Assembly (NCBI GenBank): GCA_964355175.1
Contig: CAYHBZ010000002.1
Coordinates: 332,537 to 396,536, forward strand
Source of the DNA: an uncultured Gammaproteobacteria bacterium
GTDB taxonomy: Bacteria; Patescibacteriota; Patescibacteriia; Magasanikbacterales; GWA2-37-8
Direction: 5' to 3'
Length of the DNA: 64,000 nt
Shown: positions 1 through 64,000 of the stretch, piece after piece
How the letters are laid out: every line of letters begins with the position of its first letter
How positions within the stretch are numbered: position 1 is the stretch's first letter
Notes under the pieces: generated by a model
What the model was told of the DNA's origin: nothing
Database searches by the model: none
What the model saw: the letters and a program-made list of their open reading frames with translations, nothing else
Program-made: the position numbers and the translations under genes

Positions 1-952
1 ATTCAAAAAATATGCCGACGCGCGTCGATGGAAATATCGTGAAGTGATTATTTCTGTTTTTGATGTCGATACTATCGTGCATCCGCAATACTTCGCTCAT
101 TTGAATTATATGTATTGTCTGCATCCGCGTCCGGAGCGAAGTTCGTTTCAGCCAATTACTTTGTACAATAACAATCTGTGGGAGTCGCCTTCAGTATTGC
201 GGGTGATGGCTTTTGGTACCAGTTTTTGGATGTTATTTTCTTTGGCGCGGTTGGACAGTTTGGTTACTTTTTCTTCGCACAGCATGAGCTTTCAGGCGGC
301 TCTGGAATCCGGTGGCCATGCCAAAGATATTGTGAGTGAAGATTCCAGAATTTTTTTCCAGTGCTGGCTGCACTATAGCGGTAACTATGAAGTGACCCCA
401 CTGTATATACCGGTTTCCATGGATACAGTGCGCGATGATAGTTGGTGGAAAAGTTTAAAAAATTTATATCTTCAACAACGCCGTTGGGCCTGGGGTAGTG
501 AAAATATCGCTTATCTACTTTGGCAATTCCGCAAGCATCCGGAGATTAGTCGTTTTAAAAAATTGTCTATTTTGTTTCATGAATGGGAGGGAAAATGGAG
601 TTGGGCGGTAGTGGCGATTTTGCTCACGATCCTTGGTCGTCTGCCGCTATGGGTTGCCGGAAACGAAGTTCGCAATAGCGCTTTATTTTTTAACACCCCT
701 CATGTTTTGGAAAATTTGATGGGTCTGGCCACTTTGGGATTGGTATTATCCGCCACCATGAGTCTTTTGATTTTGCCATCTCGTCCTGAAAATCATCCCC
801 GCTATAAATATATTTTTATGTTATTGCAATGGATGTTGGTGCCGGTTTCTTTAATTTTATTTTCTTCGGTTCCGTGTATTGATGCTGTGACCCATTTGAT
901 GTTTGGTAAATATCTGGGTTTTAATATTTCTACCAAAAAACGAGCTGTATAA
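1..952 (+). CDS. GT2-family processive glycosyltransferase, C-terminal part (5' end lies outside the window)
   Basis: The reading frame is open from position 2. It has a QxxRW motif (QQRRW) typical of cellulose-/chitin-synthase-like GT2 enzymes, followed by several hydrophobic helices. Confidence 0.55.
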   Translation, partial: FKKYADARRWKYREVIISVFDVDTIVHPQYFAHLNYMYCLHPRPERSSFQPITLYNNNLWESPSVLRVMAFGTSFWMLFSLARLDSLVTFSSHSMSFQAALESGGHAKDIVSEDSRIFFQCWLHYSGNYEVTPLYIPVSMDTVRDDSWWKSLKNLYLQQRRWAWGSENIAYLLWQFRKHPEISRFKKLSILFHEWEGKWSWAVVAILLTILGRLPLWVAGNEVRNSALFFNTPHVLENLMGLATLGLVLSATMSLLILPSRPENHPRYKYIFMLLQWMLVPVSLILFSSVPCIDAVTHLMFGKYLGFNISTKKRAV

Positions 953-967
953 TTAAGACAAAAATTT

Positions 968-2404
968 ATGTCCAAAGGAAAAATAATTTTATTAATATTG
1001 GTGTTTGTCTTGATCATCGGGACTGGTTTGGTTTACCAGTCTTGGCGTAGCGGTAATTTACAAAAGGCGATAGTGCAAGAAGTGGCGCAAAAAGTTTCTC
1101 CTGATAATTTGGGAGGCAGTTTGTTCACCGACGCCCTTGGGTTTAATGGCGCGCGTACTTATTTGTTATTATTTTTAAACAATACCGAGATGCGTCCGGG
1201 CGGTGGTTTTATCGGCGTGTATGCTTTGTTGCGTCTGGATAAAGGCACGCCGCATTTGGTGAAAGTAGAAGGCACGGAAGGTTTTGACAATAGTGCCAAA
1301 ACGGATTTTGAATCTACGCCACCGGCTCCGTTGTCAAAATATCTGGAAGTGAAGCGTTGGTATTTTAGAGACAGTAATTGGTCGGCGGATTTTGCCTCCT
1401 CATCGGAAAAATCAATTGAATTATTTTTGAAACAAGGCAACACGGCTAATGTGGATAAAATTGATGGTGTTATCGGATTTACACCGACGGTGATGGAAGA
1501 GTTGTTAAAAATTTCCGGACCGATAAAAATTGATAATCAGGAATTTAATTCGCAAAACTTTACTGAGAAATTGGAATATGAGGTAGAGTATGGCTATGCC
1601 CAAAAGGGTGTGGAGTTCAAAGATCGCAAAGCCATTATTGGCAAAATGGCCACTCAACTTTTGTCTCAGCTCAAATTCGAGTTGATAAAAGATTGGCCAA
1701 AATATTACAGCGCGGCGCAAAAAATGCTTGGTCAAAAACAGATTGTAATTTATTCTACGAATCCAGCCGAAGAAGAATTTTTGTCCGCCCGCGGCTATGG
1801 CGGTACGATGAAAAAAACAACCGGCGATTATCTGCTTTGGGCTGATGCCAATTTGGGCGCGCTCAAAACTGACGCGGCGATTGATAGGGAATTAAGTTAT
1901 CAAATTGTTTCTACCAGTAGCGGTAAATTTTTGGCTACTGCCAAGATGAAATTTACTCATACCGGTCATTTTGATTGGCGCACTTCCCGCTATCGTGATT
2001 ATGTCCGAATTTTTGTACCATCTGGCAGTCAGCTGGTGGGTGGTAGTGGACAAATGGAAATGGAAAAATCCAAACAAGTCGGCAAGGTAGATTCCGGTAT
2101 TGAAAATGGTCGCCAGTGGTTTGGGGCTTTTATCGCGGTGGAGCCGGGGAGAATTGGCGAGCTGTCTTTTAGTTATTATTTGCCCGATAATATCGTAAAT
2201 TCGATTAAAAATAATGAATATAATTTATTAGTGCAAAAGCAAATTGGCACCGCCGACACTAAATTGACTTTGGGTTTGAATTTTGATAAAAATTTAGTGG
2301 GCGCTTGGCCGGGAGAGGGTGTAGCCAAACACGGCGATACGCGCTATGATTTAGTGACAGATTTAGCAGAGGATAAAAATTTTAAAGTACAGTTGGCTAA
2401 TTGA
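968..2404 (+). CDS. membrane-anchored hypothetical protein (N-terminal TM helix; possibly DUF4012-like)
   Basis: 478-aa ORF with an N-terminal hydrophobic helix and an MRPGGGFIG segment. The family assignment is from memory only. Confidence 0.4.
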   Translation: MSKGKIILLILVFVLIIGTGLVYQSWRSGNLQKAIVQEVAQKVSPDNLGGSLFTDALGFNGARTYLLLFLNNTEMRPGGGFIGVYALLRLDKGTPHLVKVEGTEGFDNSAKTDFESTPPAPLSKYLEVKRWYFRDSNWSADFASSSEKSIELFLKQGNTANVDKIDGVIGFTPTVMEELLKISGPIKIDNQEFNSQNFTEKLEYEVEYGYAQKGVEFKDRKAIIGKMATQLLSQLKFELIKDWPKYYSAAQKMLGQKQIVIYSTNPAEEEFLSARGYGGTMKKTTGDYLLWADANLGALKTDAAIDRELSYQIVSTSSGKFLATAKMKFTHTGHFDWRTSRYRDYVRIFVPSGSQLVGGSGQMEMEKSKQVGKVDSGIENGRQWFGAFIAVEPGRIGELSFSYYLPDNIVNSIKNNEYNLLVQKQIGTADTKLTLGLNFDKNLVGAWPGEGVAKHGDTRYDLVTDLAEDKNFKVQLAN

Positions 2405-2405
2405 T

Positions 2406-3413
2406 ATGTTTATAAAAAAAATCGGAATTGATCTGGGAACAACTAATGTGCTGGTGTATGTGCCAAAAAAAGGGATCATTATCAATGAGCCTAGTGTGGT
2501 GGCAATCTCCAAAGCCGATGGTAAAGTATTGGCCGTAGGTCTGGAAGCCAAGGATATGATCGGTCGCACACCAGATACCATTATTGCCCAGCGTCCGCTC
2601 AAGGATGGCGTGATTGCCAATTATCACATTACGGAAGCAATGTTGCGTTATTTTATTAATAAAGCTTTGGGCGGGGCCAGATTATTTCGTCCGGAAGTAA
2701 TGGTGGCAGTGCCAGCCGGAATTACATCTACCGAACGTCGCGCCGTAATTGATGCTTCGATTGCTGCCGGTGCGCGCGCTGCTTATATTATCAAAGAACC
2801 AATAGTGGCCGCGATTGGCGCTGATATCCCAATTGGAGCGGCTTCCGGTCATATGATTATTGATATTGGTGGTGGTACGGCTGAGATTGCAGTGATTTCT
2901 TTGGGTGGTATTGTCTCTAGTGTCAGCGCGCGTGTGGGCGGTAATAAATTTGATCGCGCTATCATTGAATATATTCGTCATAAATATAATATGGCGGTGG
3001 GTGAGCGCAGCGCCGAAGAAATAAAAATTACGGTTGGCTCCGCTATGTTTATGGATAAACCGCTGACCATGGAAATAAAAGGCCGTGATATGATTGCCGG
3101 TTTGCCGCGCATACTTACCGTGTCTTCTGATGATGTGGTAGAGGCTCTGCAACACGAGCTGGAAGTGCTTATAAGTGCTATCAAACAAGTATTATACGAA
3201 ACACCGCCGGAATTATCCGCTGATGTGATGGACAAAGGTATCATTATGTCGGGCGGTTCGTCGATGTTGCGCAATTTAGATCAGCTGGTGGCGCAAGCTA
3301 CCGGTGTGCCGACTTACTTGGCCGAAGAGCCGCTGTTGTGTGTGGCCAAAGGTACCGGTATCGCGCTGGAAAATCTGGATAGTTATAAGCGCAGTATTCT
3401 GGCTACCAAGTAA
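2406..3413 (+). CDS. mreB: rod-shape determining actin-like protein MreB
   Basis: The N-terminal GIDLGTTN phosphate-1 motif and full-length collinearity with MreB/actin-fold ATPases. Confidence 0.9.
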   Translation: MFIKKIGIDLGTTNVLVYVPKKGIIINEPSVVAISKADGKVLAVGLEAKDMIGRTPDTIIAQRPLKDGVIANYHITEAMLRYFINKALGGARLFRPEVMVAVPAGITSTERRAVIDASIAAGARAAYIIKEPIVAAIGADIPIGAASGHMIIDIGGGTAEIAVISLGGIVSSVSARVGGNKFDRAIIEYIRHKYNMAVGERSAEEIKITVGSAMFMDKPLTMEIKGRDMIAGLPRILTVSSDDVVEALQHELEVLISAIKQVLYETPPELSADVMDKGIIMSGGSSMLRNLDQLVAQATGVPTYLAEEPLLCVAKGTGIALENLDSYKRSILATK

Positions 3414-3469
3414 GTTTCTTCGAAACTCTAGAAATCTTAAGACTCTTCGAGAAATATTAATTTTCTTAT

Positions 3470-4573
3470 ATGATTATTGGAATCGACGCTTCTCATGCCA
3501 ACAAAGCCAGCCGTACCGGCGTGGAGGAGTATTGTTTTCAGATGATAGAAGAATTTAAAAAAATTATCCCGTCCCAGGCGCGGGTAATTTTATTTTCACC
3601 CACGCCCTTGGTTTCTGAATTTTCAGCTTTGCCGGCGAATTGGGAGGTAAAAATTTTGTCATGGCCATTGAAAAAATTATGGAGCCAATTTTGTTTGGCC
3701 TATGAGCTGTGGCGACATCCGGTAGACATTTATTTTTCTCCCGGACAACTACTGCCATTTTTTGCGCCTAAAAATTCGGTAGTGATGATCCACGACAGTG
3801 CTTTTGAGGCTTGTCCGAAAGCCTATAGTTTTTGGGGAAGGCAGTATTTAAAGTGGATGAATAAGCTTATAGTGAAAAAATCCAAATTAATTTTGACCTC
3901 TACTCAATTTAACAAAAGTGAATTACTTAAGTATTACAGTTATTTTTTTGAAGAACAAAGAGATTTGTTTGATAAAATAAAAGTAGTTCCTTTGGCTTAT
4001 GATAACAAAAAATTTAATCTAGAAGCGGTGCCAGTGGAAAATTCGTTTGGTAAATATATTTTATCAGTGGGTCGTTTGGAAGAAAAAAAGAACACCAAAA
4101 CTATTATTGAAGCGTTTGAGTTATTAAAAACAAAAATTTCAGATTTAAAATTAATTTTGGTTGGACGACCTGGATCCGGATATTTATTAATAAGAGAAGC
4201 GATTGATAATAGTGATTATAAAAAAGATATTTTGGAAATAGGTTTTGTGGATGATATAGTCGACATTGTTAAGAACGCTCAAGTCTTTGTGTTTCCTTCA
4301 TTATACGAAGGTTTTGGTATCCCGGTGTTGGAGGCAATGGCGATGGGTGTGCCGGTAGTGGCGAGCGACATTGAGGCGTTGCACGAAGTCGGTGGTAAGG
4401 CGTTGGTATATGAAACTAACGTGCAGGATATGGCTGATAAAATATTGAGATTGATGAGCGAGACTGAGTTTAGACAACGACAAGTGAATTTAGGCCTGGA
4501 TTTGGTGGCAGAATTTAGTTGGGAGAAGACAGCTACGAATAGTTGGAATCATATATTAACAATCCTAGATTAA
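3470..4573 (+). CDS. GT4/GT1-family glycosyltransferase
   Basis: C-terminal EGFGIPVLEAMAMGVPVVASD motif typical of retaining GT4 enzymes. Confidence 0.8.
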   Translation: MIIGIDASHANKASRTGVEEYCFQMIEEFKKIIPSQARVILFSPTPLVSEFSALPANWEVKILSWPLKKLWSQFCLAYELWRHPVDIYFSPGQLLPFFAPKNSVVMIHDSAFEACPKAYSFWGRQYLKWMNKLIVKKSKLILTSTQFNKSELLKYYSYFFEEQRDLFDKIKVVPLAYDNKKFNLEAVPVENSFGKYILSVGRLEEKKNTKTIIEAFELLKTKISDLKLILVGRPGSGYLLIREAIDNSDYKKDILEIGFVDDIVDIVKNAQVFVFPSLYEGFGIPVLEAMAMGVPVVASDIEALHEVGGKALVYETNVQDMADKILRLMSETEFRQRQVNLGLDLVAEFSWEKTATNSWNHILTILD

Positions 4574-4666
4574 GTCTTTGTCGGTAGTTAAATATTTAAG
4601 AATGTTGTTAATTTTGCAGAATTGTGGTAGTATAGCAATACTAAATATAATAATAATTTTAATTAT

Positions 4667-7600
4667 ATGAGAGAGGGATTTACTCCGTCGGTGGAAAGAC
4701 CGATGAACTATAAAAAAGAACGAAAGCAAGAATTGAGTGTTGCAGAGTTGTTATTTGATGAGATTAATACCGAAATTCAACGCTCTAACAAAGGTAAGGA
4801 AAAAGATAAAAAAATAAAATTTATTGATCATCCACGTTATGGCGAATGGAAAGCTTTGCGTGACGCCAATGTGGCTGAATCTTTACGGGCTGACTCTACC
4901 AAAAGAGAATCCGATTTTAGAAATGCGCACGAACAGGAGATGCAAGATTCTCGAGCGGTTTTTAATGATAGAGCAGATGAAAAGAATAGGGAATTAACGC
5001 TCCTAAGAGCGCAGGCTCAAGAAGCGGCCGCTTCTGAAGCAAAAAGGGCGGAAGTTTTGGCCGTAGAAGAAGCTAAAAGAAAGGACTTGGAGAGTTTGTC
5101 GATTGATAGATTTTATAGAGACGGTAAAAAAATTGATAGCGCTCATGCCAGCCAAAAAGACGCTGGTAATTTGCTGTTGGGTAAAAAAGATGCTGGATTA
5201 TCAGTGGCTGGTCGTTTGGTAGAAGATGGTTTTGAAGGTGAAGAGGCAAAAAGACAGATCAATAGTATTATCAAAGACATGGGTCAATTAAAAAATGTTT
5301 ATTCTGTTCAGATTAAGTCTTTGCAAGAAATGGGTTTGGTGGATAGAATTATGGGCAGACGCGCGGCTTTAGAAAAACAAATGGCTGAAACTCAGGCTGA
5401 TATCCTTTTGAAATCGGAGGCCCTCTTGAAAGAATTTAAAGTTTCTGGAAAAGTATTTGCTCAGCAAGAGATGATTGTGGAAAGATTGTGGGATTTGTCT
5501 AAAAAATTAGAAAATAAAGTGTCTGTTGGAGAGGCTGTGGTAGCGTTGACTGTTTTGGCAGCCATCCTGGCTGGTGGTGCTAGTGAAGTTGCTAAGAAAG
5601 TATCGGCAGCTGATGATTTTCGCGCTCCAGCGGTGGCGTCTTATGATACTTTCGGTGATTCCAATCTCGACCAAGATTCATTTACATCTGATTTGGTAGA
5701 GGGAAAAGTTAGTGGTTATAAGGTAAGCTCAGAAACTGTTTCTTCATCGGCTGAGTCTGAGAGTAAAGTAACTAAGGAATTATTCTCCTTAACCCCAGAA
5801 GAATCTGATAAAGTAAAAAGTTTTAAGGATTGGCGTCGAGCTATTCTTAATCCGGAATTTATTGGTAAAGAGAAAAAAGATGGATCTGTGCCTACAACTG
5901 AAAGAGGTCGTAATGTAGCTCCAGGGACTCAGTTGGAAATTTCAGTAGATGGTAATGTATTAATTGCCGGCGAAGTTGAAAAATATGGTAGTATTTGGGG
6001 TGTATTAGAAGAAAATAAAAATGAAATTAAAAAAGTTGCCAAAGAAAAAGGGTGGGGCAACTTAGATTTGCGTATTATTGAATCAGTTGATTCTAAAGAC
6101 GGCGAAAGTAAAATAAAAGGCAAAGTAGCTCATGATAAAGAGAAGGGTGATAGCAACAAATCCCGTAAAGACATAGCCAAAGTTGGTGCAGCTGATACTG
6201 GATCAGAGGATGAAAATCCGGCGCTAAAAGAGGCCGCCCGCCATTCTGCCAATGATCGACTTGGGGAAATTGGTGTCAGACATCAAATCGGCCATGATTA
6301 TCCTTCGCTAGATGGTTATCAAGGTGCAATTGATGAATTGAAAAAAATCAAAAATATTGATGCTAGTTTGGAAAATCCAGTCAAAGCGGAAATAAAACGA
6401 TTAGAAACAGCTAAAGAAGATTTAAAAAATAGATTGGTAAAAGCCAAAGGCGAAGCAGAAAAATATATCGAAAGTAAAGGCGTTAAGCATACAGTGGGAC
6501 TCGACTATAAAACTATTAAAGATTATGATCAGGCTATTGACGAATTAAGCCAGATTGAAGGCGGTATTGTTTTGCCGCCCATAGTGGATATGCAACAAAC
6601 AGATGATTCCAAGAGAATGTCTCAGATTAAAGATGGTGTCCGAGCAGAGAGAGAGCGTTTGGAAACAGCCAAGCAAAATTTAAGACTAAAACAGATCCAA
6701 GCGGGCATAGACAATGAGAGTTCGGTACCGGAAGCTGGGAAACCAGAAAAATTGGATTTTAAACCGTCTTTAAAAGTTTCCGATTTGATGTCAGATGCAG
6801 AGTTGAGTTTGGCGGCTAGTGGTGAAATGTATGGACGTAATTTAGTGAAAGCTCATAATTTGACTAGTTCAGTATTTGAATATTTGGGTGGAGAAGATCA
6901 ACATTTATTTGATTCTTTGTCTGAAAAAGATTTAAGAAAATTTTTGGGAATGGTTGAGGAAGCCAAAAGTTTATACAATCTTGTTTTAACTGTCAAAGAA
7001 GATGGTAAAATAAAGCCAAACCCAACTACAATAGAACAAGCCAAAAAAGGTCAAGAAATCGCTGGGAAATTGGCGATTGAGTTAGATGATGCTATTCCAA
7101 AAAATAGTGTGGACAAGGCGGTTGTTTCTGCTGGTCAGCGTCTAGAAATTTTATACAAAGAAACTGAATCTAGGACAGGAAATGTAGCTTTGTATGGGCC
7201 AGATGGAGCTTTGGATACACTACAAAAAGTCATGAAGAGTATAAAAACAAAAGGTAAGATCGGGAGTTCGGATCGTAAAATTTTAAAAAAAATAGAGAGT
7301 ACGGCTCATACTGTCTTGCATAGTGATAATAATCTTGAGCCGGATAAAAAAGCCGCCAAAGAAGTTTTGGCCATTTCTGTTATTTTGAAAGGGTCAATCT
7401 CTAAGAGGGATCAAAATCGTGTTGAGAAGGAAGAGTCAGCTGGTCTTGGAGTGCGCTATGAATTACCTAAGCCAGCAGATCAGAGAACCGACAAAGATCT
7501 AAATAAATTGTTGTCCAATAAAGTAAAAGATCAAATCAATCAAGCCTATGAATTGGCCGAAAAGCTGTCGGATGATAGTCCGTCGAGTGATGTAGCCTAT

Positions 7601-7888
7601 GATTTGGTTTCAGCCGCCGCTTTGCTTGAGCAGCTATTGTTGCGTCCTATGGAATTGGGAGATATTCAGGATAAATTAAGCAGAGCCGAAGATCTTATTT
7701 CAAAGACCCAGGCCAAGGTAGGTAATAGTAAGATTTATCCAAGGGAATACACAGAGGCTTTGAGCCAACTAAATTCCGCTTTTATTGGCACTCGGGATTC
7801 TTTGATAAAGACTGAGGTTATCAAGCAGATCGATAAGCGGGTCGCTCCGGTAGAAAAAATCGGCAAGCGCGTGGCCGATCGTAAATAA
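4667..7888 (+). CDS. large K/E-rich coiled-coil protein with a single central TM helix, function unknown
   Basis: 1073 aa, strongly charged low-complexity/coiled-coil composition, with internal repeats (..YQGAIDELKKI.. and ..YDQAIDELSQI..). One hydrophobic segment, VVALTVLAAILAGG. A candidate TTGTTA-17-TAGTAT promoter lies upstream. Confidence 0.5.
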   Translation: MREGFTPSVERPMNYKKERKQELSVAELLFDEINTEIQRSNKGKEKDKKIKFIDHPRYGEWKALRDANVAESLRADSTKRESDFRNAHEQEMQDSRAVFNDRADEKNRELTLLRAQAQEAAASEAKRAEVLAVEEAKRKDLESLSIDRFYRDGKKIDSAHASQKDAGNLLLGKKDAGLSVAGRLVEDGFEGEEAKRQINSIIKDMGQLKNVYSVQIKSLQEMGLVDRIMGRRAALEKQMAETQADILLKSEALLKEFKVSGKVFAQQEMIVERLWDLSKKLENKVSVGEAVVALTVLAAILAGGASEVAKKVSAADDFRAPAVASYDTFGDSNLDQDSFTSDLVEGKVSGYKVSSETVSSSAESESKVTKELFSLTPEESDKVKSFKDWRRAILNPEFIGKEKKDGSVPTTERGRNVAPGTQLEISVDGNVLIAGEVEKYGSIWGVLEENKNEIKKVAKEKGWGNLDLRIIESVDSKDGESKIKGKVAHDKEKGDSNKSRKDIAKVGAADTGSEDENPALKEAARHSANDRLGEIGVRHQIGHDYPSLDGYQGAIDELKKIKNIDASLENPVKAEIKRLETAKEDLKNRLVKAKGEAEKYIESKGVKHTVGLDYKTIKDYDQAIDELSQIEGGIVLPPIVDMQQTDDSKRMSQIKDGVRAERERLETAKQNLRLKQIQAGIDNESSVPEAGKPEKLDFKPSLKVSDLMSDAELSLAASGEMYGRNLVKAHNLTSSVFEYLGGEDQHLFDSLSEKDLRKFLGMVEEAKSLYNLVLTVKEDGKIKPNPTTIEQAKKGQEIAGKLAIELDDAIPKNSVDKAVVSAGQRLEILYKETESRTGNVALYGPDGALDTLQKVMKSIKTKGKIGSSDRKILKKIESTAHTVLHSDNNLEPDKKAAKEVLAISVILKGSISKRDQNRVEKEESAGLGVRYELPKPADQRTDKDLNKLLSNKVKDQINQAYELAEKLSDDSPSSDVAYDLVSAAALLEQLLLRPMELGDIQDKLSRAEDLISKTQAKVGNSKIYPREYTEALSQLNSAFIGTRDSLIKTEVIKQIDKRVAPVEKIGKRVADRK

Positions 7889-7904
7889 ACATTAATTACT
7901 AAAA

Positions 7905-7932
7905 GTCCCTCTGAAATCGAGGGGCTTTTTTA
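7905..7932 (+). terminator. rho-independent terminator
   Basis: Hairpin CCCTC-TGAAATC-GAGGG followed by a T-run. Confidence 0.6.
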
Positions 7933-7974
7933 TTTGCCAAAAAGCCGAATATTTGCTAGAATACCAATGTATTT

Positions 7975-8877
7975 ATGCATTTTATAGGCAATAAACAAAT
8001 CGCTAATTTTTTGGAATCATCGTTTGAAAACGGTACTTTTGGTCACGCTTATTGTCTGATAGGCGCGTCTGCGGTGGGCAAGCGCACTCTGGCCAATGAA
8101 TTGGCCGCCAAAATTTTGGAAACTACGGTCGGCAGTCTGCCTACCAATCCGGATTATGTGTATGTGCAACGCCTAGAAGACGAAAAAACCGGTAAAAAGA
8201 AAAAAGAGATCGCGGCTGATCAGATCAGACAGGTTCGTGAAAAATTTTATAACAGTTCCTGGCTCAATGGGTATAAAGTAATAGTGCTCGACGAAGCCGA
8301 ATTGCTAAATGAAGAATCAGCCAATGCCTTTTTAAAAATTCTTGAAGAACCGCCGGCCAAAAGTATTATTTTTATCTTGACCGAGAATGATAATTTGCTC
8401 TTGCCTACTATTCGTTCGCGCTGTCAGTGTTTGGAATTATCAGCGGTATCAGATGTGGAAATTTCCGAGTTTTTAAAAAGTTTAAATTGTCACGACAGTC
8501 AGGCGCAAGAAATTATTAAATTAGCCTGGGGGCGTCCGGGCAAAGCCAAAGAGCTTTTGGCGGACAATGAAAAATATTTACAAAATTTTGAAGAGCAAAG
8601 ACGGTTTGAAAAAATTCTGAGATCACCAATCTATGAACGCTGGGCGCTGATGGAGGATGTGCTCAGTGAAAAAGGCGGTCTGATAAAAACCAAAGAAAAG
8701 CTTGAACCGATTTTGGAAAGCTGGATAATGTTTTGGAGAGATCTAATGATTGCCGATCTGGCCAATGGAAAAAAATATCAGCAAAATATCGATCAAACCA
8801 ATAAAACAAAAAATCTGTTCGGTGCCAATGTCAATTCCAAGCTGGCAATCGAACAGCTCTTAACTAATATTTATTAA
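7975..8877 (+). CDS. holB: DNA polymerase III delta' subunit
   Basis: AAA+ clamp-loader P-loop (GASAVGKRT) and SRC motif (SRCQCLEL). Confidence 0.8.
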   Translation: MHFIGNKQIANFLESSFENGTFGHAYCLIGASAVGKRTLANELAAKILETTVGSLPTNPDYVYVQRLEDEKTGKKKKEIAADQIRQVREKFYNSSWLNGYKVIVLDEAELLNEESANAFLKILEEPPAKSIIFILTENDNLLLPTIRSRCQCLELSAVSDVEISEFLKSLNCHDSQAQEIIKLAWGRPGKAKELLADNEKYLQNFEEQRRFEKILRSPIYERWALMEDVLSEKGGLIKTKEKLEPILESWIMFWRDLMIADLANGKKYQQNIDQTNKTKNLFGANVNSKLAIEQLLTNIY

Positions 8878-8879
8878 AC

Positions 8880-9962
8880 TTGTATATGCGTAAACTTTAT
8901 TTACTAGGCGCGATAGTGACAGCTCTGCTCACGGCTGGAGCCGGTTGTTTGCAGTTTGGTGCCAGCACTGCCGTTGGTCCGATGGGCATGTACCAGTCGT
9001 CAGACAAAGGCGAAGTCTGGAAGCAGATCGCCGCTTTTCCTAGCTTGCAAGGAGTAAAAAGTATTAGCGGGGTGAATGTTTATCGTGTTCATACTGATCC
9101 TTCTGATCCAAACGCGCTTTATATTGCTTCTCGCGGTCAGGGCGTTTATTATTCTTTAGACAACGGCGCCAGTTGGCAGGGAGTGCCGGCGATGAGCGGC
9201 AAATTTATTTATGGCTTGGCGGTGGATCCAAAAGATAAGTGCACGGTATTTGTTAGCGACGGCGCTCATATTTATAAAACTATCGATTGTCTGCGTACCT
9301 TTAATATTATCTATACCGAAGAGCGTCCGGATCAGCGTGTGGTGTCGGTATCGGTAGATTATGGTAACAGCAATTTGGTGTATGCGGCTGAACTGGGTGG
9401 TGATCTTTTGGCTAGTAATGATGCTGGGCGCAGTTGGCGCGTGACCAAACGTTTTGGTTTCCAACTTCAGTATTTGGAAAGTGATAAATTTAATCCGGGT
9501 CGTATTTGGGTGGCCGCTTATCAGAATGGTTTGTTCCGTTCCGACAATGGCACTGATTGGAATGATCTGTCTCCGGGATTAGAAAATTTTACCGATGGCA
9601 AGAAGTTTTATCGCCTAGTTCTCAATCCTGGTAAAAAGAACAGTGTATTCTGGGTTTCCAAATATGGAATTTTGGAATCTAACGATGCCGGTAATAATTG
9701 GACTGAATTGAAATTAATCACTCCTCCAGGCAGTGTGAATATTTATGGATTTGCAGTGAATGGAAAAAATCAAAACGAAATGTATTACACCGGCACAATC
9801 TTGGGAGACAAAAATGTGCATGTGCGTTCTACTTTTTACAAAACCACCGATGGCGGTAAGAATTGGGTGACTAAAAAATTACCGACCAATACTATCCCGA
9901 CATGGATTTTGATTAATCCGGACAAGGACAGTATTTTATCTATGGGTTTTGCGACTTTATAA
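8880..9962 (+). CDS. BNR/Asp-box repeat lipoprotein (Ycf48-like)
   Basis: Signal peptide with a lipobox (LTAGAGC). At least six S-x-D-x-G-x-x-W Asp-box repeats (SSDKGEVW, SLDNGASW, SNDAGRSW, SDNGTDW, SNDAGNNW, TTDGGKNW). Confidence 0.7.
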   Translation: MYMRKLYLLGAIVTALLTAGAGCLQFGASTAVGPMGMYQSSDKGEVWKQIAAFPSLQGVKSISGVNVYRVHTDPSDPNALYIASRGQGVYYSLDNGASWQGVPAMSGKFIYGLAVDPKDKCTVFVSDGAHIYKTIDCLRTFNIIYTEERPDQRVVSVSVDYGNSNLVYAAELGGDLLASNDAGRSWRVTKRFGFQLQYLESDKFNPGRIWVAAYQNGLFRSDNGTDWNDLSPGLENFTDGKKFYRLVLNPGKKNSVFWVSKYGILESNDAGNNWTELKLITPPGSVNIYGFAVNGKNQNEMYYTGTILGDKNVHVRSTFYKTTDGGKNWVTKKLPTNTIPTWILINPDKDSILSMGFATL

Positions 9963-10000
9963 TTAATTTCACTTATTTCGATTATATCTAATATATAATC

Positions 10001-10052
10001 TTCATTCATTCGGAAATGAATTTATAAATAAATTCATTTCTCTCACTCATTT
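10001..10052. repeat. overlapping palindromes; member of the short intergenic repeat family (TCATTCATTCGG..ATGA.. / CTCACTCATT motifs)
   Basis: GAAATGAATTTAT-A-ATAAATTCATTTC is a perfect 13-bp-arm palindrome. ATTCATTCGGAAATGAAT is a second hairpin. Both motifs recur at 40458, 61087, 61842 and 62941. Confidence 0.5.
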
Positions 10053-10057
10053 AGATT

Positions 10058-10606
10058 ATGAACATTAATGATTTTAAGGGGGAATTTGATAAGGTGGTAG
10101 ATTTCTTGAAAAAAGATATTGTGGGTTTGCGTACTGGGCGAGCTTCGGTGGCAATGGTAGAGGATATTTCGGTAGAAGCCTATGGCACCTATCAGCCTCT
10201 GAAATCCGTGGCCTCGATTATGATCGCCGATGCCAAGACCTTAAATATTGAACCTTGGGATAAGAGTGTGGTAGGAAATATCGAAAAAGGCATTCGTGAT
10301 TCCGGTATCGGTGTCAATCCGGTAAATGATGGCCGGGTGATTCGCGTGATCTTGCCGGATCTCACTACCGATCGCCGTCGTGAATTGACCAAAGTCTTGC
10401 ACGAAAAATTGGAAAACGCCCGCGTGTCTATGCGTAAAGTGCGTCAGGAAGCCCGAGAACTGATAGAAATGGAAGAAGAAAATAAAGCCGTGAGCGAAGA
10501 TGAAAAATTCAAACTGTTTGAAGATTTAGAAAAAATGGTAAAAGATTACTCCGAACAAATTAAAGAAGTGGGGGAGAAGAAAGAAAATGAAATTAATACT
10601 ATTTAG
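10058..10606 (+). CDS. frr: ribosome recycling factor
   Basis: Full-length match to the RRF pattern (..VDFLKKDIVGLRTGRAS.., ..VGNIEKGIRDSGIGVNP..). Confidence 0.9.
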   Translation: MNINDFKGEFDKVVDFLKKDIVGLRTGRASVAMVEDISVEAYGTYQPLKSVASIMIADAKTLNIEPWDKSVVGNIEKGIRDSGIGVNPVNDGRVIRVILPDLTTDRRRELTKVLHEKLENARVSMRKVRQEARELIEMEEENKAVSEDEKFKLFEDLEKMVKDYSEQIKEVGEKKENEINTI

Positions 10607-10609
10607 TAT

Positions 10610-11995
10610 ATGGATATTGAAAAAGATTTGGAAAAATTAGAAAAGGTAGTATCGCTCTGCAAGCGTCGCGGTTTTGTTTTTCCGGGCAGTGAAATTTATG
10701 GCGGTTTGGCCAATAGTTGGGATTACGCGCCGTTGGGCCATTTGCTCAAACAAAATATCAAAAAAGCTTGGTGGAAATTTTTTGTCCAAGAGCGTAATGA
10801 TATGGTGCCGATGGATACAGCGATCATTATGAATCCCAAAGTTTGGGAAGCCTCCGGTCATTTGCAGAATTTTAGTGATCAGTTGGTAGAATGTAAAAAA
10901 TGTCATCATCGTTTTCGTCCGGATCATTTGCTCGAAGCTATTAGTATGCGTCCGGAATACGATAAAGCCAAAGTACTTTCACTCTCCGATGTAAAATGTC
11001 CGGATTGTGATGGTGCACTTACTGAGCCAAAAAGTTTTAATTTGATGTTTAAAACTTTTTTGGGTACCAATGAAGACAGTGCTACTACCGCTTATTTGCG
11101 TCCGGAAACTGCCGCCGGTATGTTTGTAAATTTTAAAAATGTTCAGAATGTGACTCGTCGCCGTTTGCCATTTGGTATCGCCCAAATCGGTAAATGTTTT
11201 CGCAACGAAATTACTCCGGGTAATTTTATTTTCCGAACCCGTGAATTTGAAATTGGTGAATTTGAATATTTTATCAACCCTAAAGATTGGGAAAGTGTAT
11301 TTGAAATGTGGCTTGGTGAAATTAAACGCTGGTGGAAAGATATCATGCAGATCAATATGGATAATCTAGTGTGGCATGAAATCGAAGACGGCGAACGCGC
11401 TCACTATAGCAAACGCACGGTGGATATCGAATACAAATATCCGTTTGGTGTGAAAGAATTGCACGGTATCGCTTATCGCACCGATTTTGATTTGAGTCGT
11501 CACGAAAAGGTGAGTGGTCAGGATTTGCATTATACCGATCCGGAAACACAAGAGAAATTTTTACCACATGTGATTGAGCCAACTTTTGGTATTGATCGTA
11601 TGCTTTTGGTTTGTTTGCTTGAAGCTTATACCGAAGAGCAAGCGCCCACTAGCGAAGCCGGTGAAACCGAAGCTCGTGTCGTAATGAAATTCCCAAAGAA
11701 ATTAGCGCCAATTCAGGTGGCCGTATTGCCGCTCTCGAAGAAAGAAGAATTATCTTCGGTGGCTCGCGAAGTGGCCAATGAATTGCGTAAAAATTTCAGC
11801 GTGGATTATGATGAAACTCAGAGTATCGGTAAGCGCTATCGTCGCCAAGATGAAATTGGTACACCGTATTGTGTGACTTTTGATTTTGAATCACTCGAAG
11901 ATAAGAAAGTGACGGTGCGTGATCGTGATACTATGGCTCAAGAAAGAATCGAGATCGCCGAATTAACCAAATATTTGCAAGGCAAATTTGAGTAA
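10610..11995 (+). CDS. glyQS: glycine--tRNA ligase (dimeric GlyQS type)
   Basis: N-terminal ..RRGFVFPGSEIYGGLANSWDYAPLG.. and class II synthetase motifs. 461 aa. Confidence 0.9.
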   Translation: MDIEKDLEKLEKVVSLCKRRGFVFPGSEIYGGLANSWDYAPLGHLLKQNIKKAWWKFFVQERNDMVPMDTAIIMNPKVWEASGHLQNFSDQLVECKKCHHRFRPDHLLEAISMRPEYDKAKVLSLSDVKCPDCDGALTEPKSFNLMFKTFLGTNEDSATTAYLRPETAAGMFVNFKNVQNVTRRRLPFGIAQIGKCFRNEITPGNFIFRTREFEIGEFEYFINPKDWESVFEMWLGEIKRWWKDIMQINMDNLVWHEIEDGERAHYSKRTVDIEYKYPFGVKELHGIAYRTDFDLSRHEKVSGQDLHYTDPETQEKFLPHVIEPTFGIDRMLLVCLLEAYTEEQAPTSEAGETEARVVMKFPKKLAPIQVAVLPLSKKEELSSVAREVANELRKNFSVDYDETQSIGKRYRRQDEIGTPYCVTFDFESLEDKKVTVRDRDTMAQERIEIAELTKYLQGKFE

Positions 11996-12000
11996 TTATT

Positions 12001-13290
12001 ATGTATAAAGTTCAAAAATTAAAAAATAAAATTACTCTGATCACGGTACCGCTTTCGGGTACCAAGGCTACTACTGTGCTCGTGATGGTGCCGGTAGGTT
12101 CGCGCTATGAGCACGAAAAAATTTCCGGCATCTCACATTTTGTAGAGCATGTGATGTTCAAAGGCACACATAAACGTCCAACCGCGCAAGATATTTCCCG
12201 CGTATTGGATGCGGCGGGAGCGGACTATAATGCTTTTACTAATAAAGACTATACCGGTTATTATGTTAAAATCGATTCTGCTCAACAGCGCCTCGCTTTT
12301 GATTTGATGGGGGATATGTTATTTAATTCCAAGTTTGAAGCGGTAGAAATTGAAAAAGAAAAAGGCGCAATTGTGGAAGAGTTGCGCATGTATGAAGATA
12401 ATCCTACAATGAATTTAGATACAGTTTATGAAAAACTGTTATTTGGCGATTGTCCTTTGGGTTGGGATGTCGGTGGTACAGAAAAAAGCGTACGCGGTAT
12501 TACTCACAGTGACATGTGGAATTATTATCAATCGGCTTATAAACCAGACAATATGGTATTGGTGGTGGCCGGTAAAATTGATAAAAAATTAAAAAATAAT
12601 TTGAAGTTTTTTGTAAATGACGATTATAAAAAGAATAAAACTAAGCAATCCATAAAGAAAGACACCTTTAAGAAATTTGCTTGGCCAAAAAATTTACCTT
12701 CTTTAAATGGTAGAGTAACGGTAAAAGAAAAAAAATTAGACCAGTCGCATGTGATCGTGGGTTTTCCTGGTTTATCACTAAATCATCCGGATAGATATGT
12801 GGCCACCGTATTGCTCAATATTTTGGGAGGCGGTATGAGCTCTCGTTTATTTGTGGAAGTGCGTGAAAAACGCGGGTTGGCCTATATGGTGCGAGCGGCC
12901 AGCAGTAATTATCGCGATGTCGGTACTATGTATGTTCAGGCCGGTTTGGATCCGGCGCGTTTGGCGGAAGCGATTCAAGTAATCCGTGCCGAACTGCAAC
13001 GCATAGTAAATGAGCCAGTAACAGAGAAAGAATTGGCCGATGCCAAGAGTAGTATTTGTGGACGAATGACTTTGGGCATGGAAGAATGTAGCTCTCAGGC
13101 CGAATGGTTTGCCAAGCAGTTTTTATTTTCCGATAAAATTAACACTTACGAAGAGGTGCTTGAAAAAATAAAAAAAGTTACGATAAAAGATGTCCAACGC
13201 GTCGCCGATAAAATTTTTGATTGGAAAGAAGTGCGAGCGGCCGCGATTGGTACTGTAAAAAAAGAAGATTTAATTAAAATTTTAAAATAA
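12001..13290 (+). CDS. M16-family (insulinase-like) zinc peptidase
   Basis: Inverted zinc-binding motif HFVEH (HxxEH) and pitrilysin-like layout. Confidence 0.85.
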   Translation: MYKVQKLKNKITLITVPLSGTKATTVLVMVPVGSRYEHEKISGISHFVEHVMFKGTHKRPTAQDISRVLDAAGADYNAFTNKDYTGYYVKIDSAQQRLAFDLMGDMLFNSKFEAVEIEKEKGAIVEELRMYEDNPTMNLDTVYEKLLFGDCPLGWDVGGTEKSVRGITHSDMWNYYQSAYKPDNMVLVVAGKIDKKLKNNLKFFVNDDYKKNKTKQSIKKDTFKKFAWPKNLPSLNGRVTVKEKKLDQSHVIVGFPGLSLNHPDRYVATVLLNILGGGMSSRLFVEVREKRGLAYMVRAASSNYRDVGTMYVQAGLDPARLAEAIQVIRAELQRIVNEPVTEKELADAKSSICGRMTLGMEECSSQAEWFAKQFLFSDKINTYEEVLEKIKKVTIKDVQRVADKIFDWKEVRAAAIGTVKKEDLIKILK

Positions 13291-13295
13291 AATAT

Positions 13296-14072
13296 ATGGC
13301 TAAAACCAATATTTATCTTTTCGCCAACTGGAAGATGTATTTGGATTTGCCAGAAAGTGAAAAGCTCGCAAAAGACTTTGCTAAGCTAGCTAAAAAATTG
13401 CCAAAGCAAATTAAAATGGCGGTTTTTCCAAGCGCCTTGGCTTTTGCTACCGCGGTGAAAGTATTGAAAAAAACTACGGTTGGCGTAGGGGCGCAGAATG
13501 TTTATTTTGAAGACAAAGGTGGTTTTACCGGGGAAGTATCGGCGGTCATGTATGGAAATAATGGCGCTAAGTATGCCTTGGTGGGCCATTCGGAACGCCG
13601 TCATCTTTTTCACGAAACCAATCACGAGGTGAGAATGAAAATGGAAGCTTTGCTCAGTGCCGGCATAGTGCCTGTATTGTGTGTGGGCGAAACTGCTGGG
13701 GAAAGAGAAAATCAAAAAACTGAAGATACTATTGAGATTCAATTGCGTGCCGCTTTGCATGCTTTGAGTTGGAGCAAAAACGCCAAATTAATTATCGCTT
13801 ACGAGCCGGTGTGGGCAATAAGCAAAGGCTCCGGTGTAGATGAGGCTGGCAAACATTGTGATCCGCTAGAAGCTGAACGGGTGCATGAATTTATCAAAAA
13901 GACCGTTTCGCAATTATTAAAAGATGTTGAATCGATTGTTTTATTTGGAGGAAGTGTGCGTGCCAACACCACCAAAGAATATTTAGAACAACCAAGTATT
14001 GATGGTGTTTTGGTTGGTGCCGCTTCTACCCACCTTGACAGTTGGAGAGAAATCACGCACAATGCCAGCTAA
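13296..14072 (+). CDS. tpiA: triose-phosphate isomerase
   Basis: ANWKM near the N-terminus, VGHSERR and other TIM motifs. Confidence 0.9.
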   Translation: MAKTNIYLFANWKMYLDLPESEKLAKDFAKLAKKLPKQIKMAVFPSALAFATAVKVLKKTTVGVGAQNVYFEDKGGFTGEVSAVMYGNNGAKYALVGHSERRHLFHETNHEVRMKMEALLSAGIVPVLCVGETAGERENQKTEDTIEIQLRAALHALSWSKNAKLIIAYEPVWAISKGSGVDEAGKHCDPLEAERVHEFIKKTVSQLLKDVESIVLFGGSVRANTTKEYLEQPSIDGVLVGAASTHLDSWREITHNAS

Positions 14073-14977
14073 TTATGTTGATTAATATCCTATTTTTATT
14101 GGTCATAGTGGCGTGTCTGGCCGTAATTGGTTATATTATTTGGAGTAAAATTCCACAAATTTCCAATTTGGATACTGTCAATTTACCTCAAGAAAAAACC
14201 AATCGCAAGAAAAATGAAATTATTTTGCGTCGTTTGGATGTGAAATCTCATGAGACCAAGCAAAAATTGGGACAGAAACTAAAACCCCTTCAAACGGTGT
14301 GGGGACAGATTCAGCTCAAGTTTAGAATTTATGTCGGTAAAATAGAGCGTTTACTTCATCATGAGCAGATGGTCAAAACCAAAAAAGAGCATAGTCAGCT
14401 CAGTAATGAAGAGCTAATAATCAAATTAAAAAGTTTGATTCAGGAGGGTGCGCAGTATTTGGAAAGTGGCAGTTTTGATCAGGCCGAACAAGCCTTTATC
14501 GGCGCTATCAAAATTGATGCCAAATCAGCCGACGCTTATCGCGGTTTAGCCGAAACTTATTTGCGCCGTGGTGCCAAAGAAGAAGCAAAACAAACTTTTA
14601 TATTTTTGCTCCAGCTTGAACCGGAAAATGACGCGGTAATGGTGCGGTTGGCTCAGATGGCTGAGGAGGATAACGATGTATATGAGGCGATTGAGTACTA
14701 TCAATTGGCCGTAGTGGCCAACGATGCACTTTCGCCACGCTTTGCCCATTTGGCTGAGTTGCTACTAAAAGTAGATCAAAATGAGATTGCCAAAGAGGCA
14801 ATAATGCAGGCGGTAGAATTGGAACCACAAAACCCAAAATATCTTGACTTTCTACTTGAAACTGCTATACTATGTCAAGATAAGAAATTGGCTACTGAGG
14901 CTTTTTCTAAATTACGCATGTCAAATCCGGAAAATTCGAAGTTGCCCGAGTTCAAATATCGCATTGACAGTTTATAA
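14042..14977 (+). CDS. membrane-anchored TPR-repeat protein
   Basis: N-terminal TM helix, then tetratricopeptide-like repeats (AEQAFIGAIKIDAKSADAYRGLAETY...). Confidence 0.55.
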   Translation: MERNHAQCQLIMLINILFLLVIVACLAVIGYIIWSKIPQISNLDTVNLPQEKTNRKKNEIILRRLDVKSHETKQKLGQKLKPLQTVWGQIQLKFRIYVGKIERLLHHEQMVKTKKEHSQLSNEELIIKLKSLIQEGAQYLESGSFDQAEQAFIGAIKIDAKSADAYRGLAETYLRRGAKEEAKQTFIFLLQLEPENDAVMVRLAQMAEEDNDVYEAIEYYQLAVVANDALSPRFAHLAELLLKVDQNEIAKEAIMQAVELEPQNPKYLDFLLETAILCQDKKLATEAFSKLRMSNPENSKLPEFKYRIDSL

Positions 14978-14982
14978 AATAA

Positions 14983-15055
14983 GCCGTTGTAGCTCAGTTG
15001 GTAGAGCATTTCCATGGTAAGGAAAAGGTCTCGGGTTCAAATCCCGACAACGGCT
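14983..15055 (+). tRNA. tRNA-Thr(GGU)
   Basis: Cloverleaf folded by hand: acceptor GCCGUUG/CAACGGC, D-arm GCUCAGUUGGUAGAGC, anticodon loop AUGGUAA, T-arm UCGGGUUCAAAUCCCGA. Confidence 0.8.
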
Positions 15056-15094
15056 CAAGTGAGCCTCTACTTAGATTCTCACATACCAAATTAT

Positions 15095-15170
15095 GCCGGC
15101 TTAGCTCAGTTGGTAGAGCAACGGTTTTGTAAACCGTAGGTCTAGGGTTCGAATCCCTAAGCCGGCTCCA
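15095..15170 (+). tRNA. tRNA-Thr(UGU), CCA encoded
   Basis: Acceptor GCCGGCU/AGCCGGC, anticodon stem ACGGU/ACCGU with loop UUUGUAA, T-arm UAGGGUUCGAAUCCCUA, 3' UCCA. Confidence 0.8.
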
Positions 15171-15194
15171 AGTTTCGTCCTTTTTCAATTTATA

Positions 15195-15203
15195 TGGTAT
15201 AAT
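15195..15203 (+). promoter_or_regulatory. extended -10 promoter element (TGGTATAAT)
   Basis: TGnTATAAT sits 5 nt upstream of the 15208 ORF. No clear -35 element. Confidence 0.3.
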
Positions 15204-15207
15204 GTAG

Positions 15208-15837
15208 GTGATACACACCAGTTGCTTTATGCCACAAAAAACTATTACAACAGAACAAGAAAAGTTAGTAAAGAATTTGTATATTCATGGAAAGATGGGG
15301 AAAGAAATTTCTTCCATCTCCGGCTTGTCTTTGAAACAAATATATAGTTCTCTCCGCCGTCAGAAAGTTCCAAGAAAAAGTTTGGCTGAACAAAATAAAA
15401 TTTTGTTTGAGAAAAAATTACCATCATTTAGGTTTAAAGAAAATTTAAATTTAAAAGACAGAGAACTCTTGATAGCGGCGATTATGTTGTATTATGGAGA
15501 AGGAGCCAAAACAGGAGTTACGGTAGATTTTATAAATTCAGATGTGCTGGTGGTAAAATTATTCTTAAAATTTTTGAGAAAAATTTGTCGAGTAAATGAA
15601 GATAAAATAAGATGTTACCTCTATTGTTTTGAAGATCAAAATATAAATGAATTAATAAATTATTGGTCGTCTCAATTAAAAGTTGGAAGGACACAGTTTA
15701 CCAAGCCTTATGTCCGTCCAAATGTTAATCGAGGCAATAGATCAATGCCTCATGGAGTGATACATGTTCGTTACGGAGATAAAAAGTTATTAGAGAAAAT
15801 TTTATATCTTTGCAAAGAACTAGTTAGCTCTTTATAA
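15208..15837 (+). CDS. hypothetical protein with an N-terminal HTH and a possible LAGLIDADG-like motif
   Basis: The N-terminus (..LVKNLYIHGKMGKEISSISGLSLKQIYSSLRR..) looks like a homeodomain-type HTH. LLIAAIMLYYGEGAKTG weakly resembles a single LAGLIDADG motif. The gene sits between two tRNA genes, directly upstream of the intron-containing tRNA-Tyr. The true start may be at M8 (MPQK...). Confidence 0.4.
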   Translation: MIHTSCFMPQKTITTEQEKLVKNLYIHGKMGKEISSISGLSLKQIYSSLRRQKVPRKSLAEQNKILFEKKLPSFRFKENLNLKDRELLIAAIMLYYGEGAKTGVTVDFINSDVLVVKLFLKFLRKICRVNEDKIRCYLYCFEDQNINELINYWSSQLKVGRTQFTKPYVRPNVNRGNRSMPHGVIHVRYGDKKLLEKILYLCKELVSSL

Positions 15838-15843
15838 AAAATT

Positions 15844-16118
15844 GGGCAGATACCAAAGTGGCTAACTGGGGCAGACTGTGAACAATTGCAGCTCTTAGAG
15901 GTAACTCTAGGATGAACTCTCTGGGATAACGGTGAAAGCTAATGGGGGTGCTAATACCGTGGGAACTTCGCAACGTGCGGAGAGCGCCGTAGAGACTAGA
16001 TACCAGAGTATCCCGATTCAGTTGGGATAAAGATATAGTCCATGCCGTAAGGAAACTTATGGATAAGTGAAATCTGCTGGCTCCGCCTTCGTAGGTTCGA
16101 ATCCTACTCTGCCCACCA
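15844..16118 (+). tRNA. tRNA-Tyr(GUA) split by a group I intron in the anticodon loop (exons 15844-15879 and 16070-16118, CCA encoded)
   Basis: The joined exons read GGGCAGA-UA-CCAA..UGGG-G-CAGAC-U-GUA-AA-UCUGC-UGGCUCCGCCUUC-GUAGGUUCGAAUCCUAC-UCUGCCC-A-CCA. This is a type II tRNA with a long variable arm. The anticodon stem-loop GCAGACUGUAAAUCUGC is identical to bacterial tRNA-Tyr. Confidence 0.75.
15880..16069 (+). other. group I self-splicing intron (IC3-like, ~190 nt) within tRNA-Tyr
   Basis: The conserved S element AAGAUAUAGUCC matches the group I consensus exactly at 16029-16041. The R-like element GUAGAGACUAGAUA at 15989-16002 supplies the P7 pairing GACUA/UAGUC. The 5' exon ends in U, which can pair with the internal guide GCAG near the intron start. 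The intron ends in G just before the 3' exon. Confidence 0.7.
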
Positions 16119-16139
16119 AAGTAAATTTAATAAATATAT

Positions 16140-16292
16140 ATGTCACAAGACAGATTGGCGAAAATGGAATGCTCGGCTTGTAAGCGTGTGAATTCTTTCA
16201 CTACACGCAACAAAAAGATTAAGACTCGTTTGTTGCTGAACAAGCATTGCAAATCCTGCGTGAAACACACTGAACACAAAGAGACCAAATAA
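16140..16292 (+). CDS. rpmG: 50S ribosomal protein L33
   Basis: 50-codon ORF, too short for the supplied ORF track (60-aa cutoff). It encodes MSQDRLAKMECSACKRVNSFTTRNKKIKTRLLLNKHCKSCVKHTEHKETK, a CxxC..CxxC zinc-ribbon with the KHTxHKExK tail typical of L33. The antisense ORF 16143..16361 is therefore spurious. Confidence 0.8.
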   Translation: MSQDRLAKMECSACKRVNSFTTRNKKIKTRLLLNKHCKSCVKHTEHKETK

Positions 16293-16301
16293 ATTTGGTT
16301 T

Positions 16302-17078
16302 ATGAGTTTTTTTAACTCGCTTTACAACAGTTTGTACAACTTTAAATGGCTCCGTCAGCAAAAAGATAATACTAGCTGGGCTTGGGGCTATTTTTTTCTA
16401 TTAACTTTTTTGGTGGCTGGGTTGGTAGTTATACCCACTGCCTTTAAATATTTCTCTGAAGCGCCGGCTTGGAAGACAAAGATGATCCAAGAAGTACCTG
16501 AATTTCAAGCAACAATAAAAAATGGACAACTTAGTGTGACAGGATTGTCCCAACCTTATATTAAAAAATATAATCAGATGGTGATAGTGGTGGATACGGT
16601 TTCCACCGGCACTTTGTCCGTGAAACAGTTCGTGGGCTCAGATAAAGAAACCGGAATTTTGGCCACCAAAGATCGTATGGAATTTTATAATCCGCAGGAT
16701 CAAAGTGTGAATGTTCAAAATTTTAGTTCAATTGATGGTTTCACTACCGATCGTGCCGGTGTATTGAATAATGTTGATAAGATTCTTAGTCGCCGAATGT
16801 TAAGTTTGTTTACTTTGGTATTTGCTATTATAATATTGTTGTATTTGGTTCTTGGTAATTTGCTCAATGTGCTGTTTATTGGTCTGGTATTTTTTCACTG
16901 GAGCAAAAAACGTAATTTGGGATATACCTTTAAACAGATATTTACAGTTGGGTTATTCGCGGTTACTTTGCCATTAATTTTGGATCAACTTGTTGTCGGT
17001 ATTCCGTTTATTAGTCTGGCTTGGTCAATATTGTTTGGTTTCATTTTGTACTGGTCGCTGTTCAAGAGTGAAAAATAA
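16302..17078 (+). CDS. polytopic membrane protein, function unknown
   Basis: 258 aa with at least five hydrophobic helices and no motif I recognise. Confidence 0.5.
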   Translation: MSFFNSLYNSLYNFKWLRQQKDNTSWAWGYFFLLTFLVAGLVVIPTAFKYFSEAPAWKTKMIQEVPEFQATIKNGQLSVTGLSQPYIKKYNQMVIVVDTVSTGTLSVKQFVGSDKETGILATKDRMEFYNPQDQSVNVQNFSSIDGFTTDRAGVLNNVDKILSRRMLSLFTLVFAIIILLYLVLGNLLNVLFIGLVFFHWSKKRNLGYTFKQIFTVGLFAVTLPLILDQLVVGIPFISLAWSILFGFILYWSLFKSEK

Positions 17079-17083
17079 AATTT

Positions 17084-17155
17084 AGGTCCATAGTTTCAAT
17101 GGTAAAACATCGGTCTCCAAAACCGAGGTTCTCGGTTCGAATCCGAGTGGGCCTG
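17084..17155 (+). tRNA. tRNA-Trp(CCA)
   Basis: Acceptor AGGUCCA/UGGGCCU (one U-G pair), anticodon stem UCGGU/ACCGA with loop CUCCAAA, T-arm CUCGGUUCGAAUCCGAG. CCA is not encoded. Confidence 0.8.
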
Positions 17156-17264
17156 CAATGTAAAATACCAGCTTTATTAGGCTGATATTTTTTATTTTAC
17201 TTTTAGTATTTTTGATGTTAGAATTAAATTCTAAAGTTCCAGTCGTATCTAGATATTATAGGCT

Positions 17265-17693
17265 ATGTTTACAAAAAATACATACGATCTTCCAATTGAT
17301 CTAAATAAAGTCACCAAAATTTCCAAAGAGGGAATTGCTCATGTTGGTGACCTGATAAATTCTATTGATTATGACGCACCCGACGGAACGCCAGTTTTGG
17401 CTTCTCTTGATGGGGTGGTTATCTTCGTAAAAGATGATTCCAATATTGGCGGCGAAGATAAAAAATTTGAAAATGATGGTAACTATATCGAAATACTTCA
17501 TGAAAACAACGAGGTGTCCGAATATGAACATTTGCTTTTTCAATCAGCAAAAGTTAAAGTGGGGGATATAGTTAAAACAGGACAACCAATCGCAGAAGTT
17601 GGCAACACCGGTTGGAGTGAATGTCCACACTTACATTTTATGGTTTATCCTAAAGGTCAAGAATATAAAACTTTAGAAATCAAATGGCATTAA
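17265..17693 (+). CDS. M23-family (LytM/lysostaphin-like) metallopeptidase domain protein
   Basis: GNTGWSECPHLHF (HxH motif) plus an upstream ..DYDAPDGTPV.. segment typical of M23 peptidases. Confidence 0.7.
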   Translation: MFTKNTYDLPIDLNKVTKISKEGIAHVGDLINSIDYDAPDGTPVLASLDGVVIFVKDDSNIGGEDKKFENDGNYIEILHENNEVSEYEHLLFQSAKVKVGDIVKTGQPIAEVGNTGWSECPHLHFMVYPKGQEYKTLEIKWH

Positions 17694-17923
17694 AATATTT
17701 TATGATTGATATTTACAAAATACTAGAAGATCAAAAAATTCCATTTATTCGTTATGATCATCCAGCAGTTTTTACTGCCGGAGAAGCGGAAGAAAAATGC
17801 AATGATATTCCAGGAGGGCATATCAAAAATTTATTTTTACGTAATCGAAAAGGTGATAAGCATTATCTGGTAATTGTGGATTTGCAAAAGCAAATAGATT
17901 TAAAACAACCAAACAATCAATGA
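17684..17923 (+). CDS. YbaK/ProX-like aminoacyl-tRNA deacylase, N-terminal fragment (possibly a pseudogene)
   Basis: 79 aa (..IPFIRYDHPAVFTAGEAEEKC..HIKNLFLRNRKGDKHYLV..) resembles the N-terminal half of the ~160-aa YbaK/ProX editing domain. It ends early. Confidence 0.35.
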   Translation: MALKYFMIDIYKILEDQKIPFIRYDHPAVFTAGEAEEKCNDIPGGHIKNLFLRNRKGDKHYLVIVDLQKQIDLKQPNNQ

Positions 17924-18019
17924 GCTGGTATATGCACCGTCGTATGATGAATTCGGACAGACGGCTTTTGGTTGTTCATTAATTGTTAGATATCATGTTT
18001 AACTTTCGGAAAACTAAAT

Positions 18020-18049
18020 AGCCTCTCTGTCTGGGAGGCTATTTTATTT
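18020..18049 (+). terminator. rho-independent terminator
   Basis: AGCCTC-TCTGTCTG-GGAGGCT hairpin followed by ATTTTATTT. Confidence 0.5.
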
Positions 18050-18340
18050 AAAAGTTTTCCGATCTAATATGACATCGACAATTCCATCTCAAAATAACAG
18101 ACAAAATGATATCATAATTGACCCGCCGTTTATTATTGCGCAAATAATTTCTATCGTTGCCAACCAAATGGGGAACGGGTATAAAGAAGTCTTGGCTATT
18201 AACATTTTTCTCTTACTTTTAGCCAAGTTATTCTTTGTTTTGACAAATAAAATCAATAAGTAACGACCACTATTCCGCCTTTCTTTTTTTTGGTATAATA
18301 AGTATCATCTGTCCTTTGGACTTAAAATGACTATATAAAT

Positions 18341-19309
18341 ATGTACGATATTTTATCAATTGGCGGCACTGCTCTAGATGTATTTTTGGAGTTGCATGAA
18401 GCGACGGTAAATTGTCGTATCGATAATACCGCTTGTCAGCTTTGTTTAAATTTTGCCGACAAAATTCCAGTAGAAAAAGTGACCAATGTTCCTGGAGTTG
18501 GCACCGCGCCAAATAACGCCGTGGGTAGCGCTAGGCTCGGACTAAAGGCCGCTTTGTATACCGTGATTGGCAACGATTCGCCAGGAGAGGACAGTGTGGA
18601 TGTTTTTAAAAAAGAAAAAGTTGCCACAAAATATGTAATGGTGGATAAAAAGAATCGCACTGATTATTCTTCAATTTTAAGTTTTAAAGGGGAGCGCACG
18701 CTTTTAACTTTTCAAGTACCCAGAAAATATAGTCTGCCCGCTGGCGTAAAAACTAAATGGATGTTTTTGGGTGCCTTGCCAGACGGACATGAATTGTTAC
18801 ATTCTCAAGCGGTAAAAAAAGCCAAAAAAGATAAGGTTAAAATTGGATATAATCCAGGGGCACATGAATTGCGCGATGGGATTGATGGTATGAGAAATTT
18901 ATTGTCGGTGCTCGAAGTATTTATCGTGAACAAAGAAGAAGCCTGGCGTTTGGTGGGAAAAGAAGAAGATATAAAAATTTTATTGACCAAGCTGAGAAAG
19001 TACGGTCCAAAAATAGTGATAGTGACCGACGGTAAAAACGGCGCCACTTGTTTTGATGGTGATAATTTTTATCATCAATCTATTTTCAATGTGCCGGTGG
19101 TAGAAAAAACCGGAGCCGGCGATGCCTTTGCTACCGGTTTGGTGGCGGCGCTGATACAGGGGCGCGATATTAAAACAGCTCTGCGCTACGGTGCGGCCAA
19201 TTCGGCTAGCGTAGTGGGATATGTTGGTGCCCAACAAGGGCTTCTGACCAAATCGCAGATGAAGAAATTTCTGGACGCCCACAAAGAAATTTACGCGAAA
19301 ATAATTTAA
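18341..19309 (+). CDS. PfkB-family carbohydrate/nucleoside kinase (ribokinase-like)
   Basis: C-terminal TGAGDAFATGLVAAL anion-hole motif and ribokinase-fold layout. Confidence 0.8.
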   Translation: MYDILSIGGTALDVFLELHEATVNCRIDNTACQLCLNFADKIPVEKVTNVPGVGTAPNNAVGSARLGLKAALYTVIGNDSPGEDSVDVFKKEKVATKYVMVDKKNRTDYSSILSFKGERTLLTFQVPRKYSLPAGVKTKWMFLGALPDGHELLHSQAVKKAKKDKVKIGYNPGAHELRDGIDGMRNLLSVLEVFIVNKEEAWRLVGKEEDIKILLTKLRKYGPKIVIVTDGKNGATCFDGDNFYHQSIFNVPVVEKTGAGDAFATGLVAALIQGRDIKTALRYGAANSASVVGYVGAQQGLLTKSQMKKFLDAHKEIYAKII

Positions 19310-20625
19310 TCAATAAAGTCGCGGTTGAAAGCGGTTTCGTCAAACTGGATCTGTCCGTCAAAAAATTCTTGAATTTTTTTGGTCATACCCAAAGCGTTCT
19401 GCAGACAAGCGGTCGCGCCGGGCGAGGGAGTGACATTAAAAATAATTTTATCACCCAAAATTTCAGCGGCGCCTAGCAATAGGCGTCGTTCTTTTTTATT
19501 TACCAATTGCGGACGAATGCCACCCATACCTTTTTTAGTTTTTAGATCTGATTTTTTGATGGTTGGTATAATTTTTGCGATATTTTTTACAAAAGCGGCG
19601 CGACCAATTAGTGGCAAAGTAAAGATAAAATTTTGGACAATGAATTTTAGAATATCTGGATCAGAATGAATTTTGACAATGGTCATAAAAGCATCCCAAT
19701 CAAAACCGGCGGAGCGCAAAAAGTCCGGCAAGGTTTTTAGCGAACCGCGTTCTAAGATTGGCAAAGATAGGGCGGTAGGCCCAAAACGGGTTTCGGCCGT
19801 ATCAAAAATATTGGGATCGCCATGAATGGCAGCAAACGGCAACTTTTCTTTTTGCATGGTATAGACTTTGCTATTGAGCAGGTGATGATTGGAAGTATAA
19901 TAGTCGCCAATTACCGGCAATATCGCGTATTCTAATCCGTATCCCAAATTTTTGGCAAATAATAAACTGTGAGTGCCGAGCGCTACCACCACCACTTCGG
20001 CAGTAAAAGTGTTATGCTCGGTGGTGACGATATATTTATTTTCTGATTTTTCAATCGATTTTATTTTGGTATTAAAAAATATTTCAGTTTTATTTTTGTC
20101 GGTATTTTCCACAAAACTTTCGGATAACTTTTGATAATTTACGGTATAGCCGTTGGTGGAATATAGAGCCAAGACCGGTATCTTTGGGTCGCGTCCTTCC
20201 ATTATTTTTGGTTCAATTTTTCGGATTTCATCTGCCTCGATTCTTTTTAGATCAGGATATATTTCTTTGAATTTTATAAATCTTTTTTCCAAAGTTTTTA
20301 TTTCTTTGTCACCGATAGCCAGGATCATGCTACTAGAATGCAAAAAAATTCCATTGTCAGCTGGCAATCTGTCTAGATATTTGGCTACCATGCCAGCGCC
20401 CGTTTTTACTTTTGTGGCTTTTTCCAAATTGTAATTGGTTTCAATATCGCCAAAATGTAAGGTTTGGCTGTTGCGCAGACCGCTGGTATTGGCTTGGCCT
20501 AATTCGGAATTTTTTTCCAGCAGGGCGATACTTTGTAAATTGGTATAGCGACTCAAGGTGTATAATAAGGCACTGCCGGTAATACCGCCGCCGGCAATAA
20601 GAAGTTGAAAATTTTTATCGGCCAT
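19306..20625 (-). CDS. FAD-dependent oxidoreductase (LhgO / malate:quinone oxidoreductase-like)
   Basis: N-terminal Rossmann GxGxxG (LLIAGGGITGSALL). 439 aa. Confidence 0.65.
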   Translation of the reverse strand: MADKNFQLLIAGGGITGSALLYTLSRYTNLQSIALLEKNSELGQANTSGLRNSQTLHFGDIETNYNLEKATKVKTGAGMVAKYLDRLPADNGIFLHSSSMILAIGDKEIKTLEKRFIKFKEIYPDLKRIEADEIRKIEPKIMEGRDPKIPVLALYSTNGYTVNYQKLSESFVENTDKNKTEIFFNTKIKSIEKSENKYIVTTEHNTFTAEVVVVALGTHSLLFAKNLGYGLEYAILPVIGDYYTSNHHLLNSKVYTMQKEKLPFAAIHGDPNIFDTAETRFGPTALSLPILERGSLKTLPDFLRSAGFDWDAFMTIVKIHSDPDILKFIVQNFIFTLPLIGRAAFVKNIAKIIPTIKKSDLKTKKGMGGIRPQLVNKKERRLLLGAAEILGDKIIFNVTPSPGATACLQNALGMTKKIQEFFDGQIQFDETAFNRDFID

Positions 20626-21142
20626 AAGATTTGAGGTAGTGAAGTAGTAGACTGCCTTGAGTATTTAATTTTTTAACGGATTTTAATTTCCATTTGGCTA
20701 ATTTTCTGGTTTTAAATAAAGATAATCCATAGCCAAAAGACACCGGTTCGATGGTAAGAAATAATTCATCCAGTAAATTTTTTTCCAGACAGTAAGAATA
20801 AATTTGTTCGCCGCCTAAAATGCCGATTTTTTTATAACCGCATTTTTTAATTAATTGTGTCAGAGATTGTTTGGCCGGATTGAGATAGGTAAGTCCGGGC
20901 AGATCTTTTTTATTATTGGTGTTTCTGGTCAGTACAATGCAGTTGCGTTTGGACAGCGGCTTCTTGGCCATGTCATAGGTAGAGCGTCCGACTAATATTA
21001 CGTCGCAAGTATTTAGGATAGCGTGCAAAAAATCTTTGTCTTCCTTGCTGGTCCAGCTGGAAAAGTGTCGGGAATGTTTGGCAATACGCCCGTCGATAGT
21101 AGTGGCCGCAATAGCGATGTAGTTTGGTTTTTTCATAGCCAT
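20615..21142 (-). CDS. dihydrofolate-reductase-family protein (RibD C-terminal domain type)
   Basis: ..YIAIAATTIDGRIAKHS..WTSKEDKDF..ILVGRSTY..ILGGEQIYS.. pattern of COG0262/RibD_C reductases. Confidence 0.7.
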   Translation of the reverse strand: MAMKKPNYIAIAATTIDGRIAKHSRHFSSWTSKEDKDFLHAILNTCDVILVGRSTYDMAKKPLSKRNCIVLTRNTNNKKDLPGLTYLNPAKQSLTQLIKKCGYKKIGILGGEQIYSYCLEKNLLDELFLTIEPVSFGYGLSLFKTRKLAKWKLKSVKKLNTQGSLLLHYLKSYGR

Positions 21143-21228
21143 AGCATTTTATCACATAGAAATAAATTTTCCAATATTTACTAATCCACCCGGGGTTGCT
21201 ATAATATGCCTCAGTAAAGAAATATTGT

Positions 21229-22575
21229 ATGACACATTTAAATTGGTTTAAATCAAGACAGTGGGCAAACGGGGATGTAGTAAATGACAAAAGTTTGTCT
21301 GAGTCTCACCGGTCGGTTTCTGTCCCAAAGTCTTTTTCTTTTTGGAGAAAAATGTTGGCTTTTTCTGGTCCGGGATATTTGGTGGCCGTAGGATATATGG
21401 ATCCGGGTAATTGGGCCACGGATTTGATGGGTGGTGCAAAATATGGCTATGCACTTTTATTTGTGGTGCTCATGTCCAGTTTGTTCGCTATGTTGCTGCA
21501 ATATTTATCGGCCAAGCTTGGAATTGTTACCGGTCGGGATTTAGCGCAAATTTGTCACGATAACTTTGGTAAGAAAACTTCTTTTTTCTTTTGGTTGATG
21601 GCTGAGATTATGATCATTGCCTGTGATTTGGCGGAAGTTATTGGATCAGCCATTGCTTTGAATTTATTATTTAAAATTCCTCTGGCCTTTGGTGTGATTA
21701 TCACGGCCGCCGATGTGTTTGTATTATTGCTTTTACAGAATCGCGGATTTAGATATTTGGAAGCGCTGGTGATTACGCTTATTATTACTATCATGGTGGC
21801 CTTTAGTTTGGAATTATTTTTTTCTCAGCCGGCGATCGTCGCTTTGCTGAACGGTTTTATCCCAACCGGTAATTTGTTTACCGATAAGGAAATGCTTTAT
21901 ATTGCCGTAGGTATTTTGGGAGCGACAGTGATGCCGCATAATCTATATTTGCATTCGGCAGTGGTGCAGACCCGTGCTTATGAGGAAACCGAGGAAGGCA
22001 AAAAAGAAGCCTTAAAATTTTCGGCCATTGATTCTACTGTCGCTTTATTGTTTGCTTTTTATATCAATGCCGCGATTTTGATAGTATCGGCGGCAACATT
22101 TTATACCCGCGGACTAAATGGTGTGGCTGAAATTTCTCAGGCCTATCAGCTTTTATCACCTCTGCTTGGCGCCAGTGCCGCTTCGATTTTATTTGCTATC
22201 GCCCTTTTGGCCTCTGGTCAGAATTCCACCATTACCGGTACTCTAGCCGGACAGATTATCATGGAAGGTTTTATAAATTTTAGATTGTCTCCATGGTTGC
22301 GTCGTTTGGTGACCAGATTGATAGCGATTGTGCCGGCCGTGATAGCAATTTTAATTTATGGTGACGGCAGTCTGACAAAATTATTAGTTTTGAGCCAGGT
22401 AATTTTAAGTTTGCAATTGCCGTTTGCGGTTTTTCCGTTGGTATATTTTACCGGCAGTAAAAAACATCTGGGAAATTTTGCCAATCGTCCTTTTACGAAA
22501 TTCTTGGCTTGGACTATTGCTAGTATAATAGTAATTTTAAATATTTGTTTACTGTATTTACTTTTCGTTAATTAA
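21229..22575 (+). CDS. mntH: NRAMP-family divalent metal (Mn2+/Fe2+) transporter
   Basis: GPGYLVAVGYMDPGNWATDL consensus, ~11 TM helices. Confidence 0.9.
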   Translation: MTHLNWFKSRQWANGDVVNDKSLSESHRSVSVPKSFSFWRKMLAFSGPGYLVAVGYMDPGNWATDLMGGAKYGYALLFVVLMSSLFAMLLQYLSAKLGIVTGRDLAQICHDNFGKKTSFFFWLMAEIMIIACDLAEVIGSAIALNLLFKIPLAFGVIITAADVFVLLLLQNRGFRYLEALVITLIITIMVAFSLELFFSQPAIVALLNGFIPTGNLFTDKEMLYIAVGILGATVMPHNLYLHSAVVQTRAYEETEEGKKEALKFSAIDSTVALLFAFYINAAILIVSAATFYTRGLNGVAEISQAYQLLSPLLGASAASILFAIALLASGQNSTITGTLAGQIIMEGFINFRLSPWLRRLVTRLIAIVPAVIAILIYGDGSLTKLLVLSQVILSLQLPFAVFPLVYFTGSKKHLGNFANRPFTKFLAWTIASIIVILNICLLYLLFVN

Positions 22576-22588
22576 ATTTTTAGCAGTT

Positions 22589-23332
22589 ATGAAGATACAT
22601 TTTTTGGGAACCAATGGTTGGTATGATAGCGATACCGGTAATACTATTAGCGCTTTAATTGATACCAAGGAGGCTTATATAATTTTGGACGCCGGTTTTG
22701 GTATTGCCAAAGCATCGGATTTTATCAAAGAAGATAAACCGGTTTTTTTATTTCTCAGTCATTTTCATATTGATCATATTTGTGGTCTGCATACTTTAAC
22801 CAAGATGAAGCTTAAACAACCGCTCACAATTATTAGTCATAAAGGACTCAAAAAAATGATGAGCACAATTTTTGATCACCCCTACGCCGCGTCCCTTAAA
22901 GAGTTGGGTTACAAAGTAAATTTAATTGAAGTAAAAGCCGGTAAATATAATTTGCCGGTGAAGTTTGATTGTCTGCCGCTACAGCATATTGATACTGATT
23001 TCGGTTATCGTTTTTATTTAGAAAATAAAATTATTACTTATTGTACCGATACTCATCCTTGTGCCAACGATATAGAATTGGCCAAAGATGCGGATATTCT
23101 TATTCATGAATCTGGATATTGGAAAGAAGTGCCTGGAGATTTTTGGGGACACTCTGATCCCGAGGGGGCAGCGAAGGTGGCCAAAGAGGCTGGGGTGAAG
23201 AAAATGTATCTTACTCAATTTGGACCAAATTCATTTAATACGCGTGCCAAGCGTTTGGATGCTCAAAGAAGAGCGCGTAAGATTTTTAAAAATACTTTCG
23301 CGGCGTTTGATGGCATCACGATAAAAATTTAA
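22589..23332 (+). CDS. MBL-fold metallo-hydrolase
   Basis: HxHxDH motif (LSHFHIDHICGL). Confidence 0.8.
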   Translation: MKIHFLGTNGWYDSDTGNTISALIDTKEAYIILDAGFGIAKASDFIKEDKPVFLFLSHFHIDHICGLHTLTKMKLKQPLTIISHKGLKKMMSTIFDHPYAASLKELGYKVNLIEVKAGKYNLPVKFDCLPLQHIDTDFGYRFYLENKIITYCTDTHPCANDIELAKDADILIHESGYWKEVPGDFWGHSDPEGAAKVAKEAGVKKMYLTQFGPNSFNTRAKRLDAQRRARKIFKNTFAAFDGITIKI

Positions 23333-23340
23333 TAAAAAAA

Positions 23341-23367
23341 TTCTCCATTATCTGGAGAATTTTTTTT
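23341..23367 (+). terminator. rho-independent terminator
   Basis: TTCTCCA-TTATC-TGGAGAA then T8. Confidence 0.8.
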
Positions 23368-23454
23368 CTACCACTGTCGACAAAATTTTGACTGCAAAGG
23401 TAGGCCGCACATCCTACCTCCTTTGGTTGGTGTGCGGGTAAATGACATGGTATC

Positions 23455-24204
23455 TCAGGTGCCGTACTGGGCGTGCTGGCGAAGTTGCTCCAGTTCCGCG
23501 GAGGTAGTCTCGATTTCTTCTGGATTCGCTTTCGCGTTTTCCAGAAGAGTCAGGACTTTGTCCACGGCCGTGCTGGCTTCGTCGCTTGACCAGTGCTTGC
23601 GTTTGCGTAGACGTGAAACCTCTCTCTGAGCTTGTCGCAGATAGGCCGACCTGATCCAGCTACGCCATCTTTCAATGTTTTGCCGGACGTAGGCGGGATC
23701 AGAGTAGTCGATGAGACTTGCCAGGATGTCGCCCGGCGAAGTATTGATCCAAGCTTTGTCTGGATACCTCTCCAGAGCCTGCTCGAGAATGTCCACGCGG
23801 CAGTTCAAGTACGCCGTCAGCATCTGTTCTTCCGAGAAAGGAGAGATGTCGACGTGCTTGAGCTTGAACAGCCTACAAATTCTTTTGACCTCCTTGATTT
23901 CGGTCAAGAAGTTTTCTCTCGCTGCCAGTGCTTCTGGCAACGATCTGGAGCTGCTCGACATCAGATCTGCACACCACACCGTGAGGTAGTGGCGAGCGAG
24001 TTGACGGCGTTCGTCTTCGTTCACGTGGCCCTTGAGATCCTGCAACTTCTGCAGTGCATCTTTCGGGTCGTTCCAGTTGCGCTCACCCAGCTCGGCGATG
24101 ATTTCTTGGTGTGCTTGTTTACGTTTCTTGGCGCGGTGCTTCTTGGCCATCACTGCGATGATGAAGACGCACGCGATAAATGCAACAATAACGGTGAGTT
24201 CCAT
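23455..24204 (-). CDS. orphan membrane-anchored protein encoded in high-GC islet 1
   Basis: 249 aa with an N-terminal TM helix, then a charged helical domain. GC is ~58% against ~38% in the flanks, with GC-rich third codon positions. No motif I recognise. Confidence 0.5.
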   Translation of the reverse strand: MELTVIVAFIACVFIIAVMAKKHRAKKRKQAHQEIIAELGERNWNDPKDALQKLQDLKGHVNEDERRQLARHYLTVWCADLMSSSSRSLPEALAARENFLTEIKEVKRICRLFKLKHVDISPFSEEQMLTAYLNCRVDILEQALERYPDKAWINTSPGDILASLIDYSDPAYVRQNIERWRSWIRSAYLRQAQREVSRLRKRKHWSSDEASTAVDKVLTLLENAKANPEEIETTSAELEQLRQHAQYGT

Positions 24205-24336
24205 TTGCCCCCCCTAGTAGAACTTTGTAGGCAGTAGACACCATGTCTAAAAGCCAAAATAAGTTGGTAGCTAAATACTGTATATTCGCTTACCAACCGA
24301 TTTTGGACTATTGTAAAAAGAACACGAATTTGGCGA

Positions 24337-24365
24337 ATTATAGCACAAAAGTTAGTTTTTGTCAA
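24337..24365 (-). promoter_or_regulatory. consensus sigma70 promoter (TTGACA-17-TATAAT) for the islet 1 gene
   Basis: The reverse complement reads cTTGACAaaaactaacttttgtgcTATAATtcg, about 130 nt upstream of the start at 24204. Confidence 0.5.
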
Positions 24366-24482
24366 GTATTTTAGCTGTTATTAGCCAAAAAATATCTCTT
24401 TAGATAGCCTTGTTTTTTCATAGACCGTATGGTAATATAAAAGCTCAAAAGACTCCTGTTTTTGTTTTTAATCTAGCTTTTT

Positions 24483-27314
24483 ATGTCTTTTTTTACCAAA
24501 ATTTTCGGCGATCCCAACGCCAAAGTCTTAAAAGAAATTTATCCAATAGTGGATAAAATAAATTCTTTTGAACCGTCATTACAAACTTTGTCATTGGAAC
24601 AATTAAAAAATAAAACCACCGAATTTAAAGAGCGTTTGGCCAAAGGCGAAACTCTTGATGATATTTTACCGGAAGCTTTCGCGGTAGTGCGTGAGGTTTC
24701 TCGCCATGTTACCGGCATGCGTCATTTTGATGTACAGATGATTGGTGGTATTGTGTTGCATCGTGGACAAATTTCCGAAATGCGTACGGGTGAAGGTAAG
24801 ACTTTGGTAGCTACTTTGCCAGTATATCTCAATGCGCTCGCTGGAAAAGGTGTGCATTTGGTGACAGTCAATGATTATTTGGCCAAGCGTGATGCTGTTT
24901 GGATGAGTCAGATTTATGACGCGCTGGGCATGAGTGTTGGTATTATTCAGCAACAGCTCGTGTCATATAAATATAATCCTAATAAATTAAAAATCACCGA
25001 CGCTGATGGCAAAGACGCAATGAGCGAAGGTGGTAGTATCGACGCCGAGCGCGACGCCACCGGTGCGTTTAAGGTAGAATATGAATACCTGGAAAATTGT
25101 ACCCGCAAAGAAGCGTATGCTTGTGATATTACTTACGGCACCAACAATGAATTTGGTTTTGATTATCTGCGCGACAACATGGTGGGTAATTTATTCGAAA
25201 TGTCTCAGCGACCTTTTTATTTTGCGATCGTCGATGAAGTCGATTCCATTTTGATCGATGAAGCGCGCACACCGCTGATTATTTCAGCTCCAGCCGAAGA
25301 AGCGACCGATACTTATTATAAATTTTCCGACATCGTAAATACTTTGGAAGAAAAAGCAGATTACAACGTGGATGAAAAAATGCGCGCCAGCACTCTCACG
25401 GAAGCGGGTATCAAAAAGATCGAACAAAAACTCGGCGTAGAAAATATTTATGCCGATGGTAGTATGAGTATGGTGCATCACACCGAGCAGGCCTTGCGTG
25501 CTAAATCTCTTTTCAAACGTGATCGCGATTATGTGGTAGAAAATGGCGAAGTGATTATCGTGGACGAGTTCACCGGTCGCAAGATGGCGGGTCGTCGCTA
25601 TAATGAAGGTCTACACCAGGCGATAGAGGCCAAAGAGCGTGTGGCGATTCAGCGTGAAAGCCAAACCATGGCCACAATTACTTTTCAAAATTATTTCCGT
25701 CTTTACACCAAGCTCTCTGGTATGACCGGTACGGCTGTTACCGAAGCGGAAGAATTTGGCAAAATTTATAATTTGGAAGTAACGGTAATTCCTACCAACC
25801 GCGCTAATTTGCGCTCCGATCATCCGGATAGAATTTACAAAACCGAAGCCGCTAAATATCAGGCTATCGCCAAAACCGTAAAAGAATTACAATCCAAAGG
25901 CCAGCCGGTTTTGATTGGTACTATTTCGGTAGAAAAAAATGAAGCCCTTAGTCTGTATTTGGAAAGAGAAGGTATTAAACATGAAATTTTAAACGCTAAA
26001 AATCACGAACGAGAAGGTGAAATCATCGCTCAGGCCGGTCATGCGGGCGCGGTGACTATCGCTACCAACATGGCGGGTCGTGGTGTGGATATTATTTTGG
26101 GTGGTAATCCACCGGTAGTGGAGGAGGCTCAAAAAGTACGTGCCAACGGCGGTCTATTTGTAATCGGTACCGAGCGCCACGAAAGTCGCCGTATCGACAA
26201 TCAGCTTCGTGGTCGCGCCGGTCGTCAGGGTGATCCGGGTGAAACTCAATTTTATCTTTCTACCGAAGATGATCTCATGCGTATTTTTGCCGGCGACAGA
26301 ATTCGCTCCGTGATGCAGACTCTGCGCGTGCCGGATGATATGCCAATCGAGCAAGGTTCTATTACACGCATCATCGAATCCGCTCAGAAAAAAGTAGAAG
26401 GTTTCCATTTTGATTCTCGTAAACATTTGCTGGAATACGACGATGTGCTGAACCGTCATCGTGAAGTGATTTATGGTCGCCGCCGTCAGATTTTGGAAAT
26501 TTTTGAACAACAAAAGAATAATATTATTGCTGGCACAGACGTCGCCAACACTGCCGCCGCCGACACCAACAACGCTGTTATCACGAGCGCCAGCGAGGGA
26601 TCTGTGAAGTCGCCAGCAAAAACTCTCCAAGACCTAATTTTAGAAATGACCGAAAATGAGATCGAACAGCTTGTATCTTTTCATACCAATGCCGAAGATA
26701 AAAATGTCTGGGAGATGCAAGAATTGGTAGATAGTGTCGGTACGATTTATCCTTTGAGCGAAGAAGAAAGAAATAAAATTTTGAATCTGGGTGAACATGG
26801 CACTGAAAAATTGGAAGCGGTAGAAGCGCGCACTCATGTTATTGAAACCCTTACCAATTGGGCCAAAGAAAAATATCAGAAAATGCTGGTAGAAAAAATT
26901 AACAATCCACCAATCCAGGCTGAAGTAGAAAAACAAATTCTTTTGCGCGCTACTGATGGTCTCTGGATTGATCACCTTGTAGCCGTCGATTATCTGCGCG
27001 CCGGTATTGGTCTGCGCGGCTATGGTCAGCGCGATCCGTTGGTAGAATACAAACGCGAAACCTATCACATGTTCAATAGTTTGCTCTCCGCGATTTCGCA
27101 TGATGTAGTATATAATATTTTCAAAATAAATATCGGTATTCAGATGGGTGAAGATAATCTGGCCAGAAAAAATCTGGTCTACAGCGGCCCAGAGACTGAA
27201 TCCAAAATCGTCGATACTACTCACGTAAAAAACGAAGAAGGTGAAAAAGTGGGACGCAACGATTTGTGTCCGTGTGGAAGTGGGAAGAAGTATAAGCGGT
27301 GCCACGGCGCGTAA
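24483..27314 (+). CDS. secA: preprotein translocase ATPase SecA
   Basis: DEAD-like motor, preprotein cross-linking domain, C-terminal zinc finger CPCGSGKKYKRCHG. 943 aa. Confidence 0.95.
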   Translation: MSFFTKIFGDPNAKVLKEIYPIVDKINSFEPSLQTLSLEQLKNKTTEFKERLAKGETLDDILPEAFAVVREVSRHVTGMRHFDVQMIGGIVLHRGQISEMRTGEGKTLVATLPVYLNALAGKGVHLVTVNDYLAKRDAVWMSQIYDALGMSVGIIQQQLVSYKYNPNKLKITDADGKDAMSEGGSIDAERDATGAFKVEYEYLENCTRKEAYACDITYGTNNEFGFDYLRDNMVGNLFEMSQRPFYFAIVDEVDSILIDEARTPLIISAPAEEATDTYYKFSDIVNTLEEKADYNVDEKMRASTLTEAGIKKIEQKLGVENIYADGSMSMVHHTEQALRAKSLFKRDRDYVVENGEVIIVDEFTGRKMAGRRYNEGLHQAIEAKERVAIQRESQTMATITFQNYFRLYTKLSGMTGTAVTEAEEFGKIYNLEVTVIPTNRANLRSDHPDRIYKTEAAKYQAIAKTVKELQSKGQPVLIGTISVEKNEALSLYLEREGIKHEILNAKNHEREGEIIAQAGHAGAVTIATNMAGRGVDIILGGNPPVVEEAQKVRANGGLFVIGTERHESRRIDNQLRGRAGRQGDPGETQFYLSTEDDLMRIFAGDRIRSVMQTLRVPDDMPIEQGSITRIIESAQKKVEGFHFDSRKHLLEYDDVLNRHREVIYGRRRQILEIFEQQKNNIIAGTDVANTAAADTNNAVITSASEGSVKSPAKTLQDLILEMTENEIEQLVSFHTNAEDKNVWEMQELVDSVGTIYPLSEEERNKILNLGEHGTEKLEAVEARTHVIETLTNWAKEKYQKMLVEKINNPPIQAEVEKQILLRATDGLWIDHLVAVDYLRAGIGLRGYGQRDPLVEYKRETYHMFNSLLSAISHDVVYNIFKINIGIQMGEDNLARKNLVYSGPETESKIVDTTHVKNEEGEKVGRNDLCPCGSGKKYKRCHGA

Positions 27315-27327
27315 ATAAAAAATAAAA

Positions 27328-27356
27328 GACCTTTGCAAAAGCAGAGGTTTTTTTTA
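27328..27356 (+). terminator. rho-independent terminator
   Basis: GACCTTTGC-AAAA-GCAGAGGTT followed by T8. Confidence 0.7.
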
Positions 27357-27469
27357 TACAAAAAATTGACTTTTTTATAAATTAGTTTAATATATTCTCA
27401 AGTTTCCATCTGGCTATGGTATGCATGTCGCATACTTGGCATGAGAAGGAAAAGCCTGGGGGGATTATC

Positions 27470-27934
27470 ATGGACTTCGCTCTTACCCGCGGTTTTCGCA
27501 TTGCCGCGGAGATCATCATCATCCTGTCGGTGATCAGCATGGCGCTCGAGTGCATCGTGCTGTCTCTGGGTCTGTCCACGATGGCGGATCTGTCACACTA
27601 CATGGTCTCGACCGCCTTTTCGGCGTTCGTCGGCGGTGTCATGTGGTGGTATTTCGGTCTCCGCCACAACGCCTCCGTGATCAAGGCGTTGAAGTACTGG
27701 CGCGACGAGTTTCCACCGGTGGATTCTGTCGGGCTGTTTCTCGGGGTGACCTTCGTGATCATCTTCGTTCTGGTGTCGCTGTCGCAGCTCGTGCGCTGGG
27801 TCCTGCAGACTCACGCTGGTCTGGAGAGCTGGTGGATCCAGAACATGGTGATTGCCTTGGCTGCTTCTGCCATGTTCCTTCTAGCCATCGTGGCCGATGC
27901 TGTGCGTAGAAGGATGATTGACGGTCGCGATTGA
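27470..27934 (+). CDS. orphan 4-TM membrane protein encoded in high-GC islet 2 (alternative start 27416)
   Basis: ~60% GC. Four hydrophobic helices. TTGACT-16-TAATAT promoter at 27366-27393. The ATG at 27470 follows GGGGGGATTATC. Confidence 0.45.
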   Translation: MDFALTRGFRIAAEIIIILSVISMALECIVLSLGLSTMADLSHYMVSTAFSAFVGGVMWWYFGLRHNASVIKALKYWRDEFPPVDSVGLFLGVTFVIIFVLVSLSQLVRWVLQTHAGLESWWIQNMVIALAASAMFLLAIVADAVRRRMIDGRD

Positions 27935-28142
27935 GGTGGCGCGTCTTCGAACAAGAAGGAGGGACATGTCCATTCGTGCTCCGCCCCCAATAGGGGCGGC
28001 AGTGAGGAGGAAGAAACCATCGACCACCAAACTGCTTTTCATCTAAATGTACATTTGGATATAGAGCAGAGTGGTCGATGGTTTTTTTGTTTAGTTATGT
28101 TATAATATTTATTGAAGAAATATATTTATTACAGAATTAATT

Positions 28143-28349
28143 ATGATCACGCCCGGAACCTACCGCCACTACAAAGGAAAAGATTATGAAGTAATCGGTA
28201 TTGGCAAAAATGAAGCCACATTGGAAGAGGTCGTAATTTATAAAGCTCTATATGATGGTGGTAGTATTTGGGTGCGCACCTTGAAAGTTTTTGAAGAAAA
28301 AGTGGAAGTAAATGGGGAAGTAGTGCCTAGATTCAAATTTATAAAGTAA
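28143..28349 (+). CDS. DUF1653-family small protein
   Basis: ..PGTYRHYKGKDYEVIG..LEEVVIYKALYDGGSIWVR.. matches the DUF1653 signature as I remember it. Confidence 0.6.
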   Translation: MITPGTYRHYKGKDYEVIGIGKNEATLEEVVIYKALYDGGSIWVRTLKVFEEKVEVNGEVVPRFKFIK

Positions 28350-28353
28350 AAAT

Positions 28354-28377
28354 CGGTCCAAAAGACCGGTTTTTTGT
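28354..28377 (+). terminator. rho-independent terminator
   Basis: CGGTC-CAAAA-GACCG plus T6. Confidence 0.7.
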
Positions 28378-28487
28378 TTATGGCTAGCCATAAACACTCT
28401 GGATTTATCCACTTGCCAAAAATGCTAAAACAAGGTAAAATCGCTCTACTTAAATTGATTAATAAAATCATTAATTTTATCTAATTT

Positions 28488-30551
28488 ATGGCCAAATATG
28501 TGAAGCCGACGGTCACTTTGACTAGAGTGCAGATTAAATGGAGGGTTGCTTGGATCGGAATTTTATTGGTAGTTTGTGGCCTGATAGTGTCTCCCCAATA
28601 CGCCAATCGTGGTGTTGATTGGGTCAATAGACAGACCAATCTTGGTGTACCTCGTTTACCTGAACAAGGCTTTAATTTAGGCTTGGATTTACAAGGCGGC
28701 GCTCATTTGGTGTACCAAACTGATACTACTCAGGTACCAGATGCCGACAAAGCTGATTCAGTAGAAGGTGTGCGTGATGTTATCGAACGTCGCGTGCGCG
28801 GAGGCCTGGGCGTATCCGAACCATTGGTGCAAACTACCAAAGTGGGAAATGATTATCGTATCATCGTAGAGCTTCCTGGTGTGACGGATGTAAATACCGC
28901 CATCAAAATGATTGGTGAAACTCCAGTACTCGAATTCAAAGAACAGAATGATCAACCTCCACGTGAATTGACCGCAGAAGAACAAAAACAATTGGATCAA
29001 TTCAACGCTAAAGCGACTGCCAAAGCCAACGCCGCTCTCAAAGAAGTAAAAAGTGGCGCGGATTTCGCTACCGTAGTAGCTAAATATACCGAAGACACCG
29101 CCAGCAAAAATAATGGTGGCGATCTTGGTTTTATTGATAACAAAATTTATCCAGAAATTTATAACTGGGCCAAAATTCACAAAGATGGGGAATACAGTAC
29201 CACTTTGGTAAAAAGTTTCGATGGTCTAAATATCCTCAAAAGAATTTCCGAGCGTCAGGGTGAAAAAGAAGTTTCTGCCGCCCATATCTTGATCTGTTAC
29301 AAAGGCGCCACTGCTTGCGATAATCCTCAGTATCTCACCAAAGGAGACGCTTTGAATAAAATTAAAGAAATTAAAGCGCAAGCCAACACTACAAATTTTT
29401 CTGATCTAGCCAAACAGTATTCCACTGAAGGGGCTGCCAAAACCACCGGTGGTGATCTTGGTACTTTTGGAAAAGGTGCAATGGTACCGGAATTTGAAAA
29501 AGCGGTTTTTGACGCTCCAATTGGTAGTATTTCCGAGCCGGTAGAAACTCAATTTGGTTATCATTTGATTTATAAAAAATCCGAACAGTTTGTGAAAGAA
29601 TATGATGTGGCCAGAATATTTGTGAAAACTCAGGAGAAAGCCGATATTGTGCCACCGACTGAAGAATGGAAAAGTAGTGGCTTGTCTGGTACTCAGCTCA
29701 AACGCGCTGAAGTGACTCAAGATTCTCGTACCGGACAAATCCAGGTAAGTTTGAATTTTGATGAGGCTGGTACAAAATTATTCTCTGAAATTACCGGTCG
29801 CAATGTAGGCAAGCCGGTGGCTATCTTCCTAGATGGTCAGCCAATTAGTATCCCAGTAGTAAATGAACCAATCTTGACCGGCAGTGCCGTAATTTCCGGT
29901 GGGTTTACTTTGCTAGAAGCCAAACAACTTTCTCAACGTCTAAATTCCGGTGCTTTACCAGTGCCGGTAGAATTAATCAGCCAGCAAAAAGTAGATGCTA
30001 CTTTGGGTAGCGATTCTTTGGCCAAAAGTTTCTATGCCGGTTTGATCGGGTTGCTCGGTGTGATGATCTTCATGGTTATCTATTATCGTTTACCAGGTGT
30101 GCTTTCCGTATTCTCCTTGGTGATTTATGCTTTGCTGAGTTTGGCCACCTTCAAATTAATTGGTGTAACTTTGACTCTGTCTGGTATCGCCGGTTTTATT
30201 TTGTCTATTGGTATGGCCGTGGATACGAATGTGCTCGTCTTTGAGCGTCTCAAAGAAGAATTACGCGCCGGCAAAAATCTCCACACCGCTTCGGAAGAAT
30301 CTTTCCGACGCTCTTGGCCATCTATTCGTGATGGTCATATCGCCACTCTGGTAAGCTGTGTATTCTTGGTCTGGTTTGGTACCGGCTTCGTACAGGGCTT
30401 TGCCGTGACTTTGGCTATCGGTGTGTTATTCAGTTTATTCACTGCTATCGTCGCTACTCGTGCCATGTCACGGTTGGTATTCAAATGGTTTGACGAAAAA
30501 GGCAATGTGCTTTTCTTGGGTTACACCAAGGGCAATGAAAATAATAAATAA
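28488..30551 (+). CDS. secD: protein translocase subunit SecD with two parvulin-type PPIase domains inserted in the periplasmic P1 region
   Basis: SecD N-terminus (LGLDLQGGAHLVYQ) and C-terminal membrane domain (..MAVDTNVLVFERLKEE..) flank two PpiC/parvulin signatures (..NNGGDLGFI.. and ..TTGGDLGTFGKGAMVPEFEKAVF..EPVETQFGYHLIYK). Confidence 0.85.
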   Translation: MAKYVKPTVTLTRVQIKWRVAWIGILLVVCGLIVSPQYANRGVDWVNRQTNLGVPRLPEQGFNLGLDLQGGAHLVYQTDTTQVPDADKADSVEGVRDVIERRVRGGLGVSEPLVQTTKVGNDYRIIVELPGVTDVNTAIKMIGETPVLEFKEQNDQPPRELTAEEQKQLDQFNAKATAKANAALKEVKSGADFATVVAKYTEDTASKNNGGDLGFIDNKIYPEIYNWAKIHKDGEYSTTLVKSFDGLNILKRISERQGEKEVSAAHILICYKGATACDNPQYLTKGDALNKIKEIKAQANTTNFSDLAKQYSTEGAAKTTGGDLGTFGKGAMVPEFEKAVFDAPIGSISEPVETQFGYHLIYKKSEQFVKEYDVARIFVKTQEKADIVPPTEEWKSSGLSGTQLKRAEVTQDSRTGQIQVSLNFDEAGTKLFSEITGRNVGKPVAIFLDGQPISIPVVNEPILTGSAVISGGFTLLEAKQLSQRLNSGALPVPVELISQQKVDATLGSDSLAKSFYAGLIGLLGVMIFMVIYYRLPGVLSVFSLVIYALLSLATFKLIGVTLTLSGIAGFILSIGMAVDTNVLVFERLKEELRAGKNLHTASEESFRRSWPSIRDGHIATLVSCVFLVWFGTGFVQGFAVTLAIGVLFSLFTAIVATRAMSRLVFKWFDEKGNVLFLGYTKGNENNK

Positions 30552-30555
30552 TCCT

Positions 30556-31464
30556 ATGATACCTTTTATTAAATACGCCAAATATTTATTGGCCGTAAGC
30601 GCGGTAGTAACGGTAATTAGTTTGGTCGCCCTTTTCACATGGGGATTAAAACCAAGTATTGATTTCACCGGCGGTTCATTGCTTGAAATAAGTTTCAGCA
30701 GTACTGTCCCAGACACTGCCGTTGTGGAAGCAACTCTGAAATCTGTTGGCCAAGAAAATGTCTTGATCCAAAAAACAGACGACAATAAATTAATTATTCG
30801 CACCGCTTTCTTGGATGAAGATGAACATCAAGCTGTGCTCAAAGGTTTACGCTCCAAATTTGAAACCAAAGACAATAAAGTAAACGAAGATCAGTTTGAA
30901 ACTATCGGTGCCGCTGTGAGTAGTCAACTCCGCAAGCGTGCTGTCACTGCGGTAATTTTGGTAGTGTTTAGCATCGTGGCCTTTGTGGCCTATGCTTTCC
31001 GCTCGGTGTCCTATCCGGTAGCCAGTTGGAAATATGGTGTTACCGCTATCATCGCCGCTATGCATGATGTATTGCTCGTAGTAGGTGTGTTTGCATTCCT
31101 CGGTCATTATCATAATGTAGAGGTAGATATTGGTTTTGTGGTGGCACTCCTCACAGTGATGGGCTACTCGGTGCAGGATACTATCGTAGTATACGATCGT
31201 ATTCGTGAAAATCTTTTGCACCGCCGCAGTGGCAACTTTAGTGAAATGATAGATATTGGTTTGAATGAAACTTTGATGCGTTCTATCAACACCACTTTGA
31301 TTACGATGATTCCTTTGACTGCTTTGTATATCCTCGGTGGTTCTAGTATCCATAATTTTGCTTTGGCTTTGTTGTTGGGTATTGCTTCCTGTGCTTATTC
31401 TTCTATCTTCGTAGCCAGCCCGTTGCTTGCTTATGTAGATAAATGGCAGAATAAAAAGAAATAA
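30556..31464 (+). CDS. secF: protein translocase subunit SecF
   Basis: Starts MIPFIKYAKYLLAV... with the SecF DFTGGS motif. The ORF-track start at 30421 overlaps secD and is probably upstream read-through in the same frame. Confidence 0.85.
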   Translation: MIPFIKYAKYLLAVSAVVTVISLVALFTWGLKPSIDFTGGSLLEISFSSTVPDTAVVEATLKSVGQENVLIQKTDDNKLIIRTAFLDEDEHQAVLKGLRSKFETKDNKVNEDQFETIGAAVSSQLRKRAVTAVILVVFSIVAFVAYAFRSVSYPVASWKYGVTAIIAAMHDVLLVVGVFAFLGHYHNVEVDIGFVVALLTVMGYSVQDTIVVYDRIRENLLHRRSGNFSEMIDIGLNETLMRSINTTLITMIPLTALYILGGSSIHNFALALLLGIASCAYSSIFVASPLLAYVDKWQNKKK

Positions 31465-31496
31465 GTACTTTCACGACAAAATAATAATCAACAGCT

Positions 31497-31533
31497 AAAA
31501 CCCGCCCTCACAGAGTGCGGGTTTTTTATTTTT
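31497..31533 (+). terminator. rho-independent terminator
   Basis: AAACCCGC-CCTCACAGAGT-GCGGGTTTTTT. Confidence 0.75.
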
Positions 31534-31558
31534 GTGATATAATAATAGCATAATTATT

Positions 31559-31630
31559 TTGTCATTCTGAGTAAAACGAAGAATCCCTTAAAGTTTGGTA
31601 AAAGGGATCCTTCGCTACGCTCAGGATGAC
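31559..31630. repeat. inverted pair of short intergenic repeat units (GTCATTCTGAGTAAAACGAAGAATCCC ... GGGATCCTTCGCTACGCTCAGGATGAC)
   Basis: The two units are imperfect reverse complements separated by 16 nt and predict a long hairpin. The same unit recurs at 40473, 62941 and 63003. Confidence 0.6.
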
Positions 31631-31820
31631 AGTGTTTAAAAAAACTATGTCTGGTCATGGTAGTGGGGCAAGCAGTCGTCATCTCGTGGCTTTTTTGGCC
31701 ACGGCGGTGGCTGGCCTTGCCTTTATATCCGGCTATGCTTCCGGCCTGCACGGCTGGTGGTGGACCGCCTTTGGATTGGCGGTAGTATATGGCGGAGTAT
31801 ATAAAATTATAGACGCCTAG
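31626..31820 (+). CDS. small hydrophobic protein (64 aa), tentative
   Basis: Two predicted TM helices. Sits immediately upstream of the TraD-N-domain paralog. Could be spurious. Confidence 0.3.
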   Translation: MTVFKKTMSGHGSGASSRHLVAFLATAVAGLAFISGYASGLHGWWWTAFGLAVVYGGVYKIIDA

Positions 31821-31824
31821 AGCT

Positions 31825-33249
31825 ATGAATGATTTTTCTTTTTTCTCCGTTTTTGGTTTTACCATTAATTGGGATTTTTGGAATTGGATAGTGGTTCAGC
31901 CACCCAGCGATACTGTCTGGTATATTTTTGTTATTATTGGTTGGGCCGCGTTAGCACTCGTATTTTTCTATATGGGTGCTCATTTTTGGGTGAATTATCG
32001 CAGAGAAAAATATACGGCCAAATGGCAATGGATGGTATTGGCTGTGGATGTGCCACCGCTATATATTCAAACCCCAAAAGCGGTAGAGCAAATTTTTGCC
32101 CATCTCAGCGGCGCAAAAGTGGGTATCAGTATCAGGCAAAAATACTGGGAAGGAAAGAAACAAAAATATTTTAGTTTTGAAATAGTTTCGGTGGAAGGCT
32201 ATATCCAATTTCTCATTCGCACCGAAGCGGAATTTCGTGATTTGGTAGAAGCGGCCGTGTATGCGCAATATCCGGAAGCGGAAATTACCGAGATCGAGGA
32301 CTATGTGGATATGGTGCCAAATTCTTTTCCAAATTCCACCCATCATATGTTGGCGGTGGAATTCAAATTGGCCGATGCCGACGCTTATCCTATTCGTACC
32401 TATCCCAGCTTTGAATATAAAATTAGCAAAGACGATGTTTTCAGTGATCCGATGGCCGCGATTTTGGAAAACTTTTCTCGTATTGGTCATGGCGAAAATT
32501 TATGGTTTCAAATTATTCTCGAGCCTACGGGCAGTGCTTGGAAAACCAAAGGGATTGCTTTGCTAAAAAGTATTATTGCCGGTGATCACGGTCATCACGG
32601 TAATCCAGTCTTGAGTTTTATTGGCGATTTACCGATGAAGGTGGCCAAAGAATTATTTACCATAATGAATAACACTGAATTTAGCGGCCATGAAGAGGAG
32701 CACGCGCCAGTGGCCGGGAAAATTAGCGATCTGACGCCCGGCGTCAAATCTACTCTCGAAGCGATAGAAGATAAAATTGCCAAGATTGGTTTCAAAACAA
32801 AAATGCGCGCGGTGTATATGGCTCGCAACGAAGTGTTCAATCCCAGCCGCTGTATTGATGGCTTTGTTGGTGCGATGAACCAGTTTCATATTCAGAGTCG
32901 CAACGCGATAGTGCCAAGTTCGATAAGTCATGGACATTTTGTTTTTTTCAAACGCTGGCAACAAGAAATGTTGGATAATAAATTTATAAAAAATTATGTC
33001 AAAAGAAAAATCAAATCTGGCGCCAGTCCATACATATTAAACATTGAAGAGTTAGCCACGGTGTGGCATTTCCCATTACCATTTGTGAAGACCCCGCTTG
33101 TACAAAAATCCGGAGCAAAGCGTGGCGAACCGCCTATCAATCTTCCTGTGGATATGATCGAAAGCCCGCTAAAAGTGAAGACCAAAGGCCAAGCGCTGCC
33201 TCCGCCACCATTGCCCGAGCCCGAAGTGGAAGAATTGCCTTATGGATAA
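31825..33249 (+). CDS. membrane-anchored protein homologous to the N-terminal ~450-aa domain of the TraD/VirD4-like ATPase at 42993..45554 (no ATPase domain)
   Basis: Shared blocks include EIVSVEGYIQFLIRTEAEFRDLVEAAVYAQYPEAEITEIEDY vs SFEIVVKDAKISFYVAIPDKWKDFVEQQIHAQYPHAEISVETDY, and LATVWHFPLPFVKTP vs MASLWHMPVPNTETP. Single N-terminal TM helix and a Pro-rich C-terminus. Confidence 0.6.
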   Translation: MNDFSFFSVFGFTINWDFWNWIVVQPPSDTVWYIFVIIGWAALALVFFYMGAHFWVNYRREKYTAKWQWMVLAVDVPPLYIQTPKAVEQIFAHLSGAKVGISIRQKYWEGKKQKYFSFEIVSVEGYIQFLIRTEAEFRDLVEAAVYAQYPEAEITEIEDYVDMVPNSFPNSTHHMLAVEFKLADADAYPIRTYPSFEYKISKDDVFSDPMAAILENFSRIGHGENLWFQIILEPTGSAWKTKGIALLKSIIAGDHGHHGNPVLSFIGDLPMKVAKELFTIMNNTEFSGHEEEHAPVAGKISDLTPGVKSTLEAIEDKIAKIGFKTKMRAVYMARNEVFNPSRCIDGFVGAMNQFHIQSRNAIVPSSISHGHFVFFKRWQQEMLDNKFIKNYVKRKIKSGASPYILNIEELATVWHFPLPFVKTPLVQKSGAKRGEPPINLPVDMIESPLKVKTKGQALPPPPLPEPEVEELPYG

Positions 33250-33255
33250 AATTAA

Positions 33256-33281
33256 AGCCCTCAGTGATGAGGGCTTTTTGT
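33256..33281 (+). terminator. rho-independent terminator
   Basis: AGCCCTCA-GTGA-TGAGGGCT then TTTTTG. Confidence 0.8.
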
Positions 33282-33311
33282 TTAATCTAAAGCAAAATAA
33301 AGGCAAATAGA

Positions 33312-33340
33312 TTGACAAAACCACTATTTTATGCTATACT
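33312..33340 (+). promoter_or_regulatory. near-consensus sigma70 promoter (TTGACA-17-TATACT) for the islet 3 gene
   Basis: aTTGACAaaaccactattttatgcTATACTatt. A perfect 16-bp-arm palindrome follows at 33392-33438. Confidence 0.5.
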
Positions 33341-33501
33341 ATTCAGTTAGTTCTTTTATAACTATAATGACCAAGTCGTACCAAAAGAGGTAATGGGTAT
33401 CATATATTTCTAAAAAATAGGAATATATGATACCCATTTGCCTCCGGAACTTTTTCCTGAGGCGTTCGTTGGCTGGGTGCCAACATCCTTCAGGAGACAA
33501 G

Positions 33502-33909
33502 ATGAATCCCTCGGTTACTTATTGTGTGATTCTCGTCCGTGATGTGGTGGATGAAGAAGGGCGGAAGGAAGAGTACGAATCGCCGTTTGTTGTGACCAAG
33601 GAGTCACAGTGGTCGTTCGGGTTCTTGCCCGAAACGGACCAGGAGATCCGCTTCGGCGAATTCGGTGACAACGAGAAGGAGACCATCGCCAATGTAACCA
33701 TGACCAGGATCTATCCCGACAGTGGGCGGATGGTTATCTTTTGCAAGGTCAAGTACATGTGGGACATGCAGAGGTTGCGCACGCAGGGTTGGACGCTCGA
33801 AGGCTCTGTCCGTCTCGGTGCACCGGAGGTGGAAGTCCTGTACCAATGGCACCTCAATTGGGCGGATAATGGCTATAAGGACAAGGATCTCCAAGAAGCG
33901 GAGTTCTAG
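33502..33909 (+). CDS. orphan soluble protein encoded in high-GC islet 3 (alternative start 33427)
   Basis: ~57% GC. Starts MNPSVTYCVIL.. with the Shine-Dalgarno CAGGAGAC just upstream. No motif I recognise. Confidence 0.45.
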   Translation: MNPSVTYCVILVRDVVDEEGRKEEYESPFVVTKESQWSFGFLPETDQEIRFGEFGDNEKETIANVTMTRIYPDSGRMVIFCKVKYMWDMQRLRTQGWTLEGSVRLGAPEVEVLYQWHLNWADNGYKDKDLQEAEF

Positions 33910-34085
33910 TCCTCTGTCGTCAGCCCAACAGCCCCACTCGCTACAAGCGGGCAGTGGGGCAGACGCGGTAGATATCACTCGCCGCGCAATTTGAAAATAA
34001 CATATTTGTTTTCAGATTGTGCGAGTGATATAAACGCTTAAAAAATAAAACACACCAATTAAATTTGGTGTGTTTTTTGTTTTGT

Positions 34086-34616
34086 TTATTTTGTTGTCTG
34101 TAAACTTGTTTCCGGAACCAATTTTTTTATCATTTCATATCCGCCAATCAGTACACCGCTGTAGAATAAGTTGCTTATAATTTCATTGCGCCAGAAGGGG
34201 AGAGCCATATAATAGCTTTGCAACAATCCGGAAAAGTCATGAGTGTACATGGTGCCAAATAGCCAGACTGCGCCATTGGTAAGTAAGAAGAAAATTAGAC
34301 TACCGGAAAGTACACCGATGATAACATTGGAAACGCCAATTTTATTTTTTAGATATTGGCCGATTAGCACCATCAAAACAAATCCAACATATACTGAAGC
34401 CATAATTGATGGGCGATAGAAACCAATAAAGATATCGCTGATAAACATTGCCGCCAAAGGTAAAAGCAAAGATTCTTTTTTGCCCAGATATAAACCGGCA
34501 AATAGAGCGACCGCGCCCATAGCGGTAAAATTACCAGGGTGAGGCATGAAGCGGGTGGCAATGGCCAGGATTATTAGCAGGTAGATAGGTAATTTTTTCA
34601 TAAGTTCAGTAATCAT
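34086..34616 (-). CDS. 6-TM membrane protein resembling ECF-transporter S components (substrate-capture subunit), tentative
   Basis: 176 aa, six hydrophobic helices, size and topology typical of vitamin-specific ECF S components. Last gene of a minus-strand cluster with the DUF4430 protein and the giant surface protein. Confidence 0.4.
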   Translation of the reverse strand: MITELMKKLPIYLLIILAIATRFMPHPGNFTAMGAVALFAGLYLGKKESLLLPLAAMFISDIFIGFYRPSIMASVYVGFVLMVLIGQYLKNKIGVSNVIIGVLSGSLIFFLLTNGAVWLFGTMYTHDFSGLLQSYYMALPFWRNEIISNLFYSGVLIGGYEMIKKLVPETSLQTTK

Positions 34617-34628
34617 TTAGTGGCTAAA

Positions 34629-37600
34629 TTATAGCACATTCTTTATCAATCTCAAACCTAAGTACAGTCCAAGCGCGGCGGCACTGCCTCCGGTCACAGC
34701 GAGCACTTTTTTGGCGGTGCGGCGGGTAGGAGTGTCGAGCGGCAAGTCGTCGATTGGGCTGGTTTTGTCTTCTATTTTTTCTGCGGAGCTTAATTGCTGC
34801 TGTTGTTTAAGAGAAGTGATATTGTCAGATGAGTTGTTGGAATCATTGTTGGTGGTAGGGGAAACAGCTACCACTTTGACAGTAGGTTGTGCTACCAAAA
34901 TCACTGGTTTGGTTTCAGGTAATTCTGTTGCTAGCACGACAGTGGTCGTAGCGGGGGTAGTGGTTGCTATGGTCGTGGTAGCTACTGTAGTGGTGGCAAT
35001 GGTAGTGGTTGCTATAGTAGTGGTAGGAGTACTCGTAGGAATTACAATAATTTCAGAAGATCCACCCGAGCCAGTAGTGACAGATTTTGGATCCAAAGTT
35101 ATTGGCCAAGATTTTCCAAGCATAGCTGGTACGGCAGATTTCGTGCCAAACCAATCAATGCCACCATCCCAGGATTGAGTGAAATGATCATTATTTAAAG
35201 TTGTCAAAATATACCAAGGGTTTTTTCCGACAGAATTAAACCATTCATTTTGGCCTTCTCCCAAAGCATTAATACCCATCACAGCCCAGCTGGTCGTCAG
35301 GCTGTCTGACTCAGCACAGCCATTAGTGTAATCATAGCAACCCCAGCCACCATCGGTGTGCTGTTGGTTTTTTAGATATTGTTTTGCTTTTGTATAAATA
35401 TCGGCATTCACAGTCGCGCCATTATTTTCGGCATACTTCAAAGCATTCACAGCCGCACCCGTAAGATCTGGTGATTCAAATGGACCGGGATAAGCGAAAC
35501 CACCGTCGGCTTCTTGATTGGCTTTGATTGCACTGAGCGTGGTCTGCACTACTGGTGAATTTTGGTCTTCGCCGATAGCAATGGCCGCGATCAAACCAAA
35601 TATGTCATCGTTAATTCCAGTTTGTCCAAAGATGTTATTTTGTACGCATGCGTCTAGCTTTGTTTTTAGGGCAATAATTTTGCTGTCATTTTTGGCGACA
35701 CTACTGGCGAGCAAACCTAAAATGTGACGAGGGTAAGCGGCGCAACTATTTAATTCTGTGTCTAAAAGACTACTATCGTAGTTGTATAGATAATTATAAA
35801 GAGACGAACTGGAATTTTTTACATCCGCGGCGTAAATATTTTTGGCGGCAAAAGTCAGGGCCAACCAATCCGAAGTGCCGGCGTCGATAATTTTACCATC
35901 AGCGCTTTGGTTGGTTTTGATAAAGTTAATTAATTTTGTGACAGCGCTGTCTATAGCGGTGGTGGAAATTAGTTGGTTGCTAGGAGAGCTGGATCCACCG
36001 CCGGAAGTGGAAGTAGTGCTGGTAGTATTTTGGTTGCTAGGCAAGTCGGTCACTACCAGTGTAATAGGCGCGCTCCATTTTAAGTAATTTTCATCGGTAA
36101 TTTTGGCAGAGTATGTGCCGGTGCTACTAAAATTATAGTAAGCCACACCTTGGTCATTGCTCAGTGTGGTGGAAACTGTAATGTCTGTGTCCCACCAGCC
36201 GGTAGGAGTAGGATTGGGAATAGTGATGGCCACTAAATCATTTGGATCCAAAACCCATTCGTTGCTTAGGTCGCTGTAATTATATTTCCAAGTATAAAAT
36301 GGCGTGGAAGTATTGATATAGACATTATTACTTGGGGTCGTAATTTTCCAAGAGTCTCCAAAATAAATATAAATATTTTCACCACCGTTTAAGGTCATAC
36401 TGCCCATACCAACTTGAGGGTAGACATTATTAACAACATAATTCCAATTACCACAAGTGGATGTGGCGATGCTTTCAATGTATAAACAGTTCAGATAATA
36501 GCCATAGTCGGAGAGTTGTAGATCGGATATAGAAAAGGTGGTAGTATTTTGAGCCGCATTTATTAAAGCTGTAAGAACGGTGGTCGAGGTAGTGGAAGTA
36601 GTTAATCCTTGGTTGTATGTAATCAAGGTATTGGTGGATAAAGTTACAGGACCAGAAAAAACAAAACCATTTTGATAACGGATATTTAGGTTAACAGTTA
36701 AATCTGTGGAGCTGGCAGTGCTAGCAACAGAACCTGTGTCCTCTGGTGTAGGCGCAACATACGGATCAAAAGTAAAGTTATTTATAATAAATTCATTGGT
36801 AGTATTGTTGGTTGGAATCAATCCTCTGTATTGCCAAAAATTTATATCTACCAAGGCATTGCTTGGGTCAAAATTATTGGTACTACCATCGGTGCTGGTT
36901 GTGTATGTCCAGCTACTGATGGTATTTCCATTTTGAGTGGTACTAAAATTAATTTTATCTGGTTGCCAATCGATAATATCTTCAAAAATACCATCGGAGA
37001 AAGTGGCCACTGAAATTTGTTTGTTGCCATCTTTACTGCCAGGCTGTACGACATAGAATAGATTATCACTGCCAGTTTCATCGGCCCAGTAAGAATGTTC
37101 GATGTCCAGTTCGTGACTATCATCCTGGTATAAAAAAGGCGCGGCTACCAGATTATGATCGAGTAAATCAGGGCGAGTGTTTATTTCAAAAGTATATTTT
37201 CCGTAACCTAAAGAAGCAGGTAGATAAACTTCGGAAGAGTACCATTTCTGATCATCTGCGTGTTGGGAAACTCTTAAGTGTAGGGCGGATCCGTCCAGGA
37301 AGACATCTTTATCCGTATTGCCCCAATTATTTTTAATTCCTGTATCTGTAATGCCGGGTAGTCCAGTTCCGCCTCGCACTTTCCAGGTGCGACCGGCAAA
37401 ATCTATTGTGTCCAAGATTGTGGGTCCAAAAGCTTCAAGAATTAAGGGAGTGAAGTTTTCGGTGGTAGTGGTGGTGCTGTTTGTTTCGGTTGATTGAGTA
37501 GTCTCGGCCTCTATAACGGTAGTAGTGGAAGTGGAGGATGTTTCTTCAGTGGTGGTAGTGTTTTCTTCTGCCCGACTGTTACCGGCCACAAATACTATTC

Positions 37601-37655
37601 CCAAAATAATTATCGCCCCCCAGATCAGTTGTTTTTTAAAATTGAGGTACTTCAT
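34629..37655 (-). CDS. giant cell-surface protein: signal peptide, GH16/concanavalin-like domain, Thr-rich linkers, prenyltransferase/terpene-cyclase-like alpha/alpha-toroid repeats, C-terminal TM anchor
   Basis: HELDIEH matches the GH16 catalytic ExDxE motif. ..QEADGGFAYPGPF..TDGGWGCYDY.. resemble squalene-cyclase/prenyltransferase repeats. Long T/S-rich low-complexity runs. C-terminal VLAVTGGSAAALGLYLGLRLI anchor. Confidence 0.65.
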   Translation of the reverse strand: MKYLNFKKQLIWGAIIILGIVFVAGNSRAEENTTTTEETSSTSTTTVIEAETTQSTETNSTTTTTENFTPLILEAFGPTILDTIDFAGRTWKVRGGTGLPGITDTGIKNNWGNTDKDVFLDGSALHLRVSQHADDQKWYSSEVYLPASLGYGKYTFEINTRPDLLDHNLVAAPFLYQDDSHELDIEHSYWADETGSDNLFYVVQPGSKDGNKQISVATFSDGIFEDIIDWQPDKINFSTTQNGNTISSWTYTTSTDGSTNNFDPSNALVDINFWQYRGLIPTNNTTNEFIINNFTFDPYVAPTPEDTGSVASTASSTDLTVNLNIRYQNGFVFSGPVTLSTNTLITYNQGLTTSTTSTTVLTALINAAQNTTTFSISDLQLSDYGYYLNCLYIESIATSTCGNWNYVVNNVYPQVGMGSMTLNGGENIYIYFGDSWKITTPSNNVYINTSTPFYTWKYNYSDLSNEWVLDPNDLVAITIPNPTPTGWWDTDITVSTTLSNDQGVAYYNFSSTGTYSAKITDENYLKWSAPITLVVTDLPSNQNTTSTTSTSGGGSSSPSNQLISTTAIDSAVTKLINFIKTNQSADGKIIDAGTSDWLALTFAAKNIYAADVKNSSSSLYNYLYNYDSSLLDTELNSCAAYPRHILGLLASSVAKNDSKIIALKTKLDACVQNNIFGQTGINDDIFGLIAAIAIGEDQNSPVVQTTLSAIKANQEADGGFAYPGPFESPDLTGAAVNALKYAENNGATVNADIYTKAKQYLKNQQHTDGGWGCYDYTNGCAESDSLTTSWAVMGINALGEGQNEWFNSVGKNPWYILTTLNNDHFTQSWDGGIDWFGTKSAVPAMLGKSWPITLDPKSVTTGSGGSSEIIVIPTSTPTTTIATTTIATTTVATTTIATTTPATTTVVLATELPETKPVILVAQPTVKVVAVSPTTNNDSNNSSDNITSLKQQQQLSSAEKIEDKTSPIDDLPLDTPTRRTAKKVLAVTGGSAAALGLYLGLRLIKNVL

Positions 37656-38265
37656 ATTTCCAAGTTAGTGAATCGTTATTTTTTAAAATATAATTTGAGA
37701 TGCCCGTTTGCGCCGGTTTGCTATTGAGGTAGTAGATCCAGTATTTGCCGGCATTCTTATCGGTTTTGACTCCATCGATTTCATCTACGAAATATCCTAG
37801 GCTAGAAAATGGTTTGAAAATGGCAGTGATTTTTTTCTCGTCTACCAGCTGTGCCATCGCGTCATAGGCCGTAGATTTTTCGGCCATCAGCAATGAATAG
37901 TTTTGGCCGTTAATTATTATCGTAACACTCAGAGTATTTTTTTCTGGAATTGGAGTGGTGGTTGGGGTGGCTTCGGAAGGTGTGTCAGTCGCCACGTTAG
38001 AATTTTTTTGTTCAGGCTGTCTGGTTTCTTTTTTCTGTTCCGGTACGGTCAGAGTGGTGTTGGTGGCGACATCAGACCAAGGCAGACTTTGCGCCACAGG
38101 AGCGGGCGAGACTGGTTTGGGTGTCGCGGCTTTATTTGGCAGTAGCAGATAGGCGCCGCTAGCTAGGGCCATGAATATTAGGACCATCCAGAGCCGCGTT
38201 AGGTGTTTGTTATGCATATTGTTATTTAAAAAAGAAAAAACCCTTTCCCGGGAGAAAAGATTCAA
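37636..38265 (-). CDS. secreted/anchored DUF4430-domain protein (transcobalamin beta-domain-like)
   Basis: C-terminal ..SAYDAMAQLVDEKK..GYFVDEIDG..KYWIYYLNS..WKYEV.. matches the DUF4430 pattern. N-terminal TM helix and a Pro/Thr-rich linker. Overlaps the start of the giant surface-protein gene by 20 nt. Confidence 0.55.
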   Translation of the reverse strand: MNLFSRERVFSFLNNNMHNKHLTRLWMVLIFMALASGAYLLLPNKAATPKPVSPAPVAQSLPWSDVATNTTLTVPEQKKETRQPEQKNSNVATDTPSEATPTTTPIPEKNTLSVTIIINGQNYSLLMAEKSTAYDAMAQLVDEKKITAIFKPFSSLGYFVDEIDGVKTDKNAGKYWIYYLNSKPAQTGISNYILKNNDSLTWKYEVPQF

Positions 38266-38447
38266 AAATAGAACATTCCTGCTCGGGAAGAACTATTATT
38301 TGAAGACCGGACTTGTTCTCGACTTAGTCGAGACTTTACCGTTGCGGCACAGTGGAGGAATTGACCTCACTTCCACAAATAATAGGTTAAATTGTATGTA
38401 TAAACTATCAGGGTTCTAAGGCACTGTCAAAGCGGGTGTGGATAAGT

Positions 38448-38711
38448 TTAGGCGCGACGACCTCTAAAATAACTGCCCCATTCACGGCGTTTTTGAGCTT
38501 CGGGGTCTTCATCTTTGTCATCGTCTAGTTCTGGTGCGGGTGCACTATATCGGGCCATTACTTCAGATACCGGCGGCATTTTTACCTCTTTGTGAGGTGC
38601 GGTAGGCGACTTGATTTCGGATTTAGATGCATCTGGTTTTAGGGCTAAGTTGCCGTCAAAAGGCAGATCAATTTGTTTTTCATTTCTAGGTGTTGGTTTT
38701 CGCATCGTCAT
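38448..38711 (-). CDS. small basic hypothetical protein
   Basis: 87-aa ORF between the GT2 gene and the DUF4430 gene, co-oriented with both. Confidence 0.3.
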   Translation of the reverse strand: MTMRKPTPRNEKQIDLPFDGNLALKPDASKSEIKSPTAPHKEVKMPPVSEVMARYSAPAPELDDDKDEDPEAQKRREWGSYFRGRRA

Positions 38712-39415
38712 ATTTTTTTAAATTTTAATTTAAAAATAATAACAAAAAATTCTTTAATTTCTTTTTTACCGAGTTTGGATTTGCCGCGCTCCCTATCTTT
38801 AAAGGTAACAGGAATTTCTTCAATTGTAAAGCCGGATTTTTCGGTGCGGTAAAGAAGCTCTTCTTGGAAAGCGTAGCCGTTGCTTTTGATGGTATCCACA
38901 TTAATTTTTTCTAGCACTGCGCGTCGAAAACAGCGGAAGCCGGCAGTGATGTCGTGGGTTTTAAGTCCAAGTATGAAGCGGGCAAAAAACATAGCGCCGT
39001 TGCTCATGAGATGTCGTTTAAAATTCCAGCCAATAATTTTCCCACCTTTAATTTTTCGAGAGCCAATAGCCAAGTCGGCGCCATTTTCACAAGCGGCGAT
39101 AAGGCGCGGCAAATCTTTTGGATCATGCGAAAAATCCGCGTCCATTTCCAGGATTAGCCCGGCATTTAGAGATAGGGCTTTTTTAAAGCCGGCGATATAG
39201 GCACTACCAATACCGAGTTTGCCGTTGCGGCGGACTAAATATAAATCTGGGTACATGGTTTGGGCTTGGGCGACAGCATCGGCGGTTTTATCCGGGGAAT
39301 TATCATCTACCACAATAATTTTTAGATCAGGAATTTTTAATAAAAAAATATCGTTTATCAATTGGACGATATTTTCTTTTTCGTTGTAGGTGGGGATGAC
39401 TATGGCTTTAATCAT
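38708..39415 (-). CDS. GT2 polyprenol-phosphate mannosyl/glucosyltransferase (DPM1-like)
   Basis: IVIPTYNEKENI .. IVVDDNSPDKT .. typical of dolichol-phosphate mannosyltransferase-like GT2 enzymes. Confidence 0.8.
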   Translation of the reverse strand: MIKAIVIPTYNEKENIVQLINDIFLLKIPDLKIIVVDDNSPDKTADAVAQAQTMYPDLYLVRRNGKLGIGSAYIAGFKKALSLNAGLILEMDADFSHDPKDLPRLIAACENGADLAIGSRKIKGGKIIGWNFKRHLMSNGAMFFARFILGLKTHDITAGFRCFRRAVLEKINVDTIKSNGYAFQEELLYRTEKSGFTIEEIPVTFKDRERGKSKLGKKEIKEFFVIIFKLKFKKI

Positions 39416-40296
39416 ATTTTTTTCAGGCGTTGTGCGCAGGCTACGGTATTGGCCAACAACAAGGCAACTGTAATCGGGCCGACGCCGCCAGGAGTAGGGG
39501 TAAGGTAAGTGGCTTTTTGGAGTACTTCCTCACGATTGACATCGCCGTACATTTTTCCATTTTCAAAAACAATCCCGGTGTCAATTACGATTGCTCCTTT
39601 TTTTACCATTGCACCAGTCAGTAAATCTTTTTTACCAACACCGGTGACGATGATATCCGCGCCAAAGCATTTGCCTTTTAGATCTTTGGTGCGGCTATTG
39701 CAGGTAGTCACGGTAGCGCCCTCATTGGCCAAAATTATGGCCAGTGGTTTGCCCACGAGCGCACCCATGCCAACAATAGTAATATTTTTGGAAGCAATTT
39801 CTATTTTTAATTCTTTTAAAATTGTAATAACGGCGTAAGGGGTGGGTGGAAAAATATGATTGGTGCGCATCACCAGTTTGCCGATATTGCTGTCGGTAAG
39901 GCAATCGACATCAATCGCTGGATTGACCGCGTTGAGCACGTCTGGGGTATACAATTTTTCTGGAAGAGGTAATTGGATTATCAGGCCGGATAATTTTTCT
40001 TTGGTCTGAATTTTTTTTACTTCCTCTACCAATTTTTTGGCGCTAATACTCGCGGGGAATCTTTTGAGAATGAATTCAATGCCAGCGGCTTGGGCGGCCT
40101 GCTGTTTTTTCATTACATAAGTTTCAGAAGGGCGGTGATTGCCAACCAAAACCACGCCTAGTTTAGGCGTTATTCCTTTTTTATTGAGTTTTTTTACTTC
40201 TAGCGCCAGCTGTTCGCGAATATTATTCGCGATAGCGGTGCCGTCAATTAGTTTTCCCATGGGGTTTATATTAGCACCTTTGCCATTTTTTTTCAA
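39412..40296 (-). CDS. folD: bifunctional methylenetetrahydrofolate dehydrogenase/cyclohydrolase
   Basis: Full-length FolD pattern (..KLIDGTAIA..PKLGVVLVGN..SETYV.., C-terminal PGGVGPITVALL). The true start is probably M13 (~40260). Confidence 0.9.
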   Translation of the reverse strand: MKKNGKGANINPMGKLIDGTAIANNIREQLALEVKKLNKKGITPKLGVVLVGNHRPSETYVMKKQQAAQAAGIEFILKRFPASISAKKLVEEVKKIQTKEKLSGLIIQLPLPEKLYTPDVLNAVNPAIDVDCLTDSNIGKLVMRTNHIFPPTPYAVITILKELKIEIASKNITIVGMGALVGKPLAIILANEGATVTTCNSRTKDLKGKCFGADIIVTGVGKKDLLTGAMVKKGAIVIDTGIVFENGKMYGDVNREEVLQKATYLTPTPGGVGPITVALLLANTVACAQRLKKI

Positions 40297-40386
40297 TTAT
40301 TTGCCTAAAACACCGCTCGTCCCTTTTTATTCCTAAACAAAAAACACTTCAGATTAATTATTTAAAATGAAGTGTTTTTTAATTTG

Positions 40387-40457
40387 TTCCGAGACTTGGA
40401 TTCGAACCAAGATAAATAGCTTCAGAGACTATTGTCCTACCATTAGACGATCTCGGA
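40387..40457 (-). tRNA. tRNA-Gln(CUG)
   Basis: Reverse complement folds with acceptor UCCGAGA/UCUCGGA, anticodon stem AUAGU/GCUAU with loop CUCUGAA, T-arm UUGGUUCGAAUCCAAG. Confidence 0.7.
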
Positions 40458-40500
40458 GTGAATGAGTGAAAGGGATTCTTCGTTTCACTCAGAATGACAG
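40458..40500. repeat. short intergenic repeat units abutting tRNA-Gln (GTGAATGAGTGAAAG + GGATTCTTCGTTTCACTCAGAATGACAG)
   Basis: Same motifs as at 31559, 62941 and 63003. Confidence 0.55.
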
Positions 40501-40536
40501 AATGTAGCCTAATTTAACTATATTTTAGGGCTTTTG

Positions 40537-41370
40537 TCAAGATTCTATTGCCGGTCCAGTTTTGAATTTTTGGATTGTTTTGCTTTCTACTACTTTGATT
40601 TGGTTCCATTTCCAGCCGCGGGCCAAAAATGCTTGGGCGCTGGCAATCGGATGTTTGGTATCATGGAAAATATAGTATACGGCCGGACTGGTTCTATCCT
40701 TCATTAATACTTTTGAATCGGTAAATAAGACGCGAGCGGGTCCGTCGGCCTTGTGATTTTTGAAATTAAAATCGTGAAGGGTGTTCATTATCAAATTATA
40801 GCCGTAGCGGTGGTAGGCTCCGGTCACGGGATCGCCACTATCATGTACTAAGAATTCATTGGTATTATCATCAAAACCAACCAGCACCATCACATGAAAA
40901 TAAGAGCCGCCAACTCGCCAATGGTGGTAGGGGTTTTTGATATCTTTGGCATAGTGAAAAGAAATTACCGGTTTTCCTCGACGTAATTGGTCTTTTATTT
41001 CTTCAATCGTTGGATTGTTTTTTATAGTGGCGCTTACCGACAGGTAATCATTGAGCAGTTTGGCGGTGCGCACGGTATCACTATCGGCGTTACTGCCAAA
41101 AATTTTATCTTCAATCTTAAAAATCGGCGTCATGTATTTGACGGCCACAGCTTTGGTCATAGATTCATTGCCGAAATAGTAACTTTCCGCCATCACCATG
41201 CTAGCTTCTTCACAAGCATTGTTCCAAGGTTTGACCCAGCTACCAAGCGGTATCTCTGAGGTATAAGGTACTTTGAGTTTTACGATTTCTTTTTCTTGGG
41301 CGTAGGCGGAGAAGGTCGGGAAAAGGAATGATGTAGAAATTAGGAAAGAGAGAAGAATTTGTTTTTTCAT
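40537..41370 (-). CDS. secreted C39-like papain-fold peptidase domain protein
   Basis: Signal peptide, a Cys near ..WNNACEEAS.. and His in ..SYFHVMVLVGFDDN.., consistent with a peptidase_C39_2-like catalytic dyad. Confidence 0.45.
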   Translation of the reverse strand: MKKQILLSFLISTSFLFPTFSAYAQEKEIVKLKVPYTSEIPLGSWVKPWNNACEEASMVMAESYYFGNESMTKAVAVKYMTPIFKIEDKIFGSNADSDTVRTAKLLNDYLSVSATIKNNPTIEEIKDQLRRGKPVISFHYAKDIKNPYHHWRVGGSYFHVMVLVGFDDNTNEFLVHDSGDPVTGAYHRYGYNLIMNTLHDFNFKNHKADGPARVLFTDSKVLMKDRTSPAVYYIFHDTKHPIASAQAFLARGWKWNQIKVVESKTIQKFKTGPAIES

Positions 41371-41373
41371 ATT

Positions 41374-42981
41374 TTATATTACTTCGCCGCCAAATTGGTT
41401 AGCCAAATTATTTAGTTCACTGTCGTTATTTGTATCTACTGCCGGTGCGGCAGTGAATTCAGAAATTACTCTTATTCTTTCGCCCAGTGATTTTTCCAGT
41501 TCATCTTCAATCAATTTTTTGCTTTTCATTTCATCTATTTTGTCTTTGTGTATCTGGTATTGAAAAGCGATATGTAAGCCGTCTCCTTCTACCGAATTTA
41601 GCGTGCACATTTTTAAAATAAAAGTTAAAGACGGTATGACTTTGGAAATGGCCGTTACAATTTCAGGCCATTTGGCTTTCACATCCTCCACGGTTGATTT
41701 TGGTGGATTTTTGTGGGTAAAGCTGCCAATAACTGTCTTTATGCTCTCTGTTATATTATACGGTTTTGCTTCAGGTTTAGTTTCAATTTTGGCTTCAAGA
41801 GCGCTAGGTTGAGCTGTAGGAGATGTGGTGTGCGCTGGAGTAGTAGTGTGAGTTGCGGCGGTAGCGACCGGAGTGGTGGATGTGTAAGTAGGCAGAGCTG
41901 AACCAAATTCCACTGCGAATAATTCCAGTGGTAATTGTGGTACTGGCGCTTGTTTGATCTCGCGTTTTCTCAGCAACGCGGATTCGATCATCGTGATAAT
42001 TTTTTGTGCCGGAATTTTTTCTGACAGTTCTTTTATTTGTTTGAGAGTTTCTTTGTCGGTGTTCAAGATATTTTTGATATCATAGCCGGTCTGCGCTATC
42101 AGAGTGCCGCGTAATATATCTATCAGGCTCAGGGTGAATTGTTCCAGATTGGCGCCGCTATTGGTGGCGGAATTAATTTGTTCGATTGCTTTGGCTGTAT
42201 CTGAATTTATGATACTGGACAAAAATTCCAATACCGCTCCAAAATCGGCGGATGGCAAAATCGCTTCGACATCTTTTTCATTTATTTCTTTCAAGTTGGT
42301 CGAAAAAATTTGACCAAGCAAACTTTCGGCATCACGCAGGCCGCCTTCGCTTTTGATAATAATTTTGTTAAGCACCTCTTTACTGACTTTTATTTTTTCT
42401 TCTTTACAAATCATCTCCAGTTTTTTTAGCATTTCCTCGGCTGTAATTTTTTTGAATCCAAAACGCTGACAGCGGGAGATGATCGTGGCTGGCAATTTTT
42501 GCAATTCGGTGGTAGCCAAAATAAATACTACATGAGCGGGTGGCTCTTCGATAGTTTTCAGCAGGGCATTGAAAGCACTACCGGACAACATGTGGACTTC
42601 GTCGATGATAAAAATTTTGTAAGTGGATCTGGTTGGTTTGAATTGCGCGTTGTCGATAATATTTTCACGGACATTGTCGACGCCGGTGTGAGAGGCGGCA
42701 TCAATCTCAATTACATCAATATTATTTCCAGCCGTAATTTCGGTACACGAAGAACATTCATTACATGGTTCAAATGAATCTTTTTTTCTATCGGGGCAGT
42801 TGAGAGCTTTACTCACGAGGCGAGCGGTAGTGGTTTTGCCTACGCCGCGCGGGCCGGTAAATAGATAAGCGTGCGCGATTTTGCCACTACTTATCTCGTT
42901 GGTAAGAGTTTTTACAATATATTCCTGATCGTGCATGTCAGCAAAAGTTTGCGGACGGTATTTTCTATAGATAGTTGTCAT
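41374..42981 (-). CDS. dnaX: DNA polymerase III subunits gamma/tau
   Basis: AAA+ P-loop GPRGVGKTT, zinc module CPDRKKDSFEPCNECSSC, SRC motif. Confidence 0.9.
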   Translation of the reverse strand: MTTIYRKYRPQTFADMHDQEYIVKTLTNEISSGKIAHAYLFTGPRGVGKTTTARLVSKALNCPDRKKDSFEPCNECSSCTEITAGNNIDVIEIDAASHTGVDNVRENIIDNAQFKPTRSTYKIFIIDEVHMLSGSAFNALLKTIEEPPAHVVFILATTELQKLPATIISRCQRFGFKKITAEEMLKKLEMICKEEKIKVSKEVLNKIIIKSEGGLRDAESLLGQIFSTNLKEINEKDVEAILPSADFGAVLEFLSSIINSDTAKAIEQINSATNSGANLEQFTLSLIDILRGTLIAQTGYDIKNILNTDKETLKQIKELSEKIPAQKIITMIESALLRKREIKQAPVPQLPLELFAVEFGSALPTYTSTTPVATAATHTTTPAHTTSPTAQPSALEAKIETKPEAKPYNITESIKTVIGSFTHKNPPKSTVEDVKAKWPEIVTAISKVIPSLTFILKMCTLNSVEGDGLHIAFQYQIHKDKIDEMKSKKLIEDELEKSLGERIRVISEFTAAPAVDTNNDSELNNLANQFGGEVI

Positions 42982-42992
42982 AGGGCTATATT

Positions 42993-45554
42993 CTACAGGG
43001 AAACTTCACTCATATCAATACCAGTAGTTGGCTTGGAAACACCCAGCTGGGCGCGTTCGGCAATTTCGGCTTCCACGATTTCACGCGCGCGTCCATATTT
43101 GAGACGAGAGAGCTCTTTTATCGCTTCGGCCAGTTCTTTATTGCCTGGTTTTGGCGGATAGGTCATCATGTTGAATGGTTTGGCGGCGGTGTTGTCGATC
43201 AATAATTTTGTATAGGCAGTATATTGCTCCACATTTACCAAATCATAGGCGGAGAAAACCGGAGCAAATTCTTTTTGTAAAATATCGGCGTCTTCCACAC
43301 CGATGCGGAAAGAAACAATGGTACCGGCGTTACCAAGTACGGCGTCGCGCACGGCGGATTTGCCTTTGTTATCTTCCAATTGTTTCATGTATTGATGGGC
43401 GATGATTAGTTCAAGACGATATTTACGCGCCTCGGAAAGAATGGTGGCGATAGAATCAGTAATAAAGTTTTGGAACTCATCAATATATAGATAGAAGTCA
43501 TGGCGCTGATCCTCGGGCATATTGGCGCGCTCTAGAGCAGCCATCTGTAATTTGGACACGATAATCATACCCAAAAGATTGGAGTTGATTTCGCCGGTCA
43601 AACCTTTGGCCAGATTTACAATCAAAATTTTCTTTTGATCCATCACTTCACGGAAATTAAAACCGGAATGAGATTGGCCAATAATATTACGCACCATCGC
43701 GTTTTCAGTAAAACGGCCTACTTTGGAAATCAAATAACCCAACATTTCTGATTTGTGAAAATCTGAAGTCTTGGCCATTTCTTTTTCCCAGAAAGCCAGT
43801 ACCACCGGATCGTTTAATTTCTTTTTCCATTTGGCTACATAAGTATCGTCGGTAAACATGCGTGGTACTTCGGCGATAGTGCCTGGAGTCTCCATATCAG
43901 CCATCAAAGTCAACATCACATTGCGCATTTGGTGTTCAAACATCGGGCCGATCATCGATGGGTCCGTCACCATTTTATAGAAGATTGCGATCATTTCCTG
44001 AGTAGCAAAATCTTTTTGTCCCTCGGTTTTTACTTCAAGCATATTCAGCCCTATTGGACGATCGGTATCGGATGGATTGAAATAAATAACATCATCCGCG
44101 CGTTCTTTTGGTACGTGTTGTAACACATATTCGGCAAAGTCACCGTGCGGATCGATAATACAAACACCTTCGCCGTTTTGCACATCCTGGATAGCAAGAT
44201 TTTGGATGAACACGGATTTACCGGAACCAGATTTACCAATGGTATAAAGATGGCGACGACGATCATCACGTTTCATTTTTACTATAATTTCCTGACCGCG
44301 ATAAACCGAACGGCCCAAAATAATACCATCGGTAGGCATGTTGGTTGGTGGGGGAGCTTTGCGTGCGCCGAGCCAGTTGATATGTGGAGTTTCGGTATTT
44401 GGTACTGGCATATGCCAGAGCGAGGCCATCTCTTCGGTATTTACTACCATATAACGATTCGCATCCGGGGAGCGGTAGATGGATTCGCGAATAATTTTAT
44501 TCTGATTTTTTGGTACGGCCGCGCCAAAGGAATTGCCGTAGCGATAGATATTATATTGCGAAAAAGAATTCACGATATTTTCCAAATTCATTTTGGCCTT
44601 TTGTTGGCTGTCGGAGGAGCTCACCAAGCGTACCGTTAATTCCAGCCCGCCGTGAGAAATTTTTTCTTCCATGGTTTTCACCATTTCTTCTTCCATTTGG
44701 GTGAGATGATATTCTTTGGCACCACCATGAGCCGCGTCTTTATTTTTTGGAAAAAGTATTTTACCCCATTTGCTCAGAGAGCGCACAAAGGCACTGCGAC
44801 GAGCGACATATTCAAATTTTTGTCCCTCGCGAATGTCGCGGATCATGTGCACGCCCTGTTTGCGCCATTTGGAGGTGGCCGGACGAACGATATATTGTAA
44901 CAACGCGCCTTCGTTTTCAGATATTTTGCTTAGTGGATTGAGGATCGACAAAAGAGGATCGGCATCCATTTTTTTGAAAGTTTTTAGCGGGAATGCCGAG
45001 CGGCTTTTGAGAAATAAAGAAGCGGCCATGATATGACTCTGTGGTTTGAAAAGATTATAATCGGTTTCCACGGAAATTTCAGCGTGCGGATATTGAGCGT
45101 GAATTTGTTGCTCCACAAAATCTTTCCATTTGTCTGGGATAGCGACATAAAAAGAAATTTTGGCGTCTTTGACTACGATTTCAAAAGACAGGTGATCATT
45201 GCGTCCAAAAAACCATTTGGAAAATCCTTTGTCGGCTTTGAGGCCGGCGATAGCCGAAAACATGGTATCGGCAATGGCAATATATTCGCGGGTCTGAGTA
45301 ATATTTTGTTCGTTGCCGGATTGATTTTGGGTACTGTCACTCTTTTTTTCTTTTGGCACTTTGATCAATATGATGGTGCGATGAAAGGCTTTGCCTTCGT
45401 GATTGGTGGCCTGAAAAATCGCTCGCGCTAAAAATATCAAACCAATAAGCACGGCCCAACCGGCTACAAACAAAAAGCCGGCCAAGAATACAGGCTGTTG
45501 AATTCCATCCGCGAACCAGTTGGATAGGTATGTAAATAGGGAGCCGGAGTCCAT
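42993..45554 (-). CDS. TraD/TraG/VirD4-family type IV secretion coupling-protein-like ATPase with a large N-terminal membrane-anchored domain
   Basis: Walker A (YTIGKSGSGKS), Walker B (LYIDEFQNF), and a C-terminal TraG-D_C-like region (..IIAHQYMKQLED..GNAGTIVSFRIG..). The N-terminal ~450 aa is paralogous to ORF 31825..33249. Confidence 0.7.
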   Translation of the reverse strand: MDSGSLFTYLSNWFADGIQQPVFLAGFLFVAGWAVLIGLIFLARAIFQATNHEGKAFHRTIILIKVPKEKKSDSTQNQSGNEQNITQTREYIAIADTMFSAIAGLKADKGFSKWFFGRNDHLSFEIVVKDAKISFYVAIPDKWKDFVEQQIHAQYPHAEISVETDYNLFKPQSHIMAASLFLKSRSAFPLKTFKKMDADPLLSILNPLSKISENEGALLQYIVRPATSKWRKQGVHMIRDIREGQKFEYVARRSAFVRSLSKWGKILFPKNKDAAHGGAKEYHLTQMEEEMVKTMEEKISHGGLELTVRLVSSSDSQQKAKMNLENIVNSFSQYNIYRYGNSFGAAVPKNQNKIIRESIYRSPDANRYMVVNTEEMASLWHMPVPNTETPHINWLGARKAPPPTNMPTDGIILGRSVYRGQEIIVKMKRDDRRRHLYTIGKSGSGKSVFIQNLAIQDVQNGEGVCIIDPHGDFAEYVLQHVPKERADDVIYFNPSDTDRPIGLNMLEVKTEGQKDFATQEMIAIFYKMVTDPSMIGPMFEHQMRNVMLTLMADMETPGTIAEVPRMFTDDTYVAKWKKKLNDPVVLAFWEKEMAKTSDFHKSEMLGYLISKVGRFTENAMVRNIIGQSHSGFNFREVMDQKKILIVNLAKGLTGEINSNLLGMIIVSKLQMAALERANMPEDQRHDFYLYIDEFQNFITDSIATILSEARKYRLELIIAHQYMKQLEDNKGKSAVRDAVLGNAGTIVSFRIGVEDADILQKEFAPVFSAYDLVNVEQYTAYTKLLIDNTAAKPFNMMTYPPKPGNKELAEAIKELSRLKYGRAREIVEAEIAERAQLGVSKPTTGIDMSEVSL

Positions 45555-45562
45555 CTTCTTAA

Positions 45563-46129
45563 TTATAATAATTTATCGGATTGTTTTTCTTTTTCCATTT
45601 TGTGTAATTGTACCATGCTGTCGGTTTTTATTTTTGCTTCTTGTTCCAAGAAAAATTTATTGAGACCAGGCAGGACTTTGAGCCAATCGATTATCAAAAG
45701 TAAAATCTTTTTTACTTTTATATGCGTGTCTTGCAAAAGCTCTTTAATTTTTATGGCGGTTTCTTCGCCCTTGATCTTGAATTCTTGCTTGGCAATGGGG
45801 GATAGCTTTATGTATTGATCGGCCAATCCGCTTTCTAATATTTTTTCAATTTTTATTACAGTCGGATCCTGGACTTGGGGTAGGGGTTTGTGGTGTTTTT
45901 TTACGGCCAAAGGAGCGGGACGACGCTGGGCGCCTTCTTGAGTTCTTTTTTTGTCTTCTACCGGAGTATTTTCGGTTTTTTCGTTTTCGTGATTTTGCTC
46001 CTGTTCGGACTGTTCTTGTACATGCAAATCACGCGAGCGAGCAAACTCCTCGCTTAGGTTGTCTAAATTTTTATCATTCATAGTTGGGAATATTATACCA
46101 TTATTTTTATTAAAACAAAAGCAAAGCAT
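45563..46129 (-). CDS. charged hypothetical protein, co-directional and immediately upstream of the TraD-like gene
   Basis: 188-aa ORF (more likely starting at MNDKNL, ~46081). An 8-nt gap to the downstream gene suggests co-transcription. Confidence 0.4.
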   Translation of the reverse strand: MLCFCFNKNNGIIFPTMNDKNLDNLSEEFARSRDLHVQEQSEQEQNHENEKTENTPVEDKKRTQEGAQRRPAPLAVKKHHKPLPQVQDPTVIKIEKILESGLADQYIKLSPIAKQEFKIKGEETAIKIKELLQDTHIKVKKILLLIIDWLKVLPGLNKFFLEQEAKIKTDSMVQLHKMEKEKQSDKLL

Positions 46130-46178
46130 CTCGGGTTGTGGATTGTTCGTGGCTCCGTTTTATGGTATAATTATTTTA

Positions 46179-46344
46179 AGAAATAAATCTAATAATTTTT
46201 ACCTGATAAAAGTTCGCATAATTGGCTATAAATTTTCGTTATGGCCCTAAGGGTAGGGCCATTGCCCTATCGGGCATCACTCAAATTTATTTACGCCAAT
46301 TAGGGGCTCACTTTTATGCGGTAAAAATTATTAAATTTATTTCT
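46179..46344. repeat. ~145-nt structured repeat (MITE-like / candidate structured RNA), copy 1
   Basis: Core TTTACCTGATAAAAGTTCGCATAATTGGCTATAAATTTTCGTTA..GCCCTA..GGGC..CACTCAAATTTATTTACGCCAATTAGGGGCTCACTTTTATG.GGTAAAA. About 93% identical to copy 2 at 54090-54255. The terminal 24-bp inverted repeat is GAAATAAATCTAATAATTTTTACC / GGTAAAAATTATTAAATTTATTTC. Confidence 0.6.
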
Positions 46345-46369
46345 TAAAATAATTGTCAACTTTAAAATA

Positions 46370-56328: not shown

Positions 56329-59190
56329 ATGTTATCTATCTCTTGGTTTAAAGACCTAACAATCAAAGCTGAGGACCTGGTAGGTAGTAAAAATGCTTTA
56401 CTAGGCGAGCTTTCAGCAAAATTATCAGACAAAGGAATTCAAATTCCTTCTGGTTTTGTTTTAAATTCCGAAATGGTTCAGGAGTTTTGGAAAAATAATG
56501 ATTTGAATAAAAAAATTAAAGAAAATCTAAAAAATTTAGATACCCAGGATTTGGCCGCTGTCGCCAAAGTTTCAGCCAAGGTGCAAAAAATGGTAATGCT
56601 GAATTCTTGGCCCAAAGAAATAGAACAAGAAATCAAAAAAGCGATAAAAAAATTGGGCAAGAATTCCGTTTCCATCACTTCGGCAATGGTAGATAAAAAT
56701 TTAGTTGATATTAATCTTCACAAACAAGAGGTTGTATTTTCAAATATTCGTGGAGAAAAAGATATATTATTATATTTTAAAAAGTGTTTTTCCGCCCTGT
56801 ATTCCGTGGCCGCTGTGGTAGAGCGTGAAAGCAAAGGTATTGATCATCTCAGCGTTGGTGTGGCCTTGGCGGTGCAGGAAATGCCGGCCACTATTGCTGT
56901 AGTAGGCAAGGTGCGTACGGATGATAGGGAGTCCGGTTTCAAAGGAGTGATTTCTATTAGTGCGGCCGACAGCATATCTCGTTTATCAGCCGCAGACCAA
57001 TTTTGTGTTTTTAAGGCCGGTATCAAAGCTGGTTTTAAATCTATCATCAGCCGTCAGCTTGGGGCTAAAGCTAAAAATATTTCTCAACAATTTTATATCA
57101 GCGATGATCAGGTGATAAAGCTCAGCAAAATCGCTATCGAGATTGAAGATTTTGTTCGTAGCACCGTGGCTATTAGTTGGACGATTGATAATAAAGAAAA
57201 TATTTATATTACCGAGGTGGTGGTAAACTCTGCAAAACTATCAGCCTCAGCCGGGATAATTGAAAATTACAGTTTGCAAAAACACGGTGAGGTATTGGTA
57301 CAAGGTGTGAGTGTTGGTCAAAAAATCGCTCAAGGCAAAGTGCGTATCGTAAATTCGGCCAAAGAAATGAGTGAATTTAAAGCTGGTGAAGTGTTGGTAA
57401 CCAAAATGACCGATGTCGATTGGGATGGTGTGATGCGTCTGGCTAGTGCGGTGATTACCGAGGGTGGTGGCAAAAATTCTCACGCCGCTATTCGCGCTCG
57501 TGAAATTGGTATTCCGTGTATTGTGGGGGCCGATAAAGCGTTAAAAATTTTAAAAAATAATCAGGAAGTGACCGTATCGTCCAATGTAGGTGAAGCTGGG
57601 TCGGTATACAGAGGCCGTCTGCCTTTTAGCGTGGAGCGCTCGGAGATAAAATCTATTCCGTCTACCCGCACCAAGATGCTTATCAATATGGCCAATCCGG
57701 ATAGCGCTTTCTCACTGAGCAATATTCCTACCGACGGCGTGGGTCTGGCGCGTGAAGAATTTATTTTTACCAATTTTGTCAAAATTCATCCGCTGGCTTT
57801 AGTAAATTACAAAGATATTAAAGATAAAAAAGTAAAAGCTAAAATTGATGAGTTGACTGTCGGTTATAAAGATAAAAAACAATACGGTATTGATAAGCTG
57901 GCCGAAGGTCTGGCGTTTTTGGCTACGGCTTTTTATCCGCACAGTGTGCAGGTGAGACTGTCGGATTTCAAAAGTAATGAATACGCATCGCTCATCGGTG
58001 GCACTCAATTTGAACCAAAAGAAGATGTGCCTTCCATGGGCTGGCGTGGGGCTAGTCGTTATTATGATCCAAAATATAAATCTGCTTTTGAATTGGAATG
58101 TGCCGCTATCAAAAAAGCGCGTGAAATTTGGGGACTAAAAAATATTATCATTACCGTACCATTTTGTCGCACGGTAGATGAAGGTAAAAAGGTGCTAGAA
58201 ACCATGAAAGAATTTGGCCTGGAGCAAGGTAAGCAGGATCTGAAAGTATATGTAATGTGCGAATTGCCGGCCAATGTAATTTTGGCCAAAGAATTTGCGC
58301 AGATTTTTGATGGTTTTAGTATTGGCAGTAACGATCTCACTCAATTTACTCTAGGCGTGGACAGAGATTCATCGCTGATGAGTAGTGTTTATGATGAAAA
58401 TAATTTGGCCGTAAAAAAATTAATTCGCCAATTGATTGAAACAGCGCATGAGTACAAACGACCGGTTAGTATTTGTGGAGAAGCCGTCAATGACAGCGCT
58501 GAGTTCGTAGAATTTTTGGTGCAAGAGGGAATAGACGGTATTTCTTTTAATAGTGATTCGGTAATGAAGATGCGTAATCGCGTTGCCAGTACCGAAAAAA
58601 AGGTAGGTAACTGGCGTGGACATACCCAGCAATTTGCTTTGGCCGCCAAGTCATTTTTGATAATTGGTGTGGTGGGCATGAGCTCAATTCTCGGCGGATA
58701 TGGCTGTCAGACAATAAATAATCAGACCGTGACCGATAATTTAAAAGTGCAAATGCAACAGCAAGTGCTGGAAATGAAAGCTCAATTGCGCCAAGAAATC
58801 ACTTCCGAAATAATTAAAAAAACACCGCCGCAAGTTTATAGTACCGACACTTTTGTAAAAATGAAACTTACTTATCCTGGCGGTTGGAGCACCAACGCTT
58901 GGGAAGATGGTGTGGAATTTGCCTCTGCGGACGAATCTCAATATTTCATGGTGTTTGTCCAAAAGATGGGTCATCCCGTACCGGCAGAAAAAATTTCCAC
59001 CACTACTTGGAATAATTATCCAGCCAAGCGTCTACAGGACGGTAGTCAAAAAGATGGTACGCCGTATGAGGTGCTCGAAGTATATGTCAAAGGCTACAAA
59101 CAAACCGAAAATATTGTTGAGCTACGCGGCGACCCCAAAACCTTTGAAGATAATTTGAAAAAAGTGGAACAATTTGAGATAAAGAAATAA
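56329..59190 (+). CDS. PEP-synthase / pyruvate-phosphate-dikinase-like enzyme with a C-terminal TM helix and ~230-aa extension
   Basis: Phospho-His mobile domain GGKNSHAAIRAREIGIPCIVGA. PEP-utilizers C-domain FSIGSNDLTQFTLGVDRD. After residue ~770 comes a hydrophobic helix (FLIIGVVGMSSILGG) and an extra domain with no motif I recognise. Confidence 0.75.
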   Translation: MLSISWFKDLTIKAEDLVGSKNALLGELSAKLSDKGIQIPSGFVLNSEMVQEFWKNNDLNKKIKENLKNLDTQDLAAVAKVSAKVQKMVMLNSWPKEIEQEIKKAIKKLGKNSVSITSAMVDKNLVDINLHKQEVVFSNIRGEKDILLYFKKCFSALYSVAAVVERESKGIDHLSVGVALAVQEMPATIAVVGKVRTDDRESGFKGVISISAADSISRLSAADQFCVFKAGIKAGFKSIISRQLGAKAKNISQQFYISDDQVIKLSKIAIEIEDFVRSTVAISWTIDNKENIYITEVVVNSAKLSASAGIIENYSLQKHGEVLVQGVSVGQKIAQGKVRIVNSAKEMSEFKAGEVLVTKMTDVDWDGVMRLASAVITEGGGKNSHAAIRAREIGIPCIVGADKALKILKNNQEVTVSSNVGEAGSVYRGRLPFSVERSEIKSIPSTRTKMLINMANPDSAFSLSNIPTDGVGLAREEFIFTNFVKIHPLALVNYKDIKDKKVKAKIDELTVGYKDKKQYGIDKLAEGLAFLATAFYPHSVQVRLSDFKSNEYASLIGGTQFEPKEDVPSMGWRGASRYYDPKYKSAFELECAAIKKAREIWGLKNIIITVPFCRTVDEGKKVLETMKEFGLEQGKQDLKVYVMCELPANVILAKEFAQIFDGFSIGSNDLTQFTLGVDRDSSLMSSVYDENNLAVKKLIRQLIETAHEYKRPVSICGEAVNDSAEFVEFLVQEGIDGISFNSDSVMKMRNRVASTEKKVGNWRGHTQQFALAAKSFLIIGVVGMSSILGGYGCQTINNQTVTDNLKVQMQQQVLEMKAQLRQEITSEIIKKTPPQVYSTDTFVKMKLTYPGGWSTNAWEDGVEFASADESQYFMVFVQKMGHPVPAEKISTTTWNNYPAKRLQDGSQKDGTPYEVLEVYVKGYKQTENIVELRGDPKTFEDNLKKVEQFEIKK

Positions 59191-59196
59191 AACAAA

Positions 59197-59224
59197 AATC
59201 CTCCAATAATTTGGGGGATTTTTT
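59197..59224 (+). terminator. rho-independent terminator
   Basis: AATCCTCCAA-TAAT-TTGGGGGATT plus T-run. Confidence 0.8.
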
Positions 59225-59318
59225 AATAGTGTAGTTCTGGCCGGCCCCCAACTACTTCAGCATTTGGACCTTGCGGTCCGTGTGCCTTTTCGTCGGGGGC
59301 CGGGTGGCAGGAACTTCT

Positions 59319-59588
59319 TCAGGCAGCGACGCTACGCATCTTGTCCGCGTGCAGGGTCTGGCTGCTAGAACGCAGCGAGCCGCTGATGTGCCGCAGGCCA
59401 GGCTTTTCGCCCAGACTCACGCAGAGCTCAGGACCCGACAGTACGCCCTTGAGCGCCAGGGTGAGTTGGTGCCCGCGTTCCATGTAGACCACGGTGAGGT
59501 GCTCGCCCCAGTCGGTGATGATCGTATGGCCACACTTGAGTTGGGGCCAGTTGTTCCGCGTGAGATCGCGGGCATTGAAGGTCGTCAT
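59319..59588 (-). CDS. orphan protein encoded in high-GC islet 4
   Basis: ~60% GC. Probable start at MTTFNARDL. The longer track ORF starts inside the promoter. TTGACA-17-TATAAG promoter at 59649-59677 on the minus strand. Confidence 0.4.
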   Translation of the reverse strand: MTTFNARDLTRNNWPQLKCGHTIITDWGEHLTVVYMERGHQLTLALKGVLSGPELCVSLGEKPGLRHISGSLRSSSQTLHADKMRSVAA

Positions 59589-59731
59589 TGTCGTGCCTTT
59601 GCTTGAGGTTGTTCTTGCCACACCATCCGGCTTTGGATGGATGTCATACTTATATACTAAAATAGCCATTTTGTCAATCTAGAAACAAAAAAATCTGTTC
59701 TTTTTAAACAGATTTATAAGTCGCTGATAAG

Positions 59732-59786
59732 CGGGTCGGACGGGACTCGAACCCGCAACTTTCCCGACTTAGTCGGGATGCTCTAA
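59732..59786 (-). other. 3' tRNA-like fragment: tRNA-Asp T-arm/acceptor plus a non-canonical anticodon arm (UCCCG-ACUAAGU-CGGGA)
   Basis: 31 nt are identical to the 3' end of the tRNA-Asp gene at 60613-60686. The anticodon arm is replaced. The fragment has no 5' acceptor or D-arm 5' half. Confidence 0.6.
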
Positions 59787-60560
59787 TCATTTTTTAGTTA
59801 GGTCTAATTTTTCGAAATAATTGGCTAGTCCTTTGCAATAATTTTCTACATCGTAAAATGGTAGTGGAAATTCGTAATCAAATAGTAGTTTTACCAAAGT
59901 ATCTGGAATAAATTTACCTTTTTTCTTTTTTGGTTCTCGTTTTAATTCCGGGTCGATTTCTTTTAATAGTGGGAAAATTTTTTTCGCGTAGTCTTCATAC
60001 CATAAGTTATCGAGTAAATCAGTATCTAAAGATTTTTTAGCACAATTAGCTATTTCTTTTATCAATCTGAGCCTGCTTGACTCAGCAAGCGCTGTCGAAT
60101 GGTTGTTGCATAAAATAGGAATAGGCAAACGACCAACTTTTTGCATACCGGATCCGGCGGGTTTAGTAGTTAAATAACCGTTCCAATGTTCGCTAACTTT
60201 ATTTCTAAAAAAATTAATTTCATAATAACTCGGTATATGTTTTTCTTTTTTTAAAACATCCCCAAGCTGATTAATTAGGCTGACTAATTGATAATAATCT
60301 AATGACACTTTAATTCCTTTGTCTTGCGATTCAATCATTTCTTGGGTAGTCATTTTAGTAGCACCAGATTTAGCATTCTTTGGCGAAGTTGTTATTGTTC
60401 GGGAATATGATATGTAAGCCACTCTTAAAATTCTTATGTGGTGTAGAACTTTACTTCCTAAAGGCATTAATTTACCGTAAGCTGGATTTCCTAAGGTAGA
60501 CTGATTTAAATCAGTAATCAACTTATCAAACGGTGATACTTTAAATGTTGGTGATTCCAT
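59787..60560 (-). CDS. hypothetical protein (257 aa) inside the repeat-flanked tRNA-Asp segment
   Basis: Its stop codon abuts the 3' tRNA fragment. No motif I recognise. ~30% GC. Confidence 0.45.
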   Translation of the reverse strand: MESPTFKVSPFDKLITDLNQSTLGNPAYGKLMPLGSKVLHHIRILRVAYISYSRTITTSPKNAKSGATKMTTQEMIESQDKGIKVSLDYYQLVSLINQLGDVLKKEKHIPSYYEINFFRNKVSEHWNGYLTTKPAGSGMQKVGRLPIPILCNNHSTALAESSRLRLIKEIANCAKKSLDTDLLDNLWYEDYAKKIFPLLKEIDPELKREPKKKKGKFIPDTLVKLLFDYEFPLPFYDVENYCKGLANYFEKLDLTKK

Positions 60561-60612
60561 ATTAAATTTAAATTAAAAAACTACCTTTCGGTAGTTTTTA
60601 TAAACCTCTCAG

Positions 60613-60686
60613 CGGGTCGGACGGGACTCGAACCCGCAACTTCTGCCGTGACAGGGCAGTGCTCTAACCAGTTGAACTACCGACCC
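60613..60686 (-). tRNA. tRNA-Asp(GUC)
   Basis: Reverse complement: GGGUCGG-UA-GUUCAACUGGUUAGAGC-A-CUGCC-CUGUCAC-GGCAG-AAGUU-GCGGGUUCGAGUCCCGU-CCGACCC-G. The T-arm and discriminator G match canonical bacterial tRNA-Asp. Confidence 0.85.
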
Positions 60687-60696
60687 GCTAAGGTGT

Positions 60697-60960
60697 CTAT
60701 ATTTTATTATAATTTTTAAAATACCAGACTATATACTTTCTATTTTTTGATTTTTTTAGTTTATTTTCCAATTTGGCTGATTCAGATCCGTTTTCACATT
60801 CAATCGTGCCTACGAGTTCCCAAGGTGAGCCTGTTCGAGTATAAATTTCCTCACCGTTGTTATGTTCTTTAAAGCGTCGTGCTATATCAATAGTTTTACC
60901 AATATAGTATTTATTGGTTTTTTTGCTAAAAAGCAAATAGACGCAATGTTTACCCTCCAT
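60697..60960 (-). CDS. GIY-YIG nuclease family protein (YhbQ/UPF0213-like)
   Basis: MEGKHCVYLLFSKKTNKYYIGKTIDIARRFKEHNNG carries the GIY..YIG..R..EH motif set. ~88 aa starting at the M that abuts the 5' tRNA-like fragment. The longer track ORF reads into that fragment. Confidence 0.7.
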   Translation of the reverse strand: MEGKHCVYLLFSKKTNKYYIGKTIDIARRFKEHNNGEEIYTRTGSPWELVGTIECENGSESAKLENKLKKSKNRKYIVWYFKNYNKI

Positions 60961-60973
60961 ATTATTATAGTAA

Positions 60974-61031
60974 CGAACCCGCAACTTTCCCGACTAAGTC
61001 GGGATGCTCTAACCAGTTGAACTACCGACCC
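60974..61031 (-). other. 5' tRNA-like fragment: tRNA-Asp acceptor/D-arm plus a non-canonical anticodon arm (UCCCG-ACUUAGU-CGGGA), truncated in the T-loop
   Basis: 26 nt are identical to the 5' part of tRNA-Asp. It shares ~43 nt with the fragment at 59732, which makes a direct repeat around the 1.2-kb segment. Confidence 0.6.
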
Positions 61032-61086
61032 AAATTTTACTTTTTACATTATAAACCAAAAAACGATTTTAGTCAATATTTTAAAG

Positions 61087-61112
61087 ATTCCTCACTTCGT
61101 TCGGAATGACAG
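61087..61112. repeat. short intergenic repeat unit (TCCTCACTTCGTTCGGAATGACAG)
   Basis: Variant of the CCCTCAYTTCRTTCGGNATGACAG motif also seen at 61842, 62970 and 10001. Confidence 0.5.
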
Positions 61113-61272
61113 CGTACAAAAAATAAAAAAGGTCCTAGAAGTGTTCGGTATAAGCAATGAGTAAAGGAGGGGGTACTCACGCTCTACCAAACACTCTCAG
61201 GACCTTTTTGAATGTTTGTATATATATTATAACAATCTCATTTTGGACTGTCAAACGTTTTCTGTGGACAAC

Positions 61273-61620
61273 TTATTTGGCCACGGTCTCTACCAACTTA
61301 TCAAATACCTTTGGGTATTTAAGAGCCAATTGAGAGAGAACTTTGCGGTCCAATTCAATGTTGGCTTTTTTCAATAAATCGATAAATTTGCTGTAAGAAA
61401 GATTGTGTTTGCGAACAGCGGCATTGAGACGAATAGTCCAGAGTTGGCGCATGGTGCGCTTCTTCTTGCGGCGGTCGTTGAAAGCGTGCTGACCAGCTTT
61501 CATCTTGGCAACTTTTGCTACCTTGATCTTGGACTTACGTCCCCATCGGTAACCTTTGGTGTGTTTCAATATACCGGCGCGGCGTTTGCGGTGCAATAGA
61601 CCGCCTTTAATTCTTGTCAT
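61273..61620 (-). CDS. rplT: 50S ribosomal protein L20
   Basis: MTRIKGG..RKRR...KGYRWGRK.. is the canonical L20 N-terminus. Confidence 0.9.
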   Translation of the reverse strand: MTRIKGGLLHRKRRAGILKHTKGYRWGRKSKIKVAKVAKMKAGQHAFNDRRKKKRTMRQLWTIRLNAAVRKHNLSYSKFIDLLKKANIELDRKVLSQLALKYPKVFDKLVETVAK

Positions 61621-61631
61621 AGTTTTTAAAA

Positions 61632-61829
61632 TTAGTTGTTAGGCAAAGTAACTTGGATCACGCGGTTCAGAGTGCTGCTCATTACCATATCGGATTTTTT
61701 GTTACGGCCTACTTTACCGTTTTCACGGGAGTTAAAATGGTTTTGACCAGCGGTGCGTTTGATAATCTTACCGTTCTTGGTAACACGAAAACGTTTCGCG
61801 GTGGCCTTATGGGTCTTCATCTTTGGCAT
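61632..61829 (-). CDS. rpmI: 50S ribosomal protein L35
   Basis: [22 protein letters not shown].. L35 signature. Confidence 0.9.
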
Positions 61830-61841
61830 ATAAATGTTTTA

Positions 61842-61869
61842 GATCCCTCACATTCGTTCGGGATGACAG
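61842..61869. repeat. short intergenic repeat unit between infC and rpmI (GATCCCTCACATTCGTTCGGGATGACAG)
   Basis: Same motif family. It could double as an attenuator in the infC-rpmI-rplT operon. Confidence 0.5.
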
Positions 61870-61883
61870 ATTATAAAGGTTAA

Positions 61884-62465
61884 TTAATTTTTTACAATAA
61901 TAGCGGTAATTTTGTTGCCTTGTCTTTCGGCGGCTTGTTCGAATCTAGTGGCCACCTCGGCGTTGACTTCGGCAATGAAATTTTTCATTTGATCAAAGGC
62001 TAGACCACCTTGTTGATTTTCGCGTCCGCGGAGCACGACTTCGATTTTTACTTTGTCTCCTTCATTGAGGAATTTCAGAGTTTGAGTTTTGCGGATGTCG
62101 ATATCGTGTTTGCCGATGCGTAGTGACATGCGTACTACTTTGGTATCCACCACATGTTGGTGGGCCTTGCGAATACGCTGTTCCTTTTCTTGACTATATC
62201 GGAATTGTCCAAAGTCCATGATTTTCGCGATGGGCGGTTCGGCTTTTGGATTTATTACTACCAGATCCAATTCTTGTTCACGCGCTTTGCGAATCGCATC
62301 GGCGGTGTTCATCACACCTAGTGATGAGCCGCTTGAATCCAAGGTAAATACTTGGGGAAAAGAGATGCTCTCATTAAAGAGATAATCTTTTTTTGGATCT
62401 TCTTTTTTTCTTTTATGCGAGATACGCATTTGGTTTTTATTTATTTTTTTAGTTTGTTTTGCCAA
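61884..62465 (-). CDS. infC: translation initiation factor IF-3
   Basis: ..ELDLVVINPKAEPPIAKIMDFGQFRY.. and the C-terminal domain pattern. The true start may be a non-ATG codon inside the track ORF, as is usual for infC. Confidence 0.85.
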   Translation of the reverse strand: MAKQTKKINKNQMRISHKRKKEDPKKDYLFNESISFPQVFTLDSSGSSLGVMNTADAIRKAREQELDLVVINPKAEPPIAKIMDFGQFRYSQEKEQRIRKAHQHVVDTKVVRMSLRIGKHDIDIRKTQTLKFLNEGDKVKIEVVLRGRENQQGGLAFDQMKNFIAEVNAEVATRFEQAAERQGNKITAIIVKN

Positions 62466-62519
62466 GTCGAAGTTTTGGCATTGCTTAGTCCGTCGGCGTT
62501 AAAGCTTCGGCGAACAAAG

Positions 62520-62915
62520 TGGAGGTGGCGAGAGTTGAACTCGCGTCCAAATAATTTTGAATATACCATCTACATGCTTAGGCTGCTTATTTTTTTAAGT
62601 TGATGGATAATAAACAGACGAAATTCCAGCAACCGAGCAAGATTTACTTTCGGCTATAGTCATCTTACAGTAACTAAAGCCTACTTTCCGTGAGTGACAC
62701 CGCTTTGCGTTACGGAACCTTACGCAGGCGATGGGAAGCGGTTATTAAGCCGCAACCGGAGCAAAGCTGAAGCTAGGGCTAAAAGCGCTAGCAAGAGCAG
62801 TCTTTACTTTTGATAACAAGTTTGCACTTATTATGTGTTTCGAGGATTTACGAGGTTCAAAACGCCCTCGGCATGCGAGTGTACTCAGAAACTTTTGTCA
62901 AAGCCCAGCACCCCC
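62520..62915 (-). ncRNA. ssrA: tmRNA (ssrA), ~396 nt
   Basis: Reverse complement starts GGGGGUGCUGGGCUUUG and ends ..GGACGCGAGUUCAACUCUCGCCACCUCCA (tRNA-like T-arm plus a 7-bp acceptor pairing with the 5' end). Internal tag reading frame GCA AAC UUG ... GUU GCG GCU UAA UAA, ending ..APVAA then a double stop. Adjacent to smpB. Confidence 0.7.
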
Positions 62916-62940
62916 GACATTGAAAATTTTTAATTTTCAA

Positions 62941-63028
62941 GTGTCATCCTGAACGCAGTGAAGGATCCCTCATTTCATTCGGTATGACAATGAGTGATAA
63001 AGATTCTTCGCTTTGCTCAGAATGACAT
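62941..63028. repeat. cluster of three short intergenic repeat units between ssrA and smpB
   Basis: GTGTCATCCTGAACGCAGTGAAGGATCCC + TCATTTCATTCGGTATGACAATGAGTGATAAAG + ATTCTTCGCTTTGCTCAGAATGACAT. Mutually complementary arms. Confidence 0.55.
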
Positions 63029-63035
63029 CTGAAAA

Positions 63036-63476
63036 TTAATCTTTTAAAGATCTTTTCATTTCTCTTTCGGTGTCGCGTTTCTTGATAGTTTCTCTTTTAT
63101 CGTATTGTTTTTTACCGCGACCGACAGCGATTTCCACTTTGATAAATCGATTTTTAGTATACACTGAAAGTGGCACGATTGTCAAGCCCTTTTCGGCCAA
63201 TTTTCCTTGTAAATAGCGGATTTCTCGCTTGCGTAGGAGCAGACGACGGCTAGCGGTGGGTTCGTAGTCGGGGAGATTGCCGGCTTGAGGGTATTTGCTA
63301 ATATTGGCATTAGTGAGATACGCATCGCCATTATGGAAGGTGACATAAGTGCCTTTTAGTGACATATGTCCGGCCTTTATGGATTTAGTTTCTTGGCCAG
63401 TCAACACCAAACCAGCCTGGAATTTTTCCAGGATTTCATAATCAAATAAAGCTTTTTTGTTACTGGCTAAGGACAT
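63036..63476 (-). CDS. smpB: SsrA-binding protein
   Basis: ..ALFDYEILEKFQAGLVLTGQE.. SmpB signature. 146 aa. Confidence 0.9.
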   Translation of the reverse strand: MSLASNKKALFDYEILEKFQAGLVLTGQETKSIKAGHMSLKGTYVTFHNGDAYLTNANISKYPQAGNLPDYEPTASRRLLLRKREIRYLQGKLAEKGLTIVPLSVYTKNRFIKVEIAVGRGKKQYDKRETIKKRDTEREMKRSLKD

Positions 63477-63509
63477 ATTGCGTTTATTTTAGCATAAATA
63501 ATAGTAAAA

Positions 63510-63717
63510 ATCAACCTTTTACCCCGCCACCGCCCCGCCTGGTTTGGGGGATTTTTTGCCATTGCGAAGCTCTTGGAAACAAATTAATAAATTTTTTAGT
63601 AAAATGCCGCTGTTTGAGCGAAGCGAGTTCGGCATTTTATGTTAAGAAAAATTTGTTAATTTGTCCAAAGCGAAGCACAGGCAAAAAATCCCCCAAACCA
63701 GGCGGGGCGGGGTTGAT
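63510..63717. repeat. long GC-rich inverted repeat (~35-bp perfect arms) with nested palindromes in the ~120-nt spacer
   Basis: Arm CCCCGCCTGGTTTGGGGGATTTTTTGCC at 63533-63560 has its exact reverse complement at 63680-63707. The spacer holds AAAATGCCG..CGGCATTTT and GGAAACAAATTAA..TTAATTTGTCC palindromes. Confidence 0.6.
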
Positions 63718-63763
63718 AAAAAAAGTTGTTTTTTTTGGGTTTTTATGTTATTATCAAAATAAT

Positions 63764-64000
63764 TATGCCACTAAAATCGTTGTCGTTTAAAACACTTTCC
63801 ATTCATCCCAAATTTGCCGGTGTTATTGACCTGCTGTTTGGTGTGATATTTTTGTTATTTTTGAGAAATGTTTTTGCCGCCTGGTTTTTGGGGGCGTTAG
63901 TGTTGGCTCGTTTGTTGACTTGGGTGGTGATAGTGCGTCTTTCTTATTATCCACAATCATTAAAAAGATTTTGGCATTTGTTGGCTTTGTTAGTTTTTCA
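63764..64000 (+). CDS. hydrophobic protein, N-terminal part (3' end lies outside the window)
   Basis: The ORF starting MPLKSLSFKTLSIHPKFAGVIDLLFGVIFLLF.. stays open to the window edge. Confidence 0.3.

What the first reader, a model, noticed from the sequence alone, without database searches (positions are those of the whole stretch)
33392..34031. High-GC islet 3: strong promoter, perfect 16-bp palindrome in the leader, orphan ORF, terminal hairpin and inverted repeat
A near-consensus promoter (TTGACA-17-TATACT, 33312-33340) is followed by a perfect inverted repeat AATGGGTATCATATAT / ATATATGATACCCATT at 33392-33438, about 60 nt upstream of a ~57% GC ORF (33502-33909, with Shine-Dalgarno CAGGAGAC). 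The islet ends with the hairpin GCCCCACT-cgctacaagcgggc-AGTGGGGC at 33931-33960 and an 11-bp inverted repeat GATATCACTCG..CGAGTGATATC at 33971-34031. The palindrome looks like an operator or RNA regulatory hairpin controlling an acquired gene.
Basis: seen in the sequence. Interest (0 to 1): 0.65.

Follow-up and report, generated by a model that had tools for sequence, protein, structure and literature searches.

The report
Structured-leader orphan gene in variable islet
The palindrome is a conserved RNA hairpin in the leader of a small, fast-evolving, lineage-restricted gene that sits in a strain-variable slot of a Candidatus Magasanikbacteria chromosome; it is an accessory gene unit of a familiar kind, with unexplained GC-rich codon usage.

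Summary
The perfect palindrome is 17 bp, the core of a 27-bp hairpin. ORF GC is 53% (GC3 70%).

The window is a Candidatus Magasanikbacteria (CPR) chromosome. The islet is a self-contained transcription unit between two convergent housekeeping-type genes.

- **Variable slot.** One 90%-identical relative has an empty site. Others have the same promoter followed by different leaders and small membrane-peptide ORFs.
- **Real but restricted gene.** The 135-aa ORF has one homolog among about 15 billion proteins, at the same site in a sister genome. It is 36% identical where the flanking proteins are 91% identical.
- **RNA, not operator.** In that sister genome the leader hairpin and both 3' hairpins are kept through G·U wobbles and compensatory changes. 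That points to plus-strand RNA structures, not a DNA operator or mobile-element ends.
- **Translation.** A second leader helix buries the Shine-Dalgarno sequence.

No known family, fold, recombinase or repeat copy was found. Best reading: a moron-like accessory unit under post-transcriptional control. A second high-GC islet in the window repeats the pattern of conserved UTRs around a rapidly evolving, GC3-rich clade-specific ORF; two others share the layout. This remains unexplained.

The parts
33254..33277 (.). Bidirectional intrinsic terminator ending the upstream DUF8128 gene; left boundary of the islet
   Evidence: 10-bp stem followed by a T-run. Relatives have a terminator at the same position with a different stem sequence.
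33312..33340 (+). Sigma-70-type promoter: -35 TTGACA, 17-nt spacer, extended -10 TGCTATACT. Predicted start site near 33347.
   Evidence: TTGACAAA and TGCTATACT are invariant in six divergent relatives while the surrounding bases vary.
33387..33445 (+). Leader RNA hairpin: 27 bp with one bulge, containing the 17-bp perfect palindrome 33392-33408 / 33422-33438
   Evidence: All pairs are kept in L005, through 2 compensatory and 4 G·U changes.
33453..33497 (+). Second leader helix that pairs with the Shine-Dalgarno sequence (AGGAG 33492-33496). It contains an inner hairpin at 33468-33484.
   Evidence: the unpaired probability of the SD bases is about 0. The inner hairpin is kept in L005 with compensatory changes (GUUGGC/GCCAAC versus GUCGGU/ACCGAC). 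SD occlusion is weaker in L005.
33502..33909 (+). Protein-coding gene of 135 aa: soluble, beta-rich N-terminal part followed by C-terminal helices; no known family
   Evidence: One homolog, at the same site in L005. Identity by codon position is 0.54/0.64/0.50 and dN/dS is 0.36. The GGAGACAAGATG start context is conserved. Pfam, PHROGs, PADLOC and PDB sequence search gave nothing. Best AlphaFold model pLDDT 77, no fold match.
33931..33960 (+). 3'-UTR GC-rich RNA hairpin 1 (GCCCCACU ... AGUGGGGC)
   Evidence: conserved in L005 and L048, with C-G to U-A compensatory changes at two pairs.
33972..34031 (+). 3'-UTR long RNA hairpin 2: 26 bp, 3-nt bulge, AU-rich top. No following U-run, so it is not a terminator.
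   Evidence: compensatory changes at two pairs across the window, L005 and L048.
34047..34083 (.). Bidirectional intrinsic terminator shared with the convergent DUF6580 gene; right boundary of the islet
   Evidence: Conserved in L002, L005 and L048, with one compensatory pair.

Best explanation
The region 33254-34083 is a self-contained accessory transcription unit, laid out like a phage moron or a genomic islet. It sits in a strain-variable slot between the convergent DUF8128 and DUF6580 genes of a Candidatus Magasanikbacteria chromosome.

**Shown**
- A strong, phylogenetically conserved sigma-70 promoter precedes a leader of about 155 nt.
- A second leader helix buries the Shine-Dalgarno sequence.
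- The ORF from 33502 is a real gene for a clade-restricted 135-aa protein. At the amino-acid level it evolves about 9 times faster than its neighbours.
- Two conserved RNA hairpins and a shared terminator form the 3' end.

**Inferred**
- Control is post-transcriptional. The terminal hairpins protect the mRNA or direct its processing; a continuous helix of 20 bp or more is the classic substrate of bacterial RNase III.
- Translation needs the SD-occluding helix to open or to be cut.
- The protein's role is unknown. Alternative alleles at this slot encode small two-TM peptides behind an attenuator-like leader, and the protein diverges fast. The most likely role is therefore a conflict or interaction function (toxin or immunity-like, or phage or host interaction), not housekeeping.
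For: - **Structure of the unit.** Promoter, terminators and hairpins. The hairpin is unique in the window and not expected by chance.
- **Promoter.** The hexamers are invariant in 6 relatives.
- **Leader hairpin.** All 25 pairs predicted for it in the window/L005 alignment are kept in L005, despite 10 substitutions. Two are compensatory and four are G·U.
- **3' hairpins and terminator.** Six compensatory pairs among 3 sequences.
- **Selection on the UTRs.** The noncoding parts are 71-89% identical between the window and L005. Flank third-codon positions are 65% identical and flank dS is about 1.0.
- **Coding ORF.** One syntenic homolog with pairwise E = 7e-24; dN 0.54 against 0.06 in the flanks; dN/dS 0.36; codon position 2 is the most conserved.
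- **SD occlusion.** Unpaired probability about 0.
- **Accessory status.** Empty site in L046; different cassettes in L002, L048, L054 and L078 behind the same promoter; mosaic 3' UTR modules.
- **Same pattern at islet A.** Protein 54% identical against 93-96% for flanks; UTRs 87.5-95% identical.
Against: - No expression data were available. The start site, the RNA ends and any processing are predictions.
- Covariation rests on only 2 sequences for the leader and 3 for the 3' UTR.
- SD occlusion is strong in the window but only partial in L005.
- The protein has no informative homolog or fold, and only 1 of 5 AlphaFold models was confident. The functional class is a guess from context.
- The unit is in a bacterial chromosome with no phage genes nearby, so 'moron' describes the layout, not membership.
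- The high GC3 is not explained by this model.
Confidence: 0.6

Rival explanations
1. The palindrome is a DNA operator bound by a dimeric repressor that blocks transcription of the islet gene.
For: A perfect 17-bp dyad downstream of a strong promoter.
Against: The dyad is not kept as DNA in L005, where four positions become G·T. The RNA pairing is fully kept there. The element is centred about +66 from the predicted start, not over the promoter. There is no second copy in the window and no adjacent regulator gene.
Confidence: 0.06
2. The islet is a mobile cassette (MITE or IS-like element, or an integron-type gene cassette). Its hairpins would be recombination ends recognised as DNA.
For: Presence/absence polymorphism, with an empty site in L046. 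Unrelated ORFs occur between conserved structured ends, and modules are mosaic. Composition differs from the host.
Against: - There is no target-site duplication. The empty site holds a different single terminator, not a clean excision scar.
- The UTR modules are single-copy and locus-specific across 650 kb of held sequence.
- No integrase, transposase or RT is encoded in the 64-kb window.
- By eye, the hairpin ends show no attC R''/R' (RYYYAAC ... GTTRRRY) pair.
- The G·U covariation favours RNA on the plus strand.
- There are no matches in plasmid or phage collections.
Confidence: 0.1
3. The unit is a toxin-type locus similar to type I toxin-antitoxin systems. It would make a stable, highly structured and translationally silent mRNA for a harmful small protein, activated by processing and countered by an RNA not yet found.
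For: The SD is sequestered and the mRNA ends are heavily structured. Alternative alleles at the same slot encode 65-72-aa two-TM peptides. The promoter is strong. The protein evolves fast.
Against: The window's protein is a 135-aa soluble protein, not a small hydrophobic peptide. No antisense promoter was found in the islet, and no complementary sRNA was identified. PADLOC gave no hit.
Confidence: 0.15
4. The leader is a ligand- or temperature-sensing riboregulator (riboswitch or RNA thermometer) that opens the SD helix in response to a signal.
For: An SD-occluding helix in a conserved structured leader. Relatives carry a terminator/antiterminator design behind the same promoter.
Against: No Rfam family matches, even at permissive thresholds. 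The long near-perfect helix looks like a plain hairpin, not an aptamer. The window's leader has no terminator. SD occlusion is not well conserved in L005.
Confidence: 0.1
5. The high-GC segment is a structured noncoding RNA and the ORF is spurious.
For: A GC-rich island in an AT-rich genome. Folding is strong, with z = -7 to -9 for the UTRs. Several overlapping ORFs lie on both strands.
Against: The ORF is intact and of similar length in L005, with 36% amino-acid identity. Substitutions follow codon position and GC3 greatly exceeds GC2. The SD and start context are conserved. The UTRs are far better conserved than the ORF at the nucleotide level, the opposite of what an ORF-spanning ncRNA would show.
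Confidence: 0.04

Closest known systems
Phage morons (independent promoter-gene-terminator units inserted between conserved genes; reviewed in PMC3594210)
   Same: Its own promoter and terminator, a single small gene, nucleotide composition unlike its neighbours, and presence/absence between close relatives.
   Different: It lies in a bacterial (CPR) chromosome among housekeeping genes, not in a phage or prophage. The promoter and UTRs are older and better conserved than the gene they carry.
Genomic islets (small strain-variable chromosomal insertions)
   Same: A sub-kilobase accessory segment at a fixed intergenic hotspot, with atypical composition.
   Different: There is no sign of recent import: the gene family occurs only in this clade and is syntenic. 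The same 'socket' (promoter, 5' stem, 3' hairpins, terminator) holds different ORFs.
Integron gene cassettes with attC sites
   Same: Unrelated small ORFs, each followed by a conserved imperfect-palindrome structure, expressed from a resident promoter.
   Different: No attC core sites, no integrase in the window, a single cassette per site, ends that are locus-specific, and covariation that indicates RNA and not a folded DNA strand.
Type I toxin-antitoxin mRNAs (hok/sok, tisB/istR, bsrG/SR4)
   Same: A strongly structured, probably stable mRNA with a sequestered SD. Sister alleles encode small two-TM peptides.
   Different: No antitoxin RNA was found, and the window's product is a 135-aa soluble protein.
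5'-UTR stabiliser hairpins and RNase III processing hairpins (ompA leader, T7 R sites, lambda sib)
   Same: Long helices of 20 bp or more bracket the coding region in the UTRs.
   Different: This is an analogy only. No cleavage data exist, and no RNase III gene was looked for outside the window.

Membership tests
Phage moron | Independent transcription unit with its own promoter and terminator | tested here: met
   The promoter is conserved in 6 relatives.
Phage moron | Nucleotide composition differs from the flanking genes | tested here: met
   GC3 is 0.70 against 0.43 in the flanks.
Phage moron | Located in a phage or prophage genome | tested here: not met
   The neighbours are SecA, SecDF, tRNA synthetases, ribosomal proteins and similar. 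There are no phage genes and no hit in phage collections.
Integron gene cassette | attC site with R''/R' core sites (RYYYAAC ... GTTRRRY) at the 3' end | tested here: not met
   By inspection of 33910-34046, the ends of hairpin 2 are ATATCACTCGC / GCGAGTGATAT. GCCCAAC at 33924-33930 has no GTTRRRY partner.
Integron gene cassette | Integron integrase and attI nearby; arrays of cassettes | tested here: not met
   No tyrosine recombinase in the 64-kb window, and a single ORF per site. The rest of the genome was not searched.
IS/MITE-type mobile element | Terminal inverted repeats with target-site duplication; multiple copies | tested here: not met
   No duplication when the empty and filled sites are compared. 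The ends are single-copy in the window and in 650 kb of related loci.
Type I toxin-antitoxin | Small hydrophobic toxin peptide (usually under about 60-70 aa) | tested here: not met
   The window ORF is 135 aa and soluble. Sister alleles in L002, L048, L054 and L078 do fit this feature.
Type I toxin-antitoxin | Antisense or adjacent sRNA complementary to the toxin mRNA | tested here: inconclusive
   No minus-strand promoter in the islet. A trans-encoded RNA elsewhere in the genome cannot be excluded.
Known riboswitch or cis-regulatory RNA family | Match to a curated covariance model | tested here: not met
   Rfam at gathering and permissive thresholds gave only sub-threshold chance hits.
Repressor operator | Dyad-symmetric DNA sequence conserved as DNA in orthologous promoters, overlapping or adjoining the promoter | tested here: not met
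   Four G·T positions break the dyad in L005 while the RNA pairing is kept. The element spans about +41 to +99.
Intrinsic terminator or attenuator (leader hairpin) | Stem immediately followed by a U-run | tested here: not met
   The stem ends at 33445, and the nearest U-run (33455-33459) starts 9-10 nt later. The scan did not call it. The relatives' type II leaders do have a terminator.

The most novel reading that the evidence does not exclude
This Magasanikbacteria clade keeps a set of conserved 'expression sockets', at least four in this 64-kb window. Each has a strong promoter, a 5' stem-loop, 3' RNA hairpins and a terminator. Each hosts a special class of clade-restricted ORFs that evolve very fast, and at some sockets are swapped between relatives. 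These ORFs keep a foreign-looking GC3 of 0.65-0.93 in a genome whose GC3 is about 0.40. The persistent GC3, next to UTRs under purifying selection, would reflect a dedicated process that has not been described. Candidates are recombination-driven GC-biased conversion focused on the ORFs, or selection for mRNAs that resist AU-specific RNases. Ordinary horizontal transfer would not explain it.
Probability: 0.15. Interest if true: 0.8.

Novelty: new variant of a known kind. Interest (0 to 1): 0.45.

Why it matters
CPR (Patescibacteria) genomes are small, and half of their genes have no known function. This locus shows that some of those unknowns form a recognisable class. They are autonomous, strongly promoted units whose RNA ends are conserved while the protein changes quickly or is swapped between relatives.

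- It gives a concrete set of candidate genes for symbiont-host or phage-conflict functions.
- It gives several candidate cis-regulatory RNAs, including a terminator/antiterminator leader in sister strains.
- It poses a clear compositional puzzle: GC3-rich codons are maintained in an AT-rich genome, at least in the deeply diverged two-TM-peptide alleles. This can be tested with complete genomes and metatranscriptomes.

For annotation, the public 160-aa gene call probably starts 25 codons too early.

Tried and rejected
- **Protein homology.** The word-indexed search of 5.8 billion clusters found only the protein itself. The exhaustive HMMER search of 1.84 billion representatives found one true homolog, plus one low-complexity repeat protein that I judged spurious.
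- **RNA families.** Rfam at both thresholds gave nothing.
- **Phage and plasmid collections.** A scan of viral contigs for the 3' hairpin motif gave 0 hits. A promoter-pattern scan returned 18 viral loci, assumed to be generic promoter matches and not examined. tblastn against phages and blastn against plasmids gave no match.
- **Distant relatives.** Forty metagenome loci with flank identity of 62% or less show no obvious high-GC islet just downstream of the gene (GC profile of 34 of them; the next gene was not checked), so they added no sequences for covariation.
- **Contig ends.** I first read contig ends inside islets, and differing gene calls in L054 and L056, as strain heterogeneity. The DNA is identical and the breaks fall at hairpins, so this is an assembler artefact.
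- **Ongoing hypermutation.** Same-strain contigs from different samples are 99.97-100% identical, so this is rejected.
- **Translational selection as the cause of high GC3.** Ribosomal-protein genes reach a GC3 of only 0.52, and the preferred codons differ.
- **N-terminal extension from ATG 33427.**
  - It has no SD.
  - The ATG is buried in the helix.
  - L005 has ATA at that position.
  - By my own codon-by-codon reading of the two sequences, two compensating 1-nt indels put about 13 codons out of register.

Full report
**Observation**

TTGACA-17-TATACT lies at 33312-33340 with an extended -10 TG. It is one of only eight sites scoring at least 11/12 on both strands of the window.
- The perfect inverted repeat is 17 bp (33392-33408 / 33422-33438). 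It is the only perfect hairpin-type repeat of 16 bp or more in 64 kb, against none in 100 block shuffles.
- The repeat extends to 21-nt arms with a single T·G. As RNA it extends to a 27-bp helix at 33387-33445; the whole leader folds with z = -7.0.
- The ORF 33502-33909 follows AGGAG at 33492-33496. Its GC is 0.53 and its GC3 0.70, not about 57%.
- The 3' region holds the hairpin at 33931-33960 and a 26-bp bulged hairpin whose base is ATATCACTCGC / GCGAGTGATAT (33972-33982 / 34021-34031). This region folds with z = -9.2.
- Two bidirectional terminators bracket the unit: 33254-33277 ends the upstream gene, and 34047-34076 is shared with the convergent downstream gene.

**Context**

- The contig is a Candidatus Magasanikbacteria (CPR) chromosome; the longest record is 953,736 bp.
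- The whole window encodes housekeeping functions: SecA, SecDF, tRNA synthetases, ribosomal proteins, DNA ligase and tmRNA. No integrase, transposase or reverse transcriptase is present.
- Genome GC is 41%.
- Four segments stand out at 52-60% GC: about 23.4-24.2 kb, 27.4-28.1 kb, 33.4-34.0 kb and 59.2-59.7 kb.
- Each has the same layout: a TTGAC-type promoter (two score at least 11/12), a leader that is visibly hairpin-structured in islets A and 3, an SD and ORF, a GC-rich hairpin, a long hairpin where present, and a terminator.

**The gene is real but restricted**

- A word-indexed search of 5.8 billion protein clusters found only the protein itself.
- An exhaustive HMMER pass over 1.84 billion representatives found one homolog, P0002. 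It lies at exactly the same site, between DUF8128 and DUF6580, in another genome of the clade (locus L005).
- The two proteins are 34-37% identical, depending on the alignment; pairwise E = 7e-24.
- Identity by codon position is 0.54/0.64/0.50, with dN = 0.54, dS = 1.5 and dN/dS = 0.36.
- The flanking genes are 89-92% identical at the amino-acid level, with dN = 0.06 and dS of about 1.0.
- The start context GGAGACAAGATG is identical in both genomes.
- The public 160-aa call, which starts at ATG 33427, is probably wrong.
  - That ATG lies inside the helix and has no SD.
  - L005 has ATA there.
  - By my own codon-by-codon reading of the two sequences, two compensating 1-nt indels scramble the putative extension.
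- Pfam, PHROGs, PADLOC and PDB sequence search gave nothing.
- One of five AlphaFold models was confident (pLDDT 77). It shows a beta-rich N-terminal part and C-terminal helices, with no significant Foldseek match in PDB or BFVD.

**The hairpins are RNA structures**

- Between the window and L005, the noncoding parts are better conserved than neutral sites.

| Segment | Identity, window vs L005 |
|---|---|
| Promoter | 0.86 |
| Leader | 0.71-0.80 |
| Leader hairpin | 0.77 |
| 3' UTR | 0.89 |
| Terminator | 0.89 |
| ORF | 0.57 |
| Flank third-codon positions | 0.65 |

- In the leader hairpin, 10 positions differ, yet every one of the 25 pairs predicted for it in the window/L005 alignment is kept. 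Two are double compensatory changes (A-U to G-C, C-G to U-A). Four are single changes to G·U.
- G·U pairs form only in plus-strand RNA. On DNA they break the dyad, and on an antisense RNA they become A·C mismatches.
- The inner hairpin of the second leader helix also covaries: GUUGGC/GCCAAC in the window against GUCGGU/ACCGAC in L005.
- Across the window, L005 and L048, the 3' hairpins and the terminator show six pairs with compensatory changes.
- By eye, related cassettes and islet D carry C-GCAA-G (GNRA-type) loops in the equivalent 3' hairpin.
- In the window, the second leader helix (33453-33497) pairs with the SD; the unpaired probability is about 0. In L005 the occlusion is only partial.

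**The slot is variable**

- L046 has a flank protein 90% identical to the window's. Its two genes are separated by 44 nt holding a single terminator, so this is an empty site with no duplication scar.
- L002, L047, L048, L054 and L078 have flank identity of 87-68% (90% for the partial L047). They keep the promoter and the first 45 nt or so of the transcript, including a 5' stem that covaries (GUUAAUUA/UAAUUAAC against GUUAUUUA/UAAAUAAC).
- They then diverge into a different 'type II' design, made of:
  - a unit of about 130 nt ending in a terminator; its 5' arm, CUCUCUCAAA, is complementary to an invariant upstream UUUGAGAGAG;
  - a long hairpin;
  - a 65-72-aa two-TM peptide ORF with GC3 of 0.71-0.93.
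- The modules are mosaic. L048 combines the type II 5' part with the window-type 3' UTR. L002 and L078 share a nearly identical 3' hairpin, although their flank nucleotide identity is 73% and their peptides are 29% identical.
- Thirty-four loci with flank identity of 62% or less show no obvious high-GC islet in the GC profile just downstream of the gene; the identity of the next gene was not checked.
- The UTR modules occur only at this locus across 650 kb of held sequence.

**The pattern is general in this clade**

- Islet A (23455-24204, minus strand) has homologs only in Magasanikbacteria-type contigs, at 51-58% identity.
- In L082 the homolog is syntenic. The protein is 54% identical, against 93-96% for the flanks. 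dN is 0.34 against 0.03-0.05, while dS is similar.
- Its GC3 is 0.64-0.66, against 0.30-0.41 in the flanks. Its UTRs are 87.5% and 95% identical.
- At the site after secA, the window, L002, L046, L054 and L082 carry GC3-rich ORFs with no Pfam hit on record. Other strains carry NUDIX or glyoxalase genes of normal composition there.
- Islet codon usage (CTG/CTC, AAG, ATC, TCG) differs from host usage (TTG, AAA, ATT). Ribosomal-protein genes reach a GC3 of only 0.52, so translational selection does not explain it.
- Same-strain contigs from different samples are 99.97-100% identical, so there is no sign of ongoing hypermutation. Contig breaks inside islets fall at hairpins and are assembly artefacts.

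**Interpretation**

- The best-supported reading is a self-contained accessory transcription unit in a variable intergenic slot. Its layout resembles a phage moron (PMC3594210) or a genomic islet.
- Its expression is governed after transcription by conserved RNA structures.
- Several points are inferred, not shown:
  - the helices stabilise the mRNA or direct its processing (helices of 20 bp or more are classic RNase III substrates, from established knowledge);
  - translation requires the SD helix to open;
  - the protein serves a conflict or interaction role.
- The operator reading fails the conservation test.
- The mobile-cassette reading lacks repeats, duplications, recombinases and attC signatures.
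- The type I toxin reading fits the sister alleles better than it fits this one.
- A pure ncRNA reading is contradicted by the codon-position pattern.
- What remains unexplained is why clade-restricted, fast-evolving ORFs keep a GC3 far above the genome's. For the window/L005 pair, partial amelioration from a GC3 of about 0.9 is possible. For the deeply diverged L002/L078 pair, where GC3 is 0.91-0.93, it is not.

**Verdict**

The element is a new variant of a known kind, of moderate interest. The interest lies mainly in the recurring 'conserved socket, hyper-evolving GC3-rich ORF' pattern.

Noticed in passing
window 23340-24370 (-), 27367-28087 (+), 59200-59680 (-): Three more high-GC islets share the layout: a TTGAC-type promoter (12/12 with extended -10 in islet A; about 10/12 by eye in B and D), a leader (visibly hairpin-structured in A), a GC3-rich ORF with no known family (249, 154 and 89 aa; GC3 0.66-0.80; homologs searched only for islet A), 3' hairpins and a terminator. 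Islet A's homologs are clade-restricted and evolve 7-12 times faster than the flanking genes, between UTRs that are 87.5-95% identical.
   Followed up: partly
L002 7522-7660; L048 7520-7662; L054 7504-7640; L078 4533-4680; L047 7368-7505: Behind the same promoter, sister strains carry a conserved leader of about 130 nt with a nested stem-loop. An invariant UUUGAGAGAG in it is complementary to the 5' arm (CUCUCUCAAA) of a downstream intrinsic terminator. This is a terminator/antiterminator design upstream of 65-72-aa two-TM peptide ORFs. There is no Rfam match, so it is a candidate new attenuator or riboswitch.
   Followed up: partly
L046 6364-6413: Empty site: in a strain whose flank protein is 90% identical, the DUF8128 and DUF6580 genes are separated by only 44 nt holding one terminator.
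   Followed up: yes
window 27935-28087 vs L002 1767-1874: At the site after secA, the 3' UTR (GGGGCGGCAG.GAGGAGGAAGAAAC.ATCGACCACC plus a long terminator hairpin) is conserved between genomes. The ORF upstream of it is replaced by an unrelated one: 154 aa with 4 TM segments in the window, 233 aa in L002.
   Followed up: partly
window 38268-38401 (-): An AdoCbl riboswitch (Rfam 51.9 bits against a gathering score of 50) lies just upstream of the 209-aa ORF called from TTG at 38265 (DUF4430 gene; the public call is 183 aa and starts further downstream). That ORF precedes the 1008-aa Ser/Thr-rich surface protein.
   Followed up: no
window 15850-16062 (+): A group I intron hit just at threshold (50.6 bits against 50), downstream of two tRNA-Thr genes. 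Its host gene was not determined.
   Followed up: no
window about 42990-45560 (-): An 853-aa protein combines a DUF8128 hit with VirD4/TraG-type coupling-ATPase domains. The 474-aa DUF8128 protein next to the islet may therefore be related to a DNA-translocation or type IV-like system.
   Followed up: no
L051-L053 ends; L058 end (= window 34001); L079 end: Several independent metagenome contigs stop inside the islet, at or beside its hairpins (L058 stops exactly at the hairpin-2 apex; the others judged by eye). The overlapping sequence is identical, so these are assembler breaks at inverted repeats, not strain variation.
   Followed up: yes
L003 (CAYUHX010000015.1): This record is titled 'uncultured Gammaproteobacteria bacterium', yet it carries a DUF8128 gene 60% identical to the window's, a family otherwise seen here only in Magasanikbacteria-type contigs. 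The bin label is probably wrong.
   Followed up: no
window 33427-33909 (public call P0001, 160 aa): The public gene call starts 25 codons upstream of the SD-preceded ATG, inside the leader hairpin. The L005 homolog is over-extended in the same way.
   Followed up: yes

Follow-up and report, generated by a model that had tools for sequence, protein, structure and literature searches.

In Bacteroides, the high-affinity surface binder BtuG captures vitamin B12 and delivers it to the membrane transporter BtuB under the control of a B12 riboswitch, a logic like that of the locus described here, although the folds are unrelated (a beta-propeller lipoprotein and a TonB-dependent barrel) and the envelope includes an outer membrane. 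In eukaryotes, B12 is held by transcobalamin, intrinsic factor and haptocorrin, whose alpha-domain is an alpha/alpha-toroid and whose B12-contacting beta-domain is homologous to DUF4430 domains. Bacterial surface proteins with SLBB domains and toroids have been predicted to be B12 scavengers (Burroughs et al. 2007, PMC1796856), and L. sakei has an ECF-like operon that encodes a split pair of alpha- and beta-transcobalamin-like proteins (bioRxiv 10.1101/864751). Two small membrane proteins for cobalamin are also relevant, namely the S-component of ECF-CbrT, the vitamin B12 ECF transporter of Lactobacillus delbrueckii (6FNP; PMC5997447; 'CbrUVT' in Firmicutes), and BtuM of Thiobacillus denitrificans, which resembles an S-component but transports B12 by itself, without an ECF module.

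The window analysed here, a stretch of 64 kb, belongs to a genome of Candidatus Magasanikbacteria (CPR/Patescibacteria), a tiny symbiotic bacterium. We think it probable that it contains a cobalamin-riboswitch-controlled operon for the scavenging and import of vitamin B12 (corrinoids), the three genes of which most likely encode a cell-surface B12 trap and a small membrane importer. The three open reading frames (37636-38265, 34629-37655 and 34086-34616) are co-oriented on the minus strand as an earlier note on this DNA had described, with a 20 nt overlap between genes 1 and 2 and a 12 nt gap between genes 2 and 3. The features are, in the direction of transcription:

38402..38430, minus strand: possible promoter, with a perfect -35 TTGACA (38430-38425), a 17-nt spacer and a weak -10 TAGTTT (38407-38402)
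38268..38401, minus strand: cobalamin riboswitch aptamer of the AdoCbl type (Rfam RF01482 and custom covariance model R1)
38228..38289, minus strand: putative expression platform, in which a U-rich tract (38240-38228) comes after a hairpin (38289-38245)
37636..38217, minus strand: gene 1, membrane-tethered SLBB/DUF4430 protein (Pfam and family profile)
34629..37655, minus strand: gene 2, modular surface protein of 1008 aa, running from a signal peptide to a membrane anchor at the C-terminus
36756..37433, minus strand: GH16-like domain, gene 2 aa ~75-300 (profile A6), with the catalytic motif E-L-D-I-E
36036..36698, minus strand: second SLBB/DUF4430 domain and, after it, an all-beta (Ig-like) domain, gene 2 aa ~320-540 (Pfam and AlphaFold2)
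35106..35963, minus strand: alpha/alpha-toroid, gene 2 aa ~565-850 (profile A4 and Foldseek)
34632..34724, minus strand: conserved C-terminal anchor of gene 2, in which a hydrophobic helix comes after basic residues, VLAVTGGSAAALGLYLGLRLI
34086..34616, minus strand: gene 3, DUF6580 membrane protein of 176 aa (Pfam, AlphaFold2 and Foldseek)
34047..34076, minus strand: intrinsic terminator, a bidirectional hairpin followed by a T-run (consensus scan)

The riboswitch and the second DUF4430 domain are additions to the features of the earlier note, and the start of gene 1 has been revised. The TTG start of this gene at 38265 overlaps the 3' end of the riboswitch; the true start is probably ATG 38217 (193 aa) or ATG 38187 (183 aa), the latter being the one used in public gene calls.

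The riboswitch and gene 1 share a strand, with the riboswitch immediately 5' of the gene. Its Rfam score of 51.9 bits, with the full model covered, is only just above the gathering threshold of 50, and the custom covariance model R1 matches the window at 38259-38404 with 163.9 bits. The same model gave 47 further matches in 46 related loci, every one on the coding strand. In a comparison set of 80 related loci, collected through DUF6580, 47 have the riboswitch in front of this gene cluster, again always on the coding strand, while none was detected at 12 DUF4430-DUF6580 pairs and at all 12 solitary DUF6580 loci. In a covariation test, 92.4% of the structure cells of the helices were paired, as compared to at most 52% when the partners were slid; compensatory changes were found in 25 of 29 pairs, and none of 500 shuffles reached the observed values.

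The flanking regulatory elements are more tentative. Transcription from the possible promoter would begin just ahead of riboswitch helix P1; a consensus scan of the sequence did not flag this promoter because the -10 hexamer is weak. The hairpin of the putative expression platform draws on the conserved CCCGAGCAGGAA element, and alignment A2 shows no variation in the CCCGAGCAGG element; the predicted fold is no better than that of shuffled sequence (z = +1.0). At the other end, the terminator has a 12-bp stem, lies 10 nt past the DUF6580 stop codon and ends the operon.

Gene 1 (Pfam DUF4430, E=5e-15) encodes a beta-grasp domain at the C-terminus, which a linker rich in Pro and Thr joins to a hydrophobic N-terminal anchor. 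A DUF4430 profile built from 49 sequences matches the beta-domain of haptocorrin (4kki, E=1.1e-7), intrinsic factor (E=3.4e-5), transcobalamin-2 (E=0.015) and 5no0, the isolated transcobalamin beta-domain, which agrees with the homology to the transcobalamin/intrinsic factor beta-domain that had been claimed before. The gene 1 product is thus a predicted corrinoid-binding subunit.

The gene 2 product, an identical copy of which is found in public assemblies (P0241), begins with a signal peptide and ends in a membrane anchor; between them lie, in this order, a divergent GH16 domain, an SLBB domain, a beta-sandwich and an alpha/alpha-toroid. The second SLBB domain was recognized by Pfam in the isolated region (DUF4430, 24.1 bits; cut-off 23.8), and AlphaFold2 predicts a beta-grasp followed by a beta-sandwich at this position with block-mean pLDDT values of 89-98. 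The C-terminal tail is conserved in 12 related loci and is also seen in the consensus of alignment A8. The toroid matches Pfam SQHop_cyclase_C (E=1.4e-9) and, as a profile of 37 sequences (A4), squalene-hopene cyclase 1gsz with E=1.9e-28. Foldseek retrieved single-domain cyclases (8pak/8paj, TM 0.62 by target length) as well as the thioester domains of alpha2-macroglobulin and C3. Where the DxDD motif of the cyclases aligns the toroid reads SPDL, and therefore the cyclase catalytic motif has not been kept. No match to transcobalamin was obtained by sequence profile or among the top 50 structural matches. The toroid proposed in the earlier note is present, but no closer resemblance to the transcobalamin alpha-domain than to other toroids was seen.

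Unlike in the eukaryotic carriers, the parts are distributed here between two proteins, each anchored in the membrane. The order within gene 2 is reversed (SLBB before toroid), a beta-sandwich, GH16 and anchors have been added, and the toroid does not specifically resemble the transcobalamin alpha-domain. Pfam Cobalamin_bind was not matched by any of the three proteins. The proteins of Burroughs et al. and Lsa1839/Lsa1840 of L. sakei share with the window the domain set, an operon with a further, paralogous SLBB protein, the secreted or anchored location and the proposed role. However, the S-component of their operons is a conventional one and is encoded together with ECF modules of the CbiO/CbiQ type, whereas the window has DUF6580 and no linked module.

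For the GH16-like domain, the window sequence alone yields no match in Pfam or the PDB; the family profile A6 (36 sequences) matches the Bacillus GH16 lichenases 3o5s, 1mac and 1byh with E ~1e-9, and 13 of the 36 members match Pfam GH16 (PF00722). The ExDxE motif (EIDIE) is aligned in these matches, and E123, D125 and E127 are invariant in the family, so that the GH16-like domain with intact motif reported earlier is borne out. This invariance, together with the many stand-alone family members in CPR bacteria, could suggest a glucan-binding or glucan-cleaving surface complex, in which GH16 would carry the central function and everything else would be scaffold, and many glycoside hydrolases indeed contain alpha/alpha-toroids. 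Yet the GH16 module is present in only four of the 80 related loci and is therefore taken to be a lineage-specific accessory, other homologues bear FN3 or additional SLBB modules instead, and the conserved core is DUF4430 and DUF6580, with or without the toroid. In addition, the ligand of the riboswitch is cobalamin and the toroid profile leads to terpene-cyclase-type toroids, not to those of glycoside hydrolases. We regard a glucan complex as highly improbable; as a core function this alternative of the earlier note has been largely refuted by the comparative locus data.

Gene 3 belongs to Pfam DUF6580 (E=1.8e-49). Its AlphaFold2 model (pLDDT 91.8) is a helical bundle with seven helices by DSSP, and the top five Foldseek matches are all S-components (BtuM 8ovv, two chains of ThiT, 4huq_S and RibU), with FolT at rank 10. 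The best structural match is BtuM 8ovv (TM 0.64, probability 1.0); the E-values of this search are weak (0.15) despite TM-scores of 0.56-0.65. The only PDB match of the DUF6580 profile is a modest one to CbrT (6fnp chain A, E=7.4e-4), in a fragment belonging to PF12822, and BtuM was not matched at the sequence level. Taken together, the model and the profile point to an ECF S-component-type fold that is distantly related to CbrT and BtuM, in agreement with the ECF-S-like permease suggested earlier, and gene 3 is a predicted corrinoid translocator.

The gene neighbourhoods of DUF6580 are consistent with such a role. DUF4430 lies upstream of it in 62 of the 80 loci, and a toroid-type or related large surface protein does so in about 50, mostly between the two. 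A PduO-type cobalamin adenosyltransferase gene adjoins DUF6580 in three loci (L056, L048 and L077), similar to the CbrT gene cluster which includes pduO, and is found about 4 kb away in a fourth (L063). In two Ignavibacteria loci (L079, L080) the gene order is TonB-dependent receptor, DUF6580 and B12-dependent methionine synthase MetH, which recalls the co-localization of BtuM genes with btuB. There are however clear differences. Compared to CbrT, DUF6580 is a separate Pfam family, EcfT/EcfA are neither linked nor seen within 84 kb, and the operon is riboswitch-controlled, contains surface binders and resides in a CPR bacterium. Compared to BtuM, it is paired with SLBB surface proteins, and the family-defining Cys80 (cobalt ligand and decyanation residue) is absent; the DUF6580 protein of the window contains no cysteine at all.

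The missing BtuM cysteine ligand could also be taken to mean that another tetrapyrrole or a B12 fragment is imported, such as haem, cobinamide or another incomplete corrinoid, the lower ligand or alpha-ribazole. Indeed, the L. sakei Lsa1836-1840 operon, which encodes an S-component, an ECF module and transcobalamin alpha/beta-like proteins, has been linked experimentally to haem uptake (bioRxiv 10.1101/864751), so that this homologous system is assigned to haem and not to B12. Furthermore, cobinamide is an additional substrate of ECF-CbrT (PMC5997447), and the reviewers of Burroughs et al. cautioned that SLBB ligands are possibly diverse (PMC1796856). Nevertheless, the riboswitch that governs the operon in 47 loci is a cobalamin riboswitch, and the genes adjoining DUF6580 in other genomes encode PduO and MetH, which makes this alternative unlikely. 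A CPR genome would, moreover, be expected to be without corrinoid-completing enzymes, which likewise speaks against it. The uptake of incomplete corrinoids besides B12 would be a variant of the B12 import favoured here and not a true rival.

ECF T/A genes, components that the earlier note had considered, were not found in the 64-kb window plus 10 kb on either side (84 kb), nor was a B12-dependent enzyme. An operon without a linked energising module, and a DUF6580 family that is not mentioned in the literature searched, might suggest that the surface proteins merely hold B12 for storage, competition or signalling, that import proceeds through another, unlinked transporter and that DUF6580 is not the translocator. 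This is quite unlikely given the S-component fold, and BtuM shows that an S-component-like B12 carrier can act on its own. Moreover, DUF6580 is the anchor gene present in every cluster locus, including the minimal two-gene form, and it occurs in a natural fusion (P0392) with a seventh transmembrane helix and DUF4430. In the Ignavibacteria its place between an outer-membrane receptor and MetH is the one expected of an inner-membrane B12 carrier.

For the scavenging and import of B12 we therefore propose the following. When intracellular adenosylcobalamin is low, the riboswitch would permit expression of the three genes, an OFF-switch logic suggested by the usual behaviour of this riboswitch class. 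Outside the membrane, the small SLBB/DUF4430 protein on its long Pro/Thr tether and the giant SLBB/toroid protein may jointly bind the corrinoid, just as transcobalamin and intrinsic factor hold B12 between their beta- and alpha-domains; the SLBB domains are homologous to the beta-domain of these carriers, and binding in such a sandwich is inferred. The ligand would then be passed to DUF6580 and carried across the membrane, as its fold and remote homologies suggest. For energy coupling DUF6580 may act alone as BtuM does, or dock to an ECF module encoded elsewhere. The GH16-like domain is a recent add-on in this lineage. It may act on a beta-glucan layer of the own cell or of the host, either fixing the trap there or cutting a way through.

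The idea of a split transcobalamin-like surface binder that feeds a small vitamin permease in a symbiont poor in biosynthesis, put forward in the earlier note, is thus supported by the riboswitch, the DUF4430 profile, the DUF6580 fold and the neighbouring genes. If true, this would be the first function for DUF6580, an uncharacterised family of membrane proteins.

The operon consists of three co-oriented ORFs on the minus strand at 34086-38265, exactly as the earlier note had placed them, and is closed by a terminator at 34047-34076 found in a consensus scan.

ORFs of the operon
37636-38265, minus strand: gene 1, 209 aa, Pfam DUF4430 (E=5e-15)
34629-37655, minus strand: gene 2, 1008 aa, overlapping the gene 1 ORF by 20 nt
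34086-34616, minus strand: gene 3, 176 aa, starting 12 nt past the end of gene 2

The closest homologues of the encoded proteins are found in Candidatus Magasanikbacteria and other Patescibacteria, and the gene 2 product is identical to the public library protein P0241, which is present on public contigs of up to 954 kb.

When the whole window was scanned with Rfam, an AdoCbl riboswitch emerged immediately 5' of the DUF4430 gene (38268-38401, minus strand). The match covers the full model (RF01482, clan CL00101, model positions 1-149) and reaches 51.9 bits, the gathering score being 50; because of this small margin a comparative test was carried out. Using a DUF6580 alignment, 80 loci were retrieved from species-representative genomes, and AdoCbl or AdoCbl-II elements were found upstream of the cluster in three of the first ten at the Rfam gathering threshold. 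A covariance model made from 14 upstream regions yielded 47 matches in 46 loci in addition to the window, every one of them on the coding strand; apart from a second copy in locus L056, all precede the cluster's first gene. In the alignment of 48 riboswitch sequences, which was fitted to the model and thus favours the structure, 92.4% of the cells are paired, compared with no more than 52% after sliding of the partners; 25 of the 29 pairs show compensatory changes, and the observed values were not attained in any of 500 shuffles. Judged by these sequence comparisons, the cobalamin riboswitch is real and conserved.

About 50 nt separate the end of the aptamer from the ATG at 38217 on the same strand, a placement which is alike in 47 loci, and a perfect -35 hexamer can be read from the sequence just upstream of the aptamer. 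As the TTG at 38265 would overlap the riboswitch, the true start of gene 1 is more likely ATG 38217 or else ATG 38187, the latter being the one chosen in public gene calls. The operon would be repressed by B12, with the riboswitch acting as an OFF switch. The expression platform folds no better than shuffled sequence and is therefore not distinctive enough for any claim on terminator versus translational control. At the Rfam gathering threshold no cobalamin riboswitch was found in 11 DUF6580 loci without a DUF4430 neighbour, nor in the Ignavibacteria locus L079 even at a relaxed threshold, and riboswitch control is therefore not universal across the DUF6580 family. In two related loci AdoCbl-II (RF01689) instead of AdoCbl stands before the same cluster (L020, 3888-3984; L047, 6338-6414), and a further related locus, L016, carries a TPP riboswitch at 1740-1831 on the minus strand. 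Within the window a strong promoter-like match at 34628-34655 on the minus strand (TTGAGA, 16 nt, TG-TATAAT, 11/12) falls within the last codons of gene 2, just upstream of the DUF6580 start, from where gene 3 might be expressed independently of the riboswitch.

In the gene 1 product a hydrophobic anchor at the N-terminus is joined by a Pro/Thr-rich linker to a C-terminal DUF4430 domain, which scores 56.2 bits with Pfam PF14478 (gathering score 23.8). A DUF4430 profile of 49 sequences (A9) matches the beta-domains of haptocorrin (4kki, E=1.1e-7) and intrinsic factor (2pmv, E=3.4e-5) as well as transcobalamin-2 (2bb6, E=0.015) and the isolated transcobalamin beta-domain (5no0, E=0.038), in agreement with the homology to the transcobalamin/intrinsic factor beta-domain claimed in the earlier note. 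Since this SLBB beta-grasp domain is the B12-contacting part of haptocorrin, intrinsic factor and transcobalamin (PMC1796856), we infer from the homology that the SLBB domain of gene 1 binds a corrinoid outside the membrane. No match to the DUF4430 domain was found among plasmids by tblastn.

The gene 2 product opens with a signal peptide and ends with a Thr-rich stalk followed by a conserved C-terminal membrane anchor. Its N-terminal domain had no Pfam or PDB match with either the window sequence or a 5-sequence profile, and the GH16 signal appeared only once the profile had been deepened with 36 homologues; the region from about aa 75 to 300 then matched Bacillus 1,3-1,4-beta-glucanases with an E-value of about 1e-9, and 13 of the 36 relatives match Pfam GH16 (PF00722) themselves. 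E123, D125 and E127 of the motif H-E-L-D-I-E-H are invariant in the 36 sequences and align with EIDIEF of lichenases, in line with the GH16-like domain with an intact ExDxE motif that had been predicted from the sequence. One may speculate that this module tethers the trap to a beta-glucan layer or cuts it.

A second DUF4430 domain lies together with a beta-sandwich at about aa 320-540; it reaches 24.1 bits as an isolated region (PF14478, gathering score 23.8) and is also seen, weakly, in the Pfam search of the full protein. A second SLBB paralogue is frequent in operons with SLBB and toroid proteins, as described by Burroughs et al. (2007) (PMC1796856). The alpha/alpha-toroid follows at about aa 565-850 as a squalene-hopene-cyclase-type repeat (Pfam E=1.4e-9), and its profile matches the squalene-hopene cyclase structure with an E-value of 1.9e-28. 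A function as terpene cyclase is ruled out: class II terpene cyclases have a two-domain beta-gamma architecture of about 630 aa with a DxDD motif, whereas gene 2 contains a single toroid of about 300 aa and S-P-D-L-T at the positions of D-V-D-D-T in the cyclase.

In an AlphaFold2 model of aa 311-870 the individual domains are predicted with confidence (pLDDT 91.7), whereas their mutual arrangement is not (pTM 0.63). The Foldseek matches of this model are alpha2-macroglobulin and complement proteins, with a beta-sandwich plus the toroid of the thioester domain, and single-domain cyclases; transcobalamin is absent from the top 50. Likewise, the toroid profile picked up terpene cyclases but, with E-values of up to 1, not a single transcobalamin, and Pfam Cobalamin_bind has no match in the operon proteins. 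Profile and model thus uphold the alpha/alpha-toroid fold, but the specific likeness to the transcobalamin alpha-domain that had been proposed along with it was seen neither by the profile nor among these Foldseek matches.

To define the conserved anatomy, the window proteins were searched against all ORFs of the 80 loci.

Composition of the 80 DUF6580 loci (for eight loci, truncated on the upstream side, presence of the riboswitch cannot be judged)
DUF4430 upstream of DUF6580: 62 loci
Toroid-type or related large surface protein upstream of DUF6580: about 50 loci
Riboswitch present: 47 loci
Riboswitch, DUF4430, large protein and DUF6580: 40 loci
Riboswitch, large protein and DUF6580, DUF4430 not detected: 1 locus (L046)
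Riboswitch, DUF4430 and DUF6580 only: 6 loci
DUF4430 and DUF6580, riboswitch not detectable: 12 loci
DUF6580 alone: 12 loci, riboswitch in none

The N-terminal module of the large protein is variable, being GH16-like in the four closest relatives only and FN3 or an extra SLBB domain elsewhere. From this distribution it follows that the core of the system is DUF4430 plus DUF6580; by the same comparison of sequences, the toroid protein often joins this pair as a third component, and GH16 is a recent accessory. The earlier note had offered a glucan-binding or glucan-cleaving surface complex as an alternative, and the catalytic motif is indeed intact, but with GH16 confined to four relatives, glucan processing as the core function is very unlikely. 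The exchange of GH16, FN3 and extra SLBB modules suggests that the trap is adapted to differing surfaces or hosts.

Gene 3 matches a single Pfam family, DUF6580 (PF20221, E=1.8e-49), which comprises 6,471 clusters at 50% identity (E up to 1e-3) and is mentioned in no paper of the literature searched. The AlphaFold2 model of gene 3 (pLDDT 91.8) has S-component-type proteins as its top five Foldseek matches (TM 0.56-0.65): BtuM with hydroxycobalamin (TM 0.64, probability 1.0), two chains of ThiT, the 4HUQ S subunit and RibU, with FolT at rank 10. S-components are small membrane proteins of about 20 kDa with a characteristic six-helix fold, and the ECF-S-like permease predicted for this position has been borne out as to its fold. 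The single sequence had no match in the PDB, and a profile of 61 DUF6580 sequences had one match at E up to 10, namely 6FNP chain A (E=7.4e-4). This structure is the vitamin B12 transporter ECF-CbrT, with CbrT as its S-component (PMC5997447), and the matched chain, 182 residues long, must be CbrT. The alignment spans MFISDIFIGF in DUF6580 and MVISNIFLGF in CbrT. The matched CbrT fragment belongs to Pfam PF12822 and not to DUF6580, so that the relationship is remote, and gene 3 itself is not in a recognised S-component family such as PF12822.

Both ECF-CbrT and BtuM have been characterised as B12 carriers with the S-component fold. The BtuM family is defined by an invariant cobalt-ligating cysteine (Cys80 in T. 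denitrificans), whereas the gene 3 product contains no cysteine at all and the invariant residues of DUF6580 include R22, H26, N29, S60 and D61. No ECF module, which would consist of EcfT and two ATPases, and no EcfT-like gene, ABC ATPase or B12-dependent enzyme turned up within the 64-kb window and the 10 kb flanking it on each side, and ABC-ATPase motifs flank the loci in only 2 of 81 sources. By analogy, DUF6580 may therefore either need no module, as is the case for BtuM, or rely on an ECF module whose genes lie elsewhere, as do group-II S-components.

Links to B12 metabolism are found in other genomes. A gene for a PduO-type cobalamin adenosyltransferase is located directly beside DUF6580 in L056 (Gottesmanbacteria), L048 (Levybacteria) and a third locus, L077, and at a distance of 4 kb in L063, an adjacency which mirrors the nrdJ-cbrS-cbrT-pduO cluster of L. 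delbrueckii (PMC5997447). In the Ignavibacteria loci L079 and L080, DUF6580 stands between a TonB-dependent receptor and the B12-dependent methionine synthase MetH, the genes being separated by a few bases only. This is the same kind of gene context by which BtuM was discovered, and with these two loci and the three PduO neighbours DUF6580 is linked to outer-membrane receptors and B12 metabolism just as the BtuM family is.

In addition, the protein P0392, the only one of its kind in a library of 1.84 billion proteins, fuses DUF6580 through a seventh transmembrane helix to DUF4430, implying that both act together with the SLBB domain facing outward. One might suppose that the surface proteins sequester the ligand and that DUF6580 does not transport it; this we regard as improbable given the S-component fold, the P0392 fusion and the Ignavibacteria context.

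Several further observations were made in these loci. In a representative library, a 372-aa protein (P0391) apparently joins a toroid-type C-terminal end to a DUF6580 domain and represents either another type of fusion or an error in gene calling. In L079 (156-7532) and in the same row of genes in L080, a DUF5074 protein precedes the TonB-dependent receptor, DUF6580 and MetH; by analogy it could be a surface B12 binder like BtuG, and searches for a PDB sequence match, a riboswitch and informative literature on it gave nothing. The second riboswitch copy in L056 (3449-3582) precedes a 448-aa protein (3598-4944) with a C-terminal CxxC...CxxC and no Pfam match, whose homologue in L048 (8141-9553) comes after PduO and which may be another B12-related gene.

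Riboswitch, beta-domain homology, S-component fold and linkage to B12 genes together support the proposal, made from the sequence alone, of a split transcobalamin-like binder feeding a vitamin permease. The best-supported reading of the operon, and one we consider probable, is B12-repressed capture and uptake of corrinoids, in which the tethered SLBB domains and the toroid would bind the corrinoid outside the membrane and, after hand-over, DUF6580 would take it across. Transcobalamin and intrinsic factor are single chains with the alpha-domain followed by the beta-domain, whereas here the order is reversed and split over two genes. That the ligand is haem or an incomplete corrinoid is conceivable, as a related L. 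sakei system has been tied to haem (bioRxiv 10.1101/864751) and cobinamide is also carried by CbrT (PMC5997447); with PduO and MetH as neighbours and control by a cobalamin riboswitch, however, cobalamin-type ligands are favoured, and this alternative is unlikely.

The window contains other features beside the operon. DUF8128 proteins are encoded on either side of it (31825-33249, plus strand; 42993-45554, minus strand), the larger of which also has type IV secretion coupling-protein (VirD4/TraG/TrwB) domains, and the same neighbourhood recurs in other Magasanikbacteria genomes. An Rfam group I intron match (15850-16062, plus strand; 50.6 bits, gathering score 50) directly follows a 209-aa ORF without Pfam match (15208-15837), downstream of two tRNA-Thr genes, one of them at 15095-15170. 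A 1073-aa ORF (4667-7888, plus strand) matched no Pfam family with an E-value of 1e-4 or lower and is assigned to none in public gene calls. The tmRNA gene adjoins smpB (62517-62915 and 63036-63476, both minus strand), and no rRNA gene was found in the window.

The capture logic was already foreseen by Burroughs et al. (2007), who predicted that bacterial surface proteins with SLBB and toroid domains scavenge B12 together with CbiO/CbiQ-type modules (PMC1796856). The present data support this prediction of surface B12 capture by bacterial relatives of transcobalamin, adding riboswitch control as evidence it had lacked. New are DUF6580 as the membrane partner, the wide distribution of the system in CPR bacteria, the lack of a linked ECF module and, in the lineage of the window, the GH16 domain fused to the capture protein.

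Patescibacteria, or CPR bacteria, make up a large share of bacterial diversity and are unable to make most cofactors. The literature searched contained no member of this group with a cobalamin riboswitch, an ECF-type B12 transporter or a B12 uptake route, and the locus suggests a concrete and testable route of B12 uptake for them, which would be a useful lead for those who study B12 transport or CPR bacteria. In addition, a function is proposed for DUF6580, i.e. for thousands of uncharacterised membrane proteins, which would lengthen the list of B12 carriers beyond BtuCDF, ECF-CbrT, BtuM and BacA. Taken jointly, the data allow the tentative but plausible reading that DUF6580, with its roughly 6,500 clusters at 50% identity, is a large and hitherto unrecognised family of corrinoid carriers which share the S-component fold and work without a dedicated ECF module, fed in CPR bacteria by membrane-tethered transcobalamin-like SLBB/toroid proteins. 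As a further step, in the lineage of the window the capture protein may have recruited an active GH16 glucanase, by which B12 would perhaps be reached at or through the glucan surface of a host. If the joint reading is true, the DUF6580 system would be the chief means by which these ultra-small symbionts acquire B12, and the split intrinsic-factor mechanism would have its counterpart in bacteria.

What the first reader, a model, noticed from the sequence alone, without database searches (positions are those of the whole stretch)
42993..45554. TraD/VirD4-like coupling ATPase with a novel large N-terminal domain, in an operon with dnaX
An 853-aa protein has Walker A/B motifs and a TraG-D_C-like C-terminus typical of type IV secretion coupling proteins. 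Its first ~450 aa is a membrane-anchored domain with no motif I recognise. It sits in a minus-strand run: a hypothetical 188-aa gene, this gene, dnaX, then a C39-like peptidase. I saw no other T4SS components (VirB4, VirB6, relaxase) in the window, though pilM, a pilin and pilD lie 6 kb away. This may be a DNA-translocation ATPase working with type IV pili (DNA uptake) rather than conjugation.
Basis: partly seen in the sequence, partly recalled or inferred. Interest (0 to 1): 0.6.

Follow-up and report, generated by a model that had tools for sequence, protein, structure and literature searches.

The report
CPR core coupling-protein-like ATPase with DUF8128
This gene encodes a membrane-anchored motor protein related to the "coupling" ATPases of bacterial conjugation; ultra-small Patescibacteria keep it as a near-universal chromosomal gene away from any conjugation machinery, and its N-terminal domain is a catalogued but uncharacterised family (DUF8128), not a new one.

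Summary
The 853-aa ORF at 42993-45554(-) is real, and the description of it is accurate. It has a single N-terminal TM helix, then a ~360-aa cytoplasmic domain, then a VirD4/TrwB-type P-loop motor with an inserted all-alpha domain.

The N-domain is not novel. It is Pfam DUF8128 (PF26449), present in thousands of proteins. A stand-alone 474-aa paralog lies in this same window (31825-33249+). Its predicted fold most resembles the N-terminal domain of VirB4/TrwK, but the match is remote and TM-scores are low.

The same two-domain protein occurs in monoderm and archaeal plasmids, in one case next to a VirB4-like ATPase and a relaxation protein, and in Bacillus phages (phrog_5156).

In Patescibacteria the gene looks vertically inherited. 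CPR sequences are 29-96 % identical to one another and cluster apart from three plasmid/phage homologs. The context is housekeeping, and the 188-aa-gene/ATPase/dnaX order is conserved in the closer relatives only. No VirB4-like ATPase lies within 8 kb in 80 related loci.

Published work already reports VirD4-like genes in 96 % of Patescibacteria genomes, mostly far from virB4.

The proposed link to type IV pili and DNA uptake has no support: pilM is not near the gene in any related locus. The substrate and the membrane partner remain unknown.

The parts
42993..45554 (-). 853-aa DUF8128 + T4CP-type ATPase gene (the finding)
   Evidence: ORF. Pfam hits. Precomputed PF26449+PF10412+PF01935+PF02534+PF12696 on all close homologs. 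AlphaFold model with pLDDT 84.8 and pTM 0.74.
45417..45494 (-). Single N-terminal transmembrane helix (aa ~21-46); predicted N-out/C-in topology
   Evidence: Kyte-Doolittle peak of 2.55 and the charge distribution of the flanks. The model has one long helix over aa 21-56.
44319..45386 (-). DUF8128 (PF26449) domain, aa ~57-412, alpha/beta. Contains the conserved positions E125, Q220, R361, H381 and P383, and the junction motif EEMASLWHMPVP...TP...APPP.N.P.
   Evidence: Name confirmed. 1,957 representative clusters. Invariant columns. For the VirB4-NTD-like fold, the full-length model of this protein aligns to TrwK/VirB4 over ~915-930 columns, and the DUF8128-only model, built from the stand-alone paralog, has TrwK/VirB4 as its top 12 PDB hits at E 3.6e-4 to 5e-3.
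43155..44318 (-). T4CP (VirD4/TrwB)-type nucleotide-binding domain, aa ~413-800
   Evidence: Pfam TrwB_AAD_bind, T4SS-DNA_transf and TraG-D_C all above cut-off. TrwB is the only PDB hit by sequence. Foldseek against TrwB gives a target TM-score of 0.63-0.67.
44214..44237 (-). Walker A motif GKSGSGKS (aa 440-447)
   Evidence: G440, G445 and K446 are invariant in 42 diverse homologs.
43680..44021 (-). All-alpha domain inserted between Walker A and Walker B (aa ~512-625), the hallmark of T4CPs
   Evidence: Seven consecutive helices in the model. The region is covered by the TrwB_AAD_bind match.
43476..43496 (-). Walker B motif FYLYIDE (aa 687-693)
   Evidence: D692, E693 and Q695 are invariant.
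43050..43139 (-). Conserved C-terminal helical hairpin (aa 806-835; consensus LSRxKYGRxRxxVExEI)
   Evidence: Model helices 806-820 and 824-835. Conserved in the consensus.
45563..46129 (-). 188-aa upstream protein, 8-nt gap. Disordered charged N-half and a conserved ~80-aa C-terminal helical region (...WLK.LPG.NKFFLEQEAKIKTD). Candidate partner.
   Evidence: No Pfam or NCBIfam match. A homolog lies immediately upstream in about 28 of the 34 closer loci. Conservation profile. Distant CPR lineages have unrelated small ORFs at the same position.
41374..42981 (-). dnaX (DNA polymerase III gamma/tau), 11 nt downstream
   Evidence: Found downstream in about 24 of the 34 closer loci, often with one or two genes in between.
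40537..41370 (-). Peptidase_C39_2-like protein, the last gene of the tightly packed minus-strand run
   Evidence: 2e-12. Found in only a few related loci.
31825..33249 (+). Stand-alone DUF8128 paralog (474 aa): TM helix, DUF8128 and the conserved tail motif, with no ATPase
   Evidence: tblastn 25 % identity over 461 columns, E 1.6e-28. BLASTP 4e-35. Precomputed PF26449:DUF8128. A family of 2,019 hits, co-resident with the fusion on contigs of the same lengths. Model pLDDT 76.7.
31647..31820 (+). 57-aa two-TM mini-protein, ending 4 nt upstream of the stand-alone DUF8128 gene (RHLVAF...GWWWTAF...IDA)
   Evidence: Called as a gene in public assemblies. Conserved in a relative whose DUF8128 protein is 56 % identical.

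Best explanation
The gene encodes a chromosomal, vertically inherited Patescibacteria member of a broad 'DUF8128 + type IV coupling protein (T4CP)' family.

Anatomy (shown): one N-terminal TM helix, a ~360-aa cytoplasmic DUF8128 domain, and a VirD4/TrwB-type P-loop motor with an inserted all-alpha domain and intact catalytic residues.

Mechanism (inferred): like TrwB/VirD4, it assembles into a membrane-anchored ring that uses NTP hydrolysis to recruit and push a macromolecular substrate (DNA or protein) to a membrane channel. In place of the usual two-helix membrane domain, it docks through DUF8128. The predicted fold of DUF8128 is closest to the N-terminal domain of VirB4, which is the part of VirB4 that binds VirB3 and the inner-membrane platform.

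Likely partners (inferred): the small proteins encoded immediately upstream, the stand-alone DUF8128 paralog, and the CPR chromosomal monoderm-type T4SS where that is present.

Origin (inferred): domesticated from monoderm conjugation machinery and no longer linked to a relaxase or to virB4. The substrate is unknown.
For: Motor identity:
- Pfam T4CP families above cut-off.
- TrwB and DotL are the best PDB sequence matches, HerA is weaker, and FtsK and VirB4 are absent.
- Foldseek against TrwB gives a target TM-score of about 0.65, and against Cagbeta 0.55.
- An all-alpha insertion spans aa 512-625.
- Walker A/B residues are invariant in 42 diverse homologs.

Topology: a single TM helix with an acidic N-flank and a basic C-flank.

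DUF8128:
- Name confirmed, with 1,957 representative clusters.
- It is always followed by the motor at about residue 400 in the full-length proteins checked.
- The full-length model aligns to TrwK/VirB4 over ~915-930 columns at E 6e-15.
- The DUF8128-only model has TrwK/VirB4 as its top 12 PDB hits (E 3.6e-4 to 5e-3, probability 0.97-1.0), and the next hit is at E 0.07.

Conjugative relatives:
- The Embleya plasmid carries PrgI, a 643-aa ATPase, the homolog, a replication-relaxation protein and NlpC/P60 in a row.
- The B. subtilis plasmid homolog sits among TcpC/D/E-family genes.
- Phage G has gp155 ('VirB-like') followed by gp156.
- The CPR-derived N-domain HMM hits these proteins at 5e-42 and 4e-23.
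- phrog_5156 matches at 2e-90.

Vertical core gene:
- Found in more than 18 named CPR lineages, with over 600 stretches in species-representative genomes.
- 72-96 % identity within Magasanikbacteria.
- CPR sequences cluster apart from the three plasmid/phage homologs; mean CPR-CPR identity is 0.39 against 0.24 for CPR versus external.
- The context is housekeeping and the composition is unremarkable.
- The literature reports T4CP homologs in 2,918 of 3,035 Patescibacteria genomes, only 148 of them near virB4 (PMC12102498).
Against: - No partner has been shown.
- No VirB4-like ATPase lies within 8 kb in any of 80 CPR loci.
- The gene is more prevalent (96 %) than VirB4 (80 %) in published counts, so it cannot depend on the T4SS everywhere.
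- The T4CP homolog of S. epibionticum is reported as non-essential, while the T4SS genes are essential (PMC12102498).
- The small upstream proteins of different CPR classes are not detectably homologous to one another.
- Hexamer formation, nucleotide hydrolysis and the substrate are inferred from the family, not shown.
Confidence: 0.6

Rival explanations
1. DNA-uptake motor: the ATPase works with type IV pili and the competence machinery to pull environmental or host DNA into the cell. Patescibacteria cannot make nucleotides, so this would be a nucleotide supply route.
For: pilM, a pilin and pilD lie 5.6-8.5 kb away in the window. According to the literature, Saccharibacteria are naturally competent (PMC10633639, listing), and ABY1-class T4SS loci often contain comF, recG and radA (PMC12102498). 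The near-universal presence of the gene would fit a nutritional role.
Against: No pilM homolog lies within 8 kb of the gene in any of 80 related loci. No ComEC/ComF-type gene was found among the window ORFs scanned. Known T4CPs act on the export side. The T4SS-derived ComB uptake system is not known to use a T4CP (my own knowledge, not tested here).
Confidence: 0.12
2. Replication- or segregation-linked DNA translocase: an FtsK-like pump for chromosomal DNA, co-expressed with the clamp-loader gene dnaX.
For: There is an 11-nt gap to dnaX. dnaX lies downstream in about 24 of the 34 closer loci. T4CPs and FtsK belong to one ATPase superfamily. The gene is near-universal and strongly conserved.
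Against: The dnaX linkage is absent in the more distant CPR classes (L035-L080). cysS and CorA are also conserved neighbours in the closer loci (12 and 7 loci against 18 for dnaX), which points to frozen gene order and not a functional operon. One or two unrelated genes often sit between the ATPase and dnaX. Pfam FtsK_SpoIIIE scores 16 bits, below its 24-bit cut-off, and no FtsK matches in the PDB. The motor carries the T4CP-specific all-alpha domain.
Confidence: 0.1
3. Coupling protein of an integrated conjugative or mobilisable element (active or decayed) that happens to lie next to dnaX.
For: Homologs with the same architecture sit in conjugation clusters on plasmids, one of them next to a relaxation protein.
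Against: No relaxase, integrase, VirB4 or VirB6 was found in the window. GC content is 0.425, against 0.34-0.48 across the window. Gene order with housekeeping neighbours is conserved across many species. Identity is 72-96 % throughout Magasanikbacteria. CPR sequences cluster apart from the three plasmid/phage homologs.
Confidence: 0.03
4. ATPase component of an anti-phage defence system (HerA/MADS-like).
For: PADLOC mad8 at 2.9e-16, plus weak DndH and HerA matches, all on the motor domain.
Against: The matches cover only the generic P-loop region. The DUF8128 paralog and the upstream gene have no relevant PADLOC match. No nuclease, Sir2 or methyltransferase partner genes are nearby. Near-universal vertical conservation is atypical of defence genes.
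Confidence: 0.03

Closest known systems
TrwB / VirD4 / TraD type IV coupling proteins (Pfam TrwB_AAD_bind, T4SS-DNA_transf, TraG-D_C)
   Same: A P-loop motor of the FtsK-HerA superfamily with an inserted all-alpha domain. These are the best sequence and structure matches for the C-terminal 440 aa. The protein is membrane-anchored at its N-terminus.
   Different: It has one TM helix plus a 360-aa DUF8128 domain in place of a two-helix membrane domain. It is not encoded near a relaxase or a T4SS. It scores far below every NCBIfam T4CP equivalog cut-off. It is chromosomal, vertically inherited and near-universal in a phylum.
VirB4 / TrwK (R388 T4SS ATPase)
   Same: The overall build is the same: an N-terminal alpha/beta domain of about 400 aa followed by a superfamily ATPase of about 400 aa. 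The full-length model aligns over ~915-930 columns. DUF8128 alone retrieves only VirB4 chains as significant hits. In the stand-alone paralog, a small membrane protein is encoded directly upstream, as VirB3 is upstream of VirB4.
   Different: There is no sequence-level similarity: TIGR00929 scores 16.8 bits against a 643-bit cut-off, and Pfam CagE_TrbE_VirB does not hit. The motor carries the T4CP all-alpha domain, which as far as I know VirB4 lacks. TM-scores are low (0.3).
DUF8128-T4CP proteins of monoderm and archaeal plasmids and Bacillus phages (Embleya WP_331738717.1, B. subtilis WEZ26732.1, phage G gp156, phrog_5156)
   Same: The same two-domain architecture, homologous over aa ~95-835.
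   Different: They are only 18-28 % identical. They are encoded on mobile elements next to VirB4-like ATPases, PrgI/Tcp proteins and a relaxation protein, whereas the CPR gene sits among housekeeping genes.
TrsD (pGO1), reported as the most abundant T4SS-related protein in Patescibacteria
   Same: The literature describes it as a stand-alone protein remotely homologous to the N-terminal part of VirB4 (PMC12102498). Conceptually that resembles the stand-alone DUF8128 paralog.
   Different: Not tested here, because no TrsD profile was available. TrsD homologs are mostly next to virB4, whereas the stand-alone DUF8128 gene here follows secDF.
HerA / FtsK-SpoIIIE translocases
   Same: The same ATPase superfamily. 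Pfam DUF87 scores 29.7 bits on the Walker A region, and the Foldseek target TM-score for HerA is about 0.52.
   Different: The matches are weaker than for T4CPs. No HAS-barrel or FtsK gamma domain was detected. FtsK_SpoIIIE is below cut-off, and no FtsK appears in the PDB search.

Membership tests
Type IV coupling protein (VirD4/TrwB/TraD) | FtsK-HerA-superfamily P-loop NBD with intact Walker A and B motifs | tested here: met
   GKSGSGKS at aa 440-447 and YIDE at aa 690-693. These residues are invariant in 42 and in 76 homologs.
Type IV coupling protein (VirD4/TrwB/TraD) | All-alpha domain inserted in the NBD; match to T4CP profiles above curated thresholds | tested here: met
   TrwB_AAD_bind 41.1 bits (cut-off 20.5), T4SS-DNA_transf 38.7 bits (cut-off 20.1), TraG-D_C 29.2 bits (cut-off 22). 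Helices span aa 512-625. TrwB target TM-score 0.65.
Type IV coupling protein (VirD4/TrwB/TraD) | N-terminal membrane domain of two TM helices with a short external loop | tested here: not met
   Only one hydrophobic segment (aa ~21-46), followed by the 360-aa DUF8128 domain.
Type IV coupling protein (VirD4/TrwB/TraD) | Encoded with, and functionally coupled to, a relaxase and/or a T4SS (VirB4 and others) | tested here: not met
   None in the 64-kb window. No VirB4-like ATPase within 8 kb in 80 CPR loci. The rest of the genome could not be searched. The literature says most CPR genomes carry a T4SS elsewhere.
Type IV coupling protein (VirD4/TrwB/TraD) | Reaches an NCBIfam equivalog or subfamily cut-off (TraD, CD1115, TOL TraD and others) | tested here: not met
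   The best match is SXT_TraD at 56 bits against a 366-bit cut-off. All others are also far below their cut-offs.
Type IV coupling protein (VirD4/TrwB/TraD) | Hexameric, substrate-stimulated NTPase that recruits T4SS substrates | not testable with these tools
   Requires biochemistry and genetics.
Pfam DUF8128 (PF26449) | Match to the PF26449 profile | tested here: met
   Precomputed PF26449.1 is on all 120 close homologs and on the diverse homologs. The paralog in the window is labelled PF26449:DUF8128, and a distant fusion homolog carries the same label. The model is missing from the local Pfam copy, so the window protein itself was linked through homology.
VirB4 (TrwK/TraC/CagE) | Match to VirB4 sequence profiles (TIGR00929, Pfam CagE_TrbE_VirB) | tested here: not met
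   TIGR00929 scores 16.8 bits against a 643-bit cut-off. There is no CagE_TrbE_VirB hit. No VirB4 appears in the PDB sequence searches.
VirB4 (TrwK/TraC/CagE) | N-terminal alpha/beta domain fold followed by the ATPase domain | tested here: inconclusive
FtsK/SpoIIIE | Match to FtsK_SpoIIIE above cut-off; multi-TM N-domain; gamma (KOPS-binding) domain | tested here: not met
   16 bits against a 24-bit cut-off, on 35 residues only. No FtsK in the PDB profile search. Only a single TM helix.
HerA | HAS-barrel N-domain plus HerA ATPase; partner nuclease NurA | tested here: not met
   The DUF87 hit covers only aa 433-509. HerA PDB matches are weaker than T4CP matches. NF040937 scores 17.8 bits against an 800-bit cut-off. 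No NurA-like neighbour is present.

The most novel reading that the evidence does not exclude
The DUF8128-T4CP protein, together with the stand-alone DUF8128 paralog and their small membrane partners, forms a T4SS-independent translocation machine that is universal in Patescibacteria. It would be a 'VirB4-like platform plus VirD4-like motor' in one polypeptide. This machine would move nucleic acid or protein across the single membrane, for example to acquire host DNA or nucleotides or to deliver effectors. That would explain why the gene is more widespread than VirB4 and so strongly conserved in these minimal genomes.
Probability: 0.15. Interest if true: 0.8.

Novelty: new variant of a known kind. 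Interest (0 to 1): 0.45.

Why it matters
Patescibacteria make up a large share of bacterial diversity, and they live on other cells with minimal genomes. A large ATPase retained in about 96 % of those genomes must do something important.

Published work has counted these 'orphan' VirD4-like genes and suggested they may have been exapted, but it has not described their architecture.

This analysis adds three observations:
- The orphan T4CP carries a DUF8128 domain with a VirB4-N-domain-like predicted fold.
- DUF8128 also exists as a separate conserved membrane protein downstream of secDF.
- The same architecture occurs in genuine conjugation clusters and in Bacillus phages.

Together these give concrete handles, in the form of candidate partners, domain boundaries and conserved residues, for testing what the motor transports. 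For this particular window, though, the gene is an ordinary member of a large, already catalogued family.

Tried and rejected
- Local Pfam and NCBIfam on the N-domain gave nothing. The family PF26449 is newer than the local Pfam copy and was recovered only through precomputed labels.
- A literature search for PF26449/DUF8128 found no papers.
- Profile searches of DUF8128 against PDB sequences and of 67 stand-alone members against Pfam gave no meaningful hit.
- I tested whether the small ORFs upstream of the gene in different CPR classes (hyp188, fam136, fam152) are one diverged family. Iterative HMM search and hhalign say no, with probabilities below 2 %.
- The recurrent ~213-aa neighbour family of related loci is absent from this window and has no Pfam match.
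- The promoter and terminator scan of the operon region gave no more sites than shuffled sequence, so it was not used.
- R388 (BR000038) could not be fetched for a direct TrwK profile comparison.
- The canonical pLS20 T4CP (p48, 786 aa, two TM helices) appears to be a different protein from the 913-aa Bacillus plasmid homolog, so it provides no experimental anchor.
- The PADLOC matches (mad8, DndH, HerA) cover only the generic motor and were rejected as a defence assignment.
Full report
**Observation**

The ORF 42993..45554 (-) exists exactly as described, with an ATG start and 853 aa. Homologs of 847-857 aa align over its whole length, so the start codon is right. It has a Walker A motif (GKSGSGKS, aa 440-447) and a Walker B motif (FYLYIDE, aa 687-693).

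Three coupling-protein families pass their Pfam gathering thresholds on the C-terminal half:
- TrwB_AAD_bind, 41.1 bits (cut-off 20.5), aa 427-750.
- T4SS-DNA_transf, 38.7 bits (cut-off 20.1).
- TraG-D_C, 29.2 bits (cut-off 22).

There is one strongly hydrophobic segment (aa ~21-46), with an acidic N-flank and a basic C-flank. This predicts an N-out/C-in orientation, which places everything after the helix in the cytoplasm.

The gene order on the minus strand is the 188-aa ORF, this gene, dnaX, then a Peptidase_C39_2 protein, with gaps of 8, 11 and 3 nt. pilM, a pilin and pilD lie 5.6-8.5 kb away on the other strand.

The rest of the window is housekeeping: secA, secD/F, mreB, holB-like, tpiA, a class II aminoacyl-tRNA synthetase, cysS, folD, ligA, PPDK, infC, CorA, Nramp and glycosyltransferases. 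No VirB4, VirB6, relaxase or integrase family turned up in any ORF I scanned. Base composition at the locus is unremarkable.

**Organism and conservation**

The closest homologs come from Candidatus Magasanikbacteria and other Patescibacteria, and they are 72-96 % identical over the full length. The 80 loci kept come from Magasanik-, Uhr-, Falkow-, Komeili-, Buchanan-, Doudna-, Berkel-, Staskawicz-, Levy-, Curtiss-, Woese-, Davies-, Moran-, Peregrini-, Peri- and Saccharibacteria, and identity is still 39-60 %.

The literature reports VirD4-like T4CP homologs in 2,918 of 3,035 Patescibacteria genomes (5,713 copies). Only 148 of these are near virB4, and VirB4 itself is present in 2,417 genomes. 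The authors note that the S. epibionticum copy was not essential, and that exaptation 'cannot be ruled out' (PMC12102498).

In a rough midpoint-rooted neighbour-joining tree, 58 CPR and representative sequences form a group that excludes the three plasmid/phage homologs I held. Mean CPR-CPR identity is 0.39, against 0.24 for CPR versus external sequences.

**The N-terminal domain is not novel**

Every homolog carries the precomputed Pfam family PF26449, which is missing from the local Pfam copy. A look-up confirmed that its name is DUF8128.

An exhaustive search with aa 1-415 found 1,957 representative clusters at E <= 1e-3. In all eight full-length members I checked, the domain is followed at about residue 400 by the same T4CP-type motor. 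At least two of the ~400-aa hits (P0138, P0162) trace to contig-end fragments.

Positions E125, Q220, R361, H381 and P383 of the domain are invariant across both alignments, one of 42 diverse and one of 76 further homologs.

**A stand-alone paralog in the same window**

ORF 31825-33249 (+), 474 aa, is a full-length copy of the module: TM helix, DUF8128 and the junction motif EE[LM]A..WH.P.P...TP...PP.N.P. It has no ATPase. It aligns at 25 % identity with BLASTP E 4e-35, and it is labelled PF26449:DUF8128.

It defines its own conserved family of 2,019 hits, 465-490 aa long. Members sit on contigs with the same lengths as those carrying the fusion protein, so the two are probably co-resident.

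Its context is conserved in a relative whose DUF8128 protein is 56 % identical: secA, DUF1653, secD (with an inserted PPIase), secF, a 57-59-aa two-TM mini-protein, then DUF8128. The mini-protein is conserved at the protein level (RHLVAF...GWWWTAF...IDA).

**Structure**

The full-length AlphaFold model is confident (pLDDT 84.8, pTM 0.74). The motor shows seven helices (aa 512-625) inserted between Walker A and Walker B. This is the all-alpha domain typical of T4CPs.

Foldseek of the full model against the PDB gave:
- Full-length TrwK/VirB4 chains from R388 as the best E-values (6e-15, ~915-930 aligned columns, TM about 0.3).
- TrwB covering only the motor (E 5e-14, target TM-score 0.63-0.67).
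- Cagbeta at 0.55 and HerA at about 0.52.

A model of the stand-alone DUF8128 protein (pLDDT 76.7) contains no ATPase. It nevertheless retrieved TrwK/VirB4 chains as its top 12 hits (E 3.6e-4 to 5e-3, probability 0.97-1.0, 430-460 columns). The next hit was at E 0.07.

By sequence profile, the motor is closest to T4CPs: TrwB 7e-8 and DotL 4e-7. HerA is weaker (6e-4), and FtsK and VirB4 do not appear.

**Relatives outside the CPR**

tblastn found homologs covering aa ~95-130 to ~820 in 551 plasmid records: Bacillus 282, Streptomyces 68, Clostridium, Staphylococcus, haloarchaea and Sulfolobus. It also found them in 65 phage records.

- On an Embleya plasmid the homolog sits in the order PrgI-family protein, 643-aa ATP-binding protein, homolog, replication-relaxation protein, NlpC/P60.
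- On a B. subtilis 65-kb plasmid it lies in a transfer region with TcpC/D/E-family genes.
- In Bacillus phage G, gp156 follows gp155, which is annotated 'VirB-like'.

An HMM built only from CPR N-domains hits the Bacillus protein at 5e-42 and the Embleya protein at 4e-23. PHROG family 5156, of unknown function, matches aa 117-835 at 2e-90.

The architecture is therefore old and is shared with genuine conjugation systems of monoderms. This fits the published conclusion that the Patescibacteria T4SS derives from the monoderm MPF-FATA class.

**Synteny**

In the closer loci (L001-L034), a homolog of the 188-aa protein is immediately upstream in about 28 of 34, often overlapping or within a few bases. 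dnaX lies downstream in about 24 of 34, frequently with one or two small genes in between. cysS and CorA are also recurrent neighbours.

In the more distant classes neither the 188-aa family nor dnaX is present. Nearly every locus still has some small same-strand ORF (about 120-190 aa) directly upstream. These ORFs fall into at least three families with no detectable similarity to one another.

No pilM homolog is near the gene in any locus. No second superfamily ATPase lies within 8 kb. Three loci carry two tandem copies.

I therefore treat the dnaX linkage as class-level conserved gene order. It is compatible with co-transcription but is weak evidence for a shared function.

**Interpretation**

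Shown:
- The domain anatomy and the T4CP-type motor with intact catalytic residues.
- Membership of DUF8128.
- The stand-alone paralog.
- The conjugative and phage relatives.
- The phylum-wide, housekeeping-embedded distribution.

Inferred:
- A membrane-anchored ring translocase or substrate receptor that docks through DUF8128 to small membrane partners and, where present, to the chromosomal T4SS.
- In the stand-alone model, the conserved tail motif is invariant yet predicted disordered (pLDDT below 50 at aa 420-447). In the fusion, the equivalent segment is ordered next to the motor (pLDDT 85-94). This suggests the stand-alone protein could bind a motor domain in trans. That is a hypothesis only.

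The substrate (DNA or protein) and the direction of transport are unknown.

An FtsK-like role linked to dnaX is possible but weakly supported. The mobile-element and defence readings are disfavoured.

**Novelty and score**

The gene is an ordinary member of a large, catalogued family. NCBI names its members 'type IV secretion system DNA-binding domain-containing protein', and Pfam lists the N-domain as DUF8128. The phylum-wide presence of the family away from virB4 is already published.

I found no published description of three things: the DUF8128/VirB4-N-domain-like architecture, the conserved stand-alone paralog with its mini-protein downstream of secDF, and the link to plasmid and phage homologs. 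I rate the finding a new variant of a known kind, with interest 0.45.

Noticed in passing
window 31825-33249 (+) and 31647-31820 (+): A stand-alone DUF8128 protein (474 aa) is preceded by a conserved 57-aa two-TM mini-protein (GWWWTAF motif). The arrangement recalls the VirB3-VirB4 gene order. The pair follows secA-DUF1653-secD-secF both here and in a relative whose DUF8128 protein is 56 % identical.
   Followed up: partly
window 28488-30551 (+): SecD carries two PPIC-type peptidyl-prolyl isomerase (parvulin/rotamase) matches between its first periplasmic segment and the P1 head domain. The same fusion is present in related genomes (L081, L087).
   Followed up: no
L036 (Berkelbacteria) 11836-13510; L040 10481-12108; about 22 loci in all: A ~170-215-aa protein family with a conserved C-terminal motif (VPANYASKSKLV.GD.LKL...WAAVEN) and no Pfam match recurs next to the ATPase in several CPR classes. 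In L036 and L040 it is followed by a 346-aa Sigma70_r4 + HARE-HTH protein. It is absent from this window.
   Followed up: partly
L036, L040, L046: Two full-length DUF8128-T4CP paralogs lie in tandem or a few genes apart. One copy is often longer (975-1073 aa). Such redundancy could explain the reported non-essentiality in S. epibionticum.
   Followed up: no
L086 (Bacillus phage G) 5243-9385; phrog_5156: Jumbo and SPO1-like Bacillus phages encode a pair consisting of a VirB-like ATPase (gp155) and a DUF8128-T4CP homolog (gp156). Their function is unknown.
   Followed up: no
window 4667-7888 (+): A 1073-aa ORF with no Pfam match at all. ORFs 23455-24204 (-), 33427-33909 (+) and 59787-60560 (-) also have no match.
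   Followed up: no
window 34086-38265 (-): A cluster of a DUF6580 membrane protein, a 1008-aa Thr/Ser-rich surface protein with a squalene-cyclase-like repeat and DUF4430, and a second DUF4430 protein. It may be a surface binding or uptake module.
   Followed up: no
window 47274-49430 (-): A 718-aa secreted Cys-rich protein with a Big_1 domain and an HEFGH zinc-metalloprotease motif (weak Peptidase_M64 hit), located between CorA and cysS.
   Followed up: no
L002, L004, L013, L015 and others: Many TPA metagenome bins that carry this CPR gene and CPR-type synteny are titled 'uncultured Gammaproteobacteria' or 'Bdellovibrionales', and one is titled 'Bathyarchaeia'. These are probably mislabelled records.
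   Followed up: no

Follow-up and report, generated by a model that had tools for sequence, protein, structure and literature searches.

A dispersed palindromic repeat of Candidatus Magasanikbacteria with a conserved centre and site-specific closing stems, probably mobile DNA rather than a riboregulator

The two structured repeats located upstream of corA and ligA in the window, i.e. the whole 64,000-nucleotide stretch of DNA analysed here, are probably copies of a non-autonomous, MITE- or REPIN-like mobile DNA palindrome with a reversed pattern of conservation, rather than a riboregulator of these two genes. Each copy has a conserved Y-shaped centre enclosed within a closing stem, which differs from site to site yet always pairs, with few mismatches. 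Judged from the comparison of its sites, the element behaves like selfish mobile DNA and unlike a strand-specific RNA or a regulator of its neighbours. Within the reach of the searches, the family is confined to a few related members of Candidatus Magasanikbacteria (CPR/Patescibacteria).

The two copies and their component parts are listed in Table 1. Alignment confirms both structured repeats where the first-pass annotation had placed them, with a shared core that is 93.3% identical, and the genes for CorA (46370) and LigA (54295) lie just downstream of copies 1 and 2, as it had described. The closing stems were measured by extending the pairing outward from the conserved ACC/GGT. They differ in sequence, in agreement with the original description, and are longer than it had indicated, reaching 37 bp in copy 1 and 27 bp in copy 2. 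All 27 pairs of copy 2 are Watson-Crick; copy 1 carries one C.A mismatch (46189/46334), so that its pairing is not perfect. Within the 5' arm of copy 1, the outermost 5 nt overlap a -10-like TATAAT, the inner 14 nt agree with the family consensus, and the last 8 nt (TTTTTACC) are family-conserved. The compensatory pair reported for the internal hairpin (GGCCCTA/TAGGGCC versus GGCTCTA/TAGAGCC) was also reproduced, and represents one of two alleles that are present in several genomes.

Table 1. Positions of the two copies of the repeat, of their parts and of adjoining segments in the window
Feature	Position	Strand	Evidence
Copy 1 (W1), entire 190-nt palindrome: locus-specific closing stem and conserved core	46167..46356	+	Stem extension; RNA and DNA folds; vacant orthologous site in L020 and L029
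Copy 1, conserved core, hairpin-1 allele AUGGCCC	46193..46330	+	Covariance model R1, 163 bits; alignment
Copy 1, closing stem, 5' arm	46167..46203	+	35 Watson-Crick, 1 G.T and 1 mismatch over 37 positions
Copy 1, closing stem, 3' arm, beginning with the conserved GGTAAAAA	46320..46356	+	Stem extension
Copy 1, apical hairpin 1 (AUGGCCCUA-AGGG-UAGGGCCAU)	46241..46262	+	Fold; 3 pairs with both-side changes across copies
Copy 1, apical hairpin 2 (UGCCC-UAUC-GGGCA)	46263..46276	+	Fold; alignment
Copy 2 (W2), entire 171-nt palindrome	54087..54257	+	Fold; stem extension; vacant orthologous sites
Copy 2, conserved core, hairpin-1 allele ACGGCUC	54103..54241	+	Alignment; covariance model R1
Copy 2, closing stem, 5' arm	54087..54113	+	27/27 Watson-Crick
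Copy 2, closing stem, 3' arm	54231..54257	+	Stem extension; homologous to, but diverged from, the 3' arm of the L023 orthologue (14/19 positions)
Copy 2, apical hairpin 1	54151..54172	+	Fold
Copy 2, apical hairpin 2	54173..54186	+	Fold
37-nt segment from copy 2 to the ligA ATG	54258..54294	+	Likewise missing from the empty sites of relatives
Extended -10-like TGGTATAAT of corA	46163..46171	+	Read directly; L020 counterpart 3926-3944

Each copy folds as one long rod tipped by two small hairpins. The minimum free energies of the RNA folds are -65.5 kcal/mol for copy 1 and -80.6 kcal/mol for copy 2 (z = -10.2 and -11.8), and 0 of 200 shuffles were as good. The minus strand and the single-stranded DNA of both copies fold equally well, so that folding alone identifies neither the strand nor the molecule.

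On the consensus structure of the 13 full copies, 99.7% of the core pair cells are standard pairs. Both-side changes occur in 11 of the 52 core pairs, compared with 3.7 ± 1.2 when the columns are shuffled (none of 500 shuffles attains the number observed) and 3-4 in slid controls, and only two core cells are G.U, each being a single-side change with the G.U on the plus strand. The arms of the closing stems, taken over 12 copies, comprise 376 Watson-Crick pairs, 3 G.T pairs and 9 mismatches in 388 positions. Between orthologous palindromes the arms diverge at a roughly neutral rate and are still paired, with three concordant two-arm changes seen. The standard pairing of the core, the both-side changes above controls and the concordant changes of orthologous arms together uphold the earlier proposal that pairing is actively preserved. 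The near-absence of G.U is easier to reconcile with pairing that is upheld in the DNA, or in both strands, than with selection acting on a single RNA strand.

In all, 17 loci belong to the family, 13 of them with complete copies, and they come from six or more related genomes or metagenome bins. A core 22-mer search returned ten copies in Candidatus Magasanikbacteria Ike-150m-44 (the Ike MAG) and one in a Lake Pavin MAG, and a 20-mer from the other half of the core returned one further copy from a JGI metagenome. Through orthologous loci we found a third copy of the window genome (L033, on the 463-kb ENA contig NODE_6), a copy in GCA_040384245.1 (L023) and a copy in a Logan assembly (L039). 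Two loci, L013 and L014, were discarded as chance 20-mer matches. Several contigs end within the element, since repeats of this kind break assemblies.

Covariance model R1 detected no further or diverged copies over 261 kb, and the terminal 20-mer had no further match in the window or the loci. The Rfam search that had been suggested for the repeat matched no family at the gathering thresholds; at E ≤ 10, the best sub-threshold hit was MIR7533, a plant miRNA model (34.9 bits against a cut-off of 230). No relation to tRNA or tmRNA was found, and collections of phages, plasmids and viral contigs gave no match to the element. In the literature searched, there is no described family for the element, and nothing specific on CPR MITEs or on insertion into terminator loops.

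The core comprises about 137 nt (TTTTTACC...GGTAAAAA), with a mean pairwise identity of 91% and a range of 86-100%. Its unpaired internal loops (UCGCAU, AGGGGCUC and ACGCC) are nearly invariant among the copies. Hairpin 1 exists in two alleles (AUGGCCC... and ACGGCUC...), both of which are present in both well-sampled genomes, and hairpin 2 is hypervariable across copies in its loop and the top of its stem, with the stem always Watson-Crick. Between the window genome and the Ike MAG, the core identity amounts to 89-97%, compared with 79-85% for genes. The core is under strong constraint, and its pairing is clearly maintained.

Comparison within and between genomes gives some indication of how this similarity arose. 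Copy 2 and L033, which belong to the same genome, are identical over the 137 nt of the core and have unrelated arms. About 7% of positions are different between copy 2 and its orthologue, L023. All three copies of the window genome, which include both hairpin-1 alleles, have a T where every other genome has a C. These observations suggest recent spread or within-genome conversion between copies, in addition to strong constraint on the core. In this small sample of 13 full copies, the high identity between species could alternatively stem from recent horizontal transfer. Conservation of the whole core, unpaired loops included, would also be expected of a functional RNA.

The closing stem, by comparison, is unique to each copy and 23-40 bp long. 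The 14 nt adjoining the core diverge fast but follow a degenerate family consensus with 55% identity (13 pairs agree at 11 or more of the 14 positions, against 0.3 in shuffles), and inner arms are common to copies at unrelated loci (L009, L033 and L039; L005 and L007). The TTTTTACC/GGTAAAAA terminal repeat is conserved over 8-10 bp, yet varies in L006, L011 and L012. Beyond the inner 14 nt or so, the arm sequences of one copy bear no relation to those of another (37% identity). This observation does not sustain the original reading of the two outer stems in the window as covariation of a single helix; their difference seems to be mostly that between unrelated, locus-specific palindromes.

As for placement, 12 of the 13 full copies lie no more than 18 nt from the 3' end of a gene, and in several the arms take in the stop codon of one neighbouring gene or of both. 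Six of the sites are convergent, four are tandem and one is divergent (copy 1), with a single neighbouring gene in the available sequence at the other two. At the tandem sites, two copies run along transcription and two against it. The position at 3' ends and the mixed orientation argue against a strand-specific RNA and against the supply or sequestration of a ribosome-binding site, which had been proposed on the basis of an AGGGG...ATG at the 3' end of the element. The motif is present, but its ATG opens a frame of only two codons (ATG CGG TAA or ATG TGG TAA), and copy L002 has ATA in place of the ATG after AGGGG. A ribosome-binding site or mini-ORF was rejected on the grounds that the two-codon frame is not conserved and most copies are without a downstream start. 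A small peptide within the core was also rejected, as the hairpin-1 ATG is ACG in half the copies.

In most arms the 5' side is rich in A and the 3' side in T, and most copies of the Ike MAG have this composition and abut stop codons. Such arms resemble the ordinary terminators of the window genome, which are built of an A-tract, a stem and a T-tract with AT-rich apices (34040-34083 and 40339-40380). Since a palindrome reads alike on both strands, the A/T-rich composition says nothing on orientation. A scan for consensus terminators made no call at either window copy.

The gain and loss of the element can be followed at orthologous sites. Contig L020 of the Ike MAG is syntenic with the window from 42 to 64 kb, at 79-85% nucleotide identity. 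At the ligA site, 212 nt separate the peptidase A24 stop codon from the ligA ATG in the window, compared with 1-2 nt in L020, L026 and L029 and 14 nt in L024; in L023 the site is filled. A different hairpin-like insert, of 141 nt, is found at the same junction in L028 (1265-1405). The peptidase A24/ligA junction repeatedly acquires structured inserts.

The corA site is empty in L020 and L029, where TGGTATAAT is followed by 6 nt and the ATG (TATAAT-N6-ATG), and corA looks leaderless in these relatives, as far as can be read from this spacing. With the 190-nt palindrome in between, the -10 box of corA in the window genome is set apart from the ATG, which has no Shine-Dalgarno sequence. The -10-like box was not called in a consensus promoter scan because it has no -35 element. 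As both window sites are empty in relatives, both window copies are insertions.

A pre-existing palindrome at the window sites was rejected, because none is present in the empty relatives (four for copy 2 and two for copy 1). The arms of both window copies are absent from the empty sites, and they bear no significant similarity to inverted copies of the recipient flanks (p = 0.07-0.65); elsewhere in the sequence searched, they gave low-complexity matches only. Direct target-site duplication was not found at the copies. The flanks are instead reverse complements (CA..TG in L010 and L033, GA..TC in L004), and the AT/TA flanks of the other copies are self-complementary and hence uninformative on target duplication.

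These results bear on the contention of the first-pass annotation that the repeat is not a passive MITE, which is not supported: the repeat is dispersed and subject to gain and loss, i.e. the MITE-like alternative named in the heading of that annotation itself. It had associated a typical MITE with many further copies having identical termini; many copies were found, but their termini are not identical. With the termini being the least conserved part and no target duplication, the element fails the classical definition of a MITE. A pre-existing palindromic target, which had been raised as another explanation of the outer stem, is present at a single site, and neither of the window sites has one.

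That one site is the convergent junction of RarA and TsaE, which holds the element in L004, L033 and L039 and lacks it in L036 and L037; the C-terminus of RarA (...YFGK-stop) is native in all orthologues. In L037 the junction reads GGAAAAT-AA-ATTTTCC and the two genes overlap. L036 has a perfect 18-bp hairpin, GGAAAATAAACAAAAAAT-loop-ATTTTTTGTTTATTTTCC, with a 9-nt loop and without the element. The Ike MAG copy L004 has the same outer 18 bp as L036, save for a matching C-G to T-A change in the two arms, followed by 10 additional paired bp and the core. In L033 of the window genome, 43-bp arms with the same A-rich motif precede the core, and in L039 the arms are related and the core is reversed. 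The outer stem at this junction is most simply read from these alignments as host DNA, with the element at the apex of a terminator-like hairpin that is shared by the two convergent genes. The L036 hairpin could alternatively be a remnant after loss of the core.

A structured non-coding or cis-regulatory RNA under selection at the RNA level, whose closing stem need only pair and whose copies upstream of genes control a ribosome-binding site, is an unlikely explanation of these data. The folds are indeed very stable, both-side changes are significant in both apical hairpins as well as the closing stem, and the core, with its unpaired internal loops, surpasses protein genes in between-genome conservation; the two single-side changes being G.U on the plus strand is likewise what this explanation favours. 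However, only 3 G.T pairs occur in the 388 arm positions despite heavy divergence, and the copies are oriented either way relative to the flanking transcription, with the core inverted at one orthologous locus. A conserved promoter is impossible because the flanks differ at every copy. The location of nearly all copies at gene 3' ends rather than 5' ends, the unconserved two-codon frame after AGGGG, the lack of an Rfam family, and the origin of both window sites by recent insertion also count against an RNA function.

Also unlikely, though slightly less so, is a transposon that targets hairpin loops, of which only the core of about 137 nt moves into the apex of pre-existing palindromes, either terminators or older hairpin elements, so that every outer stem is host DNA. 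The native 18-bp hairpin of L036 stands exactly where L004 and L033 hold the element inside the same arms, and L029 has on its own the 70-nt hairpin whose apex holds the core of a second family (50874-51051) in the window. The A-tract/stem/T-tract terminators of the window genome with their AT-rich apices, the identical cores of W2 and L033 in unrelated arms, and the precedent of IS1397, ISKpn1, IS621 and ISPpu9/10, which are IS elements inserting into REP palindromes (PMC1525189), point in the same direction. Yet the relatives are free of hairpins at both window sites (a 1-2 nt spacer and TATAAT-N6-ATG), and the inner 14 nt of the arms are common to unrelated loci, implying that part of the stem travels with the element; hairpins made of arms only could equally be remnants of core loss. 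Very improbable, finally, is a snap-back (rolling-hairpin-like) intermediate, in which one arm and the core are copied as a single strand and synthesis back along the 5' flank is then primed by the 3' end annealed to the base of the core, so that the closing stem of the new copy is perfect, partly new and includes donor flank. It would explain the perfect Watson-Crick arms despite rapid divergence, the absence of the arms from empty recipient sites, the shared inner and unique outer arms, and the recurrence of one design in three unrelated core families. No donor flank matching any arm occurs in the sequence searched, however, no candidate polymerase, reverse transcriptase or nickase was identified, and the outer arm at RarA/TsaE is native to the recipient. 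The two-armed apex also resembles a parvovirus ITR, a likeness that was dropped because the two hairpins keep one order with respect to the asymmetric internal loops, without flip/flop in the core, and there is no viral context.

Taking the copies to be a mobile DNA palindrome, we suppose that the element moves as a folded single strand or by recombination, and that the mobilising enzyme probably recognises the whole folded core. Such recognition would account for a core that is conserved beyond the level of genes. The element may be tolerated at gene ends through keeping or creating an A-tract, a long hairpin and a T-tract, which would still terminate transcripts, or protect them, from either side. 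Presumably the arms are kept Watson-Crick by arm-to-arm copying of DNA (hairpin template switching or conversion), by selection on both transcripts, or by both. The core appears to flip, as it lies the opposite way in L039 at the same locus and the centre of another palindrome is inverted between two genomes; the mixed orientations would follow if a core flanked by perfect inverted arms can be turned round. The roughly 260 kb searched revealed no transposase or autonomous partner, and tblastn with approximate Y1/RAYT-like queries, a weak test, gave nothing below E = 0.4 in this sequence.

A broader proposal, which we regard as quite unlikely, is that these CPR genomes carry a class of mobile hairpins, with at least three unrelated core families in the window. 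At each move the stem would be rebuilt from one arm by snap-back or template switching. The newborn palindrome, perfect and partly new, would act as a portable two-way terminator, and the core, conserved more strongly than protein-coding genes, would serve as the folded nucleic-acid signal for the mobilising enzyme.

The closest of the known systems differ from the element in instructive ways. REPINs are REP doublets that form hairpins and are mobilised by RAYT Y1 transposases. Like the element, they are short, non-autonomous intergenic repeats that form one long hairpin in single-stranded DNA or RNA, show compensatory changes, and lie in extragenic positions, often between convergent genes. 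Compensatory changes across the hairpin are common in REPINs (PMC3116915). In REPINs, however, the ends are conserved (the REP 16-mers) and the spacer is variable, whereas the element has a conserved centre of about 137 nt and variable ends. The element occurs in about ten copies per genome compared with hundreds for REPINs, which are accompanied by a RAYT, and the weak test mentioned above revealed no RAYT-like gene in about 260 kb.

ERIC/IRU, YPAL and Correia-type elements are imperfect palindromes of 100-170 nt that lie in intergenic, co-transcribed DNA in either orientation, and are thought to act as RNA hairpins that affect the ends and the stability of transcripts. ERIC, at least, is conserved across species above the level of neutral DNA, and Correia elements have conserved terminal inverted repeats and a TA duplication. 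The element has no sequence similarity to any of these, with no Rfam, plasmid or phage match, and resides in a CPR host; unlike Correia elements, it has locus-specific termini and no direct duplication. With classical MITEs it shares a small size, the lack of coding sequence, dispersal, inverted-repeat boundaries and variable presence between relatives, but its terminal inverted repeats are reduced to 8-10 bp (TTTTTACC/GGTAAAAA), target-site duplication is lacking and no related IS was found in the sequence searched.

The IS elements that target REP sequences resemble it in inserting into a palindromic host structure, as the RarA/TsaE locus and the second family suggest. They are autonomous and have sequence-specific REP targets, whereas the host hairpins here vary and two of the three tested sites are hairpin-free. 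Integron attC sites are alike in being recombination sites of folded single strands with a conserved structure and a variable sequence. They have conserved R/L boxes at the base of the stem, a variable apex and cassette arrays next to intI, whereas the element has the reversed pattern, no GTTRRRY-type ends and copies among housekeeping genes.

The window contains other repeats, and a second and a third local family share the build of the element. The second palindromic repeat (50874-51051) folds, over 186 nt, with -80.7 kcal/mol and z = -10.6, and its core is 78% identical to a copy of the Ike MAG (L005, 4427-4535) that lies in different arms. In the window this core is at the apex of a 70-nt hairpin (AATTGGCTG...CAGCCAATT), which occurs alone in L029 (4575-4644) and is absent in L020. 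The motif AATTGGC...GCCAATT is present both in the core of the element and in the host hairpin of the second family, probably by chance. The third palindrome (63483-63757), downstream of smpB, has a central 137 nt that is 95% identical to, but inverted relative to, L020 19026-19162 of the Ike MAG; its flanking arms are unrelated to those of L020, and in the window they are unusually GC-rich (CCGCCCCGCCTGG...).

The interval from the tmRNA gene to smpB contains, at 62930-63039, a REP-like motif in the form of an inverted doublet (GTCATCCTGAACGCAGTGAAGGATC / GATTCTTCGCTTTGCTCAGAATGAC). L020 lacks this doublet and has a 5-nt spacer, and L026 and L023 have a different filler of 30 nt; related single motifs are found at about window position 61090 and at about position 330 of L027. 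A further inverted repeat (61115-61220) has 36-nt arms that are 81% complementary, with the inner boundary ...CGGTA / TACC.... The tmRNA gene itself (62517-62915, minus strand) encodes the long tag peptide ANLLSKVKTALASAFSPSFSFAPVAA.

Several features outside these repeats were also recorded. On the plus strand, 15850-16062 matches the Rfam group I intron model at threshold (50.6 bits against 50), between a tRNA-Thr pair (14983-15170) and tRNA-Trp (17084). On the minus strand, 38268-38401 matches the AdoCbl (cobalamin) riboswitch with 51.9 bits against a cut-off of 50. Between corA and cysS, a 718-aa ORF (47274-49430, minus strand) has no Pfam match, and L020 and L029 have in its position a gene of 222-225 aa for a CDP-alcohol phosphatidyltransferase, indicating that gene content differs between the relatives.

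The mobile DNA of CPR/Patescibacteria is poorly described, and the element reverses the usual rule for small repeats, in that the ends may change provided that they pair, and the centre is under tighter constraint than protein-coding genes are. Where paralogous copies of such repeats seem to covary, a functional RNA should not be deduced from it. For these MAGs there is also a practical consequence, as the element breaks their assemblies. The copies lend themselves to a natural experiment on the way in which long DNA palindromes are kept perfect, through copying from arm to arm or through selection on both transcripts, and they bear on whether self-folding insertions supply or preserve terminators in very compact genomes.
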